From Alphaproteobacteria bacterium (GTDB taxonomy: Bacteria; Pseudomonadota; Alphaproteobacteria; UBA828): 64,000 bases of DNA. The stretch is taken from contig CBDEFM010000002.1 of NCBI GenBank assembly GCA_965237415.1, positions 896,001-960,000 on the forward strand, written 5' to 3'. The notes under the pieces were generated by a model. It searched no databases, was not told the DNA's origin, and was given only the letters and a program-made list of their open reading frames with translations. The position numbers were made by a program, and so were the translations under genes. Shown one piece after another: positions 1 through 64,000 of the stretch. The first letter of the stretch is position 1; the number at the start of each line of letters is the position of its first letter.

Positions 1-872
1 GTCTCCAACAGGCCGATCCTGCCGGGATTGACACCCACATTTCGGATCACGATGTCGGAGCCCGGCACGATCAACGCGGCGGCGAGCGGAAAGGCCGCGG
101 CGCTCGGGTCACCCGGCACCGTGAGCGTGCAGGGTTCAAGCTCCGGATATCCGGCAACGGAAATCGCGCTGCCTCCGTCCGAGTCCGTCTCGACGCTGAC
201 CCGCGCGCCGAAGAGGCGCAGCAGACGCTCGGTGTGATCTCGACTGGGCGCGGGCTCGACCACACGGGTTTCCCCGGGCGCGTTGAGGCCGGCGAGCAGC
301 ACCGCCGACTTCACCTGCGCCGAGGGCATCGGCAGCCGATACTCGATCGGCAACGGATGGTCAGCGCCGATCAGCGCGAACGGCAACCGGCCGCCGCTGC
401 GTGCCACAAACTGCGCGCCCATCCGCTCCAGCGGTTCGATGATCCGCCCCATCGGCCGCCGTCGCAGCGAGCGATCGCCGGTCATGAAGGTAGTGAACCC
501 GTGGCTCGCGCAGATCCCCGCAAGCAGGCGCACCGCCGTCCCCGAATTGCCGAGGTCGAGCGCCGCGCCGGGCTCGGCCAACCCGCCGACGCCGCCGCCA
601 TACACGCGCCAGCTTCCGTCATCGGTCCGCTCAATGGTCGCCCCAAGCGCACGGAGCGCAGCTGCCGTCGCGGCCACGTCCTCGCCCTCCAGCAGGCCGC
701 TGACACAGGTCTCCCCCACCGCGAGCGCGCCGAGCATTAGCACGCGGTGAGAGATGGACTTGTCGCCAGGCACGGCGCACGTTCCCCTCAAGGGGCCGGC
801 AGCCGACGAGATCAGGGGGTGCGGCACGTGCTCTCCGGCGCAATCCTCGCGGCGCGCGCGTGGCGTGGACAT
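1..872 (-). CDS. aroA: EPSP synthase (5' part; runs off window start)
   Basis: Manual minus-strand translation from ATG 872: ...AVPGDKSISHRVLMLGALAVGET..LLEGEDV..LDLGNSGTAVRLL, the AroA N-terminal motifs. Start could also be a GTG ~45 nt downstream. Not in the ORF track because it is open at the edge. Confidence 0.95.
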   Translation of the reverse strand, partial: MSTPRARREDCAGEHVPHPLISSAAGPLRGTCAVPGDKSISHRVLMLGALAVGETCVSGLLEGEDVAATAAALRALGATIERTDDGSWRVYGGGVGGLAEPGAALDLGNSGTAVRLLAGICASHGFTTFMTGDRSLRRRPMGRIIEPLERMGAQFVARSGGRLPFALIGADHPLPIEYRLPMPSAQVKSAVLLAGLNAPGETRVVEPAPSRDHTERLLRLFGARVSVETDSDGGSAISVAGYPELEPCTLTVPGDPSAAAFPLAAALIVPGSDIVIRNVGVNPGRIGLLE

Positions 873-910
873 GGCGTCGGACACACCACGTCTCTAGCAC
901 AGCGGAAGGC

Positions 911-934
911 AGCGTCAAGCGGCGCAAATTCGAT
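911..934. repeat. Left direct repeat of the island (AGCGTCAAGCGGCGCAAATTCGAT; core TSD 918-933)
   Basis: Identical to 36366-36389 and abuts the TGT terminus of IS copy 1. Confidence 0.92.
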
Positions 935-1011
935 GTCACTAGCACATGATGTGTCCGGTTTAGGTAGCACACGAGTTGTCCGGTTTGGTCTCTCCGTGGG
1001 GAGGGACCCTG

Positions 1012-2196
1012 ATGAGCCGGACGACGTTGCTACAGGAACGCAGGATGCAGACGTTTCAGAATGTGCTGGGGCACTGGCAGGCACGGCGCCTGTCTGCGCT
1101 GGAGGCGGCGGAGATGCTGGGGATGAGCGAGCGGAGCTTCCGCCGCTACCGGCGCCGCTACGAGGACGATGGCCTGGACGGATTGTTCGACCGAAGGCTC
1201 GACAAGGCGTCCGCGCGCCGCGTGCCGGCCGACCGGATCGAATGGGTGCTCGAGCAGTACCGAACCCGCCATACGGGCTGGACGGTCAAGCACTTCCACG
1301 ACCATCTCTGCGCCCACCATGGCTTCGCCTGGAGCTACACCTGGACCAAGACCGCCTTGCAGCGCGCAGGCTTGGTGTCCAAGGCACCCAGGCGCGGCGC
1401 CCACCGTCGCCGGCGCCCGCGCAAGCCCTGCGTCGGCATGATGGTCCACCAGGACGGCTCACGCCATGAGTGGCTGGCCGGCCAGGCGGCGTGCGACCTG
1501 ATCGTCACCATGGACGACGCCACCAGCGAGATCTATTCGGCCTTCCTGGTCGAGGAGGAAGGCACCGCGTCCACCTTCCGGGCGCTGAAGCAGGTGTTCT
1601 GCGACAAGGGGATGCCCAGCAGCCTCTACACCGACCGTGGCAGCCACTACTTCCACACCCCCGAGGCAGGCGGCAAGGTCGCCAAGGATCGACACACCCA
1701 GGTCGGCCGCGCCCTCCATCAGCTCGGCATCGAGCACATCGCTGCCTATTCGCCCGAGGCCCGCGGCCGCTCCGAGCGCGCCTTCGGCACCCTCCAGGAC
1801 CGCCTCGTCAAGGAACTGGCGCTGGCGGGGATCGCGACGGTCGAAGCCGCCGACCGCTTCATCGCAGACACCTACCTGCCCGACCACAATCGCCGCTTCG
1901 CCACCCCGCCCGAGCTCGACGACAGCGCCTTCGTGCCCCTCGTCCGCCCCGACCAGGTCGACGACATCCTCTGCCTGCACACAGAGCGCACAGTCGCCCG
2001 CGACAACACCGTGCGCTACGAAAGGCGCGTCCTCCAGATCCCCGCCACCCCAGCCAGACACCACTACGTCAAGGCCAGGGTCCGGGTCCACGAGTATCCG
2101 GACGGAACCCTCGCCCTCTTCCACGGGCCCCGACGCCTCGCCCGCTACACCGCCAACGGCGAGCCCATCGAAACCCCAACCCGGCAGGCCGCGTGA
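1012..2196 (+). CDS. ISNCY/IS1202-family DDE transposase
   Basis: N-terminal HTH (EAAEMLGMSERSFRR), rve-type core HQDGSRHEW..DDATS..YTDRGSHY..GRSERAFGTLQDRL. Confidence 0.93.
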   Translation: MSRTTLLQERRMQTFQNVLGHWQARRLSALEAAEMLGMSERSFRRYRRRYEDDGLDGLFDRRLDKASARRVPADRIEWVLEQYRTRHTGWTVKHFHDHLCAHHGFAWSYTWTKTALQRAGLVSKAPRRGAHRRRRPRKPCVGMMVHQDGSRHEWLAGQAACDLIVTMDDATSEIYSAFLVEEEGTASTFRALKQVFCDKGMPSSLYTDRGSHYFHTPEAGGKVAKDRHTQVGRALHQLGIEHIAAYSPEARGRSERAFGTLQDRLVKELALAGIATVEAADRFIADTYLPDHNRRFATPPELDDSAFVPLVRPDQVDDILCLHTERTVARDNTVRYERRVLQIPATPARHHYVKARVRVHEYPDGTLALFHGPRRLARYTANGEPIETPTRQAA

Positions 2197-2328
2197 GACG
2201 CTTCGACGCGACCGGCCGGCGCCCTGTGGACAAGTGGACAGCCGCTCCGCGCCTGACCACTTCCCCACAGGGCCACAACAACAGAAGCGGACAAATGATG
2301 TGCTACCAAAACCGGACAAATACACTTG

Positions 2329-2461
2329 CTAGTCACCTGAATCTGAAGTTCACCACATAAAGCTAACTATGTTGAACGACTAAATGCTTCGACAATAGAG
2401 CGACTTAGTGTGGCAGCACTGCTAATCTATAATGATCTCAACTTCAGTGCCAGATGACTAG
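2329..2461 (+). mobile_element. 133-bp MITE copy 1 (subfamily A), CTAG-flanked
   Basis: CTAGTCACCTGAATCTGAAGTT...AACTTCAGTGCCAGATGACTAG; removing it restores the IS end CTTGCTAGCGACA seen at ~29424-29436. Confidence 0.93.
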
Positions 2462-2466
2462 CGACA

Positions 2467-3827
2467 CTGATTGTTTCCCATGAGCCGCCGCCAGGTCTTG
2501 CTGGCGGTGGTGATCAGCTTGAAGACCATGGCCAGGTCTTGCTGGCGGTGGTGATCAGCTTGAAGACCATGGCCAGAGTTGTCCCGTGAGACAAGCAGCC
2601 CTTGGTGCGCACGGTGCGGTGGCGGACGGTAGCGAAGACGCTTTCGATTGGATTGGTCGTCCTGATATGCCGCCAGTGCTCGGCCGGGAAGTCGTAGAAG
2701 GCCAGCAAGGCGTCGCGGTCCTTTGTCAAGCAGGCGACGGCTTGGGGGTATGTGGCGTCGTACTTGGCGGCGAAAGTATTCATCGCCCTCTCGGCCTCGG
2801 CGCGGCCATCCGCCATCCAGATATCATGCAGGGCAGCTTCGGCGGCCGTTTGTCGCGACTTCGGCAGCTTGTTCAAGACATTGGCTGTCTTGTGGACCCA
2901 GCAGCGCTGGCGGCGGGTGTCGGGAAAGATCTCCTCCAGCGCCTTCCAGAAGCCCAGAGCGCCATCGCCGATGGCGAGCTCGGGACCAATCGTGAGCCCG
3001 CGCCCGCGCAGGCATGCCAGCAACTCACGCCAGCTCTGGGCGCTCTCGCGCACCCCCGCCTGGAAGCCCACGAGTTCCTTGCGTCCCTCCGGCGTGGCGC
3101 CGATGAGGACCAGAATGCATTGCTTCTCGTCCTCCAGCCGACCCTGGAGATGGATGCCATCGGCCCACATGTAGACGTAGCGTCGGGCCGACAGGTCGCG
3201 CCGGCACCAGCGCTCGTGCTCGGCCTCCCACTCCGCCTTCAGGCGGCCGATCACCTGCGCCGACAAGCCAGAGGCGTCCTTGCCGAGCAACGCCTCCAGC
3301 GCCTCCTGGAAGTCCCCGCTGGACACGCCACGAAGGTAGAGCGTCGGCAAAACCGCATCCAGCGACCGCGTCCGCCGCGCGAAACGGGGCAGAATGGCCG
3401 ACGTGAAACGGATGCGCTCTCCTCCGACGCTGCCACGGTCCCGGACCTTCGGGCGCCGCACAGACACAGGACCAATGCCAGTCAGGATCGCCCGTTCCGG
3501 CCCGTGGCCATGACCCAGTCAGGATCGCCCGTTCCGGCCCGTGGCCATGACGCACCAGGCGCCGGCGGCCGTCTTCGGTCTTCAGATGTTCATGCGCCGC
3601 CAGCACGGCGGCAACCTCCGCTTCAATGGCCTGTGCCAGGAGCTCGCGAGCTCCGGCGCGGAGTACTTCGGTCAGCGGATCGGCCGTCACCCCTGGATGG
3701 TGCAGCGCGACAACACTATCTTCCGTCATGGCGTATCACTCCTTGCTCGGAGACCGGGAGGCTTCGTCACCCCCCACGATACGTCACCTCCTTCTCTCAG
3801 CCCGTCACCCACTCTCGGCCATAGCTC
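2467..3827 (-). pseudogene. IS256-family element, 3'-truncated, transposase frameshifted by two tandem duplications
   Basis: Near-identical to 6421-7812; 41-bp (2490-2571) and 37-bp (3478-3551) tandem duplications; terminus CGGCCATAGCTC at 3827. Confidence 0.92.
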
Positions 3828-3859
3828 CGCGCTTCAGGCGAAAAATCCGGCCGCCTCAG

Positions 3860-4357
3860 CTATTCTGCAAGAGGCACGGGCATAAACCAGCTAGCTTTGC
3901 CCGTGAAGCTCCCAACATCTATGTCAAAATTTCCTCGGTAGTGAACGACCCCCTTCCTTACAGCTTTCGAAGTGATTTCACACTCTAGTAGAATATCGTT
4001 TAGTTCAACGATGCGCTTGCGGCACTTCATATGGAAATTTCGAATATAGATCTCTTCTGTCTTCCTTGTCAGTCCGTTGTCGTAGCAGCTATAGATAGTT
4101 GTCAGTTGGGACAACCATATCAGCGCCATGATCGCTGACAAATGGAACTCACCGTCCGAGGGGGGAAAGAAGGAACAGACTCTTACAGAACCCAGCGCCC
4201 TCTTTTCCCCAATCAGGACGTTGGTTAACTCGAAATGATCTTCCTTGTACCCTCCCCCCAAGTACGCAGAACTGCGCGGCCCATAGTCATCTTCCGTTAC
4301 CCTCTTGAGGGAATCCCCGTGCACCATGGTCTCCATTTTTGAGAGATTCATGAACAA
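3860..4357 (-). CDS. Low-GC hypothetical protein, possibly AvrD-like/hotdog fold
   Basis: 165-aa ORF in an AT-richer segment; DDYGPRSSAYLGGGYK and HLSAIMAL recall AvrD-family N-terminal motifs (from memory). Confidence 0.5.
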   Translation of the reverse strand: MFMNLSKMETMVHGDSLKRVTEDDYGPRSSAYLGGGYKEDHFELTNVLIGEKRALGSVRVCSFFPPSDGEFHLSAIMALIWLSQLTTIYSCYDNGLTRKTEEIYIRNFHMKCRKRIVELNDILLECEITSKAVRKGVVHYRGNFDIDVGSFTGKASWFMPVPLAE

Positions 4358-4497
4358 GATCTTGGTACTCTGATCGATATTAAGTTTCCAACTTCATCGC
4401 CCTTCATCCTTCATCGTGGCCGATTCGATCCAGAGGTCTCGGCCAACCATCAAAATTTGAGAGGTCAACCCCACCGAGGTATGGGAGCAGCTGCGGT

Positions 4498-5667
4498 TCA
4501 AGAATCGAGCCGACCGAGGCCCGCTTCGAGGTCGGCGATGAGATCGTCGGGATCCTCGAGCCCGATGTGCATCCGCAGCAGGAACGGCGTTTCCGTCCAG
4601 GGAACGATGGTGCGGGGGATCGGCATTCGATTGTAGGCCACGAGGCTCTCGTATCCGCCCCAGGAGGAGCCGATCCGAAACAGGTCGAATCCGTTCACCA
4701 TGCGCGCGACCGCCGCCTCGTCGGTGGTGTGCATCGCGAGTCCGAACAGGCTCGACGCGCCTCCGAAATCCCGCTTCCACAGCGCATGGCCGGGGTCGCT
4801 CTCCAATGCCGGATAGAGCACCTGCTTCACCTCGGAGCGCGCTTCGAGCCAGCGGGCGACCTTCATCGCCGATGCGGATTGGCGTTCCAGGCGCACCGAC
4901 AGGCTGCGCATGCCACGCAGCGCGAGAAAGCAATCGTCGGGGGAGGCGGAATCTCCGAACGCAAAGGTCTGATCCGCGATCGTCTTGAACAGCTCGTCGG
5001 TCGCGGTGGTGATCATCCCGATCACCAGATCCGAATGTCCCGCAAAGTACTTCGTGCCCGCCTGGATCGAGATGTCGACGCCGTGCTCCAGGGGCCGGAA
5101 GTAAAGTGGTGTCGCCCAGGTATTGTCCATCGCGACCAGTGCGCCGCGTTCGTGGGCGGCCTTTGCGATTGCGGGCACATCCTGCATCTCGAACGTGAGC
5201 GAGCCGGGCGCCTCGGTGTAAACGAGCCGGGTGCTCTCGCGCATTGCCTCCGCGATCCCGGCACCAATCGCGGGATCGTAGAAACTCGTTTCGACCCCGT
5301 AGCGGCAGAGGATCTCGGCGCAGAACCACCGGGTAGGCCCGTACACGGAATCCGGAACGAGCACGTGGTCTCCGGCGCGGACGACGGCGGATACCGCCAT
5401 CGTCACCGCCGAGAGCCCACTGCCGGTCACCACCGTGCGATGCCCGCTCTCGACGGCTGCGACGGCCTCGGCGAGCGCCCGCGAGTTCTGGGTCCCGGTC
5501 GACCCGTAGATGACGTTGTTGAAGCGGTTGTCGCCGTCGAACCGGTGGACATAGCCGTCGAGGTTCTCGGAGAGGATTGTCGACGCCCGATGCACCGGAA
5601 GATTGACCGGGCCCTGCGCACGCACCGGCGCCCGGCCGAGCGCGATGAGCTTCGTATCCTGTTTCAT
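4498..5667 (-). CDS. metC: Cystathionine beta-lyase (PLP)
   Basis: VNLPVHRAST, MDNTWATPLYFRPLEHGVDISIQAGTKY, IGSSWGGYESL, HIGLEDPDDLIADL. Confidence 0.88.
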   Translation of the reverse strand: MKQDTKLIALGRAPVRAQGPVNLPVHRASTILSENLDGYVHRFDGDNRFNNVIYGSTGTQNSRALAEAVAAVESGHRTVVTGSGLSAVTMAVSAVVRAGDHVLVPDSVYGPTRWFCAEILCRYGVETSFYDPAIGAGIAEAMRESTRLVYTEAPGSLTFEMQDVPAIAKAAHERGALVAMDNTWATPLYFRPLEHGVDISIQAGTKYFAGHSDLVIGMITTATDELFKTIADQTFAFGDSASPDDCFLALRGMRSLSVRLERQSASAMKVARWLEARSEVKQVLYPALESDPGHALWKRDFGGASSLFGLAMHTTDEAAVARMVNGFDLFRIGSSWGGYESLVAYNRMPIPRTIVPWTETPFLLRMHIGLEDPDDLIADLEAGLGRLDS

Positions 5668-5679
5668 TTGCCGTCCTGT

Positions 5680-5950
5680 GAGTTATGCCCGATTTTGGGT
5701 GACGGCGTGATCAGGCGGCGGCGCGAGTTTTGGTTTCGTCGATCTGCATACCGTCTTTGAATCTCACCCCTTCGATGACCTTGGGCAACTGATTGTTTCC
5801 CATGAGCCGCCGCCAGGTCTTGCTGGCGGTGGTGATCAGCTTGAAGACCATGGCCAGAGTTGTCCCGTGAGACAAGCAGCCCTTGGTGCGCACGGTGCGG
5901 TGGCGGACGGTAGCGAAGACGCTTTCGATGGGGTTGGTCGTCCTGATACG
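5680..5950 (-). mobile_element. IS256 3' fragment with terminal IR
   Basis: GAGTTATGCCCGATTTTGGGTGA terminus plus the last ~80 codons of the 6452-7714 transposase. Confidence 0.9.
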
Positions 5951-6358
5951 CCACCGTGGGCAGCCGTGGGCTCGCACCGTTGCCGACTTCAACGCGTTCC
6001 GCCATGTGCCGTTTCACCGTTGTAGTTCTGCTGGAACCCTGACCAAGGGTAGAGCGGGTCAGGCAGGCTAAGGCGTTCGCGTTACACTTGCGCGACGGAG
6101 AGGTGCCGCACGTCCGTGTTCGGCCGGCTCAAGGCCAGTGCGACCGCGACCGGCCCCGCGAAACGGTCCAAATTGAACAGTAGTATAACGTAGACGGCAT
6201 GGCCACGATCTAGTTGGATGGTGGAGCGCAGACAAGGCCTGCCACGGACGACCTCTGGTGAGAGAGCGGTTCGTATCCCAGCGCCGACGGAGGTTCGTCC
6301 GCCCGTGCGCCCAGCCGCAGTGCCTCGATCACGGTCGGCGGCGTACGGGCGGCAGTGA

Positions 6359-6420
6359 TTGTACACCCTCATCGGCACCGCCAAATTGAACGACGTCGAC
6401 CCGCAGGCCTGGCTTGCCGA
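6359..6420 (+). pseudogene. IS66 TnpC C-terminal remnant
   Basis: Translates LYTLIGTAKLNDVDPQAWLA, the typical IS66 C-terminal motif; cut by IS256. Confidence 0.8.
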
Positions 6421-7812
6421 GAGTTATGCCCGATTTTGGGTGATGGCGTGATCAGGCGGCGGCGCGAGTTTTGGTTTCGTCGATCTGCATACCGTCTTTG
6501 AATCTCACACCTTCGATGACCTTGGGCAACTGATTGTTTCCCATGAGCCGCCGCCAGGTCTTGCTGGCGGTGGTGATCGGCTTGAAGACCATGGCCAGAG
6601 TTGTCCCGTGAGACAAGCAGCCCTTGGTGCGCACGGTGCGGTGGCGGACGGTAGCGAAGACGCTTTCGATTGGATTGGTCGTCCTGATATGCCGCCAGTG
6701 CTCGGCCGGGAAGTCGTAGAAGGCCAGCAAGGCGTCGCGGTCCTTTGTCAAGCAGGCGACGGCTTGGGGGTATGTGGCGTCGTACTTGGCGGCGAAAGTA
6801 TTCATCGCCCTCTCGGCCTCGGCGCGGCCATCCGCCATCCAGATATCATGCAGGGCAGCTTCGGCGGCCGTTTGTCGCGACTTCGGCAGCTTGTTCAAGA
6901 CATTGGCTGTCTTGTGGACCCAGCAGCGCTGGCGGCGGGTGTCGGGAAAGATCTCCTCCAGCGCCTTCCAGAAGCCCAGAGCGCCATCGCCGATGGCGAG
7001 CTCGGGACCAATCGTGAGCCCGCGCCCGCGCAGGCATGCCAGCAACTCACGCCAGCTCTGGGCGCTCTCGCGCACCCCCGCCTGGAAGCCCACGAGTTCC
7101 TTGCGTCCCTCCGGCGTGGCGCCGATGAGGACCAGAATGCATTGCTTCTCGTCCTCCAGCCGACCCTGGAGATGGATGCCATCGGCCCACATGTAGACGT
7201 AGCGTCGGGCCGACAGGTCGCGCCGGCACCAGCGCTCGTGCTCGGCCTCCCACTCCGCCTTCAGGCGGCCGATCACCTGCGCCGACAAGCCAGAGGCGTC
7301 CTTGCCGAGCAACGCCTCCAGCGCCTCCTGGAAGTCCCCGCTGGACACGCCACGAAGGTAGAGCGTCGGCAAAACCGCATCCAGCGACCGCGTCCGCCGC
7401 GCGAAACGGGGCAGAATGGCCGACGTGAAACGGATGCGCTCTCCTCCGACGCTGCCACGGTCCCGGACCTTCGGGCGCCGCACAGACACAGGACCAATGC
7501 CAGTCAGGATCGCCCGTTCCGGCCCGTGGCCATGACGCACCAGGCGCCGGCGGCCGTCTTCGGTCTTCAGATGTTCATGCGCCGCCAGCACGGCGGCAAC
7601 CTCCGCTTCAATGGCCTGTGCCAGGAGCTCGCGAGCTCCGGCGCGGAGTACTTCGGTCAGCGGATCGGCCGTCACCCCTGGATGGTGCAGCGCGACAACA
7701 CTATCTTCCGTCATGGCGTATCACTCCTTGCTTGGAGACCGGGAGGCTTCGTCACCCCCCACGATACGCTACCTCCTTCTCTCAGCCCGTCACCCACTCT
7801 CGGCCATAGCTC
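6421..7812 (-). mobile_element. IS256-family element, complete
   Basis: IRs GAGTTATGCCCGATTTTGGGTGA / TCACCCACTCTCGGCCATAGCTC; no matching TSD seen. Confidence 0.92.
6452..7714 (-). CDS. IS256-family (mutator) transposase
   Basis: YVYMWADGIH, GDGALGFW, QRCWVHK, RTTNPIES; 420 aa. Confidence 0.95.
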   Translation of the reverse strand: MTEDSVVALHHPGVTADPLTEVLRAGARELLAQAIEAEVAAVLAAHEHLKTEDGRRRLVRHGHGPERAILTGIGPVSVRRPKVRDRGSVGGERIRFTSAILPRFARRTRSLDAVLPTLYLRGVSSGDFQEALEALLGKDASGLSAQVIGRLKAEWEAEHERWCRRDLSARRYVYMWADGIHLQGRLEDEKQCILVLIGATPEGRKELVGFQAGVRESAQSWRELLACLRGRGLTIGPELAIGDGALGFWKALEEIFPDTRRQRCWVHKTANVLNKLPKSRQTAAEAALHDIWMADGRAEAERAMNTFAAKYDATYPQAVACLTKDRDALLAFYDFPAEHWRHIRTTNPIESVFATVRHRTVRTKGCLSHGTTLAMVFKPITTASKTWRRLMGNNQLPKVIEGVRFKDGMQIDETKTRAAA

Positions 7813-8331
7813 AACCGGAACTGCGCAAGACCGCTTCCCCCGTCGGCTCTAGTCTAAAATCCACTATGTTTCCGAATACACCAGTATTGAGAGTCAGAAC
7901 CGAGTAGCGGACGCCGCCGAACGTAAATTGTCTATTGGTCAATGCTCCTACAGTTTGGGATAGATCACCGCTAAAGTCGGGATGCCAGTAACCCACATTG
8001 TTGAATCCTCCAGAGAAGTTCTCCTGCCCCACTGTCAGCGTGATGCACCAGATGTCCAATGGGTCGGACGGATCGCAGGGGTCCGCGCTGGAGCGCGGAA
8101 TCGTGCCGTTGACCCGCATTTTATGACTGAAGAGGTGGACTCGGTGTAGGTACCGGTACCTGCCGGGGTCCGAGAGTGGACCCCATTGCGAATGCTCCAG
8201 TCCCCGGCAGAGGTGTTGTCCTCGTCGTTCGACGTGGTAGTCACCACCTGCAAGTTCTGGTTAGAGCTGCTGGTGATCACGACAAAGAGATCGGTGTTAA
8301 AGCCGAGAACCGTGCTCGCGGGAGCCGTAAA
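7813..8331 (-). pseudogene. Internal fragment of a large repetitive surface protein
   Basis: Two ORFs joined by a frameshift at ~8120: ..TTSNDEDNTSAGDWSIRNG..VIK/MRVNGT..DIWCITLTVG..; Thr/Ser/Gly-rich, cut on both sides by IS256 elements. Confidence 0.6.
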
Positions 8332-8447
8332 GAGCTATGGCCAGAAGTTGGTGACGGGGTGAAGGGTTAAGGCGGCGTATCGTGGGGGTAATCGAGCCTC
8401 CACTTCTCCAACGAAGGAGTGATACGCCGTGAGTGACAATAACGTTT

Positions 8448-8631
8448 CCTGCTTATCCATGAAGCTCAGCAAGGCTGCCGAGACGCAACGTATGAGCCAT
8501 CGCGGTTTCCAGTCGCTGTGCCATATCCGAGTCCGCACCGTGCAACTCCCGCCTACGTCGTTGTGACCTCGTCGGACTTAGACACGAGCAGGAACAAGGC
8601 ATCGGTGAGCGGACTTTCATGGATAAGCAGG
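8448..8631. mobile_element. 184-bp MITE copy 1
   Basis: 16-bp perfect TIR CCTGCTTATCCATGAA; 8-bp TSD TAACGTTT on both sides. Confidence 0.94.
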
Positions 8632-8638
8632 TAACGTT

Positions 8639-9883
8639 TTGAAGCTTTCCCAGCCATCGACGTTTTCCGATCGGTTGACCGAGGTGCTGCGCAGCGGCGC
8701 CCGGTCCCTGCTGGCGCGGGCGGTCGAGGCGGAGGTTGCCGGGTTCCTTGATGGCCACTCCGAGGCGCGCACCGAAGAAGGCCGCCGACGGCTGGTGCGC
8801 CACGGCCACCTGCCCGAACGCGAGATCATGACCGGCATCGGCCCGGTTGCGGTTCGCGCGCCACGCGTTCGCGACCGCACGGGCCAGGGCGCCGACCGCA
8901 TCCGGTTCAGCTCCGCGCTCCTGCCGCCTTATGTGCGGCGCTCGAAGAGCCTCGAAGTCCTGATCCCCGTGCTCTACCTCAAGGGCATCTCCACGGGCGA
9001 CTTCGCCGAGGCGCTGGCGGCCTTGCTCGGGCCGGACGCCGGCGGCCTGTCGGCCTCGACCGTGGCGCGGCTCACCGAGGTTTGGGCGGACCAGCACGCG
9101 CACTGGCTGAAGCGGGATCTGTCGGCCAGGCACTATGTCTACTTCTGGGCCGACGGCATCCATGTGCAGGCCCGGCTCGAGGACGATGCGCAATGCCTGC
9201 TGGTCATCATCGGCGCGACGCCGGAGGGTAAGAAGGAACTCGTAGGCCTCATCGACGGGGTGCGCGAGAGCGCCCAATCGTGGCGCGAGCTGCTACTTGA
9301 CCTCAAACGGCGCGGGCTTGCGGTCGCGCCCGAACTCGCCATCGCCGACGGCGCGCTCGGCTTCTGGAAGGCGATCGAGGAGGTGTGGCCCCGGACCCGC
9401 AGCCAGCGCTGTTGGGTGCACAAGACCGCCAACGTGCTCAACAAGCTGCCCAAGAGCCAGCACTCGAAGGCAAAGCGTGCTCTCCAGGAGATCTGGATGG
9501 CCGAGACCAGGAACGACGCAGACAGCGCCTTCGACGCCTTCATCGAGACCTGCGCCGTCAAATACGACAAGGCGGCCGCCTGCCTGGTCAAGGATCGCGC
9601 GACGATGCTGGCGTTCTACGACTTTCCCGCCGAGCATTGGAAGCATCTGCGCACCACCAACCCCATCGAAAGCACAGTCGCCACCGTGCGACACCGTACC
9701 GTGCGATCCAAGGGATGCCTCTCCAACAAGACGGCGCTCGCCATGGTCTTCAAACTCGCCCAGGCGGCACAGAACAGTTGGCGCCGCCTCGACGGACACA
9801 ACCAGTTGCCCAAGCTGATCGTCGGCGTAAAGTTCATCGACGGAATCGAAGCCGTCAGGCAACAACCTCAAGCCGCCGCCTGA
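8639..9883 (+). CDS. IS256 transposase (native GTG start ~8429 separated by the MITE)
   Basis: Same DDE motifs as 6452-7714; the original N-terminus VSDNNVLKLSQP is recovered when the MITE and one TSD are removed. Confidence 0.85.
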   Translation: MKLSQPSTFSDRLTEVLRSGARSLLARAVEAEVAGFLDGHSEARTEEGRRRLVRHGHLPEREIMTGIGPVAVRAPRVRDRTGQGADRIRFSSALLPPYVRRSKSLEVLIPVLYLKGISTGDFAEALAALLGPDAGGLSASTVARLTEVWADQHAHWLKRDLSARHYVYFWADGIHVQARLEDDAQCLLVIIGATPEGKKELVGLIDGVRESAQSWRELLLDLKRRGLAVAPELAIADGALGFWKAIEEVWPRTRSQRCWVHKTANVLNKLPKSQHSKAKRALQEIWMAETRNDADSAFDAFIETCAVKYDKAAACLVKDRATMLAFYDFPAEHWKHLRTTNPIESTVATVRHRTVRSKGCLSNKTALAMVFKLAQAAQNSWRRLDGHNQLPKLIVGVKFIDGIEAVRQQPQAAA

Positions 9884-9915
9884 CCCAAACCGTCACCAAG
9901 ATTCGGCTATAGCTC

Positions 9916-10530
9916 CTGATGGCGACGCACACGCCGCTGTTCTTTGGCAGCGCGGCAGTGATGGCGTCTCCTGCGGGATTGTCGTCGCGATATCCCTGCG
10001 CGACAGCCCACTTCATCACCGCTCCGATACGCTGGCGCACCCGCCGCATGGTCTCGTTCTTCGTATGCCAGTGCGGGATCAGGACGGCCATCACGTCCGC
10101 TGTGTCGATTTGGTCGACCCGCTTCTGCCCGAGCCGCCGCATGGCGTAGTTCCTTAGGCTCGCCCGCCATTGCTTCTCGCTCTTGCCGGCGTCCTTCCAG
10201 CCTTCGCAGTGGATGCCGATCACGGTCTCGACCGCCTCGGCGAATGTCGGCACGTCCGGCTGACGTTTGAGTGCGAGCGGATCGCCGCCCGCCCGTGCAA
10301 TCTTCCGGTACTCGAAGGCCGTTTGCCGGGCTTCGGCCAGCGTGACATACGGAAAGCCACCCAACCCTGCGTCACGGCGAACGCCGTTGACGGTGCCGCG
10401 CCATATCCATTGCCTTGAGATCGATTTCCGCTTGCGCGATTGGCAAACCCGCAACCTGAGGCCGTGTTCGTCGCCGTAGACCCCAGGCTGGTCGACGTTT
10501 CGGACAAGAGCTGCCGTTAGTCGTCCTCCA
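9916..10530 (-). pseudogene. P4-like tyrosine integrase, N-terminal half only
   Basis: Arm-binding domain GLRLRV..WIWR..RRDAGLGGFPYVTLAEAR and core-binding region; catalytic domain lost at the IS256 boundary. Confidence 0.88.
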
Positions 10531-10819
10531 GTATAGCCACAGGTCCGACGCACGGACGATTTGGTGCCTGCTCCGTCCGACGCATCCAAACCCTCCATGG
10601 CCTAGAAGCCTTCTAAAATCGTACAGACCATTTGGTACATGGCCGGACATATCCCGTGTTACCGACACAACCCGGGCGCTCGTGTTGACGACGCGCTTGG
10701 CCGACGGTTAGACTCGCTACCCATCCGCAGCAGGACGCAACGATAACAATGGCTTGTGGGGAGGCTGAGGGGGCAGTGTCGCACTACAGCCGGGCAGTGA
10801 CGGGTTGGCAGGAGTCGGT

Positions 10820-11902
10820 ATGAGCGACATCGCCGTCGACCTGATCAACGTTACCAAGCGTTTCGGGCGGGATATCCTCGCCGTCGACGATCTGTCCCTG
10901 CACATCGCGCAGGGCGAGTACATTTCCCTCATCGGCCCATCGGGGTGCGGCAAGACCACGACGCTCCGCATGATCTCCGGCTTCGACGAACCGACCGACG
11001 GCCAGATCCTCATCGCTGGACACGACTGCACCCACCTCGAGCCGCACGAGCGCAACACCGCCATGGTTTTCCAGCACTTCGCGCTGTTCCCGCACATGTC
11101 GGTGGCGCAGAACGTCGAGTTCGGCCTGCGCATGCGCAAGGTGTCGGCGGCGGAACGCTCCCGGCGGGCGCTTGAGATGTTGCGCGCCGTTGACATCGAC
11201 GACCTGGCCGACCGCCCGATCCAGCAGCTCTCCGGCGGCCAGCAGCAGCGGGTGGGCTTAGCGCGCGCCCTAGTCACGCGCCCCGACGTGCTGCTGCTGG
11301 ACGAACCGCTGGGTTCGCTAGATGCGAACCTGCGCTTGCGCATGCAGCGCGAGCTGAGGCGCCTCAACACCGATTTCGGTGTCGCCTTCGTGCACGTCAC
11401 CCACACCCAGACCGAGGCCTTCGCGGTCTCCGACCGGGTGGTCATCATAAATCAGGGCCGGATCGAGCAGATCGGCCCGCCCGAGGAGGTGACCCACCGC
11501 CCGAAGAACCTGTTCGTCGCCCAGTTCGTGGGCAAGAACAACATCCTTCAGGGCGAGATCACCGGCGTGGAGGGGGGCATCGCCACCGTCGCCGGGCCGT
11601 CCGGCACATTCCGCGCGCGCATCGCCGACGACGCGCCGGCACGCAAGGACTGCCACGTGGTGGTGCGCGCGAGCCTCACCAATCTGGTGACCAACGGCGA
11701 GACGCCGGACAACACGGTCGAGGGCGAGGTGGCGTTCTCCATCTTCGAGACCTCGCAAATCGAGTTCAACGTCGACCTGCCGAGCGGCGACTCGCTCCGC
11801 GTGGACGAGTACGAGCCGCCGGCGACGATCACCGCGCTCAAGCGCGGCGACAAGGTGAGGGTGGGCTGGAACGCGGACGATGCCCTGGTGGTGTTCGAGT
11901 GA
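10820..11902 (+). CDS. PotA-like ABC ATPase
   Basis: GPSGCGKTT, LSGGQQQR, LLLDEP, C-terminal TOBE-like region. Confidence 0.93.
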   Translation: MSDIAVDLINVTKRFGRDILAVDDLSLHIAQGEYISLIGPSGCGKTTTLRMISGFDEPTDGQILIAGHDCTHLEPHERNTAMVFQHFALFPHMSVAQNVEFGLRMRKVSAAERSRRALEMLRAVDIDDLADRPIQQLSGGQQQRVGLARALVTRPDVLLLDEPLGSLDANLRLRMQRELRRLNTDFGVAFVHVTHTQTEAFAVSDRVVIINQGRIEQIGPPEEVTHRPKNLFVAQFVGKNNILQGEITGVEGGIATVAGPSGTFRARIADDAPARKDCHVVVRASLTNLVTNGETPDNTVEGEVAFSIFETSQIEFNVDLPSGDSLRVDEYEPPATITALKRGDKVRVGWNADDALVVFE

Positions 11903-11962
11903 GCGCCCGGGCCACGCCGGCACGTGGGCGCGGGCGGCCGTGACCGGCGGGGCGGCAGTCAC

Positions 11963-12868
11963 GTGACGGACGTCGCACAAAGCCCTCCCAAGGCGCTTTC
12001 GCCGGGGATGACACTCACCAAGAAGCGCGCGCGCCAAGCCCTCCTGCTGGTCGCCGCGCCCACCATCCTGATGGTGCTCTTCTGCGGCATCCCGCTGGTC
12101 TCGGTCGTCGTCTTCAGCTTCTACAAGCCCTGGGCCTACGGCATGAAGCCGGGCTTCGTGTTCGACAACTACATCGAGTTCTTCGGCACCGCGACCTACC
12201 TGCAGACCCTCGGCTTCACCTTCCTGATCGCCATCATCGTGCTGCCGCTGATGGTGCTGCTCTGCTATCCCGTCGCCTACTACGTCTGCTTCTTCGTGAA
12301 GAGCGAGCGGCTCAAGCTCTACATCCTGCTTCTCTGCATCGTCCCCTTCTGGACCAGCGCGCTGATCCGCATGGTGGCGTGGCTGCCGCTGCTCGGGCGC
12401 AAGGGGTTGATCAACCAGATTCTGATGGGGATCGGCATTATCGACGAGCCGGTCGAGATCCTGCTCTACAGCCAACCCTCCATGGTGTTCTCCATGGCGA
12501 TCATCTGGTCGGTCTTCATGATCGGCCCGATCTATTTCTCCATGGCCAAGATCGACCGCCAGGTGATCGAGGCGGCGCGCGACCTCGGCGCCTCGGCCTG
12601 GACCACCTTCTGGCGGATCATCGTCCCCCTCACCAAGCCGGGTCTGGCGACCGGGATCCTTTTCGTGTTCGTCGTCATGATGGGCGAATTCGCGATCCAA
12701 AAGTTCATCGGCGGCGGCAAGACGACCATGCTGGCCAACGTGCTCATCCAGCAGCAGAGCCTCCTGCAGTGGCCCGCAGCGTCGGCGGTGGCAGTGGTCA
12801 TGGTGCTGGTCTCGATCCCAGTGATCGTGCTGATCTTCCAGTTCGTCAAGCTGCGTGAGGAGCTCTGA
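11963..12868 (+). CDS. PotB-like ABC permease
   Basis: Hydrophobic helices; PFWTSALIR; EAARDLGA. Confidence 0.92.
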   Translation: MTDVAQSPPKALSPGMTLTKKRARQALLLVAAPTILMVLFCGIPLVSVVVFSFYKPWAYGMKPGFVFDNYIEFFGTATYLQTLGFTFLIAIIVLPLMVLLCYPVAYYVCFFVKSERLKLYILLLCIVPFWTSALIRMVAWLPLLGRKGLINQILMGIGIIDEPVEILLYSQPSMVFSMAIIWSVFMIGPIYFSMAKIDRQVIEAARDLGASAWTTFWRIIVPLTKPGLATGILFVFVVMMGEFAIQKFIGGGKTTMLANVLIQQQSLLQWPAASAVAVVMVLVSIPVIVLIFQFVKLREEL

Positions 12869-12871
12869 GCC

Positions 12872-13753
12872 GTGCCGGAGCCCACGAGCTATCACGTCGC
12901 CAAGTTCGGCTGGGTGAAGATCGTGCTCGCGGTCTACGTGATGATCTTCGTGCTGATGCTCTACGGGCCGTTCATCGTCATGGCGATCCTCTCCTTCCAG
13001 GGCGAGAGAGGCGGGCCGACCTTCCCCATGCAGGGGACGAGCATTTTCTGGTACGAGCGGCTCTTCAACCCGTCGGGCACGGCACGCGACATCGGCGAGT
13101 ATGTCGGCGATTTCGGCAATGCCGGCCTGCGCTCGCTGGTGCTCGCGCTGCTCACCATGACCATCTCCACGGTGCTTGCCACCATGGCGGCGCAGGCCAT
13201 GCGCGCGCGGTTCGTGGGCGCCGGGCCGATCTTTTACGTCTACCTGGTCGGGATCATGATCCCGGGCGTCACGGTGGGCCTGGGTCACGCGCTCTTCTGG
13301 CAGGGCATCGGCATCGACAAGCACTGGCTGGGCACCACGCTGCCGGTCCACATCCTGTGGACCTTCCCGTTCTGCTTCATCGTGATGTTGACGGTGTTCA
13401 ACCGCTTCGACCGCTCCACCGAGGAGGCGGCGATGTGCCTCGGCGCCAACAGCTGGCGCACCTTCTGGCACATCACGCTGCCGATCATGAAGCCGGGGAT
13501 CATGGCGTCCGCGCTCTTCGGCTTCACGCTCTCCTTCGACGAATTCGCGCGCACCGTGCTGGTGTCCGGATCGCAGAACACGCTGCCCCTCGACGTACTG
13601 GGCGCGACCACGATCCGCATCACGCCACGCATCTTCGCCGTCGGCGTCATCATCACCCTCATCTCGTTCGCGGTGATCGGGATATTTGGCTACCTGATGA
13701 CCGCGAGCCGTTACCGGCCTCGCTTCACGGGCCAAGAGGAGCACCAGGTGTAG
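12872..13753 (+). CDS. PotC-like ABC permease
   Basis: EEAAMCLGA, FTLSFDEF, TLP motifs. Confidence 0.92.
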   Translation: MPEPTSYHVAKFGWVKIVLAVYVMIFVLMLYGPFIVMAILSFQGERGGPTFPMQGTSIFWYERLFNPSGTARDIGEYVGDFGNAGLRSLVLALLTMTISTVLATMAAQAMRARFVGAGPIFYVYLVGIMIPGVTVGLGHALFWQGIGIDKHWLGTTLPVHILWTFPFCFIVMLTVFNRFDRSTEEAAMCLGANSWRTFWHITLPIMKPGIMASALFGFTLSFDEFARTVLVSGSQNTLPLDVLGATTIRITPRIFAVGVIITLISFAVIGIFGYLMTASRYRPRFTGQEEHQV

Positions 13754-13820
13754 TCGGGCCGGCCGGGCGCCGCCCGGACCGGATTCGATCGGAGAACGGA
13801 GACTTCAAAGGGAGGAAACT

Positions 13821-15179
13821 GTGGATAGCAAGCATCTCGAAACCAAATACGAACGTCTGTCGGATCGGATGGATCTCCATACCGCGATGGCGGCCGAAGA
13901 GAAGGCGATCAAGCGCTTCCGCGACGCCGAGGCGGAGGAGAAGACGGGCGACGGCATTGACCGCCGGACCTTCCTCGCCGCAGCGGGCGTGACCGCGGCG
14001 GCCGTTGGCACCGGCCTCAGCGCCGGCACCGCGCGCGCGGGCTTCGCGGACCGTGTGGCCGGCATCGAGCAGGACGACCCGATGCAGACCATCGGCCTCG
14101 GCGTCTCGGTGCAGGAGCGCTTCTTCAACAGGTTCAAGGAGGACACCGGCCTCGACGTGACCGGGACGGTGGCGGGCTTGAGCGAGATGATCTCCAAGTT
14201 CATCACCGGCGGCAACAAGACCTACTCGATGATCGAGACCAACGCCTACCGCCAGCCGGCGCTGCGCGAGGCCGAGGTGATCGTGCCGATCCCGGCCGAG
14301 AAGATCACCAACTGGGAGTTCGCCGATTCGCTCTATACCGAGCCCGGCCATATCGGCGCCGACGACGTGACCGGCTGGCCGTCCAAGATCGTCTATTGGG
14401 ACGAGAACAAGGACTCCTTCTACGGCGTGCCGCAGTTCTACAACATGGACGCGCTCGGCGTGCTGCCGCACAAGTTCGCGCCCACCCAGCCGGATTTCGC
14501 GATCCCCGATTCGCTCGGGCTGCTCTACACCGGCAAGTGGCGCGACGTGGATGCGACCGGCAAGACCTCGATCCAGAACGACGAGCTGATGGGGCCGCCG
14601 CGCGCCTACAGCTTCCTCTGGAAGAACGGGATCATGGACCCGCCCAAGGTCGGCAACACCGACATGCAGCCGGATGAGGTGAAGGAGGTCATCGACTACC
14701 TCATCGCCGCCAAGAACGACGGCGTGTTCCGCCTCATCTGGAACAACTACGGCGAGGCCGTGAACCTGCTCGCCTCCGAGGAGGTGTGGGGCATGGACTG
14801 CTGGAACCCGGTGGTCGAGGACGTGAAGAAGCGCGGCATCCCGTGCTGGTACGTCGATGTCTTCGAAGGCACCGCCGCCTGGGTCCACACCATGTGCCTC
14901 TCCAGCGAGGCGCCGGAGCCCGAGGTCGCCATGGCCTACATGGACTGGTGCCTCGACGGCTGGTGGGGCTCGGCGGTGGCGCCCCAGGGCTACTATTCGC
15001 CCTCGCCCGCCCCGGTGCTCAACTATCTGAGCGAGGAGGACTATCGCACCTGGTACCTGGGCAAGGGCCGCGACACCGGCCCGAAGACCAGGCGCCAGTC
15101 CAACATCGCGTTCTGGATGGTGTGGCCGACCCACGTCACCAATTACATCAAGGAGTGGAACCGCTTCAGCGCGGCCTGA
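13821..15179 (+). CDS. PotD/PotF-like substrate-binding protein, Tat-exported
   Basis: IDRRTFL twin-arginine motif followed by hydrophobic stretch and ARA; operon position; paralog at 24200. Confidence 0.85.
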   Translation: MDSKHLETKYERLSDRMDLHTAMAAEEKAIKRFRDAEAEEKTGDGIDRRTFLAAAGVTAAAVGTGLSAGTARAGFADRVAGIEQDDPMQTIGLGVSVQERFFNRFKEDTGLDVTGTVAGLSEMISKFITGGNKTYSMIETNAYRQPALREAEVIVPIPAEKITNWEFADSLYTEPGHIGADDVTGWPSKIVYWDENKDSFYGVPQFYNMDALGVLPHKFAPTQPDFAIPDSLGLLYTGKWRDVDATGKTSIQNDELMGPPRAYSFLWKNGIMDPPKVGNTDMQPDEVKEVIDYLIAAKNDGVFRLIWNNYGEAVNLLASEEVWGMDCWNPVVEDVKKRGIPCWYVDVFEGTAAWVHTMCLSSEAPEPEVAMAYMDWCLDGWWGSAVAPQGYYSPSPAPVLNYLSEEDYRTWYLGKGRDTGPKTRRQSNIAFWMVWPTHVTNYIKEWNRFSAA

Positions 15180-15200
15180 TCCGCTCCTGTTCGACCAAGA

Positions 15201-15237
15201 GCGGCGCGGCCGAGAGCAAGATTATCGGCCGCGCCGC
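15201..15237 (+). terminator. 13-bp stem hairpin between the SBP and chaperonin genes (terminator or mRNA stabiliser)
   Basis: GCGGCGCGGCCGA...TCGGCCGCGCCGC with no U-tract. Confidence 0.5.
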
Positions 15238-15273
15238 CGCTAACCGCCGCCGCTGCGCGAGGAATATCGTCGG

Positions 15274-16869
15274 ATGGCGCTGGCGCGGCCTAAGCACATC
15301 AAGACAGGCGGCGAAGCCCGCGAGGCGCTGATGGTGGGCTTCGGCCGCGCCGCGCGGCTCGCGGGGCTCACGCTCGGCCCCCACGGCGGCCGCGTGGTGC
15401 TGGAGCGCGCGGACGACTATCCCGAGCTCACCCGCGACGGCTTCACCGCGATCAGGGACCTGGAGGACGACGACCGCTTCGCGACCCTCGGCACGGAGCT
15501 GCTCAAGGCCTGCGTCAAGAAGACCCGGGACGCCGTCGGCGACGGCTCGACGACCACGGCGCTGCTCGCCGGCGCCTTCGCGAAGGCAGGACTGCGCCTG
15601 GTGGCGGCCGGGATCGACCCCCCCTCGGTGCGGCGCGGCTTCGACGGGCTCACGCGCGACGCGCTGGAAGCACTGAAGCGGCAGAGCGGCCCCGTTGGCG
15701 GCCACACGATGCTAGCCCAGCTGGCCCTCGTTGCGGCCGACGGCGACGACGAGATCGCGGGCCTCGTGGCCAAGGCGGTGGAAAGGCTCGGGCCCGAGGG
15801 CGTCGTCAACGTCTCCTATCATCAGAGCGTCGATACGACGATCGACTACATGAGCGGCATGGCCTTCGACCACGGCCTGCTGTCCCGCAATTTCCTGCTC
15901 AAGGCCGGCGAGACGGCGGTTGCGCTCGACCAGCCCCACCTGCTCATGTGCCAGGGCGAGCTGACCGAAGCGGCCCAGCTTGTGCCGGCGATGGAGGCGG
16001 CGCGCCAAAGCGGCCGCAGCCTGCTGGTGCTGGCCCAGGACGTCTCCGACCAGGCGCTCGCGGTCTTGCTCGCCAACCACCGCGAGGGGACGGTCCGCTG
16101 CGCGGCGGTGAAGGGGCCGGACTCCGGCATCTATCGCCATGTCGCGACCGACGACGTCGCGGTGCTCACGGGTGGGCGTCTGGTCGGCGAGGAAACCGGC
16201 CTATCGCCGGAGAAGATCGATGGCGCCGCGCTCGGCAGCGCCAAGCGGGCGGTCGTGGACGGGGTCTCCACCACAATCTTCAGCGGCGGTGGCGCGGCGG
16301 AGGCGGTGGAGCGGCGCGCGGCACAGCTTCGCGACGCGATCGGCCGCGAGCGCAAGAGCTACGACCGGGGCAAGCTGGAGGCGCGCCTCGCCCGGCTCGT
16401 CTCGGGCGTGGCCAACATCCGGGTCGGCGGCGTCACCGAGACCGCCTGGAAGGCGCGCCATCGCGCCTGCGAGAACGCGCTGAACACCGCCCGTGCCGCA
16501 GCGGCCGACGGTGTGGTCGCGGGTGGCGGCGTGGCGCTCGCACGCGCCGCCTTCGCCATGGAGGACGCCGCACCCGGTGCAGGCGATCCCTTGCGCCGGG
16601 CCTTCGCCCGCGCCCTGCAGGAGCCCTTCCGTCGCATAAGCGCGGCCGCCGGCTGCGAGCCGTCGCTCGCCCTCGAAGCATTGAGGCTAAAAGGGGCGGA
16701 GATCGGCTTCGACGCACGCACAGGCGCCTTCTGCCCCTATCTGGAGGCTGGCGTGGTCGATGCGGCCCGCGTAACGGCGACGGCACTCACCAACGCGGCC
16801 GTTACCGCTGGCCAGCTCTTGTCCACAGGATGCGTTGTCGCGCTGGCCCGGCGGCCGGACGCGGTGTAG
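15274..16869 (+). CDS. Divergent Cpn60/GroEL-like chaperonin without adjacent GroES
   Basis: TLGPHG, TRDG, GDGSTT, GMAFDHG, YDRGKLEARLARL, GVVAGGGVAL; no GGM tail. Confidence 0.9.
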   Translation: MALARPKHIKTGGEAREALMVGFGRAARLAGLTLGPHGGRVVLERADDYPELTRDGFTAIRDLEDDDRFATLGTELLKACVKKTRDAVGDGSTTTALLAGAFAKAGLRLVAAGIDPPSVRRGFDGLTRDALEALKRQSGPVGGHTMLAQLALVAADGDDEIAGLVAKAVERLGPEGVVNVSYHQSVDTTIDYMSGMAFDHGLLSRNFLLKAGETAVALDQPHLLMCQGELTEAAQLVPAMEAARQSGRSLLVLAQDVSDQALAVLLANHREGTVRCAAVKGPDSGIYRHVATDDVAVLTGGRLVGEETGLSPEKIDGAALGSAKRAVVDGVSTTIFSGGGAAEAVERRAAQLRDAIGRERKSYDRGKLEARLARLVSGVANIRVGGVTETAWKARHRACENALNTARAAAADGVVAGGGVALARAAFAMEDAAPGAGDPLRRAFARALQEPFRRISAAAGCEPSLALEALRLKGAEIGFDARTGAFCPYLEAGVVDAARVTATALTNAAVTAGQLLSTGCVVALARRPDAV

Positions 16870-16893
16870 GGCCTCGCTTTGCCGCGCCGGCGC

Positions 16894-18939
16894 TCAGGCG
16901 TCGGTGATGCGGAGGAATCCGTAATCGTCGACCCGGAGCGTCTGGCCCGGATGGACGAGCGTGGTGGCGGTATCCTCCTCCACGATCAGCGGCCCCTCGA
17001 GCTCAGCGCCGGGGGGCAGCCGGTCGCGCGCGTAGACCGCGGCCTCGTGGCGGCCGTCTTCGGCGAAATCGGCCATGCGCGCGGGCCTGGACGCCGCCTC
17101 AAGCGAGCGCCCTTCCGCCGAGAGCCTCTTCATCTCGGGCCTCGGCACCTTGGCGGACGCGGTGAGCCGGTAGGTCACGAACTCCACCGGCGTGTCGTCG
17201 AGGCGGAAGGTGTAGGTCTTCTCGTGCGCCTCGTGGAAGGCAGCGAGGATGGCGTCCACCCGCGCGGCGGCGATGTCCACGGGCACCGTGACCGAGTGCT
17301 CCTGCCCGAGATAGCGCAGGTCGATGCGGCCCTCGAAGGCGATCTCCGCCTCCCCCATGTGGGCGTCGGTGCGGAAGTAGCGCTCCGCCTCCTGACGGAG
17401 GCCGGCGAAGACCCCCCGCACGTCGCCCGCCGTCACCTCTTCGTCGCGCCTGAGCACGGTCTGCGTGAAGTCGCGCCGGGGCTCGGTGGCCAGCATCCCC
17501 CAGGCAGAGAAGAGCCCGGGATAGAGCGGCACGATGATCTCCTTCACGCCGAGCTCGCGGCCGAGCGGCGCGCCATGCATGGGGCCGCCGCCGCCGCCCA
17601 CGACCAGCGCGAAGTCGCGCGGGTCGTGGCCCCGCTGGATTGAGACCAGCTTCAGCGCGTTGATCATGTTGGCTTCCACCGTCCGGATGACCGCGACCGC
17701 CGCCGCGACCACGTTGATGCCGAGGCCCTGCGCGATCGTCTCCATCGCGGCCCGGGCCTTGCCCTCGTCGAGATCGAACTGCCCGCCGGCGAAGTTGGTG
17801 GGGTTGATGACGCCGGTGATGAGCTTGGCGTCGGTCACGGTGGGCTCGGCGCCGCCCCGGCCGTAGCAGGCGGGTCCCGGATCGGCGCCGGCGGAGACCG
17901 GCCCCACCTTCAGGAGTCCCGCCTTGTCGAGCCAGGCGATGGAGCCGCCGCCCGCGCCGATCTCGACGATGTCCACAACCGGAACCCGCAGCGGATAGCC
18001 GAACTGTGTGCGGCTATATTCCAGCCGGTATTCGGTCGTGATCTTCGGTGCGCCGTCCTCGATGGTGGTGCACTTCGCGGTGGTGCCGCCGATGTCCAGA
18101 TAGATCACCCGCGGCTCGTCGCAAAGGTCGCTGACGATGGCGGCGCCGTTGCAGCCCGCCGCCGGCCCCGATTCCATGAGGGTGATGGGGTGTTCCTTGG
18201 CCCAGGCGAAGCTGGTGGTGCCGCCGTTGGACTGCATGGCGGCGTAGGCGCAGTTGACGCCGGCGCCGCCCAACGCCTCCTCCAGGCGGCCGAAGTAGCT
18301 TTGCACGATGGGCTGCACATAGGCGTTGAGCACCGCCGTGTTGGCGCGCTCGTACTCGCGCCACTCGCGGGTGATCTCGTGCGAGGCGGTGATCGAGACG
18401 CCCTCCAGCCGCTCGCGCAGATGGGCCGCCGTCTCGGCCTCGTGCCGGGGCGCGACATAGCTGTGGAGGAACTGGATCGCGATCGCCTCGACCTCTTCCT
18501 CCCGGCAGCGCTGGACGATGTGGTCGAGGTCCGTCTTCTCCAGCGGCCTCAGCACGTTGCCCGCTGCATCCATGCGCTCGCGGACCTCGAAGCGCAGCAG
18601 GCGCGGCACGAAGGGGCGCTCCTTCTCGAAGCGCAGGTTGTAGAGGTCGGGCCTGTTGCCGCGCTGGATCTCCAGCACGTCGCGGAAGCCTGCGGTGGTG
18701 ACGAGCGCGGTGCGGGCACCCTTGCGCTCGGTGATGGCGTTGATCACCGTGGTCCCGCCGTGGACGAAGAAGTCCACCTCGCCAGGCGCTAGCCCTGAGA
18801 GCGCGATGGTGTCGATCACGCCCTGGGTCAGGTCACCCGGCGTGGTCAGCGACTTCGCCGTGCGCAGCGTCCCATCGGCGTCGTCGAAATAGACCAGATC
18901 GGTGAAGGTGCCGCCGATATCGGACGCGAGCCGGCCCAT
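16894..18939 (-). CDS. Hydantoinase A / oxoprolinase-family subunit
   Basis: DIGGTFTD, ESGPAAG, EIGAGGGS, SAGADPGPACY. Confidence 0.94.
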   Translation of the reverse strand: MGRLASDIGGTFTDLVYFDDADGTLRTAKSLTTPGDLTQGVIDTIALSGLAPGEVDFFVHGGTTVINAITERKGARTALVTTAGFRDVLEIQRGNRPDLYNLRFEKERPFVPRLLRFEVRERMDAAGNVLRPLEKTDLDHIVQRCREEEVEAIAIQFLHSYVAPRHEAETAAHLRERLEGVSITASHEITREWREYERANTAVLNAYVQPIVQSYFGRLEEALGGAGVNCAYAAMQSNGGTTSFAWAKEHPITLMESGPAAGCNGAAIVSDLCDEPRVIYLDIGGTTAKCTTIEDGAPKITTEYRLEYSRTQFGYPLRVPVVDIVEIGAGGGSIAWLDKAGLLKVGPVSAGADPGPACYGRGGAEPTVTDAKLITGVINPTNFAGGQFDLDEGKARAAMETIAQGLGINVVAAAVAVIRTVEANMINALKLVSIQRGHDPRDFALVVGGGGGPMHGAPLGRELGVKEIIVPLYPGLFSAWGMLATEPRRDFTQTVLRRDEEVTAGDVRGVFAGLRQEAERYFRTDAHMGEAEIAFEGRIDLRYLGQEHSVTVPVDIAAARVDAILAAFHEAHEKTYTFRLDDTPVEFVTYRLTASAKVPRPEMKRLSAEGRSLEAASRPARMADFAEDGRHEAAVYARDRLPPGAELEGPLIVEEDTATTLVHPGQTLRVDDYGFLRITDA

Positions 18940-18953
18940 GGTCGGTCCGCGCG

Positions 18954-20714
18954 TCAGGCGGCGGCCGCGCGCAGCCTGGCGGTCGCCTCCTCGTCGATTG
19001 CGCGCCCGCCCGCGGCGATGACGACGCCGTAGTCCTCGCGCGCCTGGTCGGCGGAGATGTAGTCCGCGCGCACCTCCGCGAGCACCTCGTCGGCCGGCCG
19101 CTCGAAGGGATCGCCGTAGCCGCCGCCGCCGCCGGTGAACATGCGGATGATGTCGCCCCGCTTCATGATCGTGGTGGGCGCCCTGGCGGCGCGCCGGGCG
19201 TCGTTGCCGACGTGCAGCTCGAAGTAGTTGACCGAGCCTTTGTTGCCGCCCTCGCGCGCCCAGGGTTTCTCGATCGAGCGGCCGTAGCTCGCCGAAAGCA
19301 CCGCGTCGTCGGTCATGATCTCGTACTCGCGGATCGAGCCGTAGCCGCCCCGGTAACGGCCGGCGCCGACGCCGCCCGGCGTGTTGAGCGTGTACTGGTT
19401 GACCCGCACCGGGAACTTCGCCTCCAGCAGCTCGATGGAGTAGTTGAAGGTGTCGCCGTTGGTGATGGGGCTGGTGACGCAGTTGCCGTCACGCTCGTCG
19501 GTGGCGCCCCAGCCGACCATGCTGGGTTCGATCATCACCCAGGGCTCGCCCTTGGCGCGGTCGTGGCCGCCCAGCACGGTCACGCAGAGGCTGTTGGCGC
19601 TGCCCATGCTGACCCGCTTGGGCGCGATGGGGGCGAGCGCCTTCCACGCGAGCTCCGAGGCCTGGCCGGTGCCCTCGTAGTACCAGCCGACCGGCGCGGG
19701 CTTGGTGGCCGTGAACACCGTGCCGTCGGGTGCTACCACCTTCAGCGGCCGGAACCAGCCCTCGTTCGACGGCGACTGGGGATCGACGATCGCCTTGAAG
19801 ACCGTCTTTACCGCCGAGACCAGAGCCGAGCGCGAGCAGTTGACCGGCCCCTGGAGCTGCTCGCAGGAGCCCGTGTAGTCGACGGTGACGGTGTCGCCCT
19901 CGATGGTAACGGCCACCCTGGTCGGGAAGCGCTCCTCGCTGATGCCGTCGCCGTCCACCCAGTCCTCGGCTTCGTAGGTGCCGTCCGGCAGCGCCGCCAC
20001 GGCCTCGCGGCTCACCCGCTCGCTGGTCTCGAGGATATGGCGGAAGGTTTCTGCCACCGCGCGCTTGCCATACTTCTCGCAGAGCTCGAGGCAACGATTC
20101 TCGGCAATGCGGACCGAGGCCAGCGCCGCGTTGAGATCGCCCAGCGCCATCTTCGGCAGGCGCACGTTGGCCGCGATCATCTCGAAGATGGCGTCCTGGC
20201 GCTCGCCTTCCTTGTAGACGTGGATGCCGGGGAAGCAGATCCCTTCCTGGAATATCTCGGTGGCGTCCGCCGGCAGCGAGCCCGGCGACTTGCCGCCGAC
20301 ATCGGTCCAGTGCGAAATCGAGATGGCGAAGGCGAACAGCTCGCCGTCCACGAACACCGGCTTGATGACGCCCACGTCGTTGTAGTGGGTGCCGCCGCGG
20401 TACGGGTCGTTGAGCATGTAGATGTCGCCCGGCCGGATGCGGCCTGCGAACTTCTCCTTGATGATGTTGATCTGGAGCGAGAAGGTTCCGGTGAAGACGG
20501 TGATCCCGTTGGTCTGGGACACCAGCGCGCCGTCCGCGTCGCAGAAGCCGCAGGCGAAGTCGAGCACCTCGTAGATGACCGGGCTCATGCTGCTCCGCGC
20601 GAGCACCACGCCCATCTCGTCGGCCACCGCCAGCAGCTTGCCGCGCACGATCTCGCGGGTCACCACGTCGGTCTCGAAACCACCGCTTTCGCGTCCGTTC
20701 ATGCCGCTTGCCAT
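18954..20714 (-). CDS. Hydantoinase B / oxoprolinase-family subunit
   Basis: NDPYRGGTHYND, HWTDVGG, TGGGGGYGDP. Confidence 0.94.
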   Translation of the reverse strand: MASGMNGRESGGFETDVVTREIVRGKLLAVADEMGVVLARSSMSPVIYEVLDFACGFCDADGALVSQTNGITVFTGTFSLQINIIKEKFAGRIRPGDIYMLNDPYRGGTHYNDVGVIKPVFVDGELFAFAISISHWTDVGGKSPGSLPADATEIFQEGICFPGIHVYKEGERQDAIFEMIAANVRLPKMALGDLNAALASVRIAENRCLELCEKYGKRAVAETFRHILETSERVSREAVAALPDGTYEAEDWVDGDGISEERFPTRVAVTIEGDTVTVDYTGSCEQLQGPVNCSRSALVSAVKTVFKAIVDPQSPSNEGWFRPLKVVAPDGTVFTATKPAPVGWYYEGTGQASELAWKALAPIAPKRVSMGSANSLCVTVLGGHDRAKGEPWVMIEPSMVGWGATDERDGNCVTSPITNGDTFNYSIELLEAKFPVRVNQYTLNTPGGVGAGRYRGGYGSIREYEIMTDDAVLSASYGRSIEKPWAREGGNKGSVNYFELHVGNDARRAARAPTTIMKRGDIIRMFTGGGGGYGDPFERPADEVLAEVRADYISADQAREDYGVVIAAGGRAIDEEATARLRAAAA

Positions 20715-20818
20715 CGCATCGTCCTCCACGGGAGCCTGACGCTCCGCAGTCGCTCCTAGTCTCTCACCGCCACGGAACCGCGGTCAACGCGGGATGCACC
20801 TGCAGGCGGCACTCATGG

Positions 20819-21814
20819 TCAGACCGTGACCACGATTTTGCCGCATTGGGCATTGGATTCCATGTAGCGGTGTGCATCCGCAATCTCCTCCAGCGGGAAC
20901 GCGCGGTCGATCACGGGCGCGAGCGCACCGCTGGCGAGGCCGGCGAAGATGGCGTCCCGCGCCGCCGCGAAGCGTGCTTCGTCGCGCACGAAGTCGAGGA
21001 CCTGATAGCCGACGATGGTAAGCGAATTCGCCAGCATCGGCATGAGCGGATAGGCGGTCTCTCCAGGATGCAGGGCGCCATATTCGTAGATGGTGCCATA
21101 CGGCGCTGCGGCGCCGCAGAGCGTCGTCAGCAGCGGACCTGCAATCGGATCGAAAACCACACGCGCGCCGGCATCGCCGGTGATCTCCATAACCCGCGCC
21201 GGCAGGTCCTCTTCGTCCGTCGCCACCACGTGATCGGCGCCGAAGCCGAGGAGTGCATCCTTCTTGGCTGCGGTCCGGGTGGTCGCGATCACGGTGGTGC
21301 CGCGTTCCTTGGCGATCTGGATTGCGGCGAGGCCGACGCTGCTACTCGCGGCGGTGATGATCACGGCGTCGTCGGGCCCTAGATCGCCATAGTGGACCAG
21401 CGCACCGTAGGCCGTGAGGTAGGCCATCCAGAGCGCAGCACCTTGGGCAGGCGTAAGCTCGGCCGGGTAAGGCGCCGCGATCTCGGCCGGCACCGTGGCG
21501 CTCTCGCCGTAGACGCCCTGCCGGGTCTGGGAGAGGGCGAAGGACGGGACCGTGGCGATGCGTTCGCCCTCATTGACGTTCGTCACCCCTTCGCCGACGG
21601 CTTCTACGACGCCGGCGGCTTCGTAGCCGATGCGGGAGGGAAAGACCGGCCGTTCGTGATAGATGCCCTCGCGCAGCATGACCTCCGCCCGGTTGAGGCC
21701 GATCGCCTCGACCCTGATCCGGACCTCACCGGGCCCCGGATCCACCTCCGGCACCTCGTCGAGGCGCAGCACCTCGGGCCCGCCAGTCTCGTGGAATCGT
21801 ACGATTCGAGCCAT
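20819..21814 (-). CDS. MDR-family NAD(P)H:quinone oxidoreductase-like protein
   Basis: GPEVL, AIGLNRAE, GYEAAG, TAASSSVGLAA, AHRYMESN..GKIVV. Confidence 0.9.
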   Translation of the reverse strand: MARIVRFHETGGPEVLRLDEVPEVDPGPGEVRIRVEAIGLNRAEVMLREGIYHERPVFPSRIGYEAAGVVEAVGEGVTNVNEGERIATVPSFALSQTRQGVYGESATVPAEIAAPYPAELTPAQGAALWMAYLTAYGALVHYGDLGPDDAVIITAASSSVGLAAIQIAKERGTTVIATTRTAAKKDALLGFGADHVVATDEEDLPARVMEITGDAGARVVFDPIAGPLLTTLCGAAAPYGTIYEYGALHPGETAYPLMPMLANSLTIVGYQVLDFVRDEARFAAARDAIFAGLASGALAPVIDRAFPLEEIADAHRYMESNAQCGKIVVTV

Positions 21815-22114
21815 GGTCCGCTCCCCGCCCATTCGGCCCGCAACAGTGCCGGGCACCCATTGATCCGGACGAAAACTAGCACAATCACACCGTGGCAGTT
21901 CAGGTGTGCCGACCGTTTCGGGCGACGAGTGTTTTGTGAAATTTTTGCCAGCCCGCACCATGGTCCTGTGCACAGCCCGTGCCGCCCATCTGGACCCTGC
22001 GCTTCCGCGTGTCCATACTGTCTGCGTGACGCCGCGAGACCGACAGGGCCAGGTCGAAGCGGCGAGATGATTTGCGCGGGGAACGGTTCCCATTTGGGAG
22101 GAGGAGCGCCCACC

Positions 22115-23251
22115 ATGCCGCCTATTCCGTCCGCCCTGGAGATCACGCGGGACATCGTCCGCATGGACACCCGCAACCCGCCCGGCCGTGAGGTGGATTG
22201 CGCCCATTATCTGGGCGACCTGCTCAGCGCGGCGGGGATCGAGGTCTCCTATCACGAGTTCGCGCCGGAGCGGACGAGCCTGGTCGCGGTGCTGCGCGGC
22301 GAGGGCGGAAACGGGAAGAAGCCGCTCTGCTTCGGCGGGCATATCGACGTCGTTCCCCTCGGCGTCAAGGAATGGTCGGTCGATCCCTTCGGCGCCGAGA
22401 TCGTGGACGGCAAGCTCTTTGGCCGCGGCACCACCGACATGAAGGCCGGCATCTCCTCATTCGTCCACGTCGCGCTCAAACTCGCGGCTGAGGAGAAACG
22501 CGGCGCGGCGGACATGGTGATGGCGATTTGCGCCGGCGAGGAGACCGGCTGCGAAGGCTCATATCACCTGGCCGAGATCGGCGCGCTCGACGAGGCCGGC
22601 GCCATCGTCATCGCCGAGCCGACCTCGAATTATCCGATCCTCGGCCACAAGGGCGCTCTCTGGCTGAAGGTGGAGACCGAAGGCATCACCGCCCACGGCT
22701 CGATGCCCGAGCACGGCGACAACGCGCTCTACAAGGCGGCGCGCTCGGTGACCAAGCTCGAGGAGTTCGATTTCAACGTGATGCCTCACAAGCTGCTTGG
22801 GAGGTCGACCCTCAATGTCGGCACCATGCGGGGCGGGCTCAATCTCAACTCGGTGCCGGACCACGCCGAGTTCACCATCGACATCAGGACGCTGCCCGAA
22901 CAGGACCACGCGAAGATCCTCTCGGGCCTGGAAGGGTATCTCGGCGACGAGAACAAGATCGCCCGCGTGGTCGATTGCGGCGGTGTGCACACCCCGCACA
23001 CCCATCCGTGGATTCAGGAGATTTACGCGGTGATGGAGCCGATCCTCGGCGAGAAGATCGAGCCGCGCGGCGCGCCCTACTTCACCGACGCCTCGGCGCT
23101 GATGCCGGCCTACGGGCGTCCGCCGACGATAATCCTCGGGCCCGGCGAGATGCACATGGCCCATCAGACCGACGAGTACTGCCCCGTGGCGCATGTCGAG
23201 CAGGCAGCCGAGGTCTATGAGATTCTAGCCCGCCGCTGGTGCGGCTACTGA
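22115..23251 (+). CDS. M20 metallo-amidohydrolase (ArgE/DapE family)
   Basis: GHIDVVP, GRGTTDMKAG, GEETG, AHGSMP, AHQTDEY. Confidence 0.92.
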   Translation: MPPIPSALEITRDIVRMDTRNPPGREVDCAHYLGDLLSAAGIEVSYHEFAPERTSLVAVLRGEGGNGKKPLCFGGHIDVVPLGVKEWSVDPFGAEIVDGKLFGRGTTDMKAGISSFVHVALKLAAEEKRGAADMVMAICAGEETGCEGSYHLAEIGALDEAGAIVIAEPTSNYPILGHKGALWLKVETEGITAHGSMPEHGDNALYKAARSVTKLEEFDFNVMPHKLLGRSTLNVGTMRGGLNLNSVPDHAEFTIDIRTLPEQDHAKILSGLEGYLGDENKIARVVDCGGVHTPHTHPWIQEIYAVMEPILGEKIEPRGAPYFTDASALMPAYGRPPTIILGPGEMHMAHQTDEYCPVAHVEQAAEVYEILARRWCGY

Positions 23252-23388
23252 TGGGGTGCGGCCCGGCCGGTAGCGCCGGTCGGGCCAACTGTGGACTCGC
23301 AGGTGGGCACGGTTGTACGCTTTTGGTGGCGGGGTCCGTGGGCAGGACGTGGCACGCGCGGCTCCGGCATTGATCGGGAGGCGGCACC

Positions 23389-24147
23389 ATGAAGATCATG
23401 ATCATCAACCCCAACTCGTCCCAGGATATGACGGATGCCGACGCGGTGGCTGGGCGCTCGGTTGCGCGGGCGGGAACCGAGGTCGTGGCGGTGACGCCGG
23501 ACTACGCGCCGGCCTCGATCGAATCTTTCTACGACGAATATCTGTGCGTGCCGGGAATCCTCAACGAGATCCGCAAGGGCGACAGCCAAGGCTTCGATGC
23601 CTACATCATCGCCTGCTACGGCGACCCCGGCCTGCACGCCGCGCGCGAGATGACCGACAAGCCCGTGATCGGGATCGCGGAAGCGTCGCTCTACATGGCG
23701 TGCCAGCTCGCGGCGCGCGTGGCGATCGTCACGATCATCCCGCGCTTCCGCGTGCCGGTGGAGGACATGGTCGCGGCCTACGGGCTCAGCAACAGGGTGA
23801 TCGTGCGCACCTCGCCGGTCTACGTGCTCGACGTGGAGCGAGACTACGAAGGCTCTCTGGAGAAGCTGCGCCAGGAATGCTACCGCGCTCGCGACGAAGA
23901 CGACGCCGAGGCGATTTGCCTGGGCTGTGCCGGCTTCGCGGAGTTCGCAGACGAGCTCGAAGCCGAGCTCGGCATCCCGGTGCTCGACGGGGTGGTGTGC
24001 GCCACCAAGACGGCCGAAAGCATCGTCGAGATCGGCCGCAAGACGAGCAAGTGGAAGACCTATCGGTTCCCGGAGCCGAAACCCTTTACCGGGATGCTGC
24101 AGCGGTTCGGCACCGAGGCGCCGGCTGACAGGGCCGCCGCCGAGTAA
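23389..24147 (+). CDS. Hydantoin/allantoin racemase (Asp/Glu racemase family)
   Basis: INPNSS, IACYGDPG, CLGCAG, PVLDGV. Confidence 0.92.
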   Translation: MKIMIINPNSSQDMTDADAVAGRSVARAGTEVVAVTPDYAPASIESFYDEYLCVPGILNEIRKGDSQGFDAYIIACYGDPGLHAAREMTDKPVIGIAEASLYMACQLAARVAIVTIIPRFRVPVEDMVAAYGLSNRVIVRTSPVYVLDVERDYEGSLEKLRQECYRARDEDDAEAICLGCAGFAEFADELEAELGIPVLDGVVCATKTAESIVEIGRKTSKWKTYRFPEPKPFTGMLQRFGTEAPADRAAAE

Positions 24148-24199
24148 CAACCGGCCGCCCGGCGCGAACCGGGCGGTGCAACGCATCAGGGAGGCAGAG

Positions 24200-25504
24200 A
24201 TGGACGACGGACATCTTGGTAAAAGACACGACAAGTTCTGCGACGAGGTCGAGACGCGCTCGCGCACGGCGGCGGGCCTCGACCGGCGCGAGTTCATGGC
24301 GGCGGCGGGTGCCACGGCCGTGGTCGCGGCGGCGGGCTTGGCAGCGACCGAGGCCGAGGCCGCGTTCTCAGACCGGGTCGCCGGCATCACCCAGGACGAG
24401 CCGATGCAGCTCATCGGCACCGGGGTCTCCGCGCAGGAGCGCTTCTTCAAGAAGTTCGAGGAGATGAGCGGCGGGCTCCAGGTGACCGGCCAGGTCGCGA
24501 GCCTCGCCGATTCGGTCCAGAAGTGGATCACCGGCGGTTACGAGACGTTCTCGATGATCGAGACCAACGCCTTCCGCACGCCGGCGCTACGGGACGCGGA
24601 GACGATCGCGCCGATCCCGCTGGAGAAGATCACTAACTGGGAGTTCGCCGACACGCTCTTCTCCGATCCCGCCCATGTCGGCGCCGACCACACCAGCGGC
24701 TGGCCGGTCGATGTGGTCTATTGGGACGACAGCCGCACCTCGTTCGGGATGCTGCCGCAGATTTACAACATGGATGCGCTCGGCATCCTCCCCCACAAGT
24801 TCGCCGACACCCAAGCGGACCGCAACACGCCGGATACCCTCGGCGTGCTCTACGAGGGCCAGTGGCGCGACGTGGACGTGCGGGGCAAGGTCTCGATCCA
24901 GAACGAGGACCTGATTGGCCCGCCGCGCTGCGCGAGCTATCTGGTGAAGAACCGCAAGATGGACCCGGTCAAGGTCGGCTTTGGCGATCTCGAGCCCGAC
25001 GAGCTCAAGAACGTCATCGACTTCCTGATCGGCGCCAAGCAGGACGGCGTCTTCCGCGCGCTCTGGACCAACTACGGCGAGGCCGTGAACCTGCTCGCCT
25101 CCGAGGAGGTCTGGGGCATCGACTGCTGGAACCCGGTCGTCGAGGACGTGAGGAAACAAGGCGTCCCCTGCTGGTACGTGGACGTGTGGGAGGGCACCGG
25201 CGCCTGGTACTACGGCATGTGTCTCTCCAGCGAGGCGCCGCAGCCCGAGGTCGCTATGGCCTACATGGACTGGTGCCTCGAAGGCTGGCGCGGCGCGGCC
25301 GACGCCGAGCAGGGCTACTACTCGCCCACTCCCGACACCGCGCGCAACTACATGAGCGAGGACTCGTGGCTGAAGTGGTACGAGGGCCGCGGGCGCGACA
25401 CCGGACCCAAGCTCCGGCGCCAGTCGAACATCGCCTACTGGATGATCTGGCCGAGCCAGATCACCCTCTTCATCAAGGAGTGGAACCGCTTCCTCGCCGC
25501 CTGA
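24200..25504 (+). CDS. Second PotD-like Tat-exported substrate-binding protein
   Basis: LDRREFM; extensive similarity to 13821-15179 (e.g. NYGEAVNLLASEEVWG, IKEWNRF). Confidence 0.87.
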   Translation: MDDGHLGKRHDKFCDEVETRSRTAAGLDRREFMAAAGATAVVAAAGLAATEAEAAFSDRVAGITQDEPMQLIGTGVSAQERFFKKFEEMSGGLQVTGQVASLADSVQKWITGGYETFSMIETNAFRTPALRDAETIAPIPLEKITNWEFADTLFSDPAHVGADHTSGWPVDVVYWDDSRTSFGMLPQIYNMDALGILPHKFADTQADRNTPDTLGVLYEGQWRDVDVRGKVSIQNEDLIGPPRCASYLVKNRKMDPVKVGFGDLEPDELKNVIDFLIGAKQDGVFRALWTNYGEAVNLLASEEVWGIDCWNPVVEDVRKQGVPCWYVDVWEGTGAWYYGMCLSSEAPQPEVAMAYMDWCLEGWRGAADAEQGYYSPTPDTARNYMSEDSWLKWYEGRGRDTGPKLRRQSNIAYWMIWPSQITLFIKEWNRFLAA

Positions 25505-25675
25505 GCGACATTCCTCATCGTCCCGCCGGCACAGCATCGTGTGGGAACGGCGGTGAGAAATTAGTCCACGGTAGCGGCGGGATTGTCTCGCTGCGGGCAG
25601 AGCAAAACTCTGCCACTTGAGCCCTTCCCGGCGACGGGGAGGGCGGGGGCATGTATACCGTGGAACTTTATCGGA

Positions 25676-26705
25676 GGCTCAATTCGCAAACCGTAGGCAC
25701 CGGCGGTAGAATGGTTCCCGATTCGCGTGGGAGGTCAGGCAGATGGATCACGAGCGGTTTCGGGACTGGTTCTCGCATGTTGATGAGTTGACGGCGGCGC
25801 AGCGCAAGGAGGTCGCGACGGTGCTGTCGGACCCGCCGGAGGGCGCGGCCTCGCTGGCGGCGATCGAGTTGGGCGTGGATGACGAGCGGCGCTGTCCACA
25901 TTGCGGCAGCGCCGGGGCGGTGTCGCGGGGCAAGGCGCGCGGTCTGCGCCGCTATCGGTGCAAGACCTGCGGTAAGACATTCGGCGCGCTCACGGGCACG
26001 GCGCTGTCGGGGCTGCACCACAAGGAGCGCTGGCTGGCCTTCGGCGCCTCGCTTGGCGAAGGCGAGACGATCCGAGAGGCAGCCGAGCGCTGCGGGATTG
26101 CGCCGAGCACGGCGTTTCGCTGGCGCCACCGCTTCCTGGCGGCGGTGCGCCAGGCGCCGGACCGGCTTGCCGGGATCGTCGAGGCGGACGAGACCTTCGT
26201 TCTCGAGAGCCGGAAGGGGGAGCGGAAGCTGGACCGCAAGCCGCGCCGGCGCGGCGGCAAGGCCCGCAAACGCGGTCTCTCGCGCGAGCAGGTGCCGGTT
26301 CTGGTCGCCGCCGACCGTGCCGGCGCGACCCTCAGCCAAACCCTGCCCGCTCTCAACGCAAAGAGCGTGAAGGAGGCGCTGGAGCCGGTCGTCGCCCGCG
26401 ATGCCTTGCTCGTCTCCGACGCCAACCGCTGCTATCCGCCCGTCGCAGCGGCGCTCGACATCCCGCACGAGAGCATCAACGGCGCCGCCGGCGAGCGGGT
26501 TCGCGGCGCCCTGCACATCCAGACGGTCAACAGCCGCCACAGCCAGATCAAGGGCTTCCTGCGGGGCTTCCGCGGCATCGCCACCGAGTACCTCGACAGC
26601 TATCTCAGGTGGTTCCATCTCATCGAACTCGGCGACCAGCCATCGCCCAGAGCGTGTCTCAAGGCGGCAATGGCCAGACCATGCCTACGCTTCGCTAATT
26701 GAGCC
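25676..26705 (+). mobile_element. IS1595-family element
   Basis: IRs GGCTCAATTCGCAAACCGTAGGCA / TGCCTACGCTTCGCTAATTGAGCC; 8-bp TSD TTATCGGA. Confidence 0.95.
25743..26702 (+). CDS. IS1595-family transposase
   Basis: Zn ribbon CPHC..CKTC, VEADET, HIQTVN, YLDSYLRWF. Confidence 0.95.
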   Translation: MDHERFRDWFSHVDELTAAQRKEVATVLSDPPEGAASLAAIELGVDDERRCPHCGSAGAVSRGKARGLRRYRCKTCGKTFGALTGTALSGLHHKERWLAFGASLGEGETIREAAERCGIAPSTAFRWRHRFLAAVRQAPDRLAGIVEADETFVLESRKGERKLDRKPRRRGGKARKRGLSREQVPVLVAADRAGATLSQTLPALNAKSVKEALEPVVARDALLVSDANRCYPPVAAALDIPHESINGAAGERVRGALHIQTVNSRHSQIKGFLRGFRGIATEYLDSYLRWFHLIELGDQPSPRACLKAAMARPCLRFAN

Positions 26706-27202
26706 TTATCGGAAGGTCCGTCTCGCCTGCCGGGACGGGATGAGCAAGCGTGCGGCGGCGCGTCATTTCGGGATTTCGCGCGAGAGCGTGAAGAAGATGC
26801 TGTGCTTTTCGGTGGCCGCGAGCTGGTTCCCAATGCTGTTCAGCTCGGCATTGTTGCGTTGTACCGCCGCGGCCGCCTTCGCCGCCGCTTCCTCGATCCT
26901 TCTGATATCGGCTACCACCGCGTCGCCCCCTGACGCGTCCGCTGTCCGCGCAGCCTCGGCGACACGGGCCACGAGGTTGTCGCCCCAGGCCTCGAGCGCC
27001 TCCAGCGTCACAGGCGCCGGCCGTTCGGCGGACACCGCTTCCCTCAGTTCGGCAAATTGCTCGCGGAGGTCCTGCACCCCGGTCCGCAATTCCTCGATCG
27101 CGGCCGGATCGTAACCGGGCTCCGGCCGCTCGTCCGGCAGGCTCGCCAGGAGGTCCGGCTGGGCTGTCCGTCTACTCTTGCCGTCGCGCTCCGCAGTCAC
27201 GC

Positions 27203-27503
27203 TGTTGTTAAGCGTGGAAAATTGACCCCCTGTTGGGGGTGATCGGCGTCCAAATTTGACCCCCCATGGTTTGTGTCCATGAACACACCTCGTCGTTTGG
27301 ACGGACGGGGTGGGGGGGAGATGCTGGTTGTGGAAACGATCGCGAAGATCCGTCTGGATCATCTGGTGAGGGGCGTTCCGATCAAGAAGATCGCCCGGGA
27401 TTTGAGGGTTTCGAAGAACACGGTGCGCAAGGTGGTGCGGGGCGATGAGACCTCGTTCAGCTACGAGCGCAAGATCCAGCCGATGCCGAAGCTGGGGCCG
27501 TGG
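27203..27503 (+). pseudogene. Second IS21-family left end plus truncated istA
   Basis: TGTT.. end with two AAATTGACCCC-type repeats; MLVVETIAKIR..IKKIARDLRVSKNTVRKV. Confidence 0.82.
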
Positions 27504-27855
27504 GTGACCTCATGGCCCAGCTCGCGCAGCCGCCGCGCCCAGTGCTGCGAGCCACCGCACGCCTCCATCGCGACCAGGCATGGCGCAAGGTTGGCGAAGT
27601 GCTCCAGGAACTTCGCCCGCGTCAGCCGCAAGTCCACGATCTCGCCCGTCTCCATGTCGACCCAGTGCAACTGGAACACCCGCTTCGCCGTATCCACGCC
27701 GACGACCGTTCTGTTAGTCTTCATCTCGGACCCTCCGGTTTGCCTGTGAAGAGCTCGCTCTTCACCACTTGGCACTTTGATGCCGTCGGCCCGCGAGGGT
27801 CCACCTCAACCCTCCCGTCGGCCAACATCAGGGGTGGGAGGCGTCCATTCCATTT
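27500..27855 (-). pseudogene. IS110-family (IS1111-type) left end plus truncated transposase
   Basis: VGVDTAKRVFQLH..VAMEACGGSQHWAR (start of DEDD domain); sub-terminal ATGGACGCCTCCCA motif. Confidence 0.85.
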
Positions 27856-27914
27856 CCTCCGTCAGACGGTGGAATACACCTTAGCGACCTGTCCGATTTT
27901 CCGGAGCCACCGCG

Positions 27915-29099
27915 ATGAGCCGGACGACGTTGCTACAGGAACGCAGGATGCAGACGTTTCAGAATGTGCTGGGGCACTGGCAGGCACGACGCCTGTCTGC
28001 GCTGGAGGCGGCGGAGATGCTGGGGATGAACGAGCGGAGCTTCCGCCGCTACCGGCGCCGCTACGAGGACGATGGCCTGGACGGATTGTTCGACCGAAGG
28101 CTCGACAAGGCGTCCGCGCGCCGCGTGCCGGCCGACCGGATCGAATGGGTGCTCGAGCAGTACCGAACCCGCCATACGGGCTGGACGGTCAAGCACTTCC
28201 ACGACCATCTCTGCGCCCACCATGGCTTCGCCTGGAGCTACACCTGGACCAAGACCACCTTGCAGCGCGCAGGCTTGGTGTCCAAGGCACCCAGGCGCGG
28301 CGCCCACCGTCGCCGGCGCCCGCGCAAGCCCTGCGTCGGCATGATGGTCCACCAGGACGGCTCACGCCATGAGTGGCTGGCCGGCCAGGCGGCGTGCGAC
28401 CTGATCGTCACCATGGACGACGCCACCAGCGAGATCTATTCGGCCTTCCTGGTCGAGGAGGAAGGCACCGCGTCCACCTTCCGGGCGCTGAAGCAGGTGT
28501 TCTGCGACAAGGGGATGCCCAGCAGCCTCTACACCGACCGTGGCAGCCACTACTTCCACACCCCCGAGGCAGGCGGCAAGGTCGCCAAGGATCGACACAC
28601 CCAGGTCGGCCGCGCCCTCCATCAGCTCGGCATCGAGCACATCGCTGCCTATTCGCCCGAGGCCCGCGGCCGCTCCGAGCGCGCCTTCGGCACCCTCCAG
28701 GACCGCCTCGTCAAGGAACTGGCGCTGGCGGGGATCGCGACGGTCGAAGCCGCCGACCGCTTCATCGCAGACACCTACCTGCCCGACCACAATCGCCGCT
28801 TCGCCACCCCGCCCGAGCTCGACGACAGCGCCTTCGTGCCCCTCGAACACCCCGGCCAGATCGACGACATCCTCTGTCGCCGCACAGACCGCACGGTCGC
28901 CCGCGACAACACCGTGCGCTACGAAAGGCGCGTCCTCCAGATCCCCGCTACCCCGGCCAGACACCACTACGTCAAGGCCACGGTCCGGGTCCATGAGTAT
29001 CCGGACGGAACCCTCGCCCTCTTCCACGGGCCCCGATGCCTCGCCCGCTACACCGCCAACGGCGAGCCCATCGAAACCCCAACCCGGCAGGCCGCGTGA
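27915..29099 (+). CDS. ISNCY/IS1202-family transposase, copy 2 (left end lost; right end to 29436 interrupted by 184-bp MITE)
   Basis: Near-identical to 1012-2196. Confidence 0.93.
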   Translation: MSRTTLLQERRMQTFQNVLGHWQARRLSALEAAEMLGMNERSFRRYRRRYEDDGLDGLFDRRLDKASARRVPADRIEWVLEQYRTRHTGWTVKHFHDHLCAHHGFAWSYTWTKTTLQRAGLVSKAPRRGAHRRRRPRKPCVGMMVHQDGSRHEWLAGQAACDLIVTMDDATSEIYSAFLVEEEGTASTFRALKQVFCDKGMPSSLYTDRGSHYFHTPEAGGKVAKDRHTQVGRALHQLGIEHIAAYSPEARGRSERAFGTLQDRLVKELALAGIATVEAADRFIADTYLPDHNRRFATPPELDDSAFVPLEHPGQIDDILCRRTDRTVARDNTVRYERRVLQIPATPARHHYVKATVRVHEYPDGTLALFHGPRCLARYTANGEPIETPTRQAA

Positions 29100-29233
29100 G
29101 ACGCTTCGACGCGACCGGCCGGCGCCCTGTGGACAAGTGGACAGCCGCTCCGCGCCTGACCACTTCCCCACAGGGCAAACCGCAACAACAGAAGCGGACA
29201 AATGATGTGCTACCAAAACCGGACAAATACACT

Positions 29234-29417
29234 CCTGCTTATCCATGAAGCTCAGCAAGGCTGCCGAGACGCAACGTATGAGCCATCGCGGTTTCCAGTC
29301 GCTGTGCCATATCCGAGTCCGCACCGTGCAACTCCCGCCTACGTCGTTGTGACCTCGTCGGACTTAAACACGAGCAGGAACAAGGCATCGGTGAGCGGAC
29401 TTTCATGGATAAGCAGG
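29234..29417. mobile_element. 184-bp MITE copy 2
   Basis: Same TIRs as copy 1; 8-bp TSD AATACACT; one visible substitution versus copy 1. Confidence 0.94.
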
Positions 29418-29731
29418 AATACACTTGCTAGCGACACAACGGTATTGTCGACATCGAAGGAGGGTATTTTTTCGCCGAGATCGAATTTGTGGTCGACTTC
29501 GGGGAGGGAGAGCCCATCGAGTCCGCCGACCTAAACCTCGGGAATTTGCAGGGCAGCATCACCGGATTCGCGCAAGGCGACGAGCCGATTGGCGCGGACT
29601 GGAGAATCGATCTCGCGACCTGGATGGATGCCCTCACCAACCAACCTGTGCCGGTTCGTCTCATGTCCACTACCCCTTATATCCCCGGCGGGTTTACGCA
29701 TGGTACCTTTGGCAAGAAAGTCGTAGGGGGA

Positions 29732-31622
29732 TGCGGCGCGACGATCAAGATGAGACTCCGCATTGCCTCGCCTGATTTGCTCCTTTTGAGCGACTCGTTG
29801 CCTCATCTGAAATGCTCCCGAGGGGAATGGATCGGGGGCTTTGGGTATGAGGAGGGTGAGCATGGCGACACGGGATGAACTTGTGGCAGCGCTGTCACGG
29901 CGGTATGGCGAGAGCGGACGCGAGGAGAAGACGCGCATTCTGGATGAATTCGTGGCGGTGACGGGCTATCACCGGAAGCACGTGATGCGATTGCTGCGAG
30001 GCGGCTCGTCGTCGCGCCCAGCGGCAGCCTTGCGAGCTGGCCGGCGGCTTTACGACGATGCGGTGCGCGAGGCACTGGTTGTGTTGTGGGAAGCGTCGGA
30101 CCGCATTTGCGGGAAGCGCCTGAAGCCGCTGCTTCCCACTCTCGTCGAAGCCATGGAACGGCATGGTCATCTTGAGCTCGCCGACGATGTCCGATGCCGC
30201 TTGCTGACCATGAGTGCGGCGACGATCGACCGGTCACTTCGCAGCATACGAGAGCAGGCCGGCGGGCGGCGCCGAAGATCTTCGCTCGCATCGTCATCGG
30301 TGCGGCGGAGTATTCCGGTGCGCACCTATGCTGACTGGCAGGATCCGCCGCCAGGGTTCGCCGAGGCCGATCTGGTGGCTCACAGCGGCCCGGTGACGCG
30401 CGGGAGCTTTGTCCAGACGCTGGTACTCACCGATATCGCCACGGGATGGACGGAGTGCGCTCCCTTGCTGTTCCGCGAGCGCACGCTCGTGAGCGCGGTC
30501 TTGACGGCCGTCCGCAGGCTCCTGCCGTTCGACCTGCTCGGGTTCGACACCGACAATGACAGCGTGTTCATGAACGAAACGGTGCGGGACTATTGCCGCG
30601 ACGCCGGCATCGAGTTCACGCGTTGCCGCCCCTGGCGCAAGAACGATCAGGCCTTTGTCGAGCAGAAGAACGGCGCGATCGTTCGCCGCATCGTGGGCTA
30701 TCGCCGCCTGGAGGGCCCGGAGGCCGTGGCTGCACTGTCGCAGCTTTACGCCACAGTGAGATTGTTCGTGAATTTCTTCCAGCCCTCATTCAAGCTCGCC
30801 AGCAAGACGCGCGACGGCGCCCACGTGTGTAAACGCTACCATCCTCCGGCAACGCCCTTTCAACGCCTGCTCGCGGATCAGCGCACACCGCAAAGCGTTC
30901 GCGACGAAGTGAGCGCGCCGTTCGCGACCCTGGATCCGATCCGCCTGTTGAGGGATATGAGACGGGCGCAACAGCGTCTGGTCGATCTTGCCGACCGGCC
31001 CGTGGCGGTTCAATCGGCGCCGGCCGGTGTGCCGCCGATCGACGAGTTTCTCGCCGGGCTGCGAACGGCATGGAAGGATGGTGATGTGCGGCCGACGGCG
31101 CGGCCCGCTGCAAAGCCGAAACGGGGCCGCCGCAGGCCCGATCCCCTGGCTGACGTCACCGAGCAGTTGCGGGAATGGTTCGAAGCCGAGCCGTGGCGAA
31201 CGAGCCGTCAACTGCTCGAACAACTACAGGCAAAGCATCCCGACCGTTATCCCGACAATCTTCTGCGTACGCTGCAACGCCGCGTGCAGGTCTGGCGCCA
31301 GGAGCAAGCCCACGACCTGGTGTTTGGAGCGAGCCAATCCGACACCGTGGTACCGGCACCAGCCGACAAGGCCGATCTTGCCTTGGCCACCGCTGTGGAT
31401 AACCGGCTCGCCGCCGCCAGACTCATGGAGGTCGCTGCGGCAAGCCGGTTACCCACAGCTGCCGACGCTGCCAGAACTCCAGCACCACGCCTGGGGACAC
31501 AGCCGTGACAAGTGAAGCGAAGCCGTGACCTTGGGGAACATCGACGTGAGGCAAGCACCTCGAAGCTCGGGAACATCCAAGAATGAGGCAATACGGAGTC
31601 TCATCTTGATCGTCGCGCCGCA
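29732..31622 (+). mobile_element. ISNCY-type element with long IRs
   Basis: ~38-bp IR TGCGGCGCGACGATCAAGATGAGACTCCG(C/T)ATTGCCTC at both ends; no TSD evident. Confidence 0.88.
29847..31508 (+). CDS. Integrase-core (rve) transposase
   Basis: EADLVAHSG, TDIATGWTE, DTDNDSVF, KNDQAFVEQKN. Confidence 0.9.
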   Translation: MRRVSMATRDELVAALSRRYGESGREEKTRILDEFVAVTGYHRKHVMRLLRGGSSSRPAAALRAGRRLYDDAVREALVVLWEASDRICGKRLKPLLPTLVEAMERHGHLELADDVRCRLLTMSAATIDRSLRSIREQAGGRRRRSSLASSSVRRSIPVRTYADWQDPPPGFAEADLVAHSGPVTRGSFVQTLVLTDIATGWTECAPLLFRERTLVSAVLTAVRRLLPFDLLGFDTDNDSVFMNETVRDYCRDAGIEFTRCRPWRKNDQAFVEQKNGAIVRRIVGYRRLEGPEAVAALSQLYATVRLFVNFFQPSFKLASKTRDGAHVCKRYHPPATPFQRLLADQRTPQSVRDEVSAPFATLDPIRLLRDMRRAQQRLVDLADRPVAVQSAPAGVPPIDEFLAGLRTAWKDGDVRPTARPAAKPKRGRRRPDPLADVTEQLREWFEAEPWRTSRQLLEQLQAKHPDRYPDNLLRTLQRRVQVWRQEQAHDLVFGASQSDTVVPAPADKADLALATAVDNRLAAARLMEVAAASRLPTAADAARTPAPRLGTQP

Positions 31623-31712
31623 ATACACCTTAAAAACAGCCGCCAGGCTGTCCGAATAGGCGAGGCCACCTTACAGGAGTGCTCCTGGCGCTGTTGCGGT
31701 CGCGGACGGACG

Positions 31713-31845
31713 CTAGTCATCTGGCACTGAAGTTGAGATCATTATAAATTAGCAGTGCTGCCACACTAAGTCGCTCTATTGTCGAAGAATTTAGTCGTTC
31801 AACATAGTTAGCTTTATGTGGCGAACTTCAGTGTCAGGTGACTAG
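31713..31845 (-). mobile_element. 133-bp MITE copy 2 (subfamily A)
   Basis: Reverse complement of the 2329-2461 element; CTAG at both ends. Confidence 0.93.
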
Positions 31846-31847
31846 GA

Positions 31848-33277
31848 TCAGGCATGTATGGGAGGCAGTGTGTCGAACCAGGGCTGCGCCTTTTCCAGCT
31901 GCGCCGCCAGGCGGAACAAGAGCGCGTCGTTGCCGTGCTTGGCGATGAATTGCACGCCGCAGGGTAGACCGCCGTCCGCGCTCCAGTGGAGCGGCAGCGA
32001 GATGGCCGGCAGGCCGCTGACGTTGTGCGGCATCGTGAAGACGATCTCGGGCATCAAGAGCTCGTAGTTGAATTTTTCGAATGTCAGCGACATGTCATAG
32101 TAACCGACCCTGTGAGGCGGGTTGGGCATGGTCGGAGTGATGACCACGTCAAAGGGCTGGCAGTCTTCGGCGATGGTCCAGCCAAACACGTGCATCGCCT
32201 CGATGTCCTGGGCAAGGGATGGCGCACTCATTCGCTCTCCGTGCTCGACCATCTCCTGGATCACGTTACCCAGCTCGCCCTTCTTCGGCGGGCGTCCCAA
32301 CGTCGGCTCCAAGCTGCGGATGCTGGCCGCCGTCGCCGCGCAAGCAATGCGCGAAAGATCTCAGCGAGCGCGTCAAAGTCGAAACCGTACGCTAACTCCT
32401 CTATCTCGTGGCCCAGCGACGCGCACAGCTTGGCCGCATTATTCGCCGCCGCCACACATTCCGGATGAACCGGCCGTCCGTTGGCGGCATTCGTGATCAG
32501 CGCCATCTTGAGGCGCCCGGGATCCTTGCCAACTTCGTCCAAGAACGGCACTTCGGGCCGCGTGTACGCGTGTACGTCGCCGGGCACGGCATACTGGGTC
32601 AGATCGTGATAGGCCGCCTGGTCGCGCACGCTTAGCGACACACAACCCTCGACGACACAGCCGTACCACATGTCCGCGTAGAGCGGCGCCGTCGTGGTAC
32701 GGCCGCGCGACTGCTTGAGCCCGACCAGGCCGTTATTCGAGGCGGGGATGCGTGTCGATCCTCCGCCGTCGTTGGCGGTCGCCAAGGGCAGAATACGGGC
32801 TCCGACGGCAGCGCCCGACCCGCCGCTGGATCCGCCCGGCGTGTGGTCAGGATTCCACGGATTACGCGCCGCCGGGTGGATCGGTGGCTCGGACGCGGCA
32901 CAATAGCCGAACTCGGGCGTGACGGTCTTCGCCAGGCGGATGAAGCCACCCTCGGCGATGCGCTGCGCAACGATGCTGTCGTCCTCCGAGATGAAGTCCT
33001 GGAGGTAGCGACAGCCTCCTGTCAGCGGAAGGCCCCGGTATGCCGTCAATATATCCTTGAGGAGTAGTGGAACTCCGGTAAACCGCCCGTCAGGAAGCGG
33101 TCGCTCGGCGGCCGCGCGCGCCGCATCATAGTTCTTGAACATCACGCAGTTGAGCTCGGAATTAACGCGCTCAATCCGCTCTATGGCTGCTTCTACCAGC
33201 TCGATCGGCTTCACTTCCTTGCGTTTCACGAGATCGGCCAGACCCAATGCATCGTATTGTCCGAGTTCAATGCTCAT
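31848..33277 (-). pseudogene. Amidase-signature family amidase, frameshifted ~32340
   Basis: [29 protein letters not shown] in one frame; GLPAISLP..AAQLE in another. Confidence 0.85.
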
Positions 33278-33469
33278 GCAAGCCCTCCCCTTGGGCCGAC
33301 CACGGCCCCATGTAGCCACCCCCGACACGTCGACAAAGAGTCGCCGGACGAATGACTGGCCCGTCGCGGCGCCGGCGCAGTTCACGCTCCCCGCCGTCGC
33401 GGCGCGCGCCGCACCAGCAGAACAAGCCCGTAGAGCATCGCCTCCTGGCCATTCTATGTTGTGTTGCGC

Positions 33470-34612
33470 TCAGTAATCCGGTTCACCCAACAGGGCGGCG
33501 TTGAAGCCGAGCTCGGACGTCCTCGGTGACCAAAAGTCGATCGCATAGATGTCCGGGACAACGCCCGGCGAGATTGTGTTGCAACCTGCTGCAAAATTCC
33601 GTCGCCGTGCCGGTTTCGCACAGCTTGACGTTTTCATGTGTGACTTCCAAACCCCAGGGAACCAAATTTGTGTTTGGTACTTCTTTGCCGTCGAGAATAT
33701 CCACCACCAGCTTGAAGGTATAGGACACCGTCCACAGCCCTGAACCGATCGAGTTACCTCTCTTGCCGAGCGCGCCCTCGACACCCGAATCGGCGGGCAG
33801 CATCTGCAAGCGGTTGCCGTTGGCCGATTCGCCCGCGCACGGGACAATCGGATTGTCGGGCCACCAGCCGTCCTCGACCTGCATCTGCGACAGCGTATAG
33901 CAGCCGGTTTGCGCCACAATACCGTCGATCTCGCCCCACCCATGGGTTGCCAGGAACTCGCGCATCTTGAGCCGAGCCTCCGAGTGGCTCCACGAGCCCA
34001 CCAGCTGACCGAGCACGTTGACCTCGGGATACTTGGCGACGGTCTGCACAAAACCCTTATGATGGTTCTCGCTGTAAGACACGCCTGGCACGCCGGTGAT
34101 GGCGACGATGTTGCCCTTCCCGCCCATCTCATCGATCACCCACTGGGTCCGGTGCGCGCCGAGCCCAACTCCATCGATCTTGACGATATAGGCGCAGGGT
34201 TCGGTCACACCATTGACCACCGCCACCACGACGCCCTCGCCGCAAGCGTTGCGGATCACGCCATTGAGCGCGGTGGCGAGATCGGAAAGGCAAAAATAGC
34301 GTCCGCGCCAGCCTGAACCATCGCGTTCATTTGCTGGATTTGCCGAGCCGCGTTGGCCCCAGAAGCCTGGACCCTAAGCTCAACGCGGTCGCGATAAGGC
34401 GCCGTCTTCAACATCGCGACGGCCGTGTTCATTGCTTCGGTCTGCCAGGCGTTGCCGACATAGCTCATGCTGTAATAGATAAGGTATTTGCCGTCCTTGG
34501 TCTTGGCGTCAGCGGATCCCGGCGAAAAACCGAGTCCCAGCGCGGCCGCCAGAACGGCGATGAACATGAACCGCATTACCCACGCGATCGATGAAGGTTT
34601 CATGGCTTTCAC
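33470..34612 (-). pseudogene. Sugar-type ABC periplasmic binding protein with two frameshifts
   Basis: Signal peptide and SMSYVGNAWQ; continues across three frames (breaks ~34275 and ~33600). Confidence 0.8.
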
Positions 34613-34711
34613 CCTCCCATTTTGTAAAGTCCTAGGCGAGCTATTCGCGTCTTTCCGATGATAATAGCGTAGCGGCTGCGCGATGGCAACGCCGGTACTG
34701 ATCTGGTGTCG

Positions 34712-34844
34712 CTAGTCACCTGAATCTGAAGTTCGCCACATAAAGACAACTATATTGCACGACCACATTCTTCGACAATAGAGCGACTTAGTGTGACGAC
34801 ACTGCCAATTGAAAATGATCTCAACTTCAGTGTCAGGTGACTAG
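34712..34844 (+). mobile_element. 133-bp MITE copy 3 (subfamily B)
   Basis: CTAGTCACCTG...CAGGTGACTAG. Confidence 0.93.
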
Positions 34845-34913
34845 CACATGATGTGTCCGGTTTAGGTAGCACACGAGTTGTCCGGTTTGGTGTCTCCGTG
34901 GGGAGGGACCGCG

Positions 34914-36098
34914 ATGAGCCGGACGACGTTGCTACAGGAACGCAGGATGCAGACGTTTCAGAATGTGCTGGGGCACTGGCAGGCACGACGCCTGTCTGCG
35001 CTGGAGGCGGCGGAGATGCTGGGGATGAGCGAGCGGAGCTTCCGCCGCTACCGGCGCCGCTACGAGGACGATGGCCTCGACGGATTGTTCGACCGAAGGC
35101 TCGACAAGGCGTCCGCGCGCCGCGTGCCGGCCGACCGGATCGAATGGGTGCTCGAGCAGTACCGAACCCGCCATACGGGCTGGACGGTCAAGCACTTCCA
35201 CGACCATCTCTGCGCCCACCATGGCTTCGCCTGGAGCTACACCTGGACCAAGACCACCTTGCAGCGCGCAGGCCTGGTGTCCAAGGCACCCAGGCGCGGC
35301 GCCCACCGTCGCCGGCGCCCGCGCAAGCCCTGCGTCGGCATGATGCTCCATCAGGACGGCTCACGCCATGAGTGGCTGGCCGGCCAGGCGGCGTGCGACC
35401 TGATCGTCACCATGGACGACGCCACCAGCGAGATCTATTCGGCCTTCCTGGTCGAGGAGGAAGGCACCGCGTCCACCTTCCGGGCGCTGAAGCAGGTGTT
35501 CACCGACAAGGGGATGCCCAGCAGCCTCTACACCGACCGTGGCAGCCACTACTTCCACACCCCCGAGGCAGGCGGCAAGGTCGCCAAGGATCAACACACC
35601 CAGGTCGGCCGCGCCCTCCATCAGCTCGGCATCGAGCACATCGCTGCCTATTCGCCCGAGGCCCGCGGCCGCTCCGAGCGCGCCTTCGGCACCCTCCAGG
35701 ACCGCCTCGTCAAGGAACTGGCGCTGGCGGGGATCGCGACGGTCAAAGCCGCCGACCGCTTCATCGCAGACACCTACCTGCCCGACCACAATCGCCGCTT
35801 CGCCACCCCGCCCGAACTCGAAGACAGCGCCTTCGTGCCCCTCGAACACCCCGGCCAGATCGACGACATCCTCTGTCGCCGCACAGACCGCACGGTCGCC
35901 CGCGACAACACCGTGCGCTACGAAAGGCGCGTCCTCCAGATCCCCGCTACCCCGGCCAGACACCACTACGTCAAGGCCACGGTCCGGGTCCATGAGTATC
36001 CGGACGGAACCCTCGCCCTCTTCCACGGGCCCCGATGCCTCGCCCGCTACACCGCCAACGGCGAGCCCATCGAAACCCCAACCCGGCAGGCCGCGTGA
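34914..36098 (+). CDS. ISNCY/IS1202-family transposase, copy 3
   Basis: Near-identical to copies 1 and 2. Confidence 0.93.
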   Translation: MSRTTLLQERRMQTFQNVLGHWQARRLSALEAAEMLGMSERSFRRYRRRYEDDGLDGLFDRRLDKASARRVPADRIEWVLEQYRTRHTGWTVKHFHDHLCAHHGFAWSYTWTKTTLQRAGLVSKAPRRGAHRRRRPRKPCVGMMLHQDGSRHEWLAGQAACDLIVTMDDATSEIYSAFLVEEEGTASTFRALKQVFTDKGMPSSLYTDRGSHYFHTPEAGGKVAKDQHTQVGRALHQLGIEHIAAYSPEARGRSERAFGTLQDRLVKELALAGIATVKAADRFIADTYLPDHNRRFATPPELEDSAFVPLEHPGQIDDILCRRTDRTVARDNTVRYERRVLQIPATPARHHYVKATVRVHEYPDGTLALFHGPRCLARYTANGEPIETPTRQAA

Positions 36099-36234
36099 GA
36101 CGCTTCGACGCGACCGGCCGGCGCCCTGTGGACAAGTGGACAGCCGCTCCGCGCCTGACCACTTGTCCACAGGGCAAACCGCAACAACAGAAGCGGACAT
36201 ATGATGTGCTACGAAAACCGGACAAATACACTTG

Positions 36235-36367
36235 CTAGTCACCTGAATCTAAAGTGCGCCACATAAAGACAACTATATTGCACGACCACATTCTTCGACA
36301 ATAGAGCGACTTAGTGTGACGACACTGCCAATTGATAATGATCTCAACTTCAGTGTCAGGTGACTAG
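36235..36367 (+). mobile_element. 133-bp MITE copy 4 (subfamily B)
   Basis: Nearly identical to copy 3. Confidence 0.93.
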
Positions 36368-36389
36368 CGTCAAGCGGCGCAAATTCGAT
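36366..36389. repeat. Right direct repeat of the island
   Basis: Identical to 911-934. Confidence 0.92.
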
Positions 36390-36471
36390 CGAAAATTTGA
36401 TTTTGACAGGGGGGCGCCAAACTGGCATTGGCGACGGCCACGATAGTTCCAAGAAGAAGGGAGGCACGGGC

Positions 36472-36806
36472 GTGGCAAAGCGGGAATGGGGCGCCAAGCA
36501 CACGTGTATGAGTTGCGGCGTGAAATTCTACGACTTGCATCGAAATCCGATCACTTGCCCCAAGTGCGGCACCGAGGCCGAGGTGGAAACCGCGCGGCCG
36601 AACCGGCGGCGCCCGTCGGCGCAGCCGGCACCGGCGCAACCCGCCAACGAGGAGTGATCCCGGTCGCTGCGGACGAGACTGACGACGACGACACCGATGA
36701 GATGATCGACGACATAGACGATGACGACGATCTGGTTGAGGACATTGACGACACGGAGGCGGCTCATCCCGAGCTTGACCCAGGGCAGGCGGTCCCTAAT
36801 TCTTGA
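36472..36806 (+). pseudogene. TIGR02300/FYDLN acid-domain protein, frameshift ~36650
   Basis: AKREWGAKHTCMSCGVKFYDLHRNPITCPKCG; the acidic tail is in a different frame. Confidence 0.85.
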
Positions 36807-36872
36807 TTCACCTTGCGTCGTGTGCGGCGGAGCGCCTAGGGTCTAGCCTGCCGCGCGGCGCGCCGGAATTGC

Positions 36873-36948
<76 letters not shown>

Positions 36949-36973
36949 TTCCGGCCGCAGAGGTAGCGAGACC

Positions 36974-37663
36974 GTGAGCGCGCAAAAAAGCATCCTGATC
37001 GTCGATGACGACCAGGCGTTGCGCCAGTCCCTCGCCGAACAGCTTCACATGTATGAGGAGTTCGCGGCGAGCGAGGCTGCGACCGGGCGCGCGGCCCTCG
37101 ATGCCGTCAAGACCGGCCGCTTCGACCTCATCCTGCTGGACATCGGCCTGCCGGATATGGATGGCCGGGAGATCTGCAAGCTGCTGCGCCGGAGCGGAAT
37201 CGCCGTACCGATCATCATGCTGACCGCCGCCGATAGCGAGGCGGACACCATCCTCGGCCTCGATTCGGGCGCTAACGACTACGTCACCAAGCCCTTCCGC
37301 CTCGGCGCGTTGCTCGCGCGCATCCGCGCTCAGCTCCGACAGCACGAGCACAGCGAGGACGCGACCTTCACGATCGGGCAATACACCTTCAAGCCCGCAT
37401 CGAAGCTCCTGGTCCGGCCGAACGGTACCGGCAAGATTCGCCTGACGGAGAAGGAAGCGGCGATCCTCAAGTACCTCTATCGCGCGCGCGATCGGGTCAT
37501 CTCCCGCGAGGTGCTGTTGAGCGAGGTGTGGGGCTACAACGCCAACGTCGCAACCCACACGCTGGAAACGCACATCTATCGACTGCGCCAGAAGATCGAG
37601 CCCGAGCCCTCCGACCCCCGCCTGCTGGTGACCGAGGGCGGCGGTTACCGGCTGGTGTCGTAG
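36974..37663 (+). CDS. OmpR-family response regulator
   Basis: ILIVDDD, LLDIGLPDMDG, DYVTKPF, LETHIYRLRQKIE. Confidence 0.94.
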   Translation: MSAQKSILIVDDDQALRQSLAEQLHMYEEFAASEAATGRAALDAVKTGRFDLILLDIGLPDMDGREICKLLRRSGIAVPIIMLTAADSEADTILGLDSGANDYVTKPFRLGALLARIRAQLRQHEHSEDATFTIGQYTFKPASKLLVRPNGTGKIRLTEKEAAILKYLYRARDRVISREVLLSEVWGYNANVATHTLETHIYRLRQKIEPEPSDPRLLVTEGGGYRLVS

Positions 37664-37687
37664 ACGCGAGGCCGCCGGCGGTGGCAG

Positions 37688-38488
37688 CTACTGTGTATCG
37701 ACGAGAAAATCCCTGAGCGCATCGAGGGTCTGATCGGGCTCCTCGTCGAGCATGATATGACCGGCGCCCGGGATCACCACCGTGGTCGAAGCGGCCAACA
37801 TCCGGGCGAGCGCGTGCCCGCGCTTCGCCGGTGTCATCAGATCGCGCGCGCCGATGACCACCAATACCGGACACGCCACCGCCGCGGCAGCTGCCTCGCC
37901 GCCCTCGTAGCCGTTGGTCGCGACCAGATCGGTGTGTAGGACGCCGGGACTTGCACGTTCGAGGGTGCGGAGTCCGCCCCCGGTCATCCAAAGCCCCGGC
38001 ATGCGATGGCCGCCAAAGTGGGCGCGCCGGCCGTAGCCCCATCCGGTGAGCAACTCCAGTGCATGGTGATCGTCCTCGGCCGCCTTGCCGAGCAGCAGGT
38101 CGTTGACGGGGATCGCGGGGGCGGCGCCGAGCAGCGCGAGCTTACGGACACGCGCGCCGTGGCGCGCCGCGGCCTCCAACGCGACCAGAGCGCCCATGCT
38201 GTGGCCGACCAGGTTGGCCTGGTCGACCTCCACCGCATCCAGGAGCGCCACGAGCCAGTCCGCCATCTCCGGAATCGAGCCCCGCGGCTGCCCCTGCGAG
38301 AGGCCATGGCCGGGCAGGTCGACCGCCAGCACGCTGCCGCCATGCCAGGCGAAATAGCGCGCCTGGAGCTTCCAGACCGTGTGATCGAAGGCGGCGCCGT
38401 GCACGAAGACGGTGACCGGCAGGCTGGGATCGAACGCCCGGCCACCAGTGGCGGCGAAGACGCGCAAGCCGTCTACGCGAAACTCCAC
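37688..38488 (-). CDS. Alpha/beta hydrolase
   Basis: FVHGA, DLPGHG, GHSMG, GAGH. Confidence 0.92.
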   Translation of the reverse strand: MEFRVDGLRVFAATGGRAFDPSLPVTVFVHGAAFDHTVWKLQARYFAWHGGSVLAVDLPGHGLSQGQPRGSIPEMADWLVALLDAVEVDQANLVGHSMGALVALEAAARHGARVRKLALLGAAPAIPVNDLLLGKAAEDDHHALELLTGWGYGRRAHFGGHRMPGLWMTGGGLRTLERASPGVLHTDLVATNGYEGGEAAAAAVACPVLVVIGARDLMTPAKRGHALARMLAASTTVVIPGAGHIMLDEEPDQTLDALRDFLVDTQ

Positions 38489-38490
38489 GG

Positions 38491-39798
38491 CTAGCGTCCT
38501 TTCGCCGCCCGCGTGGCCGCCCTGAGGCCGCGTTCGAGATCGGCGATCAGATCGTCCGGGTCCTCCAGCCCGATGGAGAGCCGCACCATGTCCTCGCCCA
38601 CGCCCGCGGCCTCTAGCGCTGCGGCGTCCATCTGCTGATGGGTGGTGCTCGCGGGGTGGATCACGAGGCTCTTGGCGTCACCGACGTTGGCGAGGTGCGA
38701 GAGCAGCTCGACCGCCTCGATGAAGGCCCGCCCTGCCTCACGGCCGCCCTTCACGCCGAAGCAGAAGATCGCGCCCGAGCCCTCCGGCAACAAGATCTTC
38801 GCGCGCTCGTGGTCGGGGTGGGAGGGAAGCTCCGGGTAGCTCACCCACGAGACGCCATCGTGGCCGTCGAGAAAGGCGACGATCTTGCGCGCGTTTTCGA
38901 CGTGACGCGCCATGCGGACCGGCAGGCTCTCCACGCCCTGGAGGATGTGGAAGGCATTGGTGGGGCTCATGCACGCGCCGAAGTCCCGCAGGCCCTCCGC
39001 GCGTGCGCGTGCGATGAACGCCGCGGGCCCGAACTCCTCGGCGAAGTCGATGCCGTGATAGCCGGCATAGGGTTCGGTCAGCGTCGGGAAGAGGCCGGAG
39101 GCCTCCCAGTCGAAGGTCCCGGCATCGACGATGACGCCGCCGATGGCCACCCCGTGCCCGCCCAGGAACTTGGTCGCCGAATGCATGACGATGTCGCAGC
39201 CGAGCTCGAACGGGCGGCAGAGGCAGGGGGTGGCGAAGGTGCTGTCGATCATCAGCGGAACGCCGGCGTCATGGGCGATGGTGGCGACCGCCGGCATGTC
39301 CATGATTTCGAGGCCGGGATTGCCCAGCGTCTCGCCGAATACGAGGCGCGTTTCTGGGCGGATCGCCTGGCGAAACCCGTCGGTGTCGCGGGGATCGACG
39401 AAGGTCGTTTTGATCCCGAAGCGCGGCAGGGTGTGGGTGAAGAGGTTGTGGCTGCCACCGTATATCGAGGCGGAGGAGACAATGTGCCCGCCCGCATCCA
39501 TCAGTGTCGCCACCGCGAGATGGAGCGCCGCTTGCCCACTCGCCGTGCAGACCGCGCCGACGCCCCCTTCCAGCGCCGCGATCCGTTCTTCCAGCACCGC
39601 GACCGTGGGGTTCGAAATGCGCGAGTAGATATGGCCGGCGCGTTCGAGGTTGAAGAGCGAGGCCGCCTGCTCGGTGTCGTCGAAGACGTAGGAGGTGGTC
39701 TGATAGATCGGCACCGCGCGCGCGCCGGTCGTCGGGTCCGGCTTCTGGCCGGCATGCAGGCTCAGCGTGTCGCGCTTGAAAGCCAGTGGGTCAGCCAT
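38491..39798 (-). CDS. metY: O-acetylhomoserine aminocarboxypropyltransferase
   Basis: PIYQTTSY, YSRISNPT, HSATKFLGGHG, LANVGDAKSL. Confidence 0.88.
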   Translation of the reverse strand: MADPLAFKRDTLSLHAGQKPDPTTGARAVPIYQTTSYVFDDTEQAASLFNLERAGHIYSRISNPTVAVLEERIAALEGGVGAVCTASGQAALHLAVATLMDAGGHIVSSASIYGGSHNLFTHTLPRFGIKTTFVDPRDTDGFRQAIRPETRLVFGETLGNPGLEIMDMPAVATIAHDAGVPLMIDSTFATPCLCRPFELGCDIVMHSATKFLGGHGVAIGGVIVDAGTFDWEASGLFPTLTEPYAGYHGIDFAEEFGPAAFIARARAEGLRDFGACMSPTNAFHILQGVESLPVRMARHVENARKIVAFLDGHDGVSWVSYPELPSHPDHERAKILLPEGSGAIFCFGVKGGREAGRAFIEAVELLSHLANVGDAKSLVIHPASTTHQQMDAAALEAAGVGEDMVRLSIGLEDPDDLIADLERGLRAATRAAKGR

Positions 39799-39881
39799 CG
39801 CCTCTCTCCCCGGCGCACCGATTCAGCACGGGGCGCCGTGCGCCGCGAGGCTCCGCCATCCGTGTTACGATCGCAAGCGTC

Positions 39882-40055
39882 ATGACGACCAAGCGTCGAA
39901 AGGGTAAGCTGGACGCGCCCAGCGCCGGCAAGCGCACCGACCGCGAAGGCCGCCTCGCCGCCGCCCTGCGGGAGAACCTGCGGCGGCGTAAGCGCCAGAA
40001 AAGCGCGCGCAAGGCCGCCGCACCGACGCCGGTAAGAGACGGCGACGGCGCATAA
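39882..40055 (+). CDS. Small basic conserved alphaproteobacterial protein
   Basis: RLAAALRENLRRRKRQ motif. Confidence 0.65.
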   Translation: MTTKRRKGKLDAPSAGKRTDREGRLAAALRENLRRRKRQKSARKAAAPTPVRDGDGA

Positions 40056-40085
40056 GCCGGGCGCAAGGAAGCGGCAACGCGCCGC

Positions 40086-40832
40086 TCAGAGCATGACGTC
40101 GCCCGAGTTGGGCCCAAGGGTCTGGCCGACGTAGATGGCCCCGCCGGGGCCGGCGAGGAAGGCCACGGTCTCGGCGATCTCCCACGCTTCGCCGAACCGC
40201 CCCAGGGGCAGTTCCGCGGCCTTCATCTCTTTCCACTCGTCGGAGATGTCATCGAGGATCGGCGTGTTGCAGGGGCCGGGGCCGATGGCGTTGACGCGCA
40301 CGCCGCGGCTCGAGACTTCCAGCGCGAGCGACTTGGTGAGCCCGATGACGCCGGCCTTCGCCGCCGCGTAGTGGGCCATTTGGAAGGCTCCCTTGTGGCC
40401 GAGCTGCGAGGCGGTGTTGATGATCACGCCCTCGCCCTTCTCCAGCATCGGGCCGAGCGCCTCGCGGTCACAGAGGAAGACGCCGCGCAGAAGCACCGCC
40501 ACCATGCGATCGAAGTCCTCCGTCTTCATCTCGACGAATGGGGACAGCCGGGCGTAGCCGGCATTGGCGAAGAGCAACGTGCAGTCGCCGAAGGCCTCGC
40601 GGCAGGCCGCGAACATGGCCTTCACGTCGGCCTCGTTGGAGACATCGCCGCCGATCGCTTCTGCCCGACCGTTGCCTTCCCGCACTTTGTTTGCCGTACG
40701 CTGAGCGTTCTCCTCGTTGATGTCCTGGCAGAAGATCGGCATCCCCTCCCGCGCGAGCCTGAGCGCAGTGGCCTCTCCAAATCCGCTGCCGGCACCTGTG
40801 ATCACAGCGATGTGGTCCTGCATCTCGATCAT
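40086..40832 (-). CDS. SDR-family oxidoreductase
   Basis: TGAGSGFG, ANAG, YAAAK. Confidence 0.92.
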   Translation of the reverse strand: MIEMQDHIAVITGAGSGFGEATALRLAREGMPIFCQDINEENAQRTANKVREGNGRAEAIGGDVSNEADVKAMFAACREAFGDCTLLFANAGYARLSPFVEMKTEDFDRMVAVLLRGVFLCDREALGPMLEKGEGVIINTASQLGHKGAFQMAHYAAAKAGVIGLTKSLALEVSSRGVRVNAIGPGPCNTPILDDISDEWKEMKAAELPLGRFGEAWEIAETVAFLAGPGGAIYVGQTLGPNSGDVML

Positions 40833-42184
40833 GACCGTCCACTTCCCTCTTTGTCGGTTGAGTCATCCGTCGAGCGCCCGAAGACGCGCTCGAAAATCGT
40901 ATCGACGTGCTTGAGGTAAGGCTCGGGCGCAAACAGCGCGGCGAGCGCAGCGCGATCGAGCACGGCCGCGACCCGCTCGTCGGCCGCAAGCGCCGCTTCG
41001 AAATCGCCGCCGCCTTCCCAGACCTCCAGCGCGATCTTCTGCACGGTGGCGTAGGCGTCCTCGCGGGACATCCCACGCTCGATCAGCGCCAGCAGGACCC
41101 GCTGGCTGTGCACGAGCCCGCCTCGGCTGTCGAGATTGCGCCGCATGGCCGCCTCGTCGACCACGAGGCCGTCGACGACCGAGGCGAGCCTGGTCAGCGC
41201 AAAATCCAGCGCAATGGTCGCATCCGGCGCGAACACGCGCTCGACCGCTGAATGGCTGATGTCACGCTCGTGCCAGAGCGCGATGTTCTCCAGCGCCGGC
41301 ACCACCGACGCCCGTACGATGCGGGCGAGGCCGGTCAGATTCTCGCTCAGGATGGGGTTCTTCTTGTGGGGCATGGCGGACGAGCCCTTCTGCCCCTTGC
41401 CGAAGGCTTCAGCCGCCTCCCCCACCTCGCTTCGCTGCAAATGCCGAATCTCCACCGCCAGCCGCTCGATCGCGCCGGCGATGACGCCGAGCACGGCGAA
41501 ATACATGGCGTGGCGATCGCGCGGGATGACCTGGGTCGAGACCGGCTCCGGCGTGAGTCCCAGCGCCTCCGCGACATGCGCCTCGACCGCCGGGTCGACG
41601 CTCGCGAAGGTACCGACCGGCCCCGATATGGCGCAGGTCGCGATCTCGCGACGCGCCGCTTTCAACCGGTCTGCGGCGCGGGAGAACTCCGCGTAGTGGC
41701 CGGCGAGCTTGAGCCCGAAGCTCGTCGGCTCGGCATGGACGCCGTGGCTGCGGCCGACGCAGAGCGTCCGCTTGTGCTCGAACGCGCGTCGCTTGAGCGC
41801 TGCGGCCACGGCGCTGACGCCCTCCTCCAGCAGGGCGCCGGCCCGGTCGAGCTGCACCGCGAAGCCGGTGTCGAGAACATCGGACGAGGTGAGGCCCTGG
41901 TGTATGAAGCGCGCCTCCGGCCCCACATGGTTCGCGAGGTTGGTGAGGAAGGCGATCACGTCGTGGCGGGTCTCGCGCTCGATCGCGTCGATTTTCGCGG
42001 GATCGACGAGTGCCGCTTGGTGCGCACGCATCGCGCGGTCGAGCACTTCCGCCGCCACCTGCGGCGCCTGGCCGAGCGCGACCTGGGCATCGAGCGCATG
42101 GCGCTCAATCTCCAGCCAGATGGCGAAGCGGGTCTCAGGTGCCCAGACCGCGGCCATCTCCGGACGTGAATAACGCGGGATCAT
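40829..42184 (-). CDS. purB: Adenylosuccinate lyase
   Basis: MIPRYSRPEM, GRSHGVHAEP, GSSAMPHKKNP, WHERDISHS. Confidence 0.97.
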   Translation of the reverse strand: MIPRYSRPEMAAVWAPETRFAIWLEIERHALDAQVALGQAPQVAAEVLDRAMRAHQAALVDPAKIDAIERETRHDVIAFLTNLANHVGPEARFIHQGLTSSDVLDTGFAVQLDRAGALLEEGVSAVAAALKRRAFEHKRTLCVGRSHGVHAEPTSFGLKLAGHYAEFSRAADRLKAARREIATCAISGPVGTFASVDPAVEAHVAEALGLTPEPVSTQVIPRDRHAMYFAVLGVIAGAIERLAVEIRHLQRSEVGEAAEAFGKGQKGSSAMPHKKNPILSENLTGLARIVRASVVPALENIALWHERDISHSAVERVFAPDATIALDFALTRLASVVDGLVVDEAAMRRNLDSRGGLVHSQRVLLALIERGMSREDAYATVQKIALEVWEGGGDFEAALAADERVAAVLDRAALAALFAPEPYLKHVDTIFERVFGRSTDDSTDKEGSGRS

Positions 42185-42236
42185 GGGATATCGCGGCGGG
42201 GGATCGACCCTCTCCTCACGTGCCGGCGGCAGGGCT

Positions 42237-42310
42237 TGGCTGGGGCGCCAGGATTCGAACCTGGGATCACGGGACCAAAACCCGTTGCCTTGCCGCTTGG
42301 CTACGCCCCA
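42237..42310 (-). tRNA. tRNA-Gln(TTG)
   Basis: Minus strand TGGGGCGTAGCCAAGCGG..ACGGGTTTTGGTCCCGT..GTTCGAATCC..GCCA. Confidence 0.96.
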
Positions 42311-42358
42311 GGCGGGGCGGCTTTTAGCACGGCGCGAAGCGGCGCGGAAGCGAGCGGC

Positions 42359-42829
42359 TCAGCCTAGTTCCTCGTGGAAGAAGCGCAGACGGTTGGCGGC
42401 GATGCGGCCGAAACGGATCGCCTGCCTGCGGCGGAGCCCCGTGGCCATGGGCTCAAGCGGCGCCTCCCGCCTGATCTCGGCGCCGAAACGGTCGGCAACG
42501 ATCGCGCCGACGCTTGCCGGCAACACGTCGAGCGGGAACTCGCTGCCCACGGCGAAGTAGAGCCTGTCGCAATGGCTGCGGTAGTCCTCCCACTTGGCAT
42601 CGGCGCGAAAATCGGCGAGCCCGCTCTTGATCTCGACGATGGTAAAGCGGCCCTTGCCGTCTTGCCCCAACACGTCCGCCCGCCGGCCCGAGCCGAGCGG
42701 CACCTCGACGAGAGGGCACACACCCATGGAGTCGAGCAGCCGGCAGACGCCGCGTGCCAGACCCTCGGCCCGGCCCTCCGCGACGCAGGGGCGCGCGAGG
42801 TCGAGAGCAAGCTGAGCCGTCGTAGCCAT
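42359..42829 (-). CDS. mmcB: MmcB-family DNA repair nuclease
   Basis: ARGVCRLL, GRRADV, IVEIKS..DFRADAKW..CDRLYFAV. Confidence 0.88.
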   Translation of the reverse strand: MATTAQLALDLARPCVAEGRAEGLARGVCRLLDSMGVCPLVEVPLGSGRRADVLGQDGKGRFTIVEIKSGLADFRADAKWEDYRSHCDRLYFAVGSEFPLDVLPASVGAIVADRFGAEIRREAPLEPMATGLRRRQAIRFGRIAANRLRFFHEELG

Positions 42830-42918
42830 CGGAGTGGAGACGGAGACGGACATGAACATCACGGCCTCTGTTAACCCGATGTTCCCAGTTTAGTCCAATT
42901 CGCCCGCTTCTGCCCATC

Positions 42919-45301
42919 TCAGATGGTGCTGGGAAAAGCGAAGGGTTTCGGATTCAAGAAACTCCTGAGCACGTTTGAGGTGATGACGGCCACATGATTG
43001 TTGTAGCCGTTCCAGGCCATGCTCCCGGCCCACGCAATCGAGCCCGTCGAGAACACGGCGCCGCCGTTGGCGGTCTCGAAGAACACCATGTCGCTGCGGA
43101 TAATGTCTGCCTCGGTTCCACCCGGGCCCGGAACCGGATCGAGCATGTCTTCCGGCGTCATGAGATAGACATCGGTATATCGCTCCGACGACGCCAGAAC
43201 GAGCACGTGCTCGGGCGTGCCGAGCGCGTGATCGACCGCGTCAAGCTCCAGGCCTGCGGCGCCACCTCCGCTCAAGCCAAAATCGCCGATAATCTCGTCC
43301 TCCACGCCTTCGAAAACGAAGGCGGCCCTGGGATCCCGGCTGGCCTGCATACGACGATAGGGCGCGGAAATGTCGAAACCCTGCGAAACCATGCCGATCC
43401 CGACCAAGCGGTTGGGCGGCCGCCCGTTGCGGCGCCAAAGGCCCGTGTATTCGCCCGTGAAGCTCGCGAAGAATTCGCCGGGCAACGGCGAGAAAGCGCG
43501 AATGCCATCCTCGGATTTTCGGCACTCGATGACGCCGGGTAGCTCTGGATGGAACGAGATCCGCCAATAGAATCCATTCCCACCCAAATACATGAGCCGC
43601 CCGCCCCGATGGACGTAGGCTTCGAGCGCGTCAAGCATCGAGGCGCTGTGATACTCGGGATGAGAGCCGGTCAGCACGACCCGGTAGTCCTCGATCAGAG
43701 ACAATCCTTCGCGGTGCAGATCCTCATCGGTAATGACGTCGAAGCGTTCGCCGCAGTGTTCGAGCCAACCCAGGATGTGCGTATCGGCGTTGAACTGCCA
43801 TACGTTGGAACCGGCACCCCCCCAGGGCCCCAACGATCTTGGGCTGCATGTCGACGACGGGCCGCAAGCGCGAGCTGTAGAATACGCCCGACCCGTCGTT
43901 GTGAACGTCGTAGAAGCAAAGGCCGAGCTCCGGGTGCTCCTGCATGAACAGGTCATGTTTCTTATGCTCCAGGAGCCTCCCGACCACGATCTCCGCTTCC
44001 GGTACGTCCAATGCGATGCGGTTGTTGGCGTACGCCATGTAGCTTGCCGTCGGCAGCAGGAAGGCAGCGGACGCCGTCGGCCCCTCTCGCGGCGGAAGCA
44101 CCGCGAGAGGTACGTAGAACTCGTCCTCCGCCGCGTGAAGACGCACCGCGTACAAACCGCTGCGAATCCCGTTCGGAATCTCAAACGAAAAATCGGTGTC
44201 CCAGCCGGCGTCATAGAGATCGTCGTCATGAAAGTGGACGGCTGCGTAGCGTTCAGGCGTTTGAACCCAGCAGAACGCGTCCCCGCCTCCATTTTGTCCT
44301 GTCACGCCACGTGTCGGGAGGTTGACCAGGACGCCATGCAGGTGCCGGGGCGAGACATCGACCATGCGATCGGTGGAAATGCCAATCGAGAAGTCCCACG
44401 CGGCGACCAGATCCACGTCACGCGCGCTCCCGGACTGTGCATCCAACTTGGCGATCATGTCCTCGGGTTCTAGTCATCTGGCACTGACGTTGAGATCATT
44501 ATAGATTAGCAGTGCTGCCACACTAAGTCGCTCTATTGTCGAAGAAGTTAGTCGTTCAACATAGTTAGCTTTATGTGGCGAACTTCAGATTCAGGTGACT
44601 AGGACGGAAGCGTAAAGCGAAGGCCGTTCCAGCCGGCCGTTGAAGTGGCGTTCCGCCGATCGATCCATGGCCGGACGAGCGGCTACGGTCATCGGCGCCG
44701 CGACGTCTGAGGGAACAGCGGAACACCGTCCCTCACGGGTCACAATTGCTGCGTCTGCCGGCAGGGGATGCGGCGCGAGGCGGCGTTGCGTGACAATCAT
44801 CCGGCCGTCCTCGGCGCACAGGCTCGCCGCCACCAGATACCATCGTTGCGCAAGCAGCGGTTCCTCGGTCGACACCGAGGACGCCTCTGCACCGCCGAAA
44901 TCAACAGAAAATTCGAGGGCGCCAGCCTCGTTCAGAAAGAGTTCGAATCCTGCGCCCGTCAGGGGATCGCGTCGCGCGAGGACCGTCTGCGGCCCGTCAC
45001 CCGGCATTGTCGGCCAGATCGCCGCGAACACCGTGAATGTGGAAAGAGCTCGGAACGCCGCGTTGTCTTCGACAATGCCGTAGGAACCCGGATGAAGGGG
45101 CTGGAAACGTCCCTCGAAGGGACCTCCAAGGTCCAGATCGACAGCGTCTTCGCGATAGCCAGGACCCTGCGGATTGATATCTCCCTGAATGATGCGGACC
45201 AGTTCGGCTTCGTAGCGGTTCAGCCCCTCACAGCTCACCTTGATCTCGACCGCTTCGCCGGGTCTCCCGCTCAGCCGGTCGGCGTAGGCCAAAATCCTCA
45301 C
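42919..45301 (-). pseudogene. N,N-dimethylformamidase large-subunit family protein, MITE-interrupted and frameshifted
   Basis: VHFHDDDL, PTASYMAYAN, YDVHNDGSG, GSHPEY, YLGGNGFYW; breaks at 44470-44602 and at a homopolymer run ~43820. Confidence 0.88.
44470..44602 (-). mobile_element. 133-bp MITE copy 5 (subfamily A)
   Basis: CTAG-flanked; removal restores the frame ..SVLEPEDMIAK.. Confidence 0.95.
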
Positions 45302-45405
45302 TTTCGCATCCCCCACTGCTGCCCTGCGCTCCCAAGCATCACCCGTCTCCAACCGGTATCCCGCGGTTCATGCGGGATTGGCCCGCAAGTCCGCTGCATC
45401 GGGCG

Positions 45406-45723
45406 CTATAGCGACAGGGTCTCACCCGTGTGCGCCTCCCAACGCAGCTTGAACACCGTCTACTCCGCCTCCTTGAGACTATGAAACTGGTGGCCAGGAA
45501 CGATTTTGATGGGGTCCCCACGCTTGGCCGGCATCTTCCCGAGCCGCCAGCATTGAAAGGGCTCGTCAACCACCAGCACGTATTTTCCAGGCCCAGGTCC
45601 GCCGCGCATTGCGTTGAGAACCCGCTGCAACCCGGGGCTGTGAAACCAGTTGTCCGCGTCGAGATTGCGCTTGAATTCTGCGGCGTAAACCTTGTCTGCC
45701 TCGGTGATGCGGTATCGGTTCAT
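45406..45723 (-). pseudogene. DMFase small-subunit-like protein with premature TAG
   Basis: HSPGLQRVLNAMRG..GKYVL..EAE*TVFKLRW; lies directly upstream of the large subunit. Confidence 0.7.
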
Positions 45724-45862
45724 GGCTCCACGCTGACCACCGTGTTCGCACCCTGTCACGCATCGCCCCCTCGTTGAACGCCTTGTGGCCGCAACATGGG
45801 GGCGGACGCTATTCTCCCGTTTTGCCGCCCATGATACCGTGATTGCATGTTGGGCATGAGCC

Positions 45863-48685
45863 ATGAGCGACGTTGAACTCTCCTACCTCTCGGCAACGGA
45901 GGCGGCCGCTCTCATCCGCGACGGCTCGCTCTCGCCCGTCGCGTTGGTGACGAACGCGCTGGAGCGCATCGAGGAGGTCAACCCCACGCTCAACTGCTTC
46001 TGCTTCACCTACCCGTCGGAAGCCATCGAGCGGGCACGAGAGGCGGAGCGGGCGATTGCGGCGGGTGATGCTGTGGGCCCGCTGCATGGGGTGCCGATCG
46101 CCATCAAGGACCTCACGCCCACCAAGGGCAAGACCACGACCTTCGGCTCCTACGCCTACAAGGATTGGGTGCCCGACTACGACGCGCTCGTGGTGCAGCG
46201 AACCTGTCAACGACTTTGACACCGTCGTGCGATTTACGGCAGTCTCTCCTGTTGTGGATGTGTCAGGTGGATTGATCCAGACCGCTTTGGGAAGCGGCAG
46301 GGGTTTGGGGATGCCGCGAACGAAGCGCTCAGGATGATGGTTCCAGGCGGCGCGCAGGGTCTGTTCACGTTGTTGCAGCACGGTGTGGGCACGGCCGTGA
46401 TGGACGTCATCGGGGGTGAGCATGGCGATTCCGCCATGGCGGTGCTCGGTGTTGTACCAAGGGAAGAACGACTGGCAGAAGGCGATGGCGGCGTGGATAT
46501 CGTCGAATCGCCCAGGGAAGCCGACACTGGGCCTCGGAGAAGGGGTTGTGGGGAATCAGCACGTGTGACCGAGGTCGGCGAATCCGTGCGCCCCGCCGGA
46601 GTGCGGATCACACGCGATGCCCGGGAGGATCAGCGTTGCGGCGAGGGCGGAGTTCTCCCTCTCGCGACCATCCAGCCGACCACGTAGCGGCTGAAGATGT
46701 CGAGCAAGACGTAGAGGTAGAAGTAGGTCCAGCGTGTCGGTGCCAGCAGTCGAGTGATGTCCCAGGACCACGTCTGGTTCGGCGCGGTGGCCACCAGCTC
46801 GGGCTTGCTGTAGGGAGGATGTTCGAGCTGATTGCGCCGCTCTCGCACCGGCTGATTCGCGGCCAGGATCCGATACATCGTGCGCTCCGAGCACAGGTAC
46901 TGGCCTTCATCGAGTAGCGTGGCGACGACCTCGGCGGGCGCGCGGTCGACGAAGCGAGGGGAGGCGAGCACGTTGAGAACATGCTCGCGTTCGGACTCGC
47001 ACAGCGCCCGGGCGGGCGGCTGGTGCCCGGGAACCTTGTGACGACGGTAGAAGGTGGTCCGTGACACACCCAGCGCTCGGCAGCGGGCCACACCGACCGT
47101 GAGGGCCCTTGGGCCGCCATCAGCAGTCCGTCGCTGAGGTTGAATCCCTCAGCCCGCAACTTTTCCCTGGACATCCAGGATGGTATGCGCGGTGTGCAAC
47201 TCCTTCTCCAGCCGCGCCACTTTCGCCTCGAGCTCGCGCACCTTCGCGCTGAGCGGGTTATGCTCGGCAGGCTTGGCGCCGCGCTTGTTCGGGGTCAGGC
47301 CCCGCAACGAGCCTTGACGACGCGCTTTGCGCCAAGCCGACAGGTGGGAGGTGTACAACCCTTCCCGGCGAAGCAGCCGTCCGACCTCGCCGGGCTGCGT
47401 GCAGCGGTCGGCCTCCTCTAGGATTCGCAGTCACTCGGCGGTGAACTGGCGCCGCTTCGGCTTGGACCTCGGGGTCCGGCGCCGGCCTCGCGCCGCTCGC
47501 TCGGGCTCGCCGCTCCGATCCCCAGAGCCCGAGCGTCTCCTGGATTTGTGACCATCGGTTCTCATCTCCACCGCCCCACAGCAAGGGGTGCGTCTCATCG
47601 ATGTTGGCGCAGCGCCTGTGCGGTGCCGGCGCTATCATGGTGGGCAAGACGACGACGCCCGAGTTCGCTTTTTCCAGTCTCACCGACAGCCCGTTGTGGG
47701 GAATCACCCGCAATCCGTGGAACCCGGATCACACGCCGGGAGGATCGTCGGGCGGCTCCGCGGCCGCGGTGGTCGCCGGTTGTGTGCCGCTCGCGGAAGG
47801 CTCCGACGCCGGCGGCTCGGTGCGAATTCCGGCGTCCCACAGCGGCTGCGTGGGGCTGAAGCCGAGCTCCGGCCGGATCCCCTTCGAGTTCCTTCCGACC
47901 CAGTACGACTACATGTGCTGCCACGGTCCTCTCTCACGGACCGTGGCGGACGCCGCGATGTTCCTGGATTTGTGCCAGGGGCCGGACGAGCGCGACATCA
48001 ACACGCTCTCGCCGGCACTCTCGGTCGCCATTCCGCCGCCGCCCGATGTGCGCGGCATGCGCCTCGCCTTGTCGGTCGACCTCGCTACTACCGCATCGAC
48101 CCGGATGTCGAGGCGAACACCCGCGCAGCCGCCGCTGCCCTCGCTGAGGCGGGGGCGGAGATCGAGCCCGTCGAACTCGGCTGGTCCAGAGCCTTCAACG
48201 ACGCATGGTGGGCCTATTGGGCCGTGTTCGGGGCCACGCACTTCGGCCAGCATCTCGAGCGCTGGAAGGACAAGATGCACCCCTCCGTCGTCGCGTCGAT
48301 GGAGGAGGGCCACAAGATGAGCGCGGTCGATCTCATGAAGACCGAGACGGTCTACACCGAGGCCTGGAACGCGCTGCGTCCCATCCTCGAACGCTGCGAC
48401 GCTCTGCTGTGCCCGACCGAGTCCATCCCGGCGCCCACGGTCGACTACGACGAGCTCGGCTCCATGACCGACGACGCCGACGGCCGTCACCTGAGCATGG
48501 ACATGACCATGCAGTTCAACGCGCTCAAGCTGCCGGCGCTCTCGGTTCCTTCAGGATTCTCTTCGCAGGGGCTGCCCACGGGCCTGCAGATCGCGGGCCG
48601 CCGCTTCGATGACCTGACGGTGCTCCGCATCGGCGCCGCGCTCGAGGAGGCGCGCCCGTGGCGTCAACATCGCCCGACTCTGTGA
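45863..48685 (+). pseudogene. Amidase split by an IS3-like element, plus frameshift ~48085
   Basis: GVPIAIKD..VVQR|[27 protein letters not shown]; rejoins across the 6-bp duplication GCAGCG. Confidence 0.9.
46201..47608 (-). mobile_element. Degenerate IS3-like element
   Basis: orfA (YTSHLSAWR) and orfB (APNQTWSWDIT..YLYVLLDIFSRYVVGW) fragments; GCAGCG at 46195-46200 and 47609-47614. Confidence 0.85.
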
Positions 48686-48773
48686 AGTACGGAGAATCGT
48701 GCGCGCCGCAACACAGCACACCACGCACATCTGCGTGAAACCACAGACCGGTAATCATGAAGGGGAGGCTTCC

Positions 48774-50363
48774 ATGATTCGATCTCTGTTGTGACCCATC
48801 GTCGTGACCGTAGCCGCCGCCGGCTTCGCGGGGGCCGTTTTCGCCTCGGACCATGCCCGGGCCGAGAGCACCTTTGTCTACGGGATGCCCGCCGATCACA
48901 GCATTCTCGATCCGCACGTGACCTGCGGCTGGATGGCCAAGATGGTGAACTACCAGATCTACGAGGCTCTGGTGGAAATCGATCTCCAAAGCGCCGACTG
49001 GCCGACAAAGCTCAAGGGGCAGCTCGCCGAGTCATGAGAGATCTCTGACGACGGCGTCGAGTACACGTTTCACCTGCGCAAGGGCGTGAATTTCCACGAT
49101 GGCACGCCCTTCAATGCCGATGCCGTCAAGTACAACTTCGACCGCTTCCTCAACAAGGACGCACCCCACTTCAACGAGACCGCCCACGCCTACATGGACT
49201 TCATCCGCTTCGTAGGCGACATCAAGTCCGTCGACGTCGTCGACGAGTTCACTGTCAAGATTACCCTCAACGGACCCAATTACGAGTTTCTCCGCACAGG
49301 GATGGAAGACTGCCCGCAGATGTATATCGTCAGCCCGACGGCGATCGAGACCTTTGGCAACGAGGGTATCCCTCTCAACCCCATCGGCACCGGTCCCTTC
49401 AAGTTTGTCGAGCGCGACCCGACCGTGAGCACGACCCTCGAGCGCAACGACGACTACTGGGGCGAGAACGCCAAAGTGGATCGTCTTATCTTCCGTATTC
49501 TGGAAGACCCTGCCACCCGGGTGAATGCACTGCTCGCTGGCGAGGTGCATGCCATCCAGGATCCGCCTTGGGACGAAATCGAGAGCATCGTCGAGGAAGG
49601 CTTCGTGGTGACCAAGAACGAGAATGCGCCGACGTTCTGGTACCTCTCCTTCAACATGAGAAACCCGGTGATGCAGGACGTGCGTATTCGCAAGGCGATC
49701 AACTATGCCATCAACAGAGACGCGATGGCCGAGCGGATTCTGCGCGGCTACGGAAAACCCGCCTACGGCATGTTGAACGCCGGCACCTATGCCTACGACC
49801 CGAACTTCGTGAGCTACTCCTATGATCCTGACAAGGCGCGAGAGCTCCTGGCGGAAGCCGGCCATGCCGACGGCCTGGATCTGGACTTCGATGTCATGAT
49901 CTACGGCACCGGCGAGCTCATGGAGAAGTGGATCCAGCGCGATCTGAAGAAGGTCGGAATCAACCTCGCTCTCAACAAGATGGAGTGGCTCGCCTACCTC
50001 GACAAGTGGGTTGCGGGCATGCCGGACGAGCTCCACATAAACGAGATTCTGTGGGGCGAGCAGGTGCCACGCTGGACCGCATTCAACTACCGCTGCGACC
50101 GGGTGCCGCCCCGTGGCAACAACATCGGATGGTATTGCAACGAAGAGATGGATGTCCTCTTCCAGCAGGCGCTGGAGACGGCCGATGAAAGTGAACGCGC
50201 CGCGCTCTATCAGCAGGCCGATTCCTGGATCATGCTCAACGATCCACCCAACGCGCCCATCTACCATTACTTCAACCCCATTGCGCTGCACCCGTCGGTC
50301 ACGGGGTTTGTCAACGCACCGGCCAACTGGTGGGATTTCTCCAGGGTCGAATTCAAGGAATAG
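48774..50363 (+). pseudogene. DppA/OppA-family binding protein with two in-frame TGA stops
   Basis: Stops at 48792 and 49035 (LAES*EISDDG, normally W); FHDGTPFNADAV, GTGPFK. Confidence 0.85.
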
Positions 50364-50408
50364 GGCAGATGTCCGCCTAACGTGAATCGGTGTGCGACCC
50401 GTTGCAAT

Positions 50409-50441
50409 GAAGCCCCCTCGTTGCGTGAACGAGGGGGCTTC
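50409..50441 (+). terminator. Intrinsic terminator-like hairpin
   Basis: GAAGCCCCCTCGTT-gcgtg-AACGAGGGGGCTTC after the SBP gene. Confidence 0.75.
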
Positions 50442-50571
50442 GCTTTGTCTGCCGACCACTGTCTCGGCGGTCGCGCTCATCGGTAAGCGGACCAGTATGC
50501 TGCGCTGCGCCGCGCCGCACCTGCGATGGTGGCGGTGCCAACACCTCGATTCAGCGCGAGTCTGTAGGCCG

Positions 50572-51735
50572 ATGCTGCGCTTCATCATCGGTCGGGTCCT
50601 CCTCATCGTCCCGGTCCTGTTCGGGGTCTCCATCATCGTCTTCATGCTCGTTCAGCTCGCTCCCGGCGACGTGACCTCGACGTTGCTCGGGCCCATGGGC
50701 TCGGAGAACGCCAAGAAGGTGCTGAGGGCGGAGATGGGCCTCGACCGCCCCCTTCCGGTCCAATACGATAAGTGGCTGGCCGCCGTGGTGCAGGGCGATT
50801 TCGGCACGTCATGGGTTCACAAGCGCCCGGTGTCCGAAATCATCTTTCCGAAGTTCGTGAACACCGCGCTGCTTGCCGGCTCGGCCGCGATTCTCGCTTA
50901 CGTGCTCGGCTTCTCGTCCGGCCTGTTCGCCGCGGCCAAGTCGGGAACACTCTACGATCGGTCCATCACGGCGCTCGTACTCATCGCCGGTAGCATTCCG
51001 CTCTACTGGGGCGGGCTGGTGCTGGTTCTGCTTTTCTCTCTGACCTGGCGGTGGCTGCCGGCCACGGGGATGACGAAGATCGTCGTCGGCGGCGGCGTGC
51101 TCGACGTGCTCGAGCATCTTGTGCTCCCCGCGGTGGCCGCATCGCTTCCCTCGGCGGCGCTCATCTCGCGGATCACGCGCGCCACCATGATCGAAATCCT
51201 GAGCCAGAACTACATCCGCGTTGCACGCGCCAAGGGCCTGCGTCGCGCGATCATCCTGCGCAGACATGCGCTCCGAAACGCCTTGCCGCCCATCGTCACC
51301 GTGGGTGGCATGGAGCTCGGCTATCTTCTCGGCGGTGTCGTTCTCATCGAGGTGGTGTTCGCGTGGCCGGGTCTGGGCTTCGTGGTCTACAACGCGATTA
51401 TCGGGCGCGACCTGCCAACGGTTCAGGGAGCCGTGCTGATCCTGGCGCTTGCCTTCGTTCTCATCAATCTGACCGTTGACGTGCTGAACGCCTATCTGCA
51501 CCCCTACACACAAGCGTTGATACAGGCGATACCGGTGGCGCAGCCGGGCGCCAAGTCCGTGATCGAGATGGGCGCTCTCCAGGGCGACGTACCCAGCCCG
51601 ATCAACCCCCCACGGGGCTGCTCGTTCCACACGCGCTGTCCCCACGCCATGGAGCGCTGCCGGCAGGAGCAACCCCCTCTGCTCGGCGTGGGCTCCGGCC
51701 GCAAGGTTGCCTGCTTCCTGCACGACGCCTCTTGA
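50572..51735 (+). CDS. DppB permease fused in frame to a DppF/OppF C-terminal domain
   Basis: GLDRPL, ARAKGL..HALRNA, then NAYL|HPYTQAL..PRGCSFHTRC..VACFL. Confidence 0.85.
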   Translation: MLRFIIGRVLLIVPVLFGVSIIVFMLVQLAPGDVTSTLLGPMGSENAKKVLRAEMGLDRPLPVQYDKWLAAVVQGDFGTSWVHKRPVSEIIFPKFVNTALLAGSAAILAYVLGFSSGLFAAAKSGTLYDRSITALVLIAGSIPLYWGGLVLVLLFSLTWRWLPATGMTKIVVGGGVLDVLEHLVLPAVAASLPSAALISRITRATMIEILSQNYIRVARAKGLRRAIILRRHALRNALPPIVTVGGMELGYLLGGVVLIEVVFAWPGLGFVVYNAIIGRDLPTVQGAVLILALAFVLINLTVDVLNAYLHPYTQALIQAIPVAQPGAKSVIEMGALQGDVPSPINPPRGCSFHTRCPHAMERCRQEQPPLLGVGSGRKVACFLHDAS

Positions 51736-51766
51736 GTGCGAAATCGACGATCCCTGCATGCTCGGA

Positions 51767-53023
51767 TTATCGAGGGCCTGATGGCTCTCTATCGGGCGGC
51801 GGCCCGGAGGCCAGACGCCGACGCTGCACCATGAAGAAGACGTAGCCCAGCAACGCCATCGATCCCATCGCGAGGAACGCGAACCCCCAGGCGGTCGCCG
51901 CGCCCAACGGCGCGGCACGGTCGAGAACCACGCCCACCAGCGCCGGCGCGAACAGCGATCCGCCGAACCCCAGTGTCGAATGCACCGCAAGCGTTGCGCC
52001 GCGATGACCCACCGGGGACGAGGCGACGGCTCCCGCGGTCAGAGCCGCCGAATCGGCCTGGATGGCGGCCGCATAGACCAGGCAAAGGAACACCACCGCG
52101 GCGAAGGGCAGTGGCGAAGAAAAGCCGGTCACGGCGCTGAGCGCGAACGTCGCCAGCATCACCCATGTGATCAGGCGCGCGCGTCCGACGCGCAATGCCA
52201 GCTCCGCGCCGCCGATGCTCGAAACCACGGCGATGAGCGAGGTCAGGGTGGCGAAGAGCGTGGCGTCGAGTTCGAGGGCGCCGCCGCTGCCCAGGCAGAA
52301 TACGAGGAACGGCACGATCCAGGAGCGCATGGCGAACAGCTCGGCCCCGTGGCCGGCATAGGCAACGATGTAGCCCATCGTCTCCCGCGAGCGCAGAACC
52401 GGGCGGAAGTCCAGCACGTGCCTGCGCTCCTCGGCAGGCGCTTCCGGCGCCCGCGGTGCCACCAGCATCACGACGGCGACGACGCTGAGGACCGGTCCGG
52501 CGGCCGCGAACAGGAAAGCGCCGCGCCACCCGAACCACTCCAGCGCACCGCCCGCGAGCGCGTAGGAGACCGCAGTGCCTATGCTGAAGGAGGCCGTGTA
52601 GAAGGCCACCGCACGCGCCTGCCGTGCCTGCGACAGGCGGTCGGTGAGCACCTTGAGGCCCGGCATGTAGCATCCGGCGAGGCCGGCACCGGCCATTACG
52701 CGCCACGGCAACGCGGACCAGAATCCCGCCGCCAGGAAGGACATGCCGATCAAAGCCCCGGCGGAGAGCAGCGCGCCCAGAATGAAGACATGGCGGGCAT
52801 CGACCCGGTCGGTCATCGCGGTGAGGAAGGGGACCGCGAGGACGTAGCCGCCGAAAAACGCACCCGAGAGCCAGCCGGCCGTAGCGTTATTCATGTCCCA
52901 GGCCGGCTGAAGCACCGGCAGCAGCGACCAGTAGGTCGCAAAGCCGGTCATCGCGAACACTTCGGCCAGACACAGTGCGGCGATCAAGGCCCGAGGCCGC
53001 CGCAGTATGGCCTGCGCGATCAC
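51767..53023 (-). CDS. MFS transporter
   Basis: About 12 hydrophobic segments; TDRVDAR, AGCYMPGLK. Confidence 0.9.
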   Translation of the reverse strand: MIAQAILRRPRALIAALCLAEVFAMTGFATYWSLLPVLQPAWDMNNATAGWLSGAFFGGYVLAVPFLTAMTDRVDARHVFILGALLSAGALIGMSFLAAGFWSALPWRVMAGAGLAGCYMPGLKVLTDRLSQARQARAVAFYTASFSIGTAVSYALAGGALEWFGWRGAFLFAAAGPVLSVVAVVMLVAPRAPEAPAEERRHVLDFRPVLRSRETMGYIVAYAGHGAELFAMRSWIVPFLVFCLGSGGALELDATLFATLTSLIAVVSSIGGAELALRVGRARLITWVMLATFALSAVTGFSSPLPFAAVVFLCLVYAAAIQADSAALTAGAVASSPVGHRGATLAVHSTLGFGGSLFAPALVGVVLDRAAPLGAATAWGFAFLAMGSMALLGYVFFMVQRRRLASGPPPDREPSGPR

Positions 53024-53806
53024 GGCGCCCGGTCCGTCGTACCGCAGTGCGAAAGGGACATCGAGGGCGAGCCGCGGGGCCGGGCACACGCGGCGAAGCT
53101 CTGTGAGAGCCGGTCAATCGTCCACAGGCTGAGCCCCCGTTGCGAATTCCTGGCCGGCACGAATTTCTCGCCTGGATCGCGGTCCGATTCCGGCTCACAC
53201 CTCCGGCAGAACTTAAATTGGAAGCGGGATTCGGCGGGATTAAGTGGGATAAGTGGGATTCCGCGGCGCAAGATCGCCTTCGCCCGAGTCGCCCGCGCCT
53301 GAAAGGTCGCGGGCGCGCCAGACAGCGTCGTGCGCGCGGCATATGGGATCACGCGTGCGTTGCATAACGCCGTGCGGGCGGAACAGGTTCGCGCCCGCCC
53401 GCGCGCTCCGCCTGCCGCGCTCCACTTGTTCTCGCGCTGCGTCGCGCGGGTACGCGCGCGGAAGCAGGGTGCGCGGGTACGCGCGCGGGAAAATGATCGA
53501 CCCATCGCGCAATCCTGGCGCGCACGCAGCGCACCTTGCATCGCACCATGGTCCGGGGATTCGGGAGGGCAGAGGACCGGACCGTGATGAGACTGGCGGG
53601 CTGGCAGCTTCGCGGCGATCCCCATAGCGATCCTATGTAGCTCAGCGCAATGGGCCGTCCGACCGCCCGGAGCCACGCACGACAGTCGCTGACAGCGTAC
53701 AGGGAGAAGCGCGCGAAACTTGTATTGCACCGCTTTTCAGCGTCGCTTGTCGGCCCTTGGCGAGCACTCCGGACCGGATCGCGTGAGTCCGCCCCGGAGC
53801 GGGAGG

Positions 53807-54838
53807 TCAGACCGCACGCGCGGCTTCGACGAGACGGCCGAGCTTGGCGCGCGCGCCCTCGGAGCCCAGCATGATGAGCCCGCAGTCGGGCGCAGCCATC
53901 AGCCGGTCGGCATCGATGTGGTCGAGCGCTGCCCTCAGGCGCGCGACGATCTCGTCCACCGTCTCGACCCGGCTCGAGGCGATCTTGACGACGCCGAGGA
54001 TGACCGTGGTGCGGGCGAACGCGTCAAGCAAGGCAAGATCGTTGTGCCGGTGCGCGTCTTCGATGGAGACCGCGTCGACGCTGCTCGCCTCTACCGCACC
54101 GGCGAGCCGCCGGTAGGCCTCGGGATCGGCCTTCACGTAATCGGTTTCGTCCAGCTTGTCGGGATAGCCGCAGCACATGTGCAAGGTTCGGGTCACGCCG
54201 TCGGGAACGCCGTGGAAGCACCGTTCCAGGTTCTCGATCCCGTAGTCGAGCGCCTCGTCCGGCAGGCGCGCGAAGAGCGGCTCGTCGATCTGGATGTGGC
54301 GGCAACCGGCCTCCGCCAGACGCCTGATCTCCAGGTTGAGCGCATCGGAGAGATCGGCCCACCAGTCACGGCGGTCGGAATAGAAGGTATTGGCGGTCGA
54401 GTCCGCAATGGTGAGCGGCCCGGAAACGGTGATCTTGACGGGCCTCTCCGTCGCCGCCTGCGCAACCTCCCAGTCGCGCACCAGGAACGGTTCGCGCGCC
54501 GCGACCTTGCCCGTAAACGTGGGCATCTCGGCCGTCCAGGCGCCGTTGCGCATGGTGCAGAGCGTTAGCGTATCGGGTTCGAAGCCATCCAGATGACTGC
54601 AGTGGTAGTGGATGTAGTTCGCCCGCCGCATCTCGCCGTCGGTCGGGATGTCGATACCGATCGCGGCCTGCTCGGCCACGACCTCCCGCGTGGCACGATC
54701 GAAAGCGGCCCGCCGCTCCTCCGGCGTGAGCGTCCCGCCCTCGACCTCACCGGCCTGGACGCCCTCGTCCATCCAGGCCATGCGCGGCACGTAGGGCGGC
54801 TTGGGATACGCGCCGATGCAGGTGGTCAGGAGCGGCAT
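53807..54838 (-). CDS. Cobalamin-independent methionine synthase II family protein
   Basis: TDGEMRR, IQIDEP, HMCCGY, APDCGL. Confidence 0.9.
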   Translation of the reverse strand: MPLLTTCIGAYPKPPYVPRMAWMDEGVQAGEVEGGTLTPEERRAAFDRATREVVAEQAAIGIDIPTDGEMRRANYIHYHCSHLDGFEPDTLTLCTMRNGAWTAEMPTFTGKVAAREPFLVRDWEVAQAATERPVKITVSGPLTIADSTANTFYSDRRDWWADLSDALNLEIRRLAEAGCRHIQIDEPLFARLPDEALDYGIENLERCFHGVPDGVTRTLHMCCGYPDKLDETDYVKADPEAYRRLAGAVEASSVDAVSIEDAHRHNDLALLDAFARTTVILGVVKIASSRVETVDEIVARLRAALDHIDADRLMAAPDCGLIMLGSEGARAKLGRLVEAARAV

Positions 54839-54883
54839 GGACGGCCTCGTAACCCCCGGTGGCGCCACGCCGTGCGCCGGGAC

Positions 54884-55633
54884 TCACGCGTCGTCGAACT
54901 GTGCGGGCTTTTCCTTGCCCAAGCGAGTCCAATATTCCGCCGGAATCAGCTCGGGCTTCTTGTAAAAGTGCCAGCGGCAGGGCTTGGCGTGATCGGGGTC
55001 GAAGTCCGTAACCCAGAGCGGTGCGCCGCCCCACTCGATCGGCAGGATCTCGTTGAGCGTGCAGTGGACACAGTAATAGGGCACATCCTTGCGACCCCAG
55101 CTCCACCAGTGCGCTTCCTGAGTCGAGCCGAAGTTATAGGGCGGGCCAAGGCGCGAGGGGGTCTTGTCCATGGGGTCGCCGCGGCGCATCCGACCGCCGC
55201 TGCCGCAGGGGTCCATGACGATGGTGTAGCGCTCGGCGTCCTCCAACACGTCGATATCGCCCTCCTGCCGGGGCCCACAGCGGTGCGCGCGCATCATCTC
55301 TGCGGTGAGCGTGACCTGGCGCTCCACGGTCATCTTGCGGAACCCCCTCCAGGTCCGCTTCATCATCCAGGTCTCCTGGGTCGCGCGCAGCATGGCGTAG
55401 ACCTCGCCCTCGCCGAACTTACGCCCGATCTTGGTCAGCATGTCCCAGATCCAGTCGCAGTAGAGGTCGTGGAGGCCCTTCCACTCGTGGATCAGGTTGC
55501 GTGCGAGCGTCTTGGCCTCCTTCGTGCGGCCCGTGTCGATCGCCTCTTCGATCACCTCTCCGGTGGGCCGGCCCAGATCGTCGAGATCGTCCTCGCGCAG
55601 CACCCGGCCCGCGAAATCAGAAAGCCTGAGCAT
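54884..55633 (-). CDS. Conserved hypothetical Cys/His-motif protein
   Basis: HDLYCDW, AHRCG, DPCGSGGR, YCVHC, PCRW; RBS upstream; co-oriented with its neighbours. Confidence 0.75.
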   Translation of the reverse strand: MLRLSDFAGRVLREDDLDDLGRPTGEVIEEAIDTGRTKEAKTLARNLIHEWKGLHDLYCDWIWDMLTKIGRKFGEGEVYAMLRATQETWMMKRTWRGFRKMTVERQVTLTAEMMRAHRCGPRQEGDIDVLEDAERYTIVMDPCGSGGRMRRGDPMDKTPSRLGPPYNFGSTQEAHWWSWGRKDVPYYCVHCTLNEILPIEWGGAPLWVTDFDPDHAKPCRWHFYKKPELIPAEYWTRLGKEKPAQFDDA

Positions 55634-55655
55634 AACGACTCCCCTTCCCTCTCGG

Positions 55656-56675
55656 TTACGCGTCCTGCGCGGGGCGGACGGCACCGACGAGGCGGCCGGC
55701 CCAGTTGCGCAGGGGTTTGTCCAGCATGTCGGCCAGCGCCTCCCGGTCCCGGTCGTCGAGGACGCCGAGACGGTCGAGCATGGCCGCAACAGCGGCATTG
55801 GCGGCGCGGGTCGCGCCGTCGCGCACCTTCAGCGCAAGGCCCAGGCCGCTCTCGTAGAGCGCGGCGAAGAACACCCCTTCGGCGCCGAACTTGACCAGCA
55901 CGCGTTCGCCTGCCGTCTGGATGATGCGCGTGCACGCGCGGCCGTCGCCGGCAACCAGGAAGGGATGGCCGGCGACCGCGCGGCGCACCCGCGCAATCGC
56001 GGCGCGCCGTTCGTCGTCGAGGCCGGTGGAGTCCGCGATGCGCGCTGCGGCCCGCGCAAGCGCAGAGAGCGGCAGGCCGATCGTGGGGATGCTGCACCCG
56101 TCGATCGCCCAGGGCGCCCGCGCAAGATCGTGGCCGGAGAGCGCGGCGATGGCGGCGGACACCCGCTGCTGCACCGGATGGTCGCGCGCGATATAGCCCT
56201 GCGTCGGCTCGCCCAGCGCGCGTGCCGTGACCAGGAAGGCGGCGTGCTTGCCCGAGCACATGTTCTGCACCGCGAGGCCACTCTCGCCGGCGCGCACGCA
56301 GGCGTGAGCTGACGGCGTGTGATAGGGCAAGTGAGGGCCGCATTCGAGGTCGTCCTCGCCAAGCCCGGCGCGCGCGAGCCAGCCGCGCACGACCTCCACA
56401 TGGGCCGCCTGACCGTTGTGCGACGAGCAGGCAAGCGCGATCTCCTCGTCGCTCACCGCATGACGCTCGGCAGCGCCGGTTTCGATCAGCGGCAGAACCT
56501 GAACCGATTTGATCGCCGAGCGCGGATAGACGACCGACTCGGTCTCGCCCCAGCCCTGGACGAGGCGCCCGGACGAATCGACCACCGCGACATCCACCAG
56601 ATGCCGGCTCTCGACCGCGGGCCCTCGGGTGCATTCGACCACCAGCGGCCCTCGCTTATCCGTCTCCATCGACAC
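55656..56675 (-). CDS. L-asparaginase II (Rhizobium-type) family protein
   Basis: RSAIK, CSSHNG, NMCSGKH, DGCSIP, KFGAEG. Confidence 0.9.
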   Translation of the reverse strand: MSMETDKRGPLVVECTRGPAVESRHLVDVAVVDSSGRLVQGWGETESVVYPRSAIKSVQVLPLIETGAAERHAVSDEEIALACSSHNGQAAHVEVVRGWLARAGLGEDDLECGPHLPYHTPSAHACVRAGESGLAVQNMCSGKHAAFLVTARALGEPTQGYIARDHPVQQRVSAAIAALSGHDLARAPWAIDGCSIPTIGLPLSALARAAARIADSTGLDDERRAAIARVRRAVAGHPFLVAGDGRACTRIIQTAGERVLVKFGAEGVFFAALYESGLGLALKVRDGATRAANAAVAAMLDRLGVLDDRDREALADMLDKPLRNWAGRLVGAVRPAQDA

Positions 56676-56729
56676 ACGCTCTACCTTCGCACGGCGACGG
56701 GGCTTGACCGTAGCACGTCGGCGCCTCGC

Positions 56730-57590
56730 CTACGCCTCGCGCGCGGCCGTCAGCGCTTCGCTTTCTTCCCACAGGCGCCGCGCGGCCGCCGCATCCTGCG
56801 AGACGCGGGACGAGCGGACGGGCTTGCGTCGCACGAAATAGCGTCCGCTGACTTCGGCGACCTCTGGTGCGGTTGCGAGATAAAGCATCGTGTCCGCGCC
56901 CTTCTCGGGGCTCAGCACGAGGCGGCTGGTAAACACCATGCGCATCCAGCCCGGCAAGTTGCGGAAGATGCCCGTCGCGACAACGCCGGGATGCAGGCAG
57001 TTTGCGGTGACACCTGTCCCTTCCAGCCGGCGCGAAAGCTCATGGGTGAAGAGTATGTTCGCGAGCTTCGAGCGGCTGTAGGCACCAAAGCCGGAATAGC
57101 GCCGCTCGCCTTGCAGGTCGTCGAAATCGAGCGCGAAGTTTCGGTGCGCCGCGGAGCTCACGGTGATCACGCGTGCGGGCGCGCTCGCTCTCAGCCGATC
57201 CAGCAGCAGACTGGTGAGGAGGAATGGCGCCAGGTGATTGACCGCGAAGGTCGTCTCCAACCCGTCCTCGGTAACGAGCCGGGTCCCCCAACCGGCGATG
57301 CCGGCATTGTTGATCAATACGTCGAGGCGGTCGAAGCACGCCAGAAAGGCCGCCGCCACCTCACGCACCTGCCGCTGGGAGGAGAGATCGGCTGTCAGCA
57401 GGGTTGCATTGCCGCTCCCGCCACGCCGCTCGATCTCCTCCGGCACCGGGCCGCCGCGCTCTTCGTTGCGGCAGATGAGCACGACCGTCGCCCCTCGCTC
57501 CGCGAGGCCGAGCGCCGTCACCCTGCCGATCCCCGAGCTCGCGCCCGTGACGACGCAGACCTTGCCGTGCATCACGGTGCCATACGCCAC
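56730..57590 (-). CDS. SDR, retinol-dehydrogenase-like
   Basis: TGASSGIG, NNAG, VNHLAPF, YSRSK. Confidence 0.92.
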   Translation of the reverse strand: MAYGTVMHGKVCVVTGASSGIGRVTALGLAERGATVVLICRNEERGGPVPEEIERRGGSGNATLLTADLSSQRQVREVAAAFLACFDRLDVLINNAGIAGWGTRLVTEDGLETTFAVNHLAPFLLTSLLLDRLRASAPARVITVSSAAHRNFALDFDDLQGERRYSGFGAYSRSKLANILFTHELSRRLEGTGVTANCLHPGVVATGIFRNLPGWMRMVFTSRLVLSPEKGADTMLYLATAPEVAEVSGRYFVRRKPVRSSRVSQDAAAARRLWEESEALTAAREA

Positions 57591-57621
57591 TTTGTTCCAG
57601 GTAGCAGGGTCAGGAACGTCT

Positions 57622-57876
57622 TCAGGCTGCCGATGCGCGGGCTTGCGCCAGATCGTACGCGCCCTGCATACGCACCCAATGCCCGGCGTCGCTCCAGCCG
57701 ATGCGCTCCAGGGCCAGTGCCATTCGCGGTGACACGCCCGCCCTGCCGTTCAACACGCGCGACAGCGTGTTCCGCGTGACGCCGAGCCGGGCGGCAGCCC
57801 CGGCCACCGTCCATCCCTCTGCGCTAACGGCGTCGCGGATGATCTCGCCGGGATGTGGGGGATCGTGCATGGCCAT
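57622..57876 (-). CDS. higA: HigA antitoxin
   Basis: PPHPGEII, AAARLGVTR..LSRVLNG, W..MQ..YDL. Confidence 0.9.
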   Translation of the reverse strand: MAMHDPPHPGEIIRDAVSAEGWTVAGAAARLGVTRNTLSRVLNGRAGVSPRMALALERIGWSDAGHWVRMQGAYDLAQARASAA

Positions 57877-57891
57877 GCGCCTGCTCCTTCT

Positions 57892-58164
57892 TCAGTGATA
57901 GTCGACCAGGTCCACACCCACAACTTCGCCATCGGCGAAGCGGAACACGATGCGCCAGTTCCCCGACACGGACACGCTCCACTGGCCGGCCCGGTCGCCT
58001 TTGAGTGGATGCAACCGCAAACCCGGCAGATTCATATGATGCGGTTCCGTTGCCTCGTCCAGCATGAGCAGGATTCGCCGAAGCCGCGGTACCATACGGG
58101 GGTCCAATTGCCGGGTATCACCTCGCGCATAAAGCCGCCGTAGCGCCCGGTGGGCGATCCTCAT
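57892..58164 (-). CDS. higB: HigB (RelE/ParE-family) toxin
   Basis: LHPLKGDRAGQWSVSVSGNWRIVFRF..DYH; toxin precedes antitoxin. Confidence 0.92.
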   Translation of the reverse strand: MRIAHRALRRLYARGDTRQLDPRMVPRLRRILLMLDEATEPHHMNLPGLRLHPLKGDRAGQWSVSVSGNWRIVFRFADGEVVGVDLVDYH

Positions 58165-58259
58165 TCCATCAATGAACCGCGAACCGACGCACGATACACT
58201 ATCGCGACGGCCACGTATCGGCCCCTAACACGGCTGGTCCGGATGCCTAGTTCGCGCGA

Positions 58260-59084
58260 TCATGCGGCTTCGGGATCGGCGGCCTGGGCAAGGATGTCCA
58301 ACGCGGGCGCGTGCAGCCGGGGATCGCCCACCGCCAGCACCCGGCCGTCAGAGCCGACCGGCCCGCCGTCCCACGCGGTCACGAGGCCGCCAGCGCCCTC
58401 CACGATAGGAATCAGCGCTGCGATGTCCCAGAGGTTCATGCTCGCCTCGACCACCAGATCGATGAAGCCGGCGGCGAGCATCCCGTAGGCGTAACAATCG
58501 GCACCGAAGCGCCGCAGGCGGACGCGGGCGGCGAGGGAATCGAAGGCGGCACGCTCGACCGGCGTGAACATGTCGGGCTCGGTCGCGTAAAGGACCGCTC
58601 CGCTCAGCTCGGGGCAGGCGCGCGTGGCGAGCCGGCGATCGTCCAGATAGGCACCCTCGCCATGGCCCACGAACCGCTCGCCGAGGAAGGGCTGGTTCAG
58701 CACGCCGATGATGCCCTGTCCGCGATCCTGCAGCGCGATCAACGTGCCCCAAGTCGTCATGCCGGAAATGAACGCCTTGGTGCCGTCGATCGGGTCGATG
58801 ACCCAGGTGAAGCGGGCACCTGGCCGCTCGTGCCCGTACTCCTCCCCGAGGATGCCGTGGCCGGGGCAGACCTCTTCGATCAACGCGCGGATCGTGGATT
58901 CGGCCTCGCGGTCGGCCACCGTTACCGGCGAGTAACCGGCGACGTGGTCCTTGTCCTCAATCGCCAGCGTCTGCCGGAAATAGCGCAGGATGACGGCGCC
59001 CGACGCATCCGCAAGTTGATGTACCAGGGGGAGATATTCGCGCCACGTCTCCGCTTTCTCCACTCTCGGTACTCCTCCCGCCAA
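58260..59084 (-). CDS. hisN: Histidinol-phosphatase, IMPase family
   Basis: PVTVADR, WVIDPIDGTKAF, DCYAY, WDIAALIPIVEGAGG. Confidence 0.85.
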   Translation of the reverse strand: MAGGVPRVEKAETWREYLPLVHQLADASGAVILRYFRQTLAIEDKDHVAGYSPVTVADREAESTIRALIEEVCPGHGILGEEYGHERPGARFTWVIDPIDGTKAFISGMTTWGTLIALQDRGQGIIGVLNQPFLGERFVGHGEGAYLDDRRLATRACPELSGAVLYATEPDMFTPVERAAFDSLAARVRLRRFGADCYAYGMLAAGFIDLVVEASMNLWDIAALIPIVEGAGGLVTAWDGGPVGSDGRVLAVGDPRLHAPALDILAQAADPEAA

Positions 59085-59239
59085 CCGACAGCCGACAATC
59101 GACTGCGTGCTCCGCTACCCCGCGACCATAGCAGGCCCGCCCCGCCAACCGCCAATCGCGCGAAGGCGCGGCGCTTGCGTGGGCGGCGCTCCTGGCCGAC
59201 GCTTGAACTGACTGCAGGCCCGGAGGATCGGACGCGAAT

Positions 59240-60397
59240 ATGGGCATGAGAGCGGGCAAGGAGCGTGTCCGCACAGGCAGAGAAGCGCAACAGATCGTTG
59301 CGTTGGCACTCGCTCTGGCGCTGTCTCTGACCCTCGCCAGCGGCGCGACGACGGCGCGCGAGTGCGAGGGGCCGGGCATCAACCACCTGCCGGGGCCGGC
59401 AACCTCTGACGAAGTTCTCAGCGTCATCGCCTACAATGTCTATCTGCTGCCCTCGCACGTCCGCGCCATACCCTTCATGGGCGAGCGATTTGCTATCGCG
59501 CAGGAGGAGCGTGCGGAGCGTATCCCGCCGTTTCTCGCCCCCTATGACGTGGTCATCCTGTCCGAAGCCTACGACGATGACGCACGCGCGATACTGCTGG
59601 ACGGGCTCAAGGCTCGGGGTTTTCTCTATTCCACCCGCATCCTCGGCAGCGCCTGCCGCGCTGCCTCAAGCTGCAAGAAGGGCACGGTCTACGAACAGCC
59701 TCTCGCCGACGGCGAGGCGCCGCGCGGCGGCGAGGGCGACACCTGGTTCGGCGAGGACGGCGGCGTCCTGATTGCCAGCAAGCATCCGATCGGTGCTGCC
59801 AGCGAATGGGTCTACGCCGATTGCGTCGAACCCGATTGCAACGCCGCCAAGGGCTTCGTCTACGCCCGCATCGACAAGGGGAGCGCGCGCTACCACGTGA
59901 TCGGCACCCACGCGCAGTTCGGCTGGAACACCGAGCAGCGCGAAGCAAAGGCGGCGCAGCTCAGTGCCATCCGCCAGTTCCTCGAGAACGAGTCGGCGAT
60001 CCCGCGCTCGGAGCCGGTCATCGTCGGCGGCGACTTCAACGTCCTCCGTCACGAGTTCGACGGCCTGCTCGACGACGAGCCGCTCGGCTTGCTGGCGCCC
60101 ACCTTTCGCGGCCATCGCTACACACGCGAGACGCGCAGCGACTGGGCGCAGCGCGGCAACGGCTACGTCGATTACATCCTCGCCAAGAAGGGCTGGCGCG
60201 CGCCCGGCTACAGCAGCAATTGCCCGATGGTCTTCCGCACGCGCTTCGACTTCGCGGACCGCACACTGTTCTCGGTCGTGAAGGGCGCGGACTATTGCGA
60301 CCTCTCGGACCACTGGGCCGTCTGGGGCTATTTCGACTACCGGGAGTACGACGCGGCTCCGCCCGAATGCCCCCTCCCCGAGTTCCCGCCGCGTTGA
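59240..60397 (+). CDS. Secreted sphingomyelinase C-like EEP phosphodiesterase
   Basis: Hydrophobic signal; AYNVY, LSEAYD, EDGGV, KGFVY, GTHAQ, GDFNV, DYI, SDH. Confidence 0.8.
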   Translation: MGMRAGKERVRTGREAQQIVALALALALSLTLASGATTARECEGPGINHLPGPATSDEVLSVIAYNVYLLPSHVRAIPFMGERFAIAQEERAERIPPFLAPYDVVILSEAYDDDARAILLDGLKARGFLYSTRILGSACRAASSCKKGTVYEQPLADGEAPRGGEGDTWFGEDGGVLIASKHPIGAASEWVYADCVEPDCNAAKGFVYARIDKGSARYHVIGTHAQFGWNTEQREAKAAQLSAIRQFLENESAIPRSEPVIVGGDFNVLRHEFDGLLDDEPLGLLAPTFRGHRYTRETRSDWAQRGNGYVDYILAKKGWRAPGYSSNCPMVFRTRFDFADRTLFSVVKGADYCDLSDHWAVWGYFDYREYDAAPPECPLPEFPPR

Positions 60398-60893
60398 TCC
60401 CCGCCGGGTCGCGGGGCAGCCCGAAATTCCCACCAGGGTCACGGCCTGCATCGCGCGGGACTCGCGCGGCGCGCAGGATGCGTCGAGGCGTTCCGATCGA
60501 GAGCGGCGCTAAGCGCAAATCTCTAATTTTCCTTTCTATATAAGGCGTTATGCGAAATTGGCTTCGTTTTGTAATTTTCGTTCTGCCGCGCAGGCCACGG
60601 CTCCGATGAAAAGTCCGGGTTAGCGGCAAGGGCCCGTTCTCCCTGCCTCCGCCTGCGGCTGTCTGCTCAGTCTTGCGCTGCATGGCGCGATGCTGGCGCA
60701 GGCAGCGCTCGCCGTGCATCGCATCATGGTCCGGGGACCCTGGGGCAGCCTCTTCCCTTCAGTAACATTGCGGGAGGCCGCAAAGCAATCCGCCGTTCTT
60801 GCAGCGCTTTCGCGGCAGGCGGTGGGCGCCGCGACCGACAATGTGTGAATGCATTTCCGTGCGAAGCGGCAACGCTCTGAAGACGGCCGCTCC

Positions 60894-62294
60894 CTACTCC
60901 GCGGCGTCGAGGCGGCGCTCCTGCTGCATCCAGCGCGGCTTGCTGGTCGCGTGCTCGCGGACGAAGCTCTGGGTCGGCATCCGCGAATCCTCCCAGTAGA
61001 GCATGGGCTTTTCCCAGTTGTAGCGTGCGGGCTCGGGGATCGGCGCCTCGGTATCGACCACTGCGCCGTCCTTCATCACGACATCGAGCCGGCTCCTGTC
61101 CTGAAGCACGGCGATGTCGGCGATTGGGTCGCCGTTCACCACCAGGAGGTCGGCGAGCTTGCCTTCCTCCAGCGTGCCGATCTCGTCCTCCATGCCCAGC
61201 GTCAGCGCTGCGTTGGCGGTGCCCGCGCGGATCGCCTCCATGGCGCTCAATCCGCCGTAGGTCATCAGGTGCTCCATCTCGCGCGCGTGCCATTCGCCGT
61301 AGGGGACCGAGCCCTGGCCGCTGTCGGTGCCGGCGATGATGGTGATCCCCTCGCCATGGGCGCGGGCGACGACGGCGGCGAGATGTTCGACCTCATCCTT
61401 GTAGGCGTCGAGGACGAAGTCGGAGCAGCCGAGATCGGGGCCCCAATCCAGCGTGTTCACCAGCAGCGAGAAGGTCGGAATCACGGGGGTCGGATTGCGG
61501 AAGAGCACGCCCAGGTCTTCGTCTGACATGTAGGAGCCGTGGATGATCCAGTCGAAGCCGGCACGGATGGCATCGGCCGCCGCCCGGCCCGAGCGGGCAT
61601 GGATGGTGCAGACCTTGCCGAGGCGGTGGGTAACCTCGGCGATAGCGCGCAGATCGTCGAGGCCGATGCTGCCGGCAAGCTCCGCCTCGCCGGTGAGCAC
61701 GTCGCCATCGCCCGCGACCTTCACGATGTCGACGCCGTCCTTGATCTCGCGGCGCGCCTCCGTGACCATCTCGTCCCGCGTGTTGCAGAGTACGGCAAAC
61801 GACGATTTTGGGTGCTCCATCCACGACGGCCAGGGCGAGCCGATCGCGTTGTAGGTGGTGATGTAGCGCCCGGCCGAGGCCATGCGCGGCCCCTCGATCA
61901 GGCCGGCGTTGACGGCGTCGCGAACGGCGACCGAAATGTTCCAGGTGGAGCCGGGGTCGGAGAACGCCGTGACACCGGCGCGCAGCACCTTGCGCGCGTT
62001 GTTGGCGGCGCGCAGCGTCCGGTACTCCACGCCCGCGTAGAGGTCGAGCTCCTCGAACGACAAGATGTCGCCGTAGGAGATATGGCAGTGGCCGTCGATC
62101 ATGCCCGGCATGACCGTGCGGCCGGCGGCGTCGATGGTCCGGTAGCCGCCTAAGGTCTCCGCTGCCGCCACGACTTCCCGGTCGGGGCCGATCTTGCGGA
62201 TGCGGTTGCCCTCCACCAACACCGAGACGCCGTCCTGCAGCGCCGCGCCGGTCCCGTCGAGCAGCCGCCCGCCGGTGATCAGATATCCGCCCAT
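60894..62294 (-). CDS. Metal-dependent amidohydrolase
   Basis: MPGMIDGHCH, IHA, IIHG, AGTDSG, GKLADL. Confidence 0.9.
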   Translation of the reverse strand: MGGYLITGGRLLDGTGAALQDGVSVLVEGNRIRKIGPDREVVAAAETLGGYRTIDAAGRTVMPGMIDGHCHISYGDILSFEELDLYAGVEYRTLRAANNARKVLRAGVTAFSDPGSTWNISVAVRDAVNAGLIEGPRMASAGRYITTYNAIGSPWPSWMEHPKSSFAVLCNTRDEMVTEARREIKDGVDIVKVAGDGDVLTGEAELAGSIGLDDLRAIAEVTHRLGKVCTIHARSGRAAADAIRAGFDWIIHGSYMSDEDLGVLFRNPTPVIPTFSLLVNTLDWGPDLGCSDFVLDAYKDEVEHLAAVVARAHGEGITIIAGTDSGQGSVPYGEWHAREMEHLMTYGGLSAMEAIRAGTANAALTLGMEDEIGTLEEGKLADLLVVNGDPIADIAVLQDRSRLDVVMKDGAVVDTEAPIPEPARYNWEKPMLYWEDSRMPTQSFVREHATSKPRWMQQERRLDAAE

Positions 62295-62440
62295 GTGTCA
62301 GACCTCCCTGCTCTCCCGCGCTCGTCCGACCCGCGCCTAACGGGGCCAGCCGGCGCGCCGGGGCGGGTTTGGATTCGCCCCTCGCCCTCTGTACGATCGG
62401 CGGCATCTCGTGGCAACCGAATAGCCGGGGAGACAAGGGC

Positions 62441-63436
62441 ATGAGCAGAGTCGGCGTCGCGTTCTCGGCAGGGCTGAACGCATCCGAGATCGTCGAGTGC
62501 GCGCAGCTCGCCGAGTCGCTCGGCTACGATTCGGTGTGGATGGCGGAGGGACACGGCGGCGATCAATTCGCGGTGCTCTCTGCGGTCGCGGCACAGACCG
62601 AAAGGGTCAAGCTCGGCACCTGCATTTCGAGCGTCTTCGTGCGCTCGGCGCCGACCATTGCGATCGCCGCAGCGGTGGTCGATCAGCTCTCGGGCGGCCG
62701 CTTCATTCTGGGCCTCGGTTCCAGCCACAAGGTCCAGGTCGAGCCGGAGCACGGCCTGCCCTATAGCAAGCCGGTGACGCGGGTGCGGGAAACCGCCGAG
62801 GTGGTCCGGCAGTTGTTGCGGGATGGCCGCGTTTCCTATCGGGGCGAAACCGTCACGATCGAGAACTACGAGCTGTGGTTCCAGCCATTCCGCCCCAGTC
62901 TGCCCATCTATTTCGCTGCCGTCTTCCCCAAAATGATCGGGGTCTGCGGGGAGGAGGCTGACGGCGTGATCCTGACCCGCAGCACACTCGATGTGGGAGC
63001 GGACGCGCGCCAGCACATCGCCGCCGGAGCCGAGAGAGCGGGGCGCGACCCAGGCGCGGTCGACGTGACCTCCCTCCTCCCAACCGCGGCGGCCGACGAT
63101 CCGGCGGATGCATTCGACGCGCTGAGACCGGGCGTCGCCATGTATACGGGCTTCTTCCCCCGCTATAACCGGATGGCGGTGGACCAGGGTTTCGGCGAAG
63201 AAGCGGCGGCGATTGCCGAGGCCTGGACGCGCGGCGACCGTGAGGCCGCGACCCGGGCGGTAAGCGACGCGCATATCGACTCGGTCTGTATCGTCGGCAC
63301 GCCCGAGCGCTGCCGGGAGCGGATCGCGGCCTATCGCGCCACTGGCATCGACCTGCCGATGATTGCGCCGATGGCTGCCGGACCCAACGCCAAGGAGATG
63401 GTCCAAACCACGATCAGGGCCTGCGCCCCGCGCTAA
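62441..63436 (+). CDS. LLM-class flavin-dependent oxidoreductase
   Basis: AESLGYDSVWMAE, LSGGRFILGLG, ADGVIL. Confidence 0.9.
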   Translation: MSRVGVAFSAGLNASEIVECAQLAESLGYDSVWMAEGHGGDQFAVLSAVAAQTERVKLGTCISSVFVRSAPTIAIAAAVVDQLSGGRFILGLGSSHKVQVEPEHGLPYSKPVTRVRETAEVVRQLLRDGRVSYRGETVTIENYELWFQPFRPSLPIYFAAVFPKMIGVCGEEADGVILTRSTLDVGADARQHIAAGAERAGRDPGAVDVTSLLPTAAADDPADAFDALRPGVAMYTGFFPRYNRMAVDQGFGEEAAAIAEAWTRGDREAATRAVSDAHIDSVCIVGTPERCRERIAAYRATGIDLPMIAPMAAGPNAKEMVQTTIRACAPR

Positions 63437-63454
63437 GCGGAGGCGGGCCGGCCG

Positions 63455-64000
63455 TTACCAGCCGGCAAAGGCAGCCACGTCTTCGTCGGACACCTGGCCC
63501 GCCGCCACGTCCTCCAGCGCCTGGTCGAGGATGGCGAGCCCCTCGTCGATCTCCTCCTCGGAGATGATCAGCGGCGGGGTGAACTCGAGGACGTTAGACT
63601 CCATCCCGACGTAATAGAAGATCAGCCCGAGCTGGTGAGCGCGGAAAGCGACCTTCGCCGTCTCTGAGCTTGCGGGCTCCTTGCTCACTGGGTCGCGGAC
63701 GAGCTCGACGCCTAAGGTCAGGCCGCGCCCGCGCACATGCCCGATCAGCGCGTGGCGCTGGGCGAGCCGGGCCAGCCCCGCCTGCATGTGCTCGCCCATC
63801 AGGGCGGCCCTGACCATCAAGTCATCTTCCTCTATGGTGCGCAGCACGGCGCGGCCGGCGGCTGCGCACACCGGGTTGCCGGCCGCCGTCATGATGGCAA
63901 AAGCAGGCTGAAGGTTCATGAGCTCCGCCGGACCGACCACAGCCGAGATCGGCAGCCCGCCGCCCAGCCCCTTGCCGTAGACGACGATGTCGGGGCTGAG
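63455..64000 (-). CDS. Class III aminotransferase (3' part; runs off window end)
   Basis: PDIVVYGKGLGGGLP, GNPV, VRGRGL, FTPPL. Confidence 0.9.
   Translation of the reverse strand, partial: LSPDIVVYGKGLGGGLPISAVVGPAELMNLQPAFAIMTAAGNPVCAAAGRAVLRTIEEDDLMVRAALMGEHMQAGLARLAQRHALIGHVRGRGLTLGVELVRDPVSKEPASSETAKVAFRAHQLGLIFYYVGMESNVLEFTPPLIISEEEIDEGLAILDQALEDVAAGQVSDEDVAAFAGW

Follow-up and report, generated by a model that had tools for sequence, protein, structure and literature searches.

GroEL3, the product of a third groEL copy in the host genome, is tentatively best explained, at somewhat less than even confidence, as a lineage-specific, module-dedicated group I chaperonin whose likeliest client is the precursor of a Tat-exported binding protein. 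This cytoplasmic protein probably serves an uptake-and-breakdown cluster for ring-shaped amides and nothing else. It is inherited together with a catabolic module made of a PotABC-type importer, two solute-binding proteins with Tat signals (SBP1 and SBP2), an ATP-dependent hydantoinase A/B pair, an ArgE/DapE-type deacylase and a racemase of the hydantoin type. What this module probably imports is a cyclic amide, putatively hydantoin- or lactam-like, whose ring it would then open. The binding-protein precursor, as client, would have to fold in the cytoplasm before Tat export, and slow ATP hydrolysis by GroEL3 would give it long dwell times on the chaperonin. With no co-chaperonin gene of its own, GroEL3 would need to borrow GroES from either housekeeping operon or else act without a lid. 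The N-terminal extension that precedes the twin-arginine motif of the binding proteins may be a recognition element, as for the chaperones that bind the signal peptides of Tat redox enzymes. From the comparisons below, which establish the gene, its clade, the residue changes, selection, synteny, co-distribution and the correlation of that extension with GroEL3, we infer a chaperone function, a slow ATPase, the use of GroES, the identity of the client and the substrate of the module.

The window, that is the whole 64-kb stretch of DNA that was analysed, contains the following genes and elements of the cluster (positions are those of the window).

10685..10714, + strand: weak sigma-70-like promoter match upstream of potA (9/12 hexamer matches)
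10805..11902, + strand: PotA-like ABC transporter ATPase (ABC_tran and TOBE_2; PotA score of 341 bits, short of the equivalog cut-off)
11924..12868, + strand: PotB-like ABC permease (profile matches)
12872..13753, + strand: PotC-like ABC permease (profile matches)
13821..15179, + strand: SBP1, solute-binding protein of 452 aa (twin-arginine R48-R49, ARA at 71-73)
15203..15235, + strand: 11-bp GC stem-loop in the SBP1-GroEL3 spacer, without T-tract (stem kept in 4 close loci)
15274..16869, + strand: GroEL3, divergent solo Cpn60 of 531 aa (Asn at E. coli D398, no GGM tail)
16894..18939, - strand: hydantoinase/oxoprolinase A (HydA), 681 aa, convergent with GroEL3 (Hydant_A_N, Hydantoinase_A, Hydant_A_C)
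18954..20729, - strand: hydantoinase/oxoprolinase B (HydB), 591 aa (profile matches)
20819..21814, - strand: NAD(P)H quinone oxidoreductase-like gene with approximate start (family match from residue ~177 of a 507-aa open frame)
22133..23251, + strand: M20 deacylase of the ArgE/DapE family with approximate start (TIGR01910, 253 bits, exceeding the cut-off of 217.6)
23389..24147, + strand: Asp/Glu/hydantoin racemase family gene (PF01177, 167.9 bits)
24200..25504, + strand: SBP2, SBP1 paralog of 434 aa from an internal ATG (same N-terminal tag and twin-arginine motif)

The promoter match is the only one detected between 10400 and 17100, where shuffled sequence gave a mean of 0.5. SBP1 carries a conserved 47-residue N-terminal extension ahead of its twin-arginine motif, the whole signal region spanning nt 13821-14039, and the SBP1-GroEL3 spacer has an ordinary whole-spacer folding energy (z -0.79). 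HydA scored 507 bits against the caprolactamase alpha model, under its cut-off of 1000; the TIGR01910 match of the deacylase covers residues 250-608 of a long open frame, and a counterpart of the racemase is also present in locus L018. Two sets of contigs from RNA libraries (X11, 14756-15431, and X17, 14756-15673; two runs from different studies) span the SBP1-GroEL3 junction. Since one X11 contig also spans the convergent GroEL3/hydA junction, DNA carry-over is possible in these libraries, and the bridging contigs suggest, short of proof, transcription across the SBP1-GroEL3 junction.

The preliminary description had reported a 531-aa Cpn60 frame at 15274-16869 (+), co-oriented with potABC-type genes, with no groES nearby and no GGM tail, and each of these traits was recovered. 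The frame is open and intact with a full-length family match, and it starts 94 nt downstream of potA/potB/potC and the binding-protein gene, on the same strand. Its product ends in ...ALARRPDAV without Gly-Met repeats, whereas GGM tails are present in host GroEL1 and GroEL2. A Cpn10 search found no match within the 64-kb window and only two in the whole genome, each beside GroEL1 or GroEL2. The host genome carries two ordinary groES-groEL operons, with canonical groEL genes and adjoining Cpn10 at C2:665302 and C2:2210016, in addition to GroEL3 at C2:911274. GroEL3 satisfies the group I chaperonin profile Cpn60_TCP1 of Pfam (PF00118, 171.8 bits, residues 31-523) and, over residues 7-529, matches GroEL chains of solved structure (1aon_A, E 6e-102). 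It fell below the cut-off of the NCBIfam GroEL equivalog TIGR02348 (436.4 bits against 582.1) and exceeded that of the subfamily model NF009487 (450.4 against 352). A search of the Protein Atlas with GroEL3 returned generic GroEL clusters only.

Forty-four database proteins share at least 45% identity with GroEL3, the next ones being ordinary GroELs at 39% or less. In a profile search of 1.84 billion representatives, only P0031, P0125, P0024 (partial) and perhaps P0128 scored above ordinary GroEL. In the tree, GroEL3 belongs to a small monophyletic clade on a long stem (21 of 59 tree rows, SH-aLRT 100), which lies apart from host GroEL1 and GroEL2; this topology upholds the separation from housekeeping GroEL and rules out a recent duplication of a host GroEL. 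The dN/dS ratios of 0.18-0.35 (7 pairs with dS < 0.8) indicate purifying selection rather than neutral evolution and, together with the unbroken frame in every full-length locus, rule out a pseudogene. GroEL3 diverges several-fold faster than host GroEL1: between the window genome and G048, G042, G047, G044 and G008, identities are 89, 84, 76, 74 and 71% for GroEL3 as compared with 99, 94, 94, 94 and 93% for GroEL1. Five long proteins of the representative search that looked like fusions (P0124, P0126, P0127, P0129 and P0130) turned out to be Cpn60 proteins, tandem or extended, in which Pfam recognised no further family, and none of them joins GroEL3 to a binding protein.

The neighbourhood of the homologs was compared across loci, the contigs of database members at 45-62% identity being represented by eight metagenome loci. 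Among the 19 loci with upstream context, potABC lies upstream of GroEL3 in 18 and a full binding-protein gene directly upstream in 17; the latter arrangement is also found on the short contig L032. The conserved neighbourhood anticipated earlier thus exists, and the two clients then proposed (Tat binding proteins and hydantoinase A/B) are exactly the two conserved partners. Of the 49 genomes of the host order, 19 contain GroEL3 and 18 the binding protein, the latter all being GroEL3 carriers; the sole GroEL3 genome without a binding-protein match is 62% complete. Since both the hydantoinase and the binding protein co-occur with GroEL3, co-occurrence cannot separate the candidate clients.

GroEL3 could instead be the dedicated folding or assembly chaperonin of HydA/HydB, the binding protein and the transporter being its neighbours only through a shared pathway. 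This explanation, which we judge unlikely but take as the most serious of the rivals, would parallel the MmoG/MimG chaperonins encoded beside large multi-subunit monooxygenases. In 13 of the 17 loci with downstream context, the hydantoinase pair is located downstream of GroEL3 at a distance of at most 10 kb, and three short GroEL3 contigs (L023, L027 and L030) carry it too; on the other hand, it is 0.4-2.5 Mb away in L019-L021, where potABC-SBP-GroEL3 is unbroken, and in L022 SBP-GroEL3 is present but no orthologous pair is close by. In L033, the most distant member (45% identity), the pair is colinear with GroEL3, potABC-SBP-GroEL3-hydB-hydA all lying on one strand. The pair is kept in convergent orientation in L029 (60% identity), where no binding-protein gene stands between potABC and GroEL3, and in L018, where a 207-aa binding-protein remnant is found upstream of GroEL3. 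In L031 (54% identity), a hydantoinase-A-like gene directly precedes GroEL3 on the same strand. A HydA ortholog was detected in 4/4 GroEL3 genomes tested and was absent from G035, the sole GroEL3-less genome tested. However, the window genome encodes 34 HydA and 43 HydB paralogs but a single GroEL3, the other paralogs having no dedicated chaperonin. Likewise, no GroEL was found in six outgroup loci with a more distant transporter and Tat binding protein (0/6), five of which include a hydantoinase pair as well within the stretch covered. HydA and HydB show no clade-specific extension, HydA having a 6-residue insert only. The encapsulation limit usually quoted for GroEL is roughly 60 kDa, and both HydA (681 aa) and HydB (591 aa) are above it. 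The client evidence leans to the binding protein, with the hydantoinase as its main rival.

The binding proteins have a further distinctive trait. SBP1 and SBP2 both contain twin-arginine motifs, and TatC is encoded in the window genome. A conserved N-terminal extension of 27-46 residues (MDxKHLxxRH...), hereafter the tag, precedes the motif in 17/17 GroEL3-clade rows of the binding-protein alignment (15 intact, P0272 and P0292 frameshifted downstream) and in 8/8 GroEL3-linked loci examined. It was seen in none of the outgroup binding proteins (0/6 loci and 0/6 outgroup rows of the alignment). Within the window genome, SBP1 and SBP2 are the only proteins with the tag plus RR; a regular expression gave 4 matches, 2 of them in likely non-coding frames. 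These data show a correlation between tag and GroEL3, perhaps going back to a single event in evolution at the root of one clade, and it is suggestive only because related sequences are not independent. A more specific and rather doubtful version of the binding-protein explanation makes GroEL3 a substrate-specific Tat escort that would read the tag of SBP1/SBP2, keep or fold the precursor inside a cage with slow ATPase and let it go in an export-competent state. If so, GroEL3 would be the first dedicated, tag-directed proofreading chaperone of the GroEL family for Tat export, and tag and chaperonin would have been acquired together. Complex prediction for full-length GroEL3 and SBP1 residues 1-80 gave no answer (score 0.00) in a run without controls, which counts neither for nor against binding. 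The SBP1 structure model, built from a 15-row alignment, had a mean pLDDT of 35.6, too poor for a fold search.

Still less probable, in our estimation, is that GroEL3 has an accessory role without one particular client, carried as cargo of a mobile catabolic island and giving general or multi-protein support, permeases included. The cluster is indeed flanked on both sides by insertion sequences and a truncated integrase, with IS256-family elements at 2514, 6452 and 8639, IS1595 at 25743 and rve transposases at 976, 27915 and 29841. The spread of GroEL3 is patchy (17/20 genomes of the genus, 1/1 of a second genus and 0/28 of the other twelve genera in the order), and groEL often stands alone, with 770 of 4,861 genomes having a groEL without neighbouring groES according to PMC5406781. 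Yet one would expect of a generalist the canonical catalytic Asp, a GGM tail and slow evolution, none of which GroEL3 has, and its place right after the binding-protein gene is held down to 45% identity.

The catalytic and substrate-binding residues were compared using the numbering of E. coli K-12 GroEL (NC_000913), to which GroEL3 was aligned. The alignment places Asn at the catalytic D398 position, as the preliminary description had read it, with Asp kept at D52 and D87; the GDGSTT and TRDG motifs are retained, as it had also stated, and HRACENALNTARAA was found too. When conservation of the substitution was checked, D398 proved to be kept in 0 of 19 aligned clade members (N 15, T 3, S 1), while D87 is kept in 19/19 and D52 in 13/19. 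The residues G32, P33, D87, G192, G410, G414, G416 and D495 of hinge and pocket are invariant in the clade. One earlier claim did not hold: the apical region, said to be strongly diverged, is 40% identical to that of E. coli GroEL, more than the equatorial (36%) and intermediate (31%) domains. For E. coli GroEL, PMC3326522 reports that D398A retains ATP binding and folding with 3% ATPase, the residue there being Ala and that of GroEL3 Asn. Since the nucleotide loop and the hinge glycines are kept and Asn replaces Asp398, GroEL3 probably still binds ATP and changes conformation but hydrolyses slowly. We infer from these residues an impaired ATPase and holdase behaviour.

The same substitutions could mean that GroEL3 is no longer a folding machine and acts as a regulator, scaffold or moonlighting binder that holds ATP without turnover, which we consider quite improbable. 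Besides the loss of D398 throughout the clade, the distant subclade has lost D52 in 5/5 members and has T89/T90 partly replaced by Ala. Among 202 other GroEL-family sequences, 188 have Asp at 398 and the remaining 14, all divergent, have neither D398 nor a GGM tail, so that D398-less variants recur in the family. The substrate groove, however, stays hydrophobic or invariant (F204 18/19, L237 18/19, L259 19/19, N265 19/19, V263 changed to L or I), and the conserved hinge glycines fit a working chaperonin cycle. Lastly, the preliminary description saw no di-iron monooxygenase, which is correct for the window but not for the genome, where six PF02332 (di-iron hydroxylase) matches occur at several loci; that GroEL3 is an MmoG/MimG-type chaperonin serving these enzymes in trans is hardly credible, as the nearest match (C2:1314634) is ~400 kb from GroEL3 and PF02332 is found in 45/49 genomes of the order, including G035, G043 and GroEL3-less genera, against 19/49 for GroEL3, a distance and a mismatch in phyletic distribution on the grounds of which a monooxygenase companion was rejected.

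A few cytoplasmic enzyme systems are known to have GroEL paralogs dedicated to their pathway and, to our knowledge, the clients and mechanisms of these paralogs are mostly not settled. The GroEL3 clade offers a compact testable case, with a natural substitution of Asp398, no co-chaperonin gene of its own and a fixed place behind a Tat-exported binding protein bearing a private N-terminal tag. If the link between tag and chaperonin is real, it would join chaperonin biology with Tat quality control and provide a natural slow-cycling GroEL variant to study. In practice, heterologous production of the transporter, the binding protein or the hydantoinase, the latter of interest for amino-acid biocatalysis, may need co-expression of GroEL3.

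Compared with housekeeping GroEL (E. coli, host GroEL1 and GroEL2), GroEL3 is a full-length three-domain protein without large insertions or deletions. It shares with them GDG(S/T)TT with D87, the G414-G416 triplet, D495, the hinge glycines, a large part of the hydrophobic apical groove and, at the ring interface, A109, R452, E461 and S463. Interface and hinge residues are largely kept, and a heptameric double ring with an ATP-driven cycle may be preserved. GroEL3 differs from housekeeping GroEL by its 35-37% identity, the lack of a GGM tail and of an adjoining groES, and its score below the equivalog cut-off, and from E. coli GroEL by D398N, R197H, Y199L, Y203N, F281S and K327G. Like chlamydial GroEL2/GroEL3 and other degenerate paralogs, it is an extra copy without GroES or GGM tail, but it belongs to another lineage and genomic context and matches the chlamydial GroEL2 and GroEL3 NCBIfam models weakly (127 and 120 bits, far under cut-offs of 600).

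In the literature, as searched through titles and the beginnings of abstracts, no paper was found on a GroEL paralog encoded in the operon of an ABC transporter or a hydantoinase; the parallels come from other pathways. MmoG/MimG-type proteins are, according to PMC9324122, solo GroEL-like gene products of catabolic operons without their own GroES, as is GroEL3, and are thought to fold or assemble the proteins of their own operon, possibly with housekeeping GroES. Compared by description and gene context, GroEL3 has no nearby monooxygenase genes and another phyletic pattern, its partners being an ABC importer with Tat binding proteins and a hydantoinase. In the gbu (gamma-butyrobetaine) cluster of gut Clostridia, native GroES/GroEL-like proteins are required if it is to function at 37 C, as PMC10653785 describes. 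The gbu chaperonin gene is pathway-linked like groEL3, which may likewise be required for its catabolic cluster to work. The gbu gene was cloned, however, together with a groES-like gene upstream of it, and cytoplasmic enzymes are its clients, whereas groEL3 lacks a groES partner and follows the gene of an exported binding protein. TorD, DmsD and NapD have genes adjoining that of their Tat substrate, whose signal peptide they bind in the cytoplasm ahead of export (PMC3316669). GroEL3 resembles them in directly following a Tat-substrate gene whose signal has an unusual conserved N-region, and by analogy it may bind the SBP signal peptide. In contrast to these small dedicated chaperones, GroEL3 has the Cpn60 fold, which places it outside their family, and its binding protein has no known cofactor. 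Pathway-dedicated GroEL paralogs are thus an already known class, of which GroEL3 is a further variant.

GroEL3, the divergent third Cpn60 of the host, is encoded by an open reading frame at 15274-16869 (+) with a product of 531 aa. It belongs to a cluster with an ABC importer (potABC), two paralogous Tat-signal solute-binding proteins (SBP1 and SBP2) and the hydantoinase/oxoprolinase subunits A and B (hydA, hydB):

potA, potB, potC, SBP1 and GroEL3, in this order, plus strand
hydA, hydB and a quinone oxidoreductase, after GroEL3 and convergent with it, minus strand
an ArgE/DapE-type M20 deacylase, an Asp/Glu/hydantoin racemase and SBP2, next, plus strand

Insertion sequences and a truncated integrase flank the cluster on both sides. 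These IS-dense surroundings of the catabolic cluster (976-10598 and 25743-31508) comprise:

2514-3467, 6452-7714 and 8639-9883, IS256-family transposase genes
25743-26702, IS1595-type gene
976-2196, 27915-29099 and 29841-31508, rve-type transposases
9855-10598, truncated phage-type integrase lacking its catalytic part

In close relatives, SBP2 is followed by another hydA-like gene, only distantly related (36-39% identity; L017 20369-21574, L028 20773-21591). The IS1595 element occupies its place in the window, where the cluster may thus be truncated after SBP2. Genes for tRNA-Ala(GGC) (36873-36948) and tRNA-Gln(TTG) (42237-42310) lie outside the cluster.

GroEL3 matches Cpn60_TCP1 over nearly its full length and its residues 7-529 align with solved GroEL chains. 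It passes the cut-off of the GroEL subfamily model, and its score of 436 lies below the NCBI GroEL equivalog cut-off (582). When aligned with E. coli K-12 GroEL (from NC_000913), it retains D52, D87, the GDG(S)TT loop, the P-loop, the GGG motif, the hinge glycines and a largely hydrophobic helix H/I groove. The alignment bears out the Asn that the preliminary description had placed at the catalytic D398 position; R197H, Y199L, Y203N, F281S and K327G are further changes. The GGM tail is indeed absent, the C-terminus reading ARRPDAV. The apical domain, previously described as strongly diverged, shows no special divergence (40% identity to E. coli, against 36% for the equatorial and 31% for the intermediate domain).

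The window genome (4.75 Mb, 2 contigs) contains three Cpn60 and two Cpn10 genes, and both Cpn10 genes lie directly 5' of canonical GroELs with a GGM tail (547 and 560 aa):

L001 1435-3078 (G000:C2:2210362, on the contig of the window), complete groES-groEL operon
L002 1435-3117 (G000:C2:665632, likewise on the contig of the window), complete groES-groEL operon

The genome-wide count confirms that GroEL3, earlier noted to have no groES nearby, is a third Cpn60 without a Cpn10 partner. The two housekeeping proteins differ from each other: across relatives, GroEL2 has just about 65% identity to GroEL1, and its GGM tail is unusually long.

A word-seeded search of 5.8 billion proteins detected 44 relatives of GroEL3 at 45-94% identity, followed by a sharp fall to ordinary GroELs at 39% identity or less. 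In a profile search of 1.84 billion representatives, run without length limit, only P0031, P0125, the partial P0024 and perhaps P0128 exceeded the score level of ordinary GroELs; the long high scorers were tandem or extended Cpn60 proteins and were rejected as fusions of GroEL3 with a binding protein. In a maximum-likelihood tree of 59 rows, whose midpoint rooting does not resolve the origin of the clade, the 21 clade rows are monophyletic (SH-aLRT 100), with a long stem and two subclades, and the host GroEL1 and GroEL2 pair together elsewhere, so that GroEL3 does not join the housekeeping GroELs, a grouping that would have counted against the first proposal. The D398 change is clade-wide: Asp is found in none of the 19 aligned members (N in 15, T in 3, S in 1), and in the distant subclade D52 and, in part, the T89-T90 pair are missing as well. 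Asp occupies position 398 in 188 of 202 other GroEL-family sequences. The remaining 14 (N in 8), listed here, all lack a GGM-like tail in their last 12 residues:

P0150, P0155, P0168, P0172, P0179, P0182, P0187, P0195, P0198, P0208, P0223, P0226, P0231 and P0237, GroEL-family proteins without D398

GroEL paralogs may repeatedly have become specialised by losing D398 together with the tail.

As anticipated, GroEL3 does not evolve neutrally, with dN/dS values of 0.18-0.35 (Nei-Gojobori, 7 pairs with dS < 0.8); those of neighbouring genes are 0.04-0.32, mostly 0.08-0.18. It is the least conserved cluster protein in every pair. Its identity between the window genome and five relatives (G048, G042, G047, G044 and G008) is 89, 84, 76, 74 and 71%, compared with 99, 94, 94, 94 and 93% for GroEL1. 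Together, these values indicate that GroEL3 is constrained, yet far more loosely than the housekeeping chaperonin.

Synteny was compared across 17 loci from species-representative genomes and 8 from metagenomes, with the window added to the counts; many come from one genus and cannot count as independent, and about 7 or 8 lineages are represented. The neighbourhood is conserved, as had been expected of a pathway-linked gene. Of the 19 loci with at least 3.5 kb of upstream sequence, 18 have potABC on that side (exception L022). A full binding-protein gene lies directly 5' of GroEL3 in 17 of 19 loci (exceptions L018 and L029) as well as on the short contig L032. Of the 17 loci with at least 4 kb of downstream sequence, 13 have an orthologous hydA-hydB pair no more than 10 kb downstream; the pair is absent near GroEL3 in L019-L022. 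In L033, the most distant member (45% identity), potABC, SBP, GroEL3, hydB and hydA are all on the same strand; in L031 (54%) a hydA-like gene lies directly 5' of GroEL3. L022 is a second locus in the genome of L018, the primary locus, which keeps just a 207-aa SBP1 remnant in place of the full gene. The SBP-GroEL3 pair of L022 is more divergent (75% and 58% identity), lacks potABC and adjoins a convergent N,N-dimethylformamidase-beta-like gene, with a TauD-family dioxygenase and a TerB-domain gene upstream.

GroEL3 is present in 19 of the 49 genomes of the order, namely the window genome, 17 of the 20 others of its genus and the single genome of a second genus. The binding-protein clade is found in 18 of these 19 (the missing one is 62% complete) and in none of the 30 genomes of the order without GroEL3. 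G038, G044 and G008, where the hydantoinase pair is away from GroEL3, encode the ortholog (83-88% identity) at another site; G035, without GroEL3, has no hydantoinase ortholog, its best full-length match being 49%. The module is thus gained and lost as one unit. Hydantoinase/oxoprolinase paralogs are greatly expanded, with 34 HydA-like and 43 HydB-like full-length tblastn matches in the window genome and 18-35 HydA matches in each of five relatives (G008, G035, G038, G044 and G047).

Both the Tat binding proteins and HydA/HydB had been put forward as clients of GroEL3, and the evidence leans towards the binding protein. The potABC-SBP-GroEL3 operon stays intact where the hydantoinase genes have moved away. 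In a sample of 401 genomes of the class, the wider SBP1 family (30-41% identity to the window's SBP1, tblastn) was found in 5 others, and its outgroup loci have the transporter and a Tat binding protein in 6 of 6 cases and the hydantoinase pair in 5 of the 6 stretches fetched (the one without, L047, is a 9.7-kb contig), but a Cpn60 gene in none of the 6. The GroEL3-linked binding proteins also share a conserved N-terminal extension, or tag (MD[SDN][KR]H[LV]..[RK][HY]...), which is 27-46 residues long and precedes the twin-arginine (RR) motif. It is present in all 17 binding-protein clade rows, including P0272 and P0292, which are frameshifted downstream, and in all 8 GroEL3-linked loci examined (with F at one tag position in L022), and is absent from all outgroup binding proteins and loci. 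Throughout the window genome, tag and RR motif are combined only in SBP1 and SBP2. No comparable clade-specific feature is seen in HydA or HydB, and a single GroEL3 faces their 34 and 43 paralogs. However, L029, L018 and L031, in which GroEL3 accompanies hydantoinase genes without having an intact binding-protein gene next to it, speak against the binding protein as client. Moreover, a single origin of the tag and a single origin of GroEL3 may fall on one branch, in which case their correlation counts as a single event.

E. coli GroEL D398A is described as binding ATP normally and, with about 3% of wild-type ATPase, still encapsulating and folding clients (PMC3326522). Given this behaviour and the retained D87, P-loop, GGG motif, hinge glycines and H/I groove, the sequence of GroEL3 is most simply read as that of a chaperonin that binds ATP and cycles slowly. 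It would act lidless or use one of the housekeeping GroES proteins, alternatives also discussed for MmoG (PMC9324122). TatC was found in the window genome. A Tat substrate must fold before export. GroEL3 might recognise the tagged binding-protein precursor before this step. For redox enzymes, dedicated cytoplasmic chaperones encoded beside their substrate are established binders of Tat signal peptides (PMC3316669); a tag-recognising GroEL3 would be alike in action without being a member of that family. That GroEL3 is such a tag-directed chaperonin escort for Tat export is a speculative proposal, which we consider rather unlikely.

Metatranscriptome libraries of three studies include contigs with this stretch, and several of the runs containing it are labelled sponge metagenome. 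Contigs of runs X11 and X17 span the SBP1-GroEL3 junction; one contig also spans the convergent GroEL3/hydA junction, so that DNA carry-over could account for them. The SBP1-GroEL3 spacer contains an 11-bp GC stem-loop without T-tract (15203-15235), whose stem is conserved in L017, L008 and L013 while its loop varies. Contigs of X12 and X19 stop near 15215 and those of X11 and X17 read through. This hairpin may be a processing or partial-termination site setting the SBP:GroEL3 ratio.

GroEL-like genes that go with a pathway are known beside di-iron monooxygenases (PMC9324122) and beside the gbu cluster (PMC10653785), and stand-alone groEL genes are described as common (PMC5406781). Assignment of the GroEL3 clade to the monooxygenase type was rejected, since di-iron hydroxylase (PF02332) genes lie at least about 400 kb away and occur, whether or not GroEL3 is present, in 45 of the 49 genomes of the order; none of the six matches in the window genome is near a Cpn60 gene:

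G000:C2:1314634, 1665233, 3737382-3740351 and 3802274-3805576, soluble di-iron monooxygenase (PF02332), six matches

At title and abstract level, a search of the literature found no operon for an ABC importer or a hydantoinase that includes a GroEL paralog, and no such paralog linked to a Tat binding protein.
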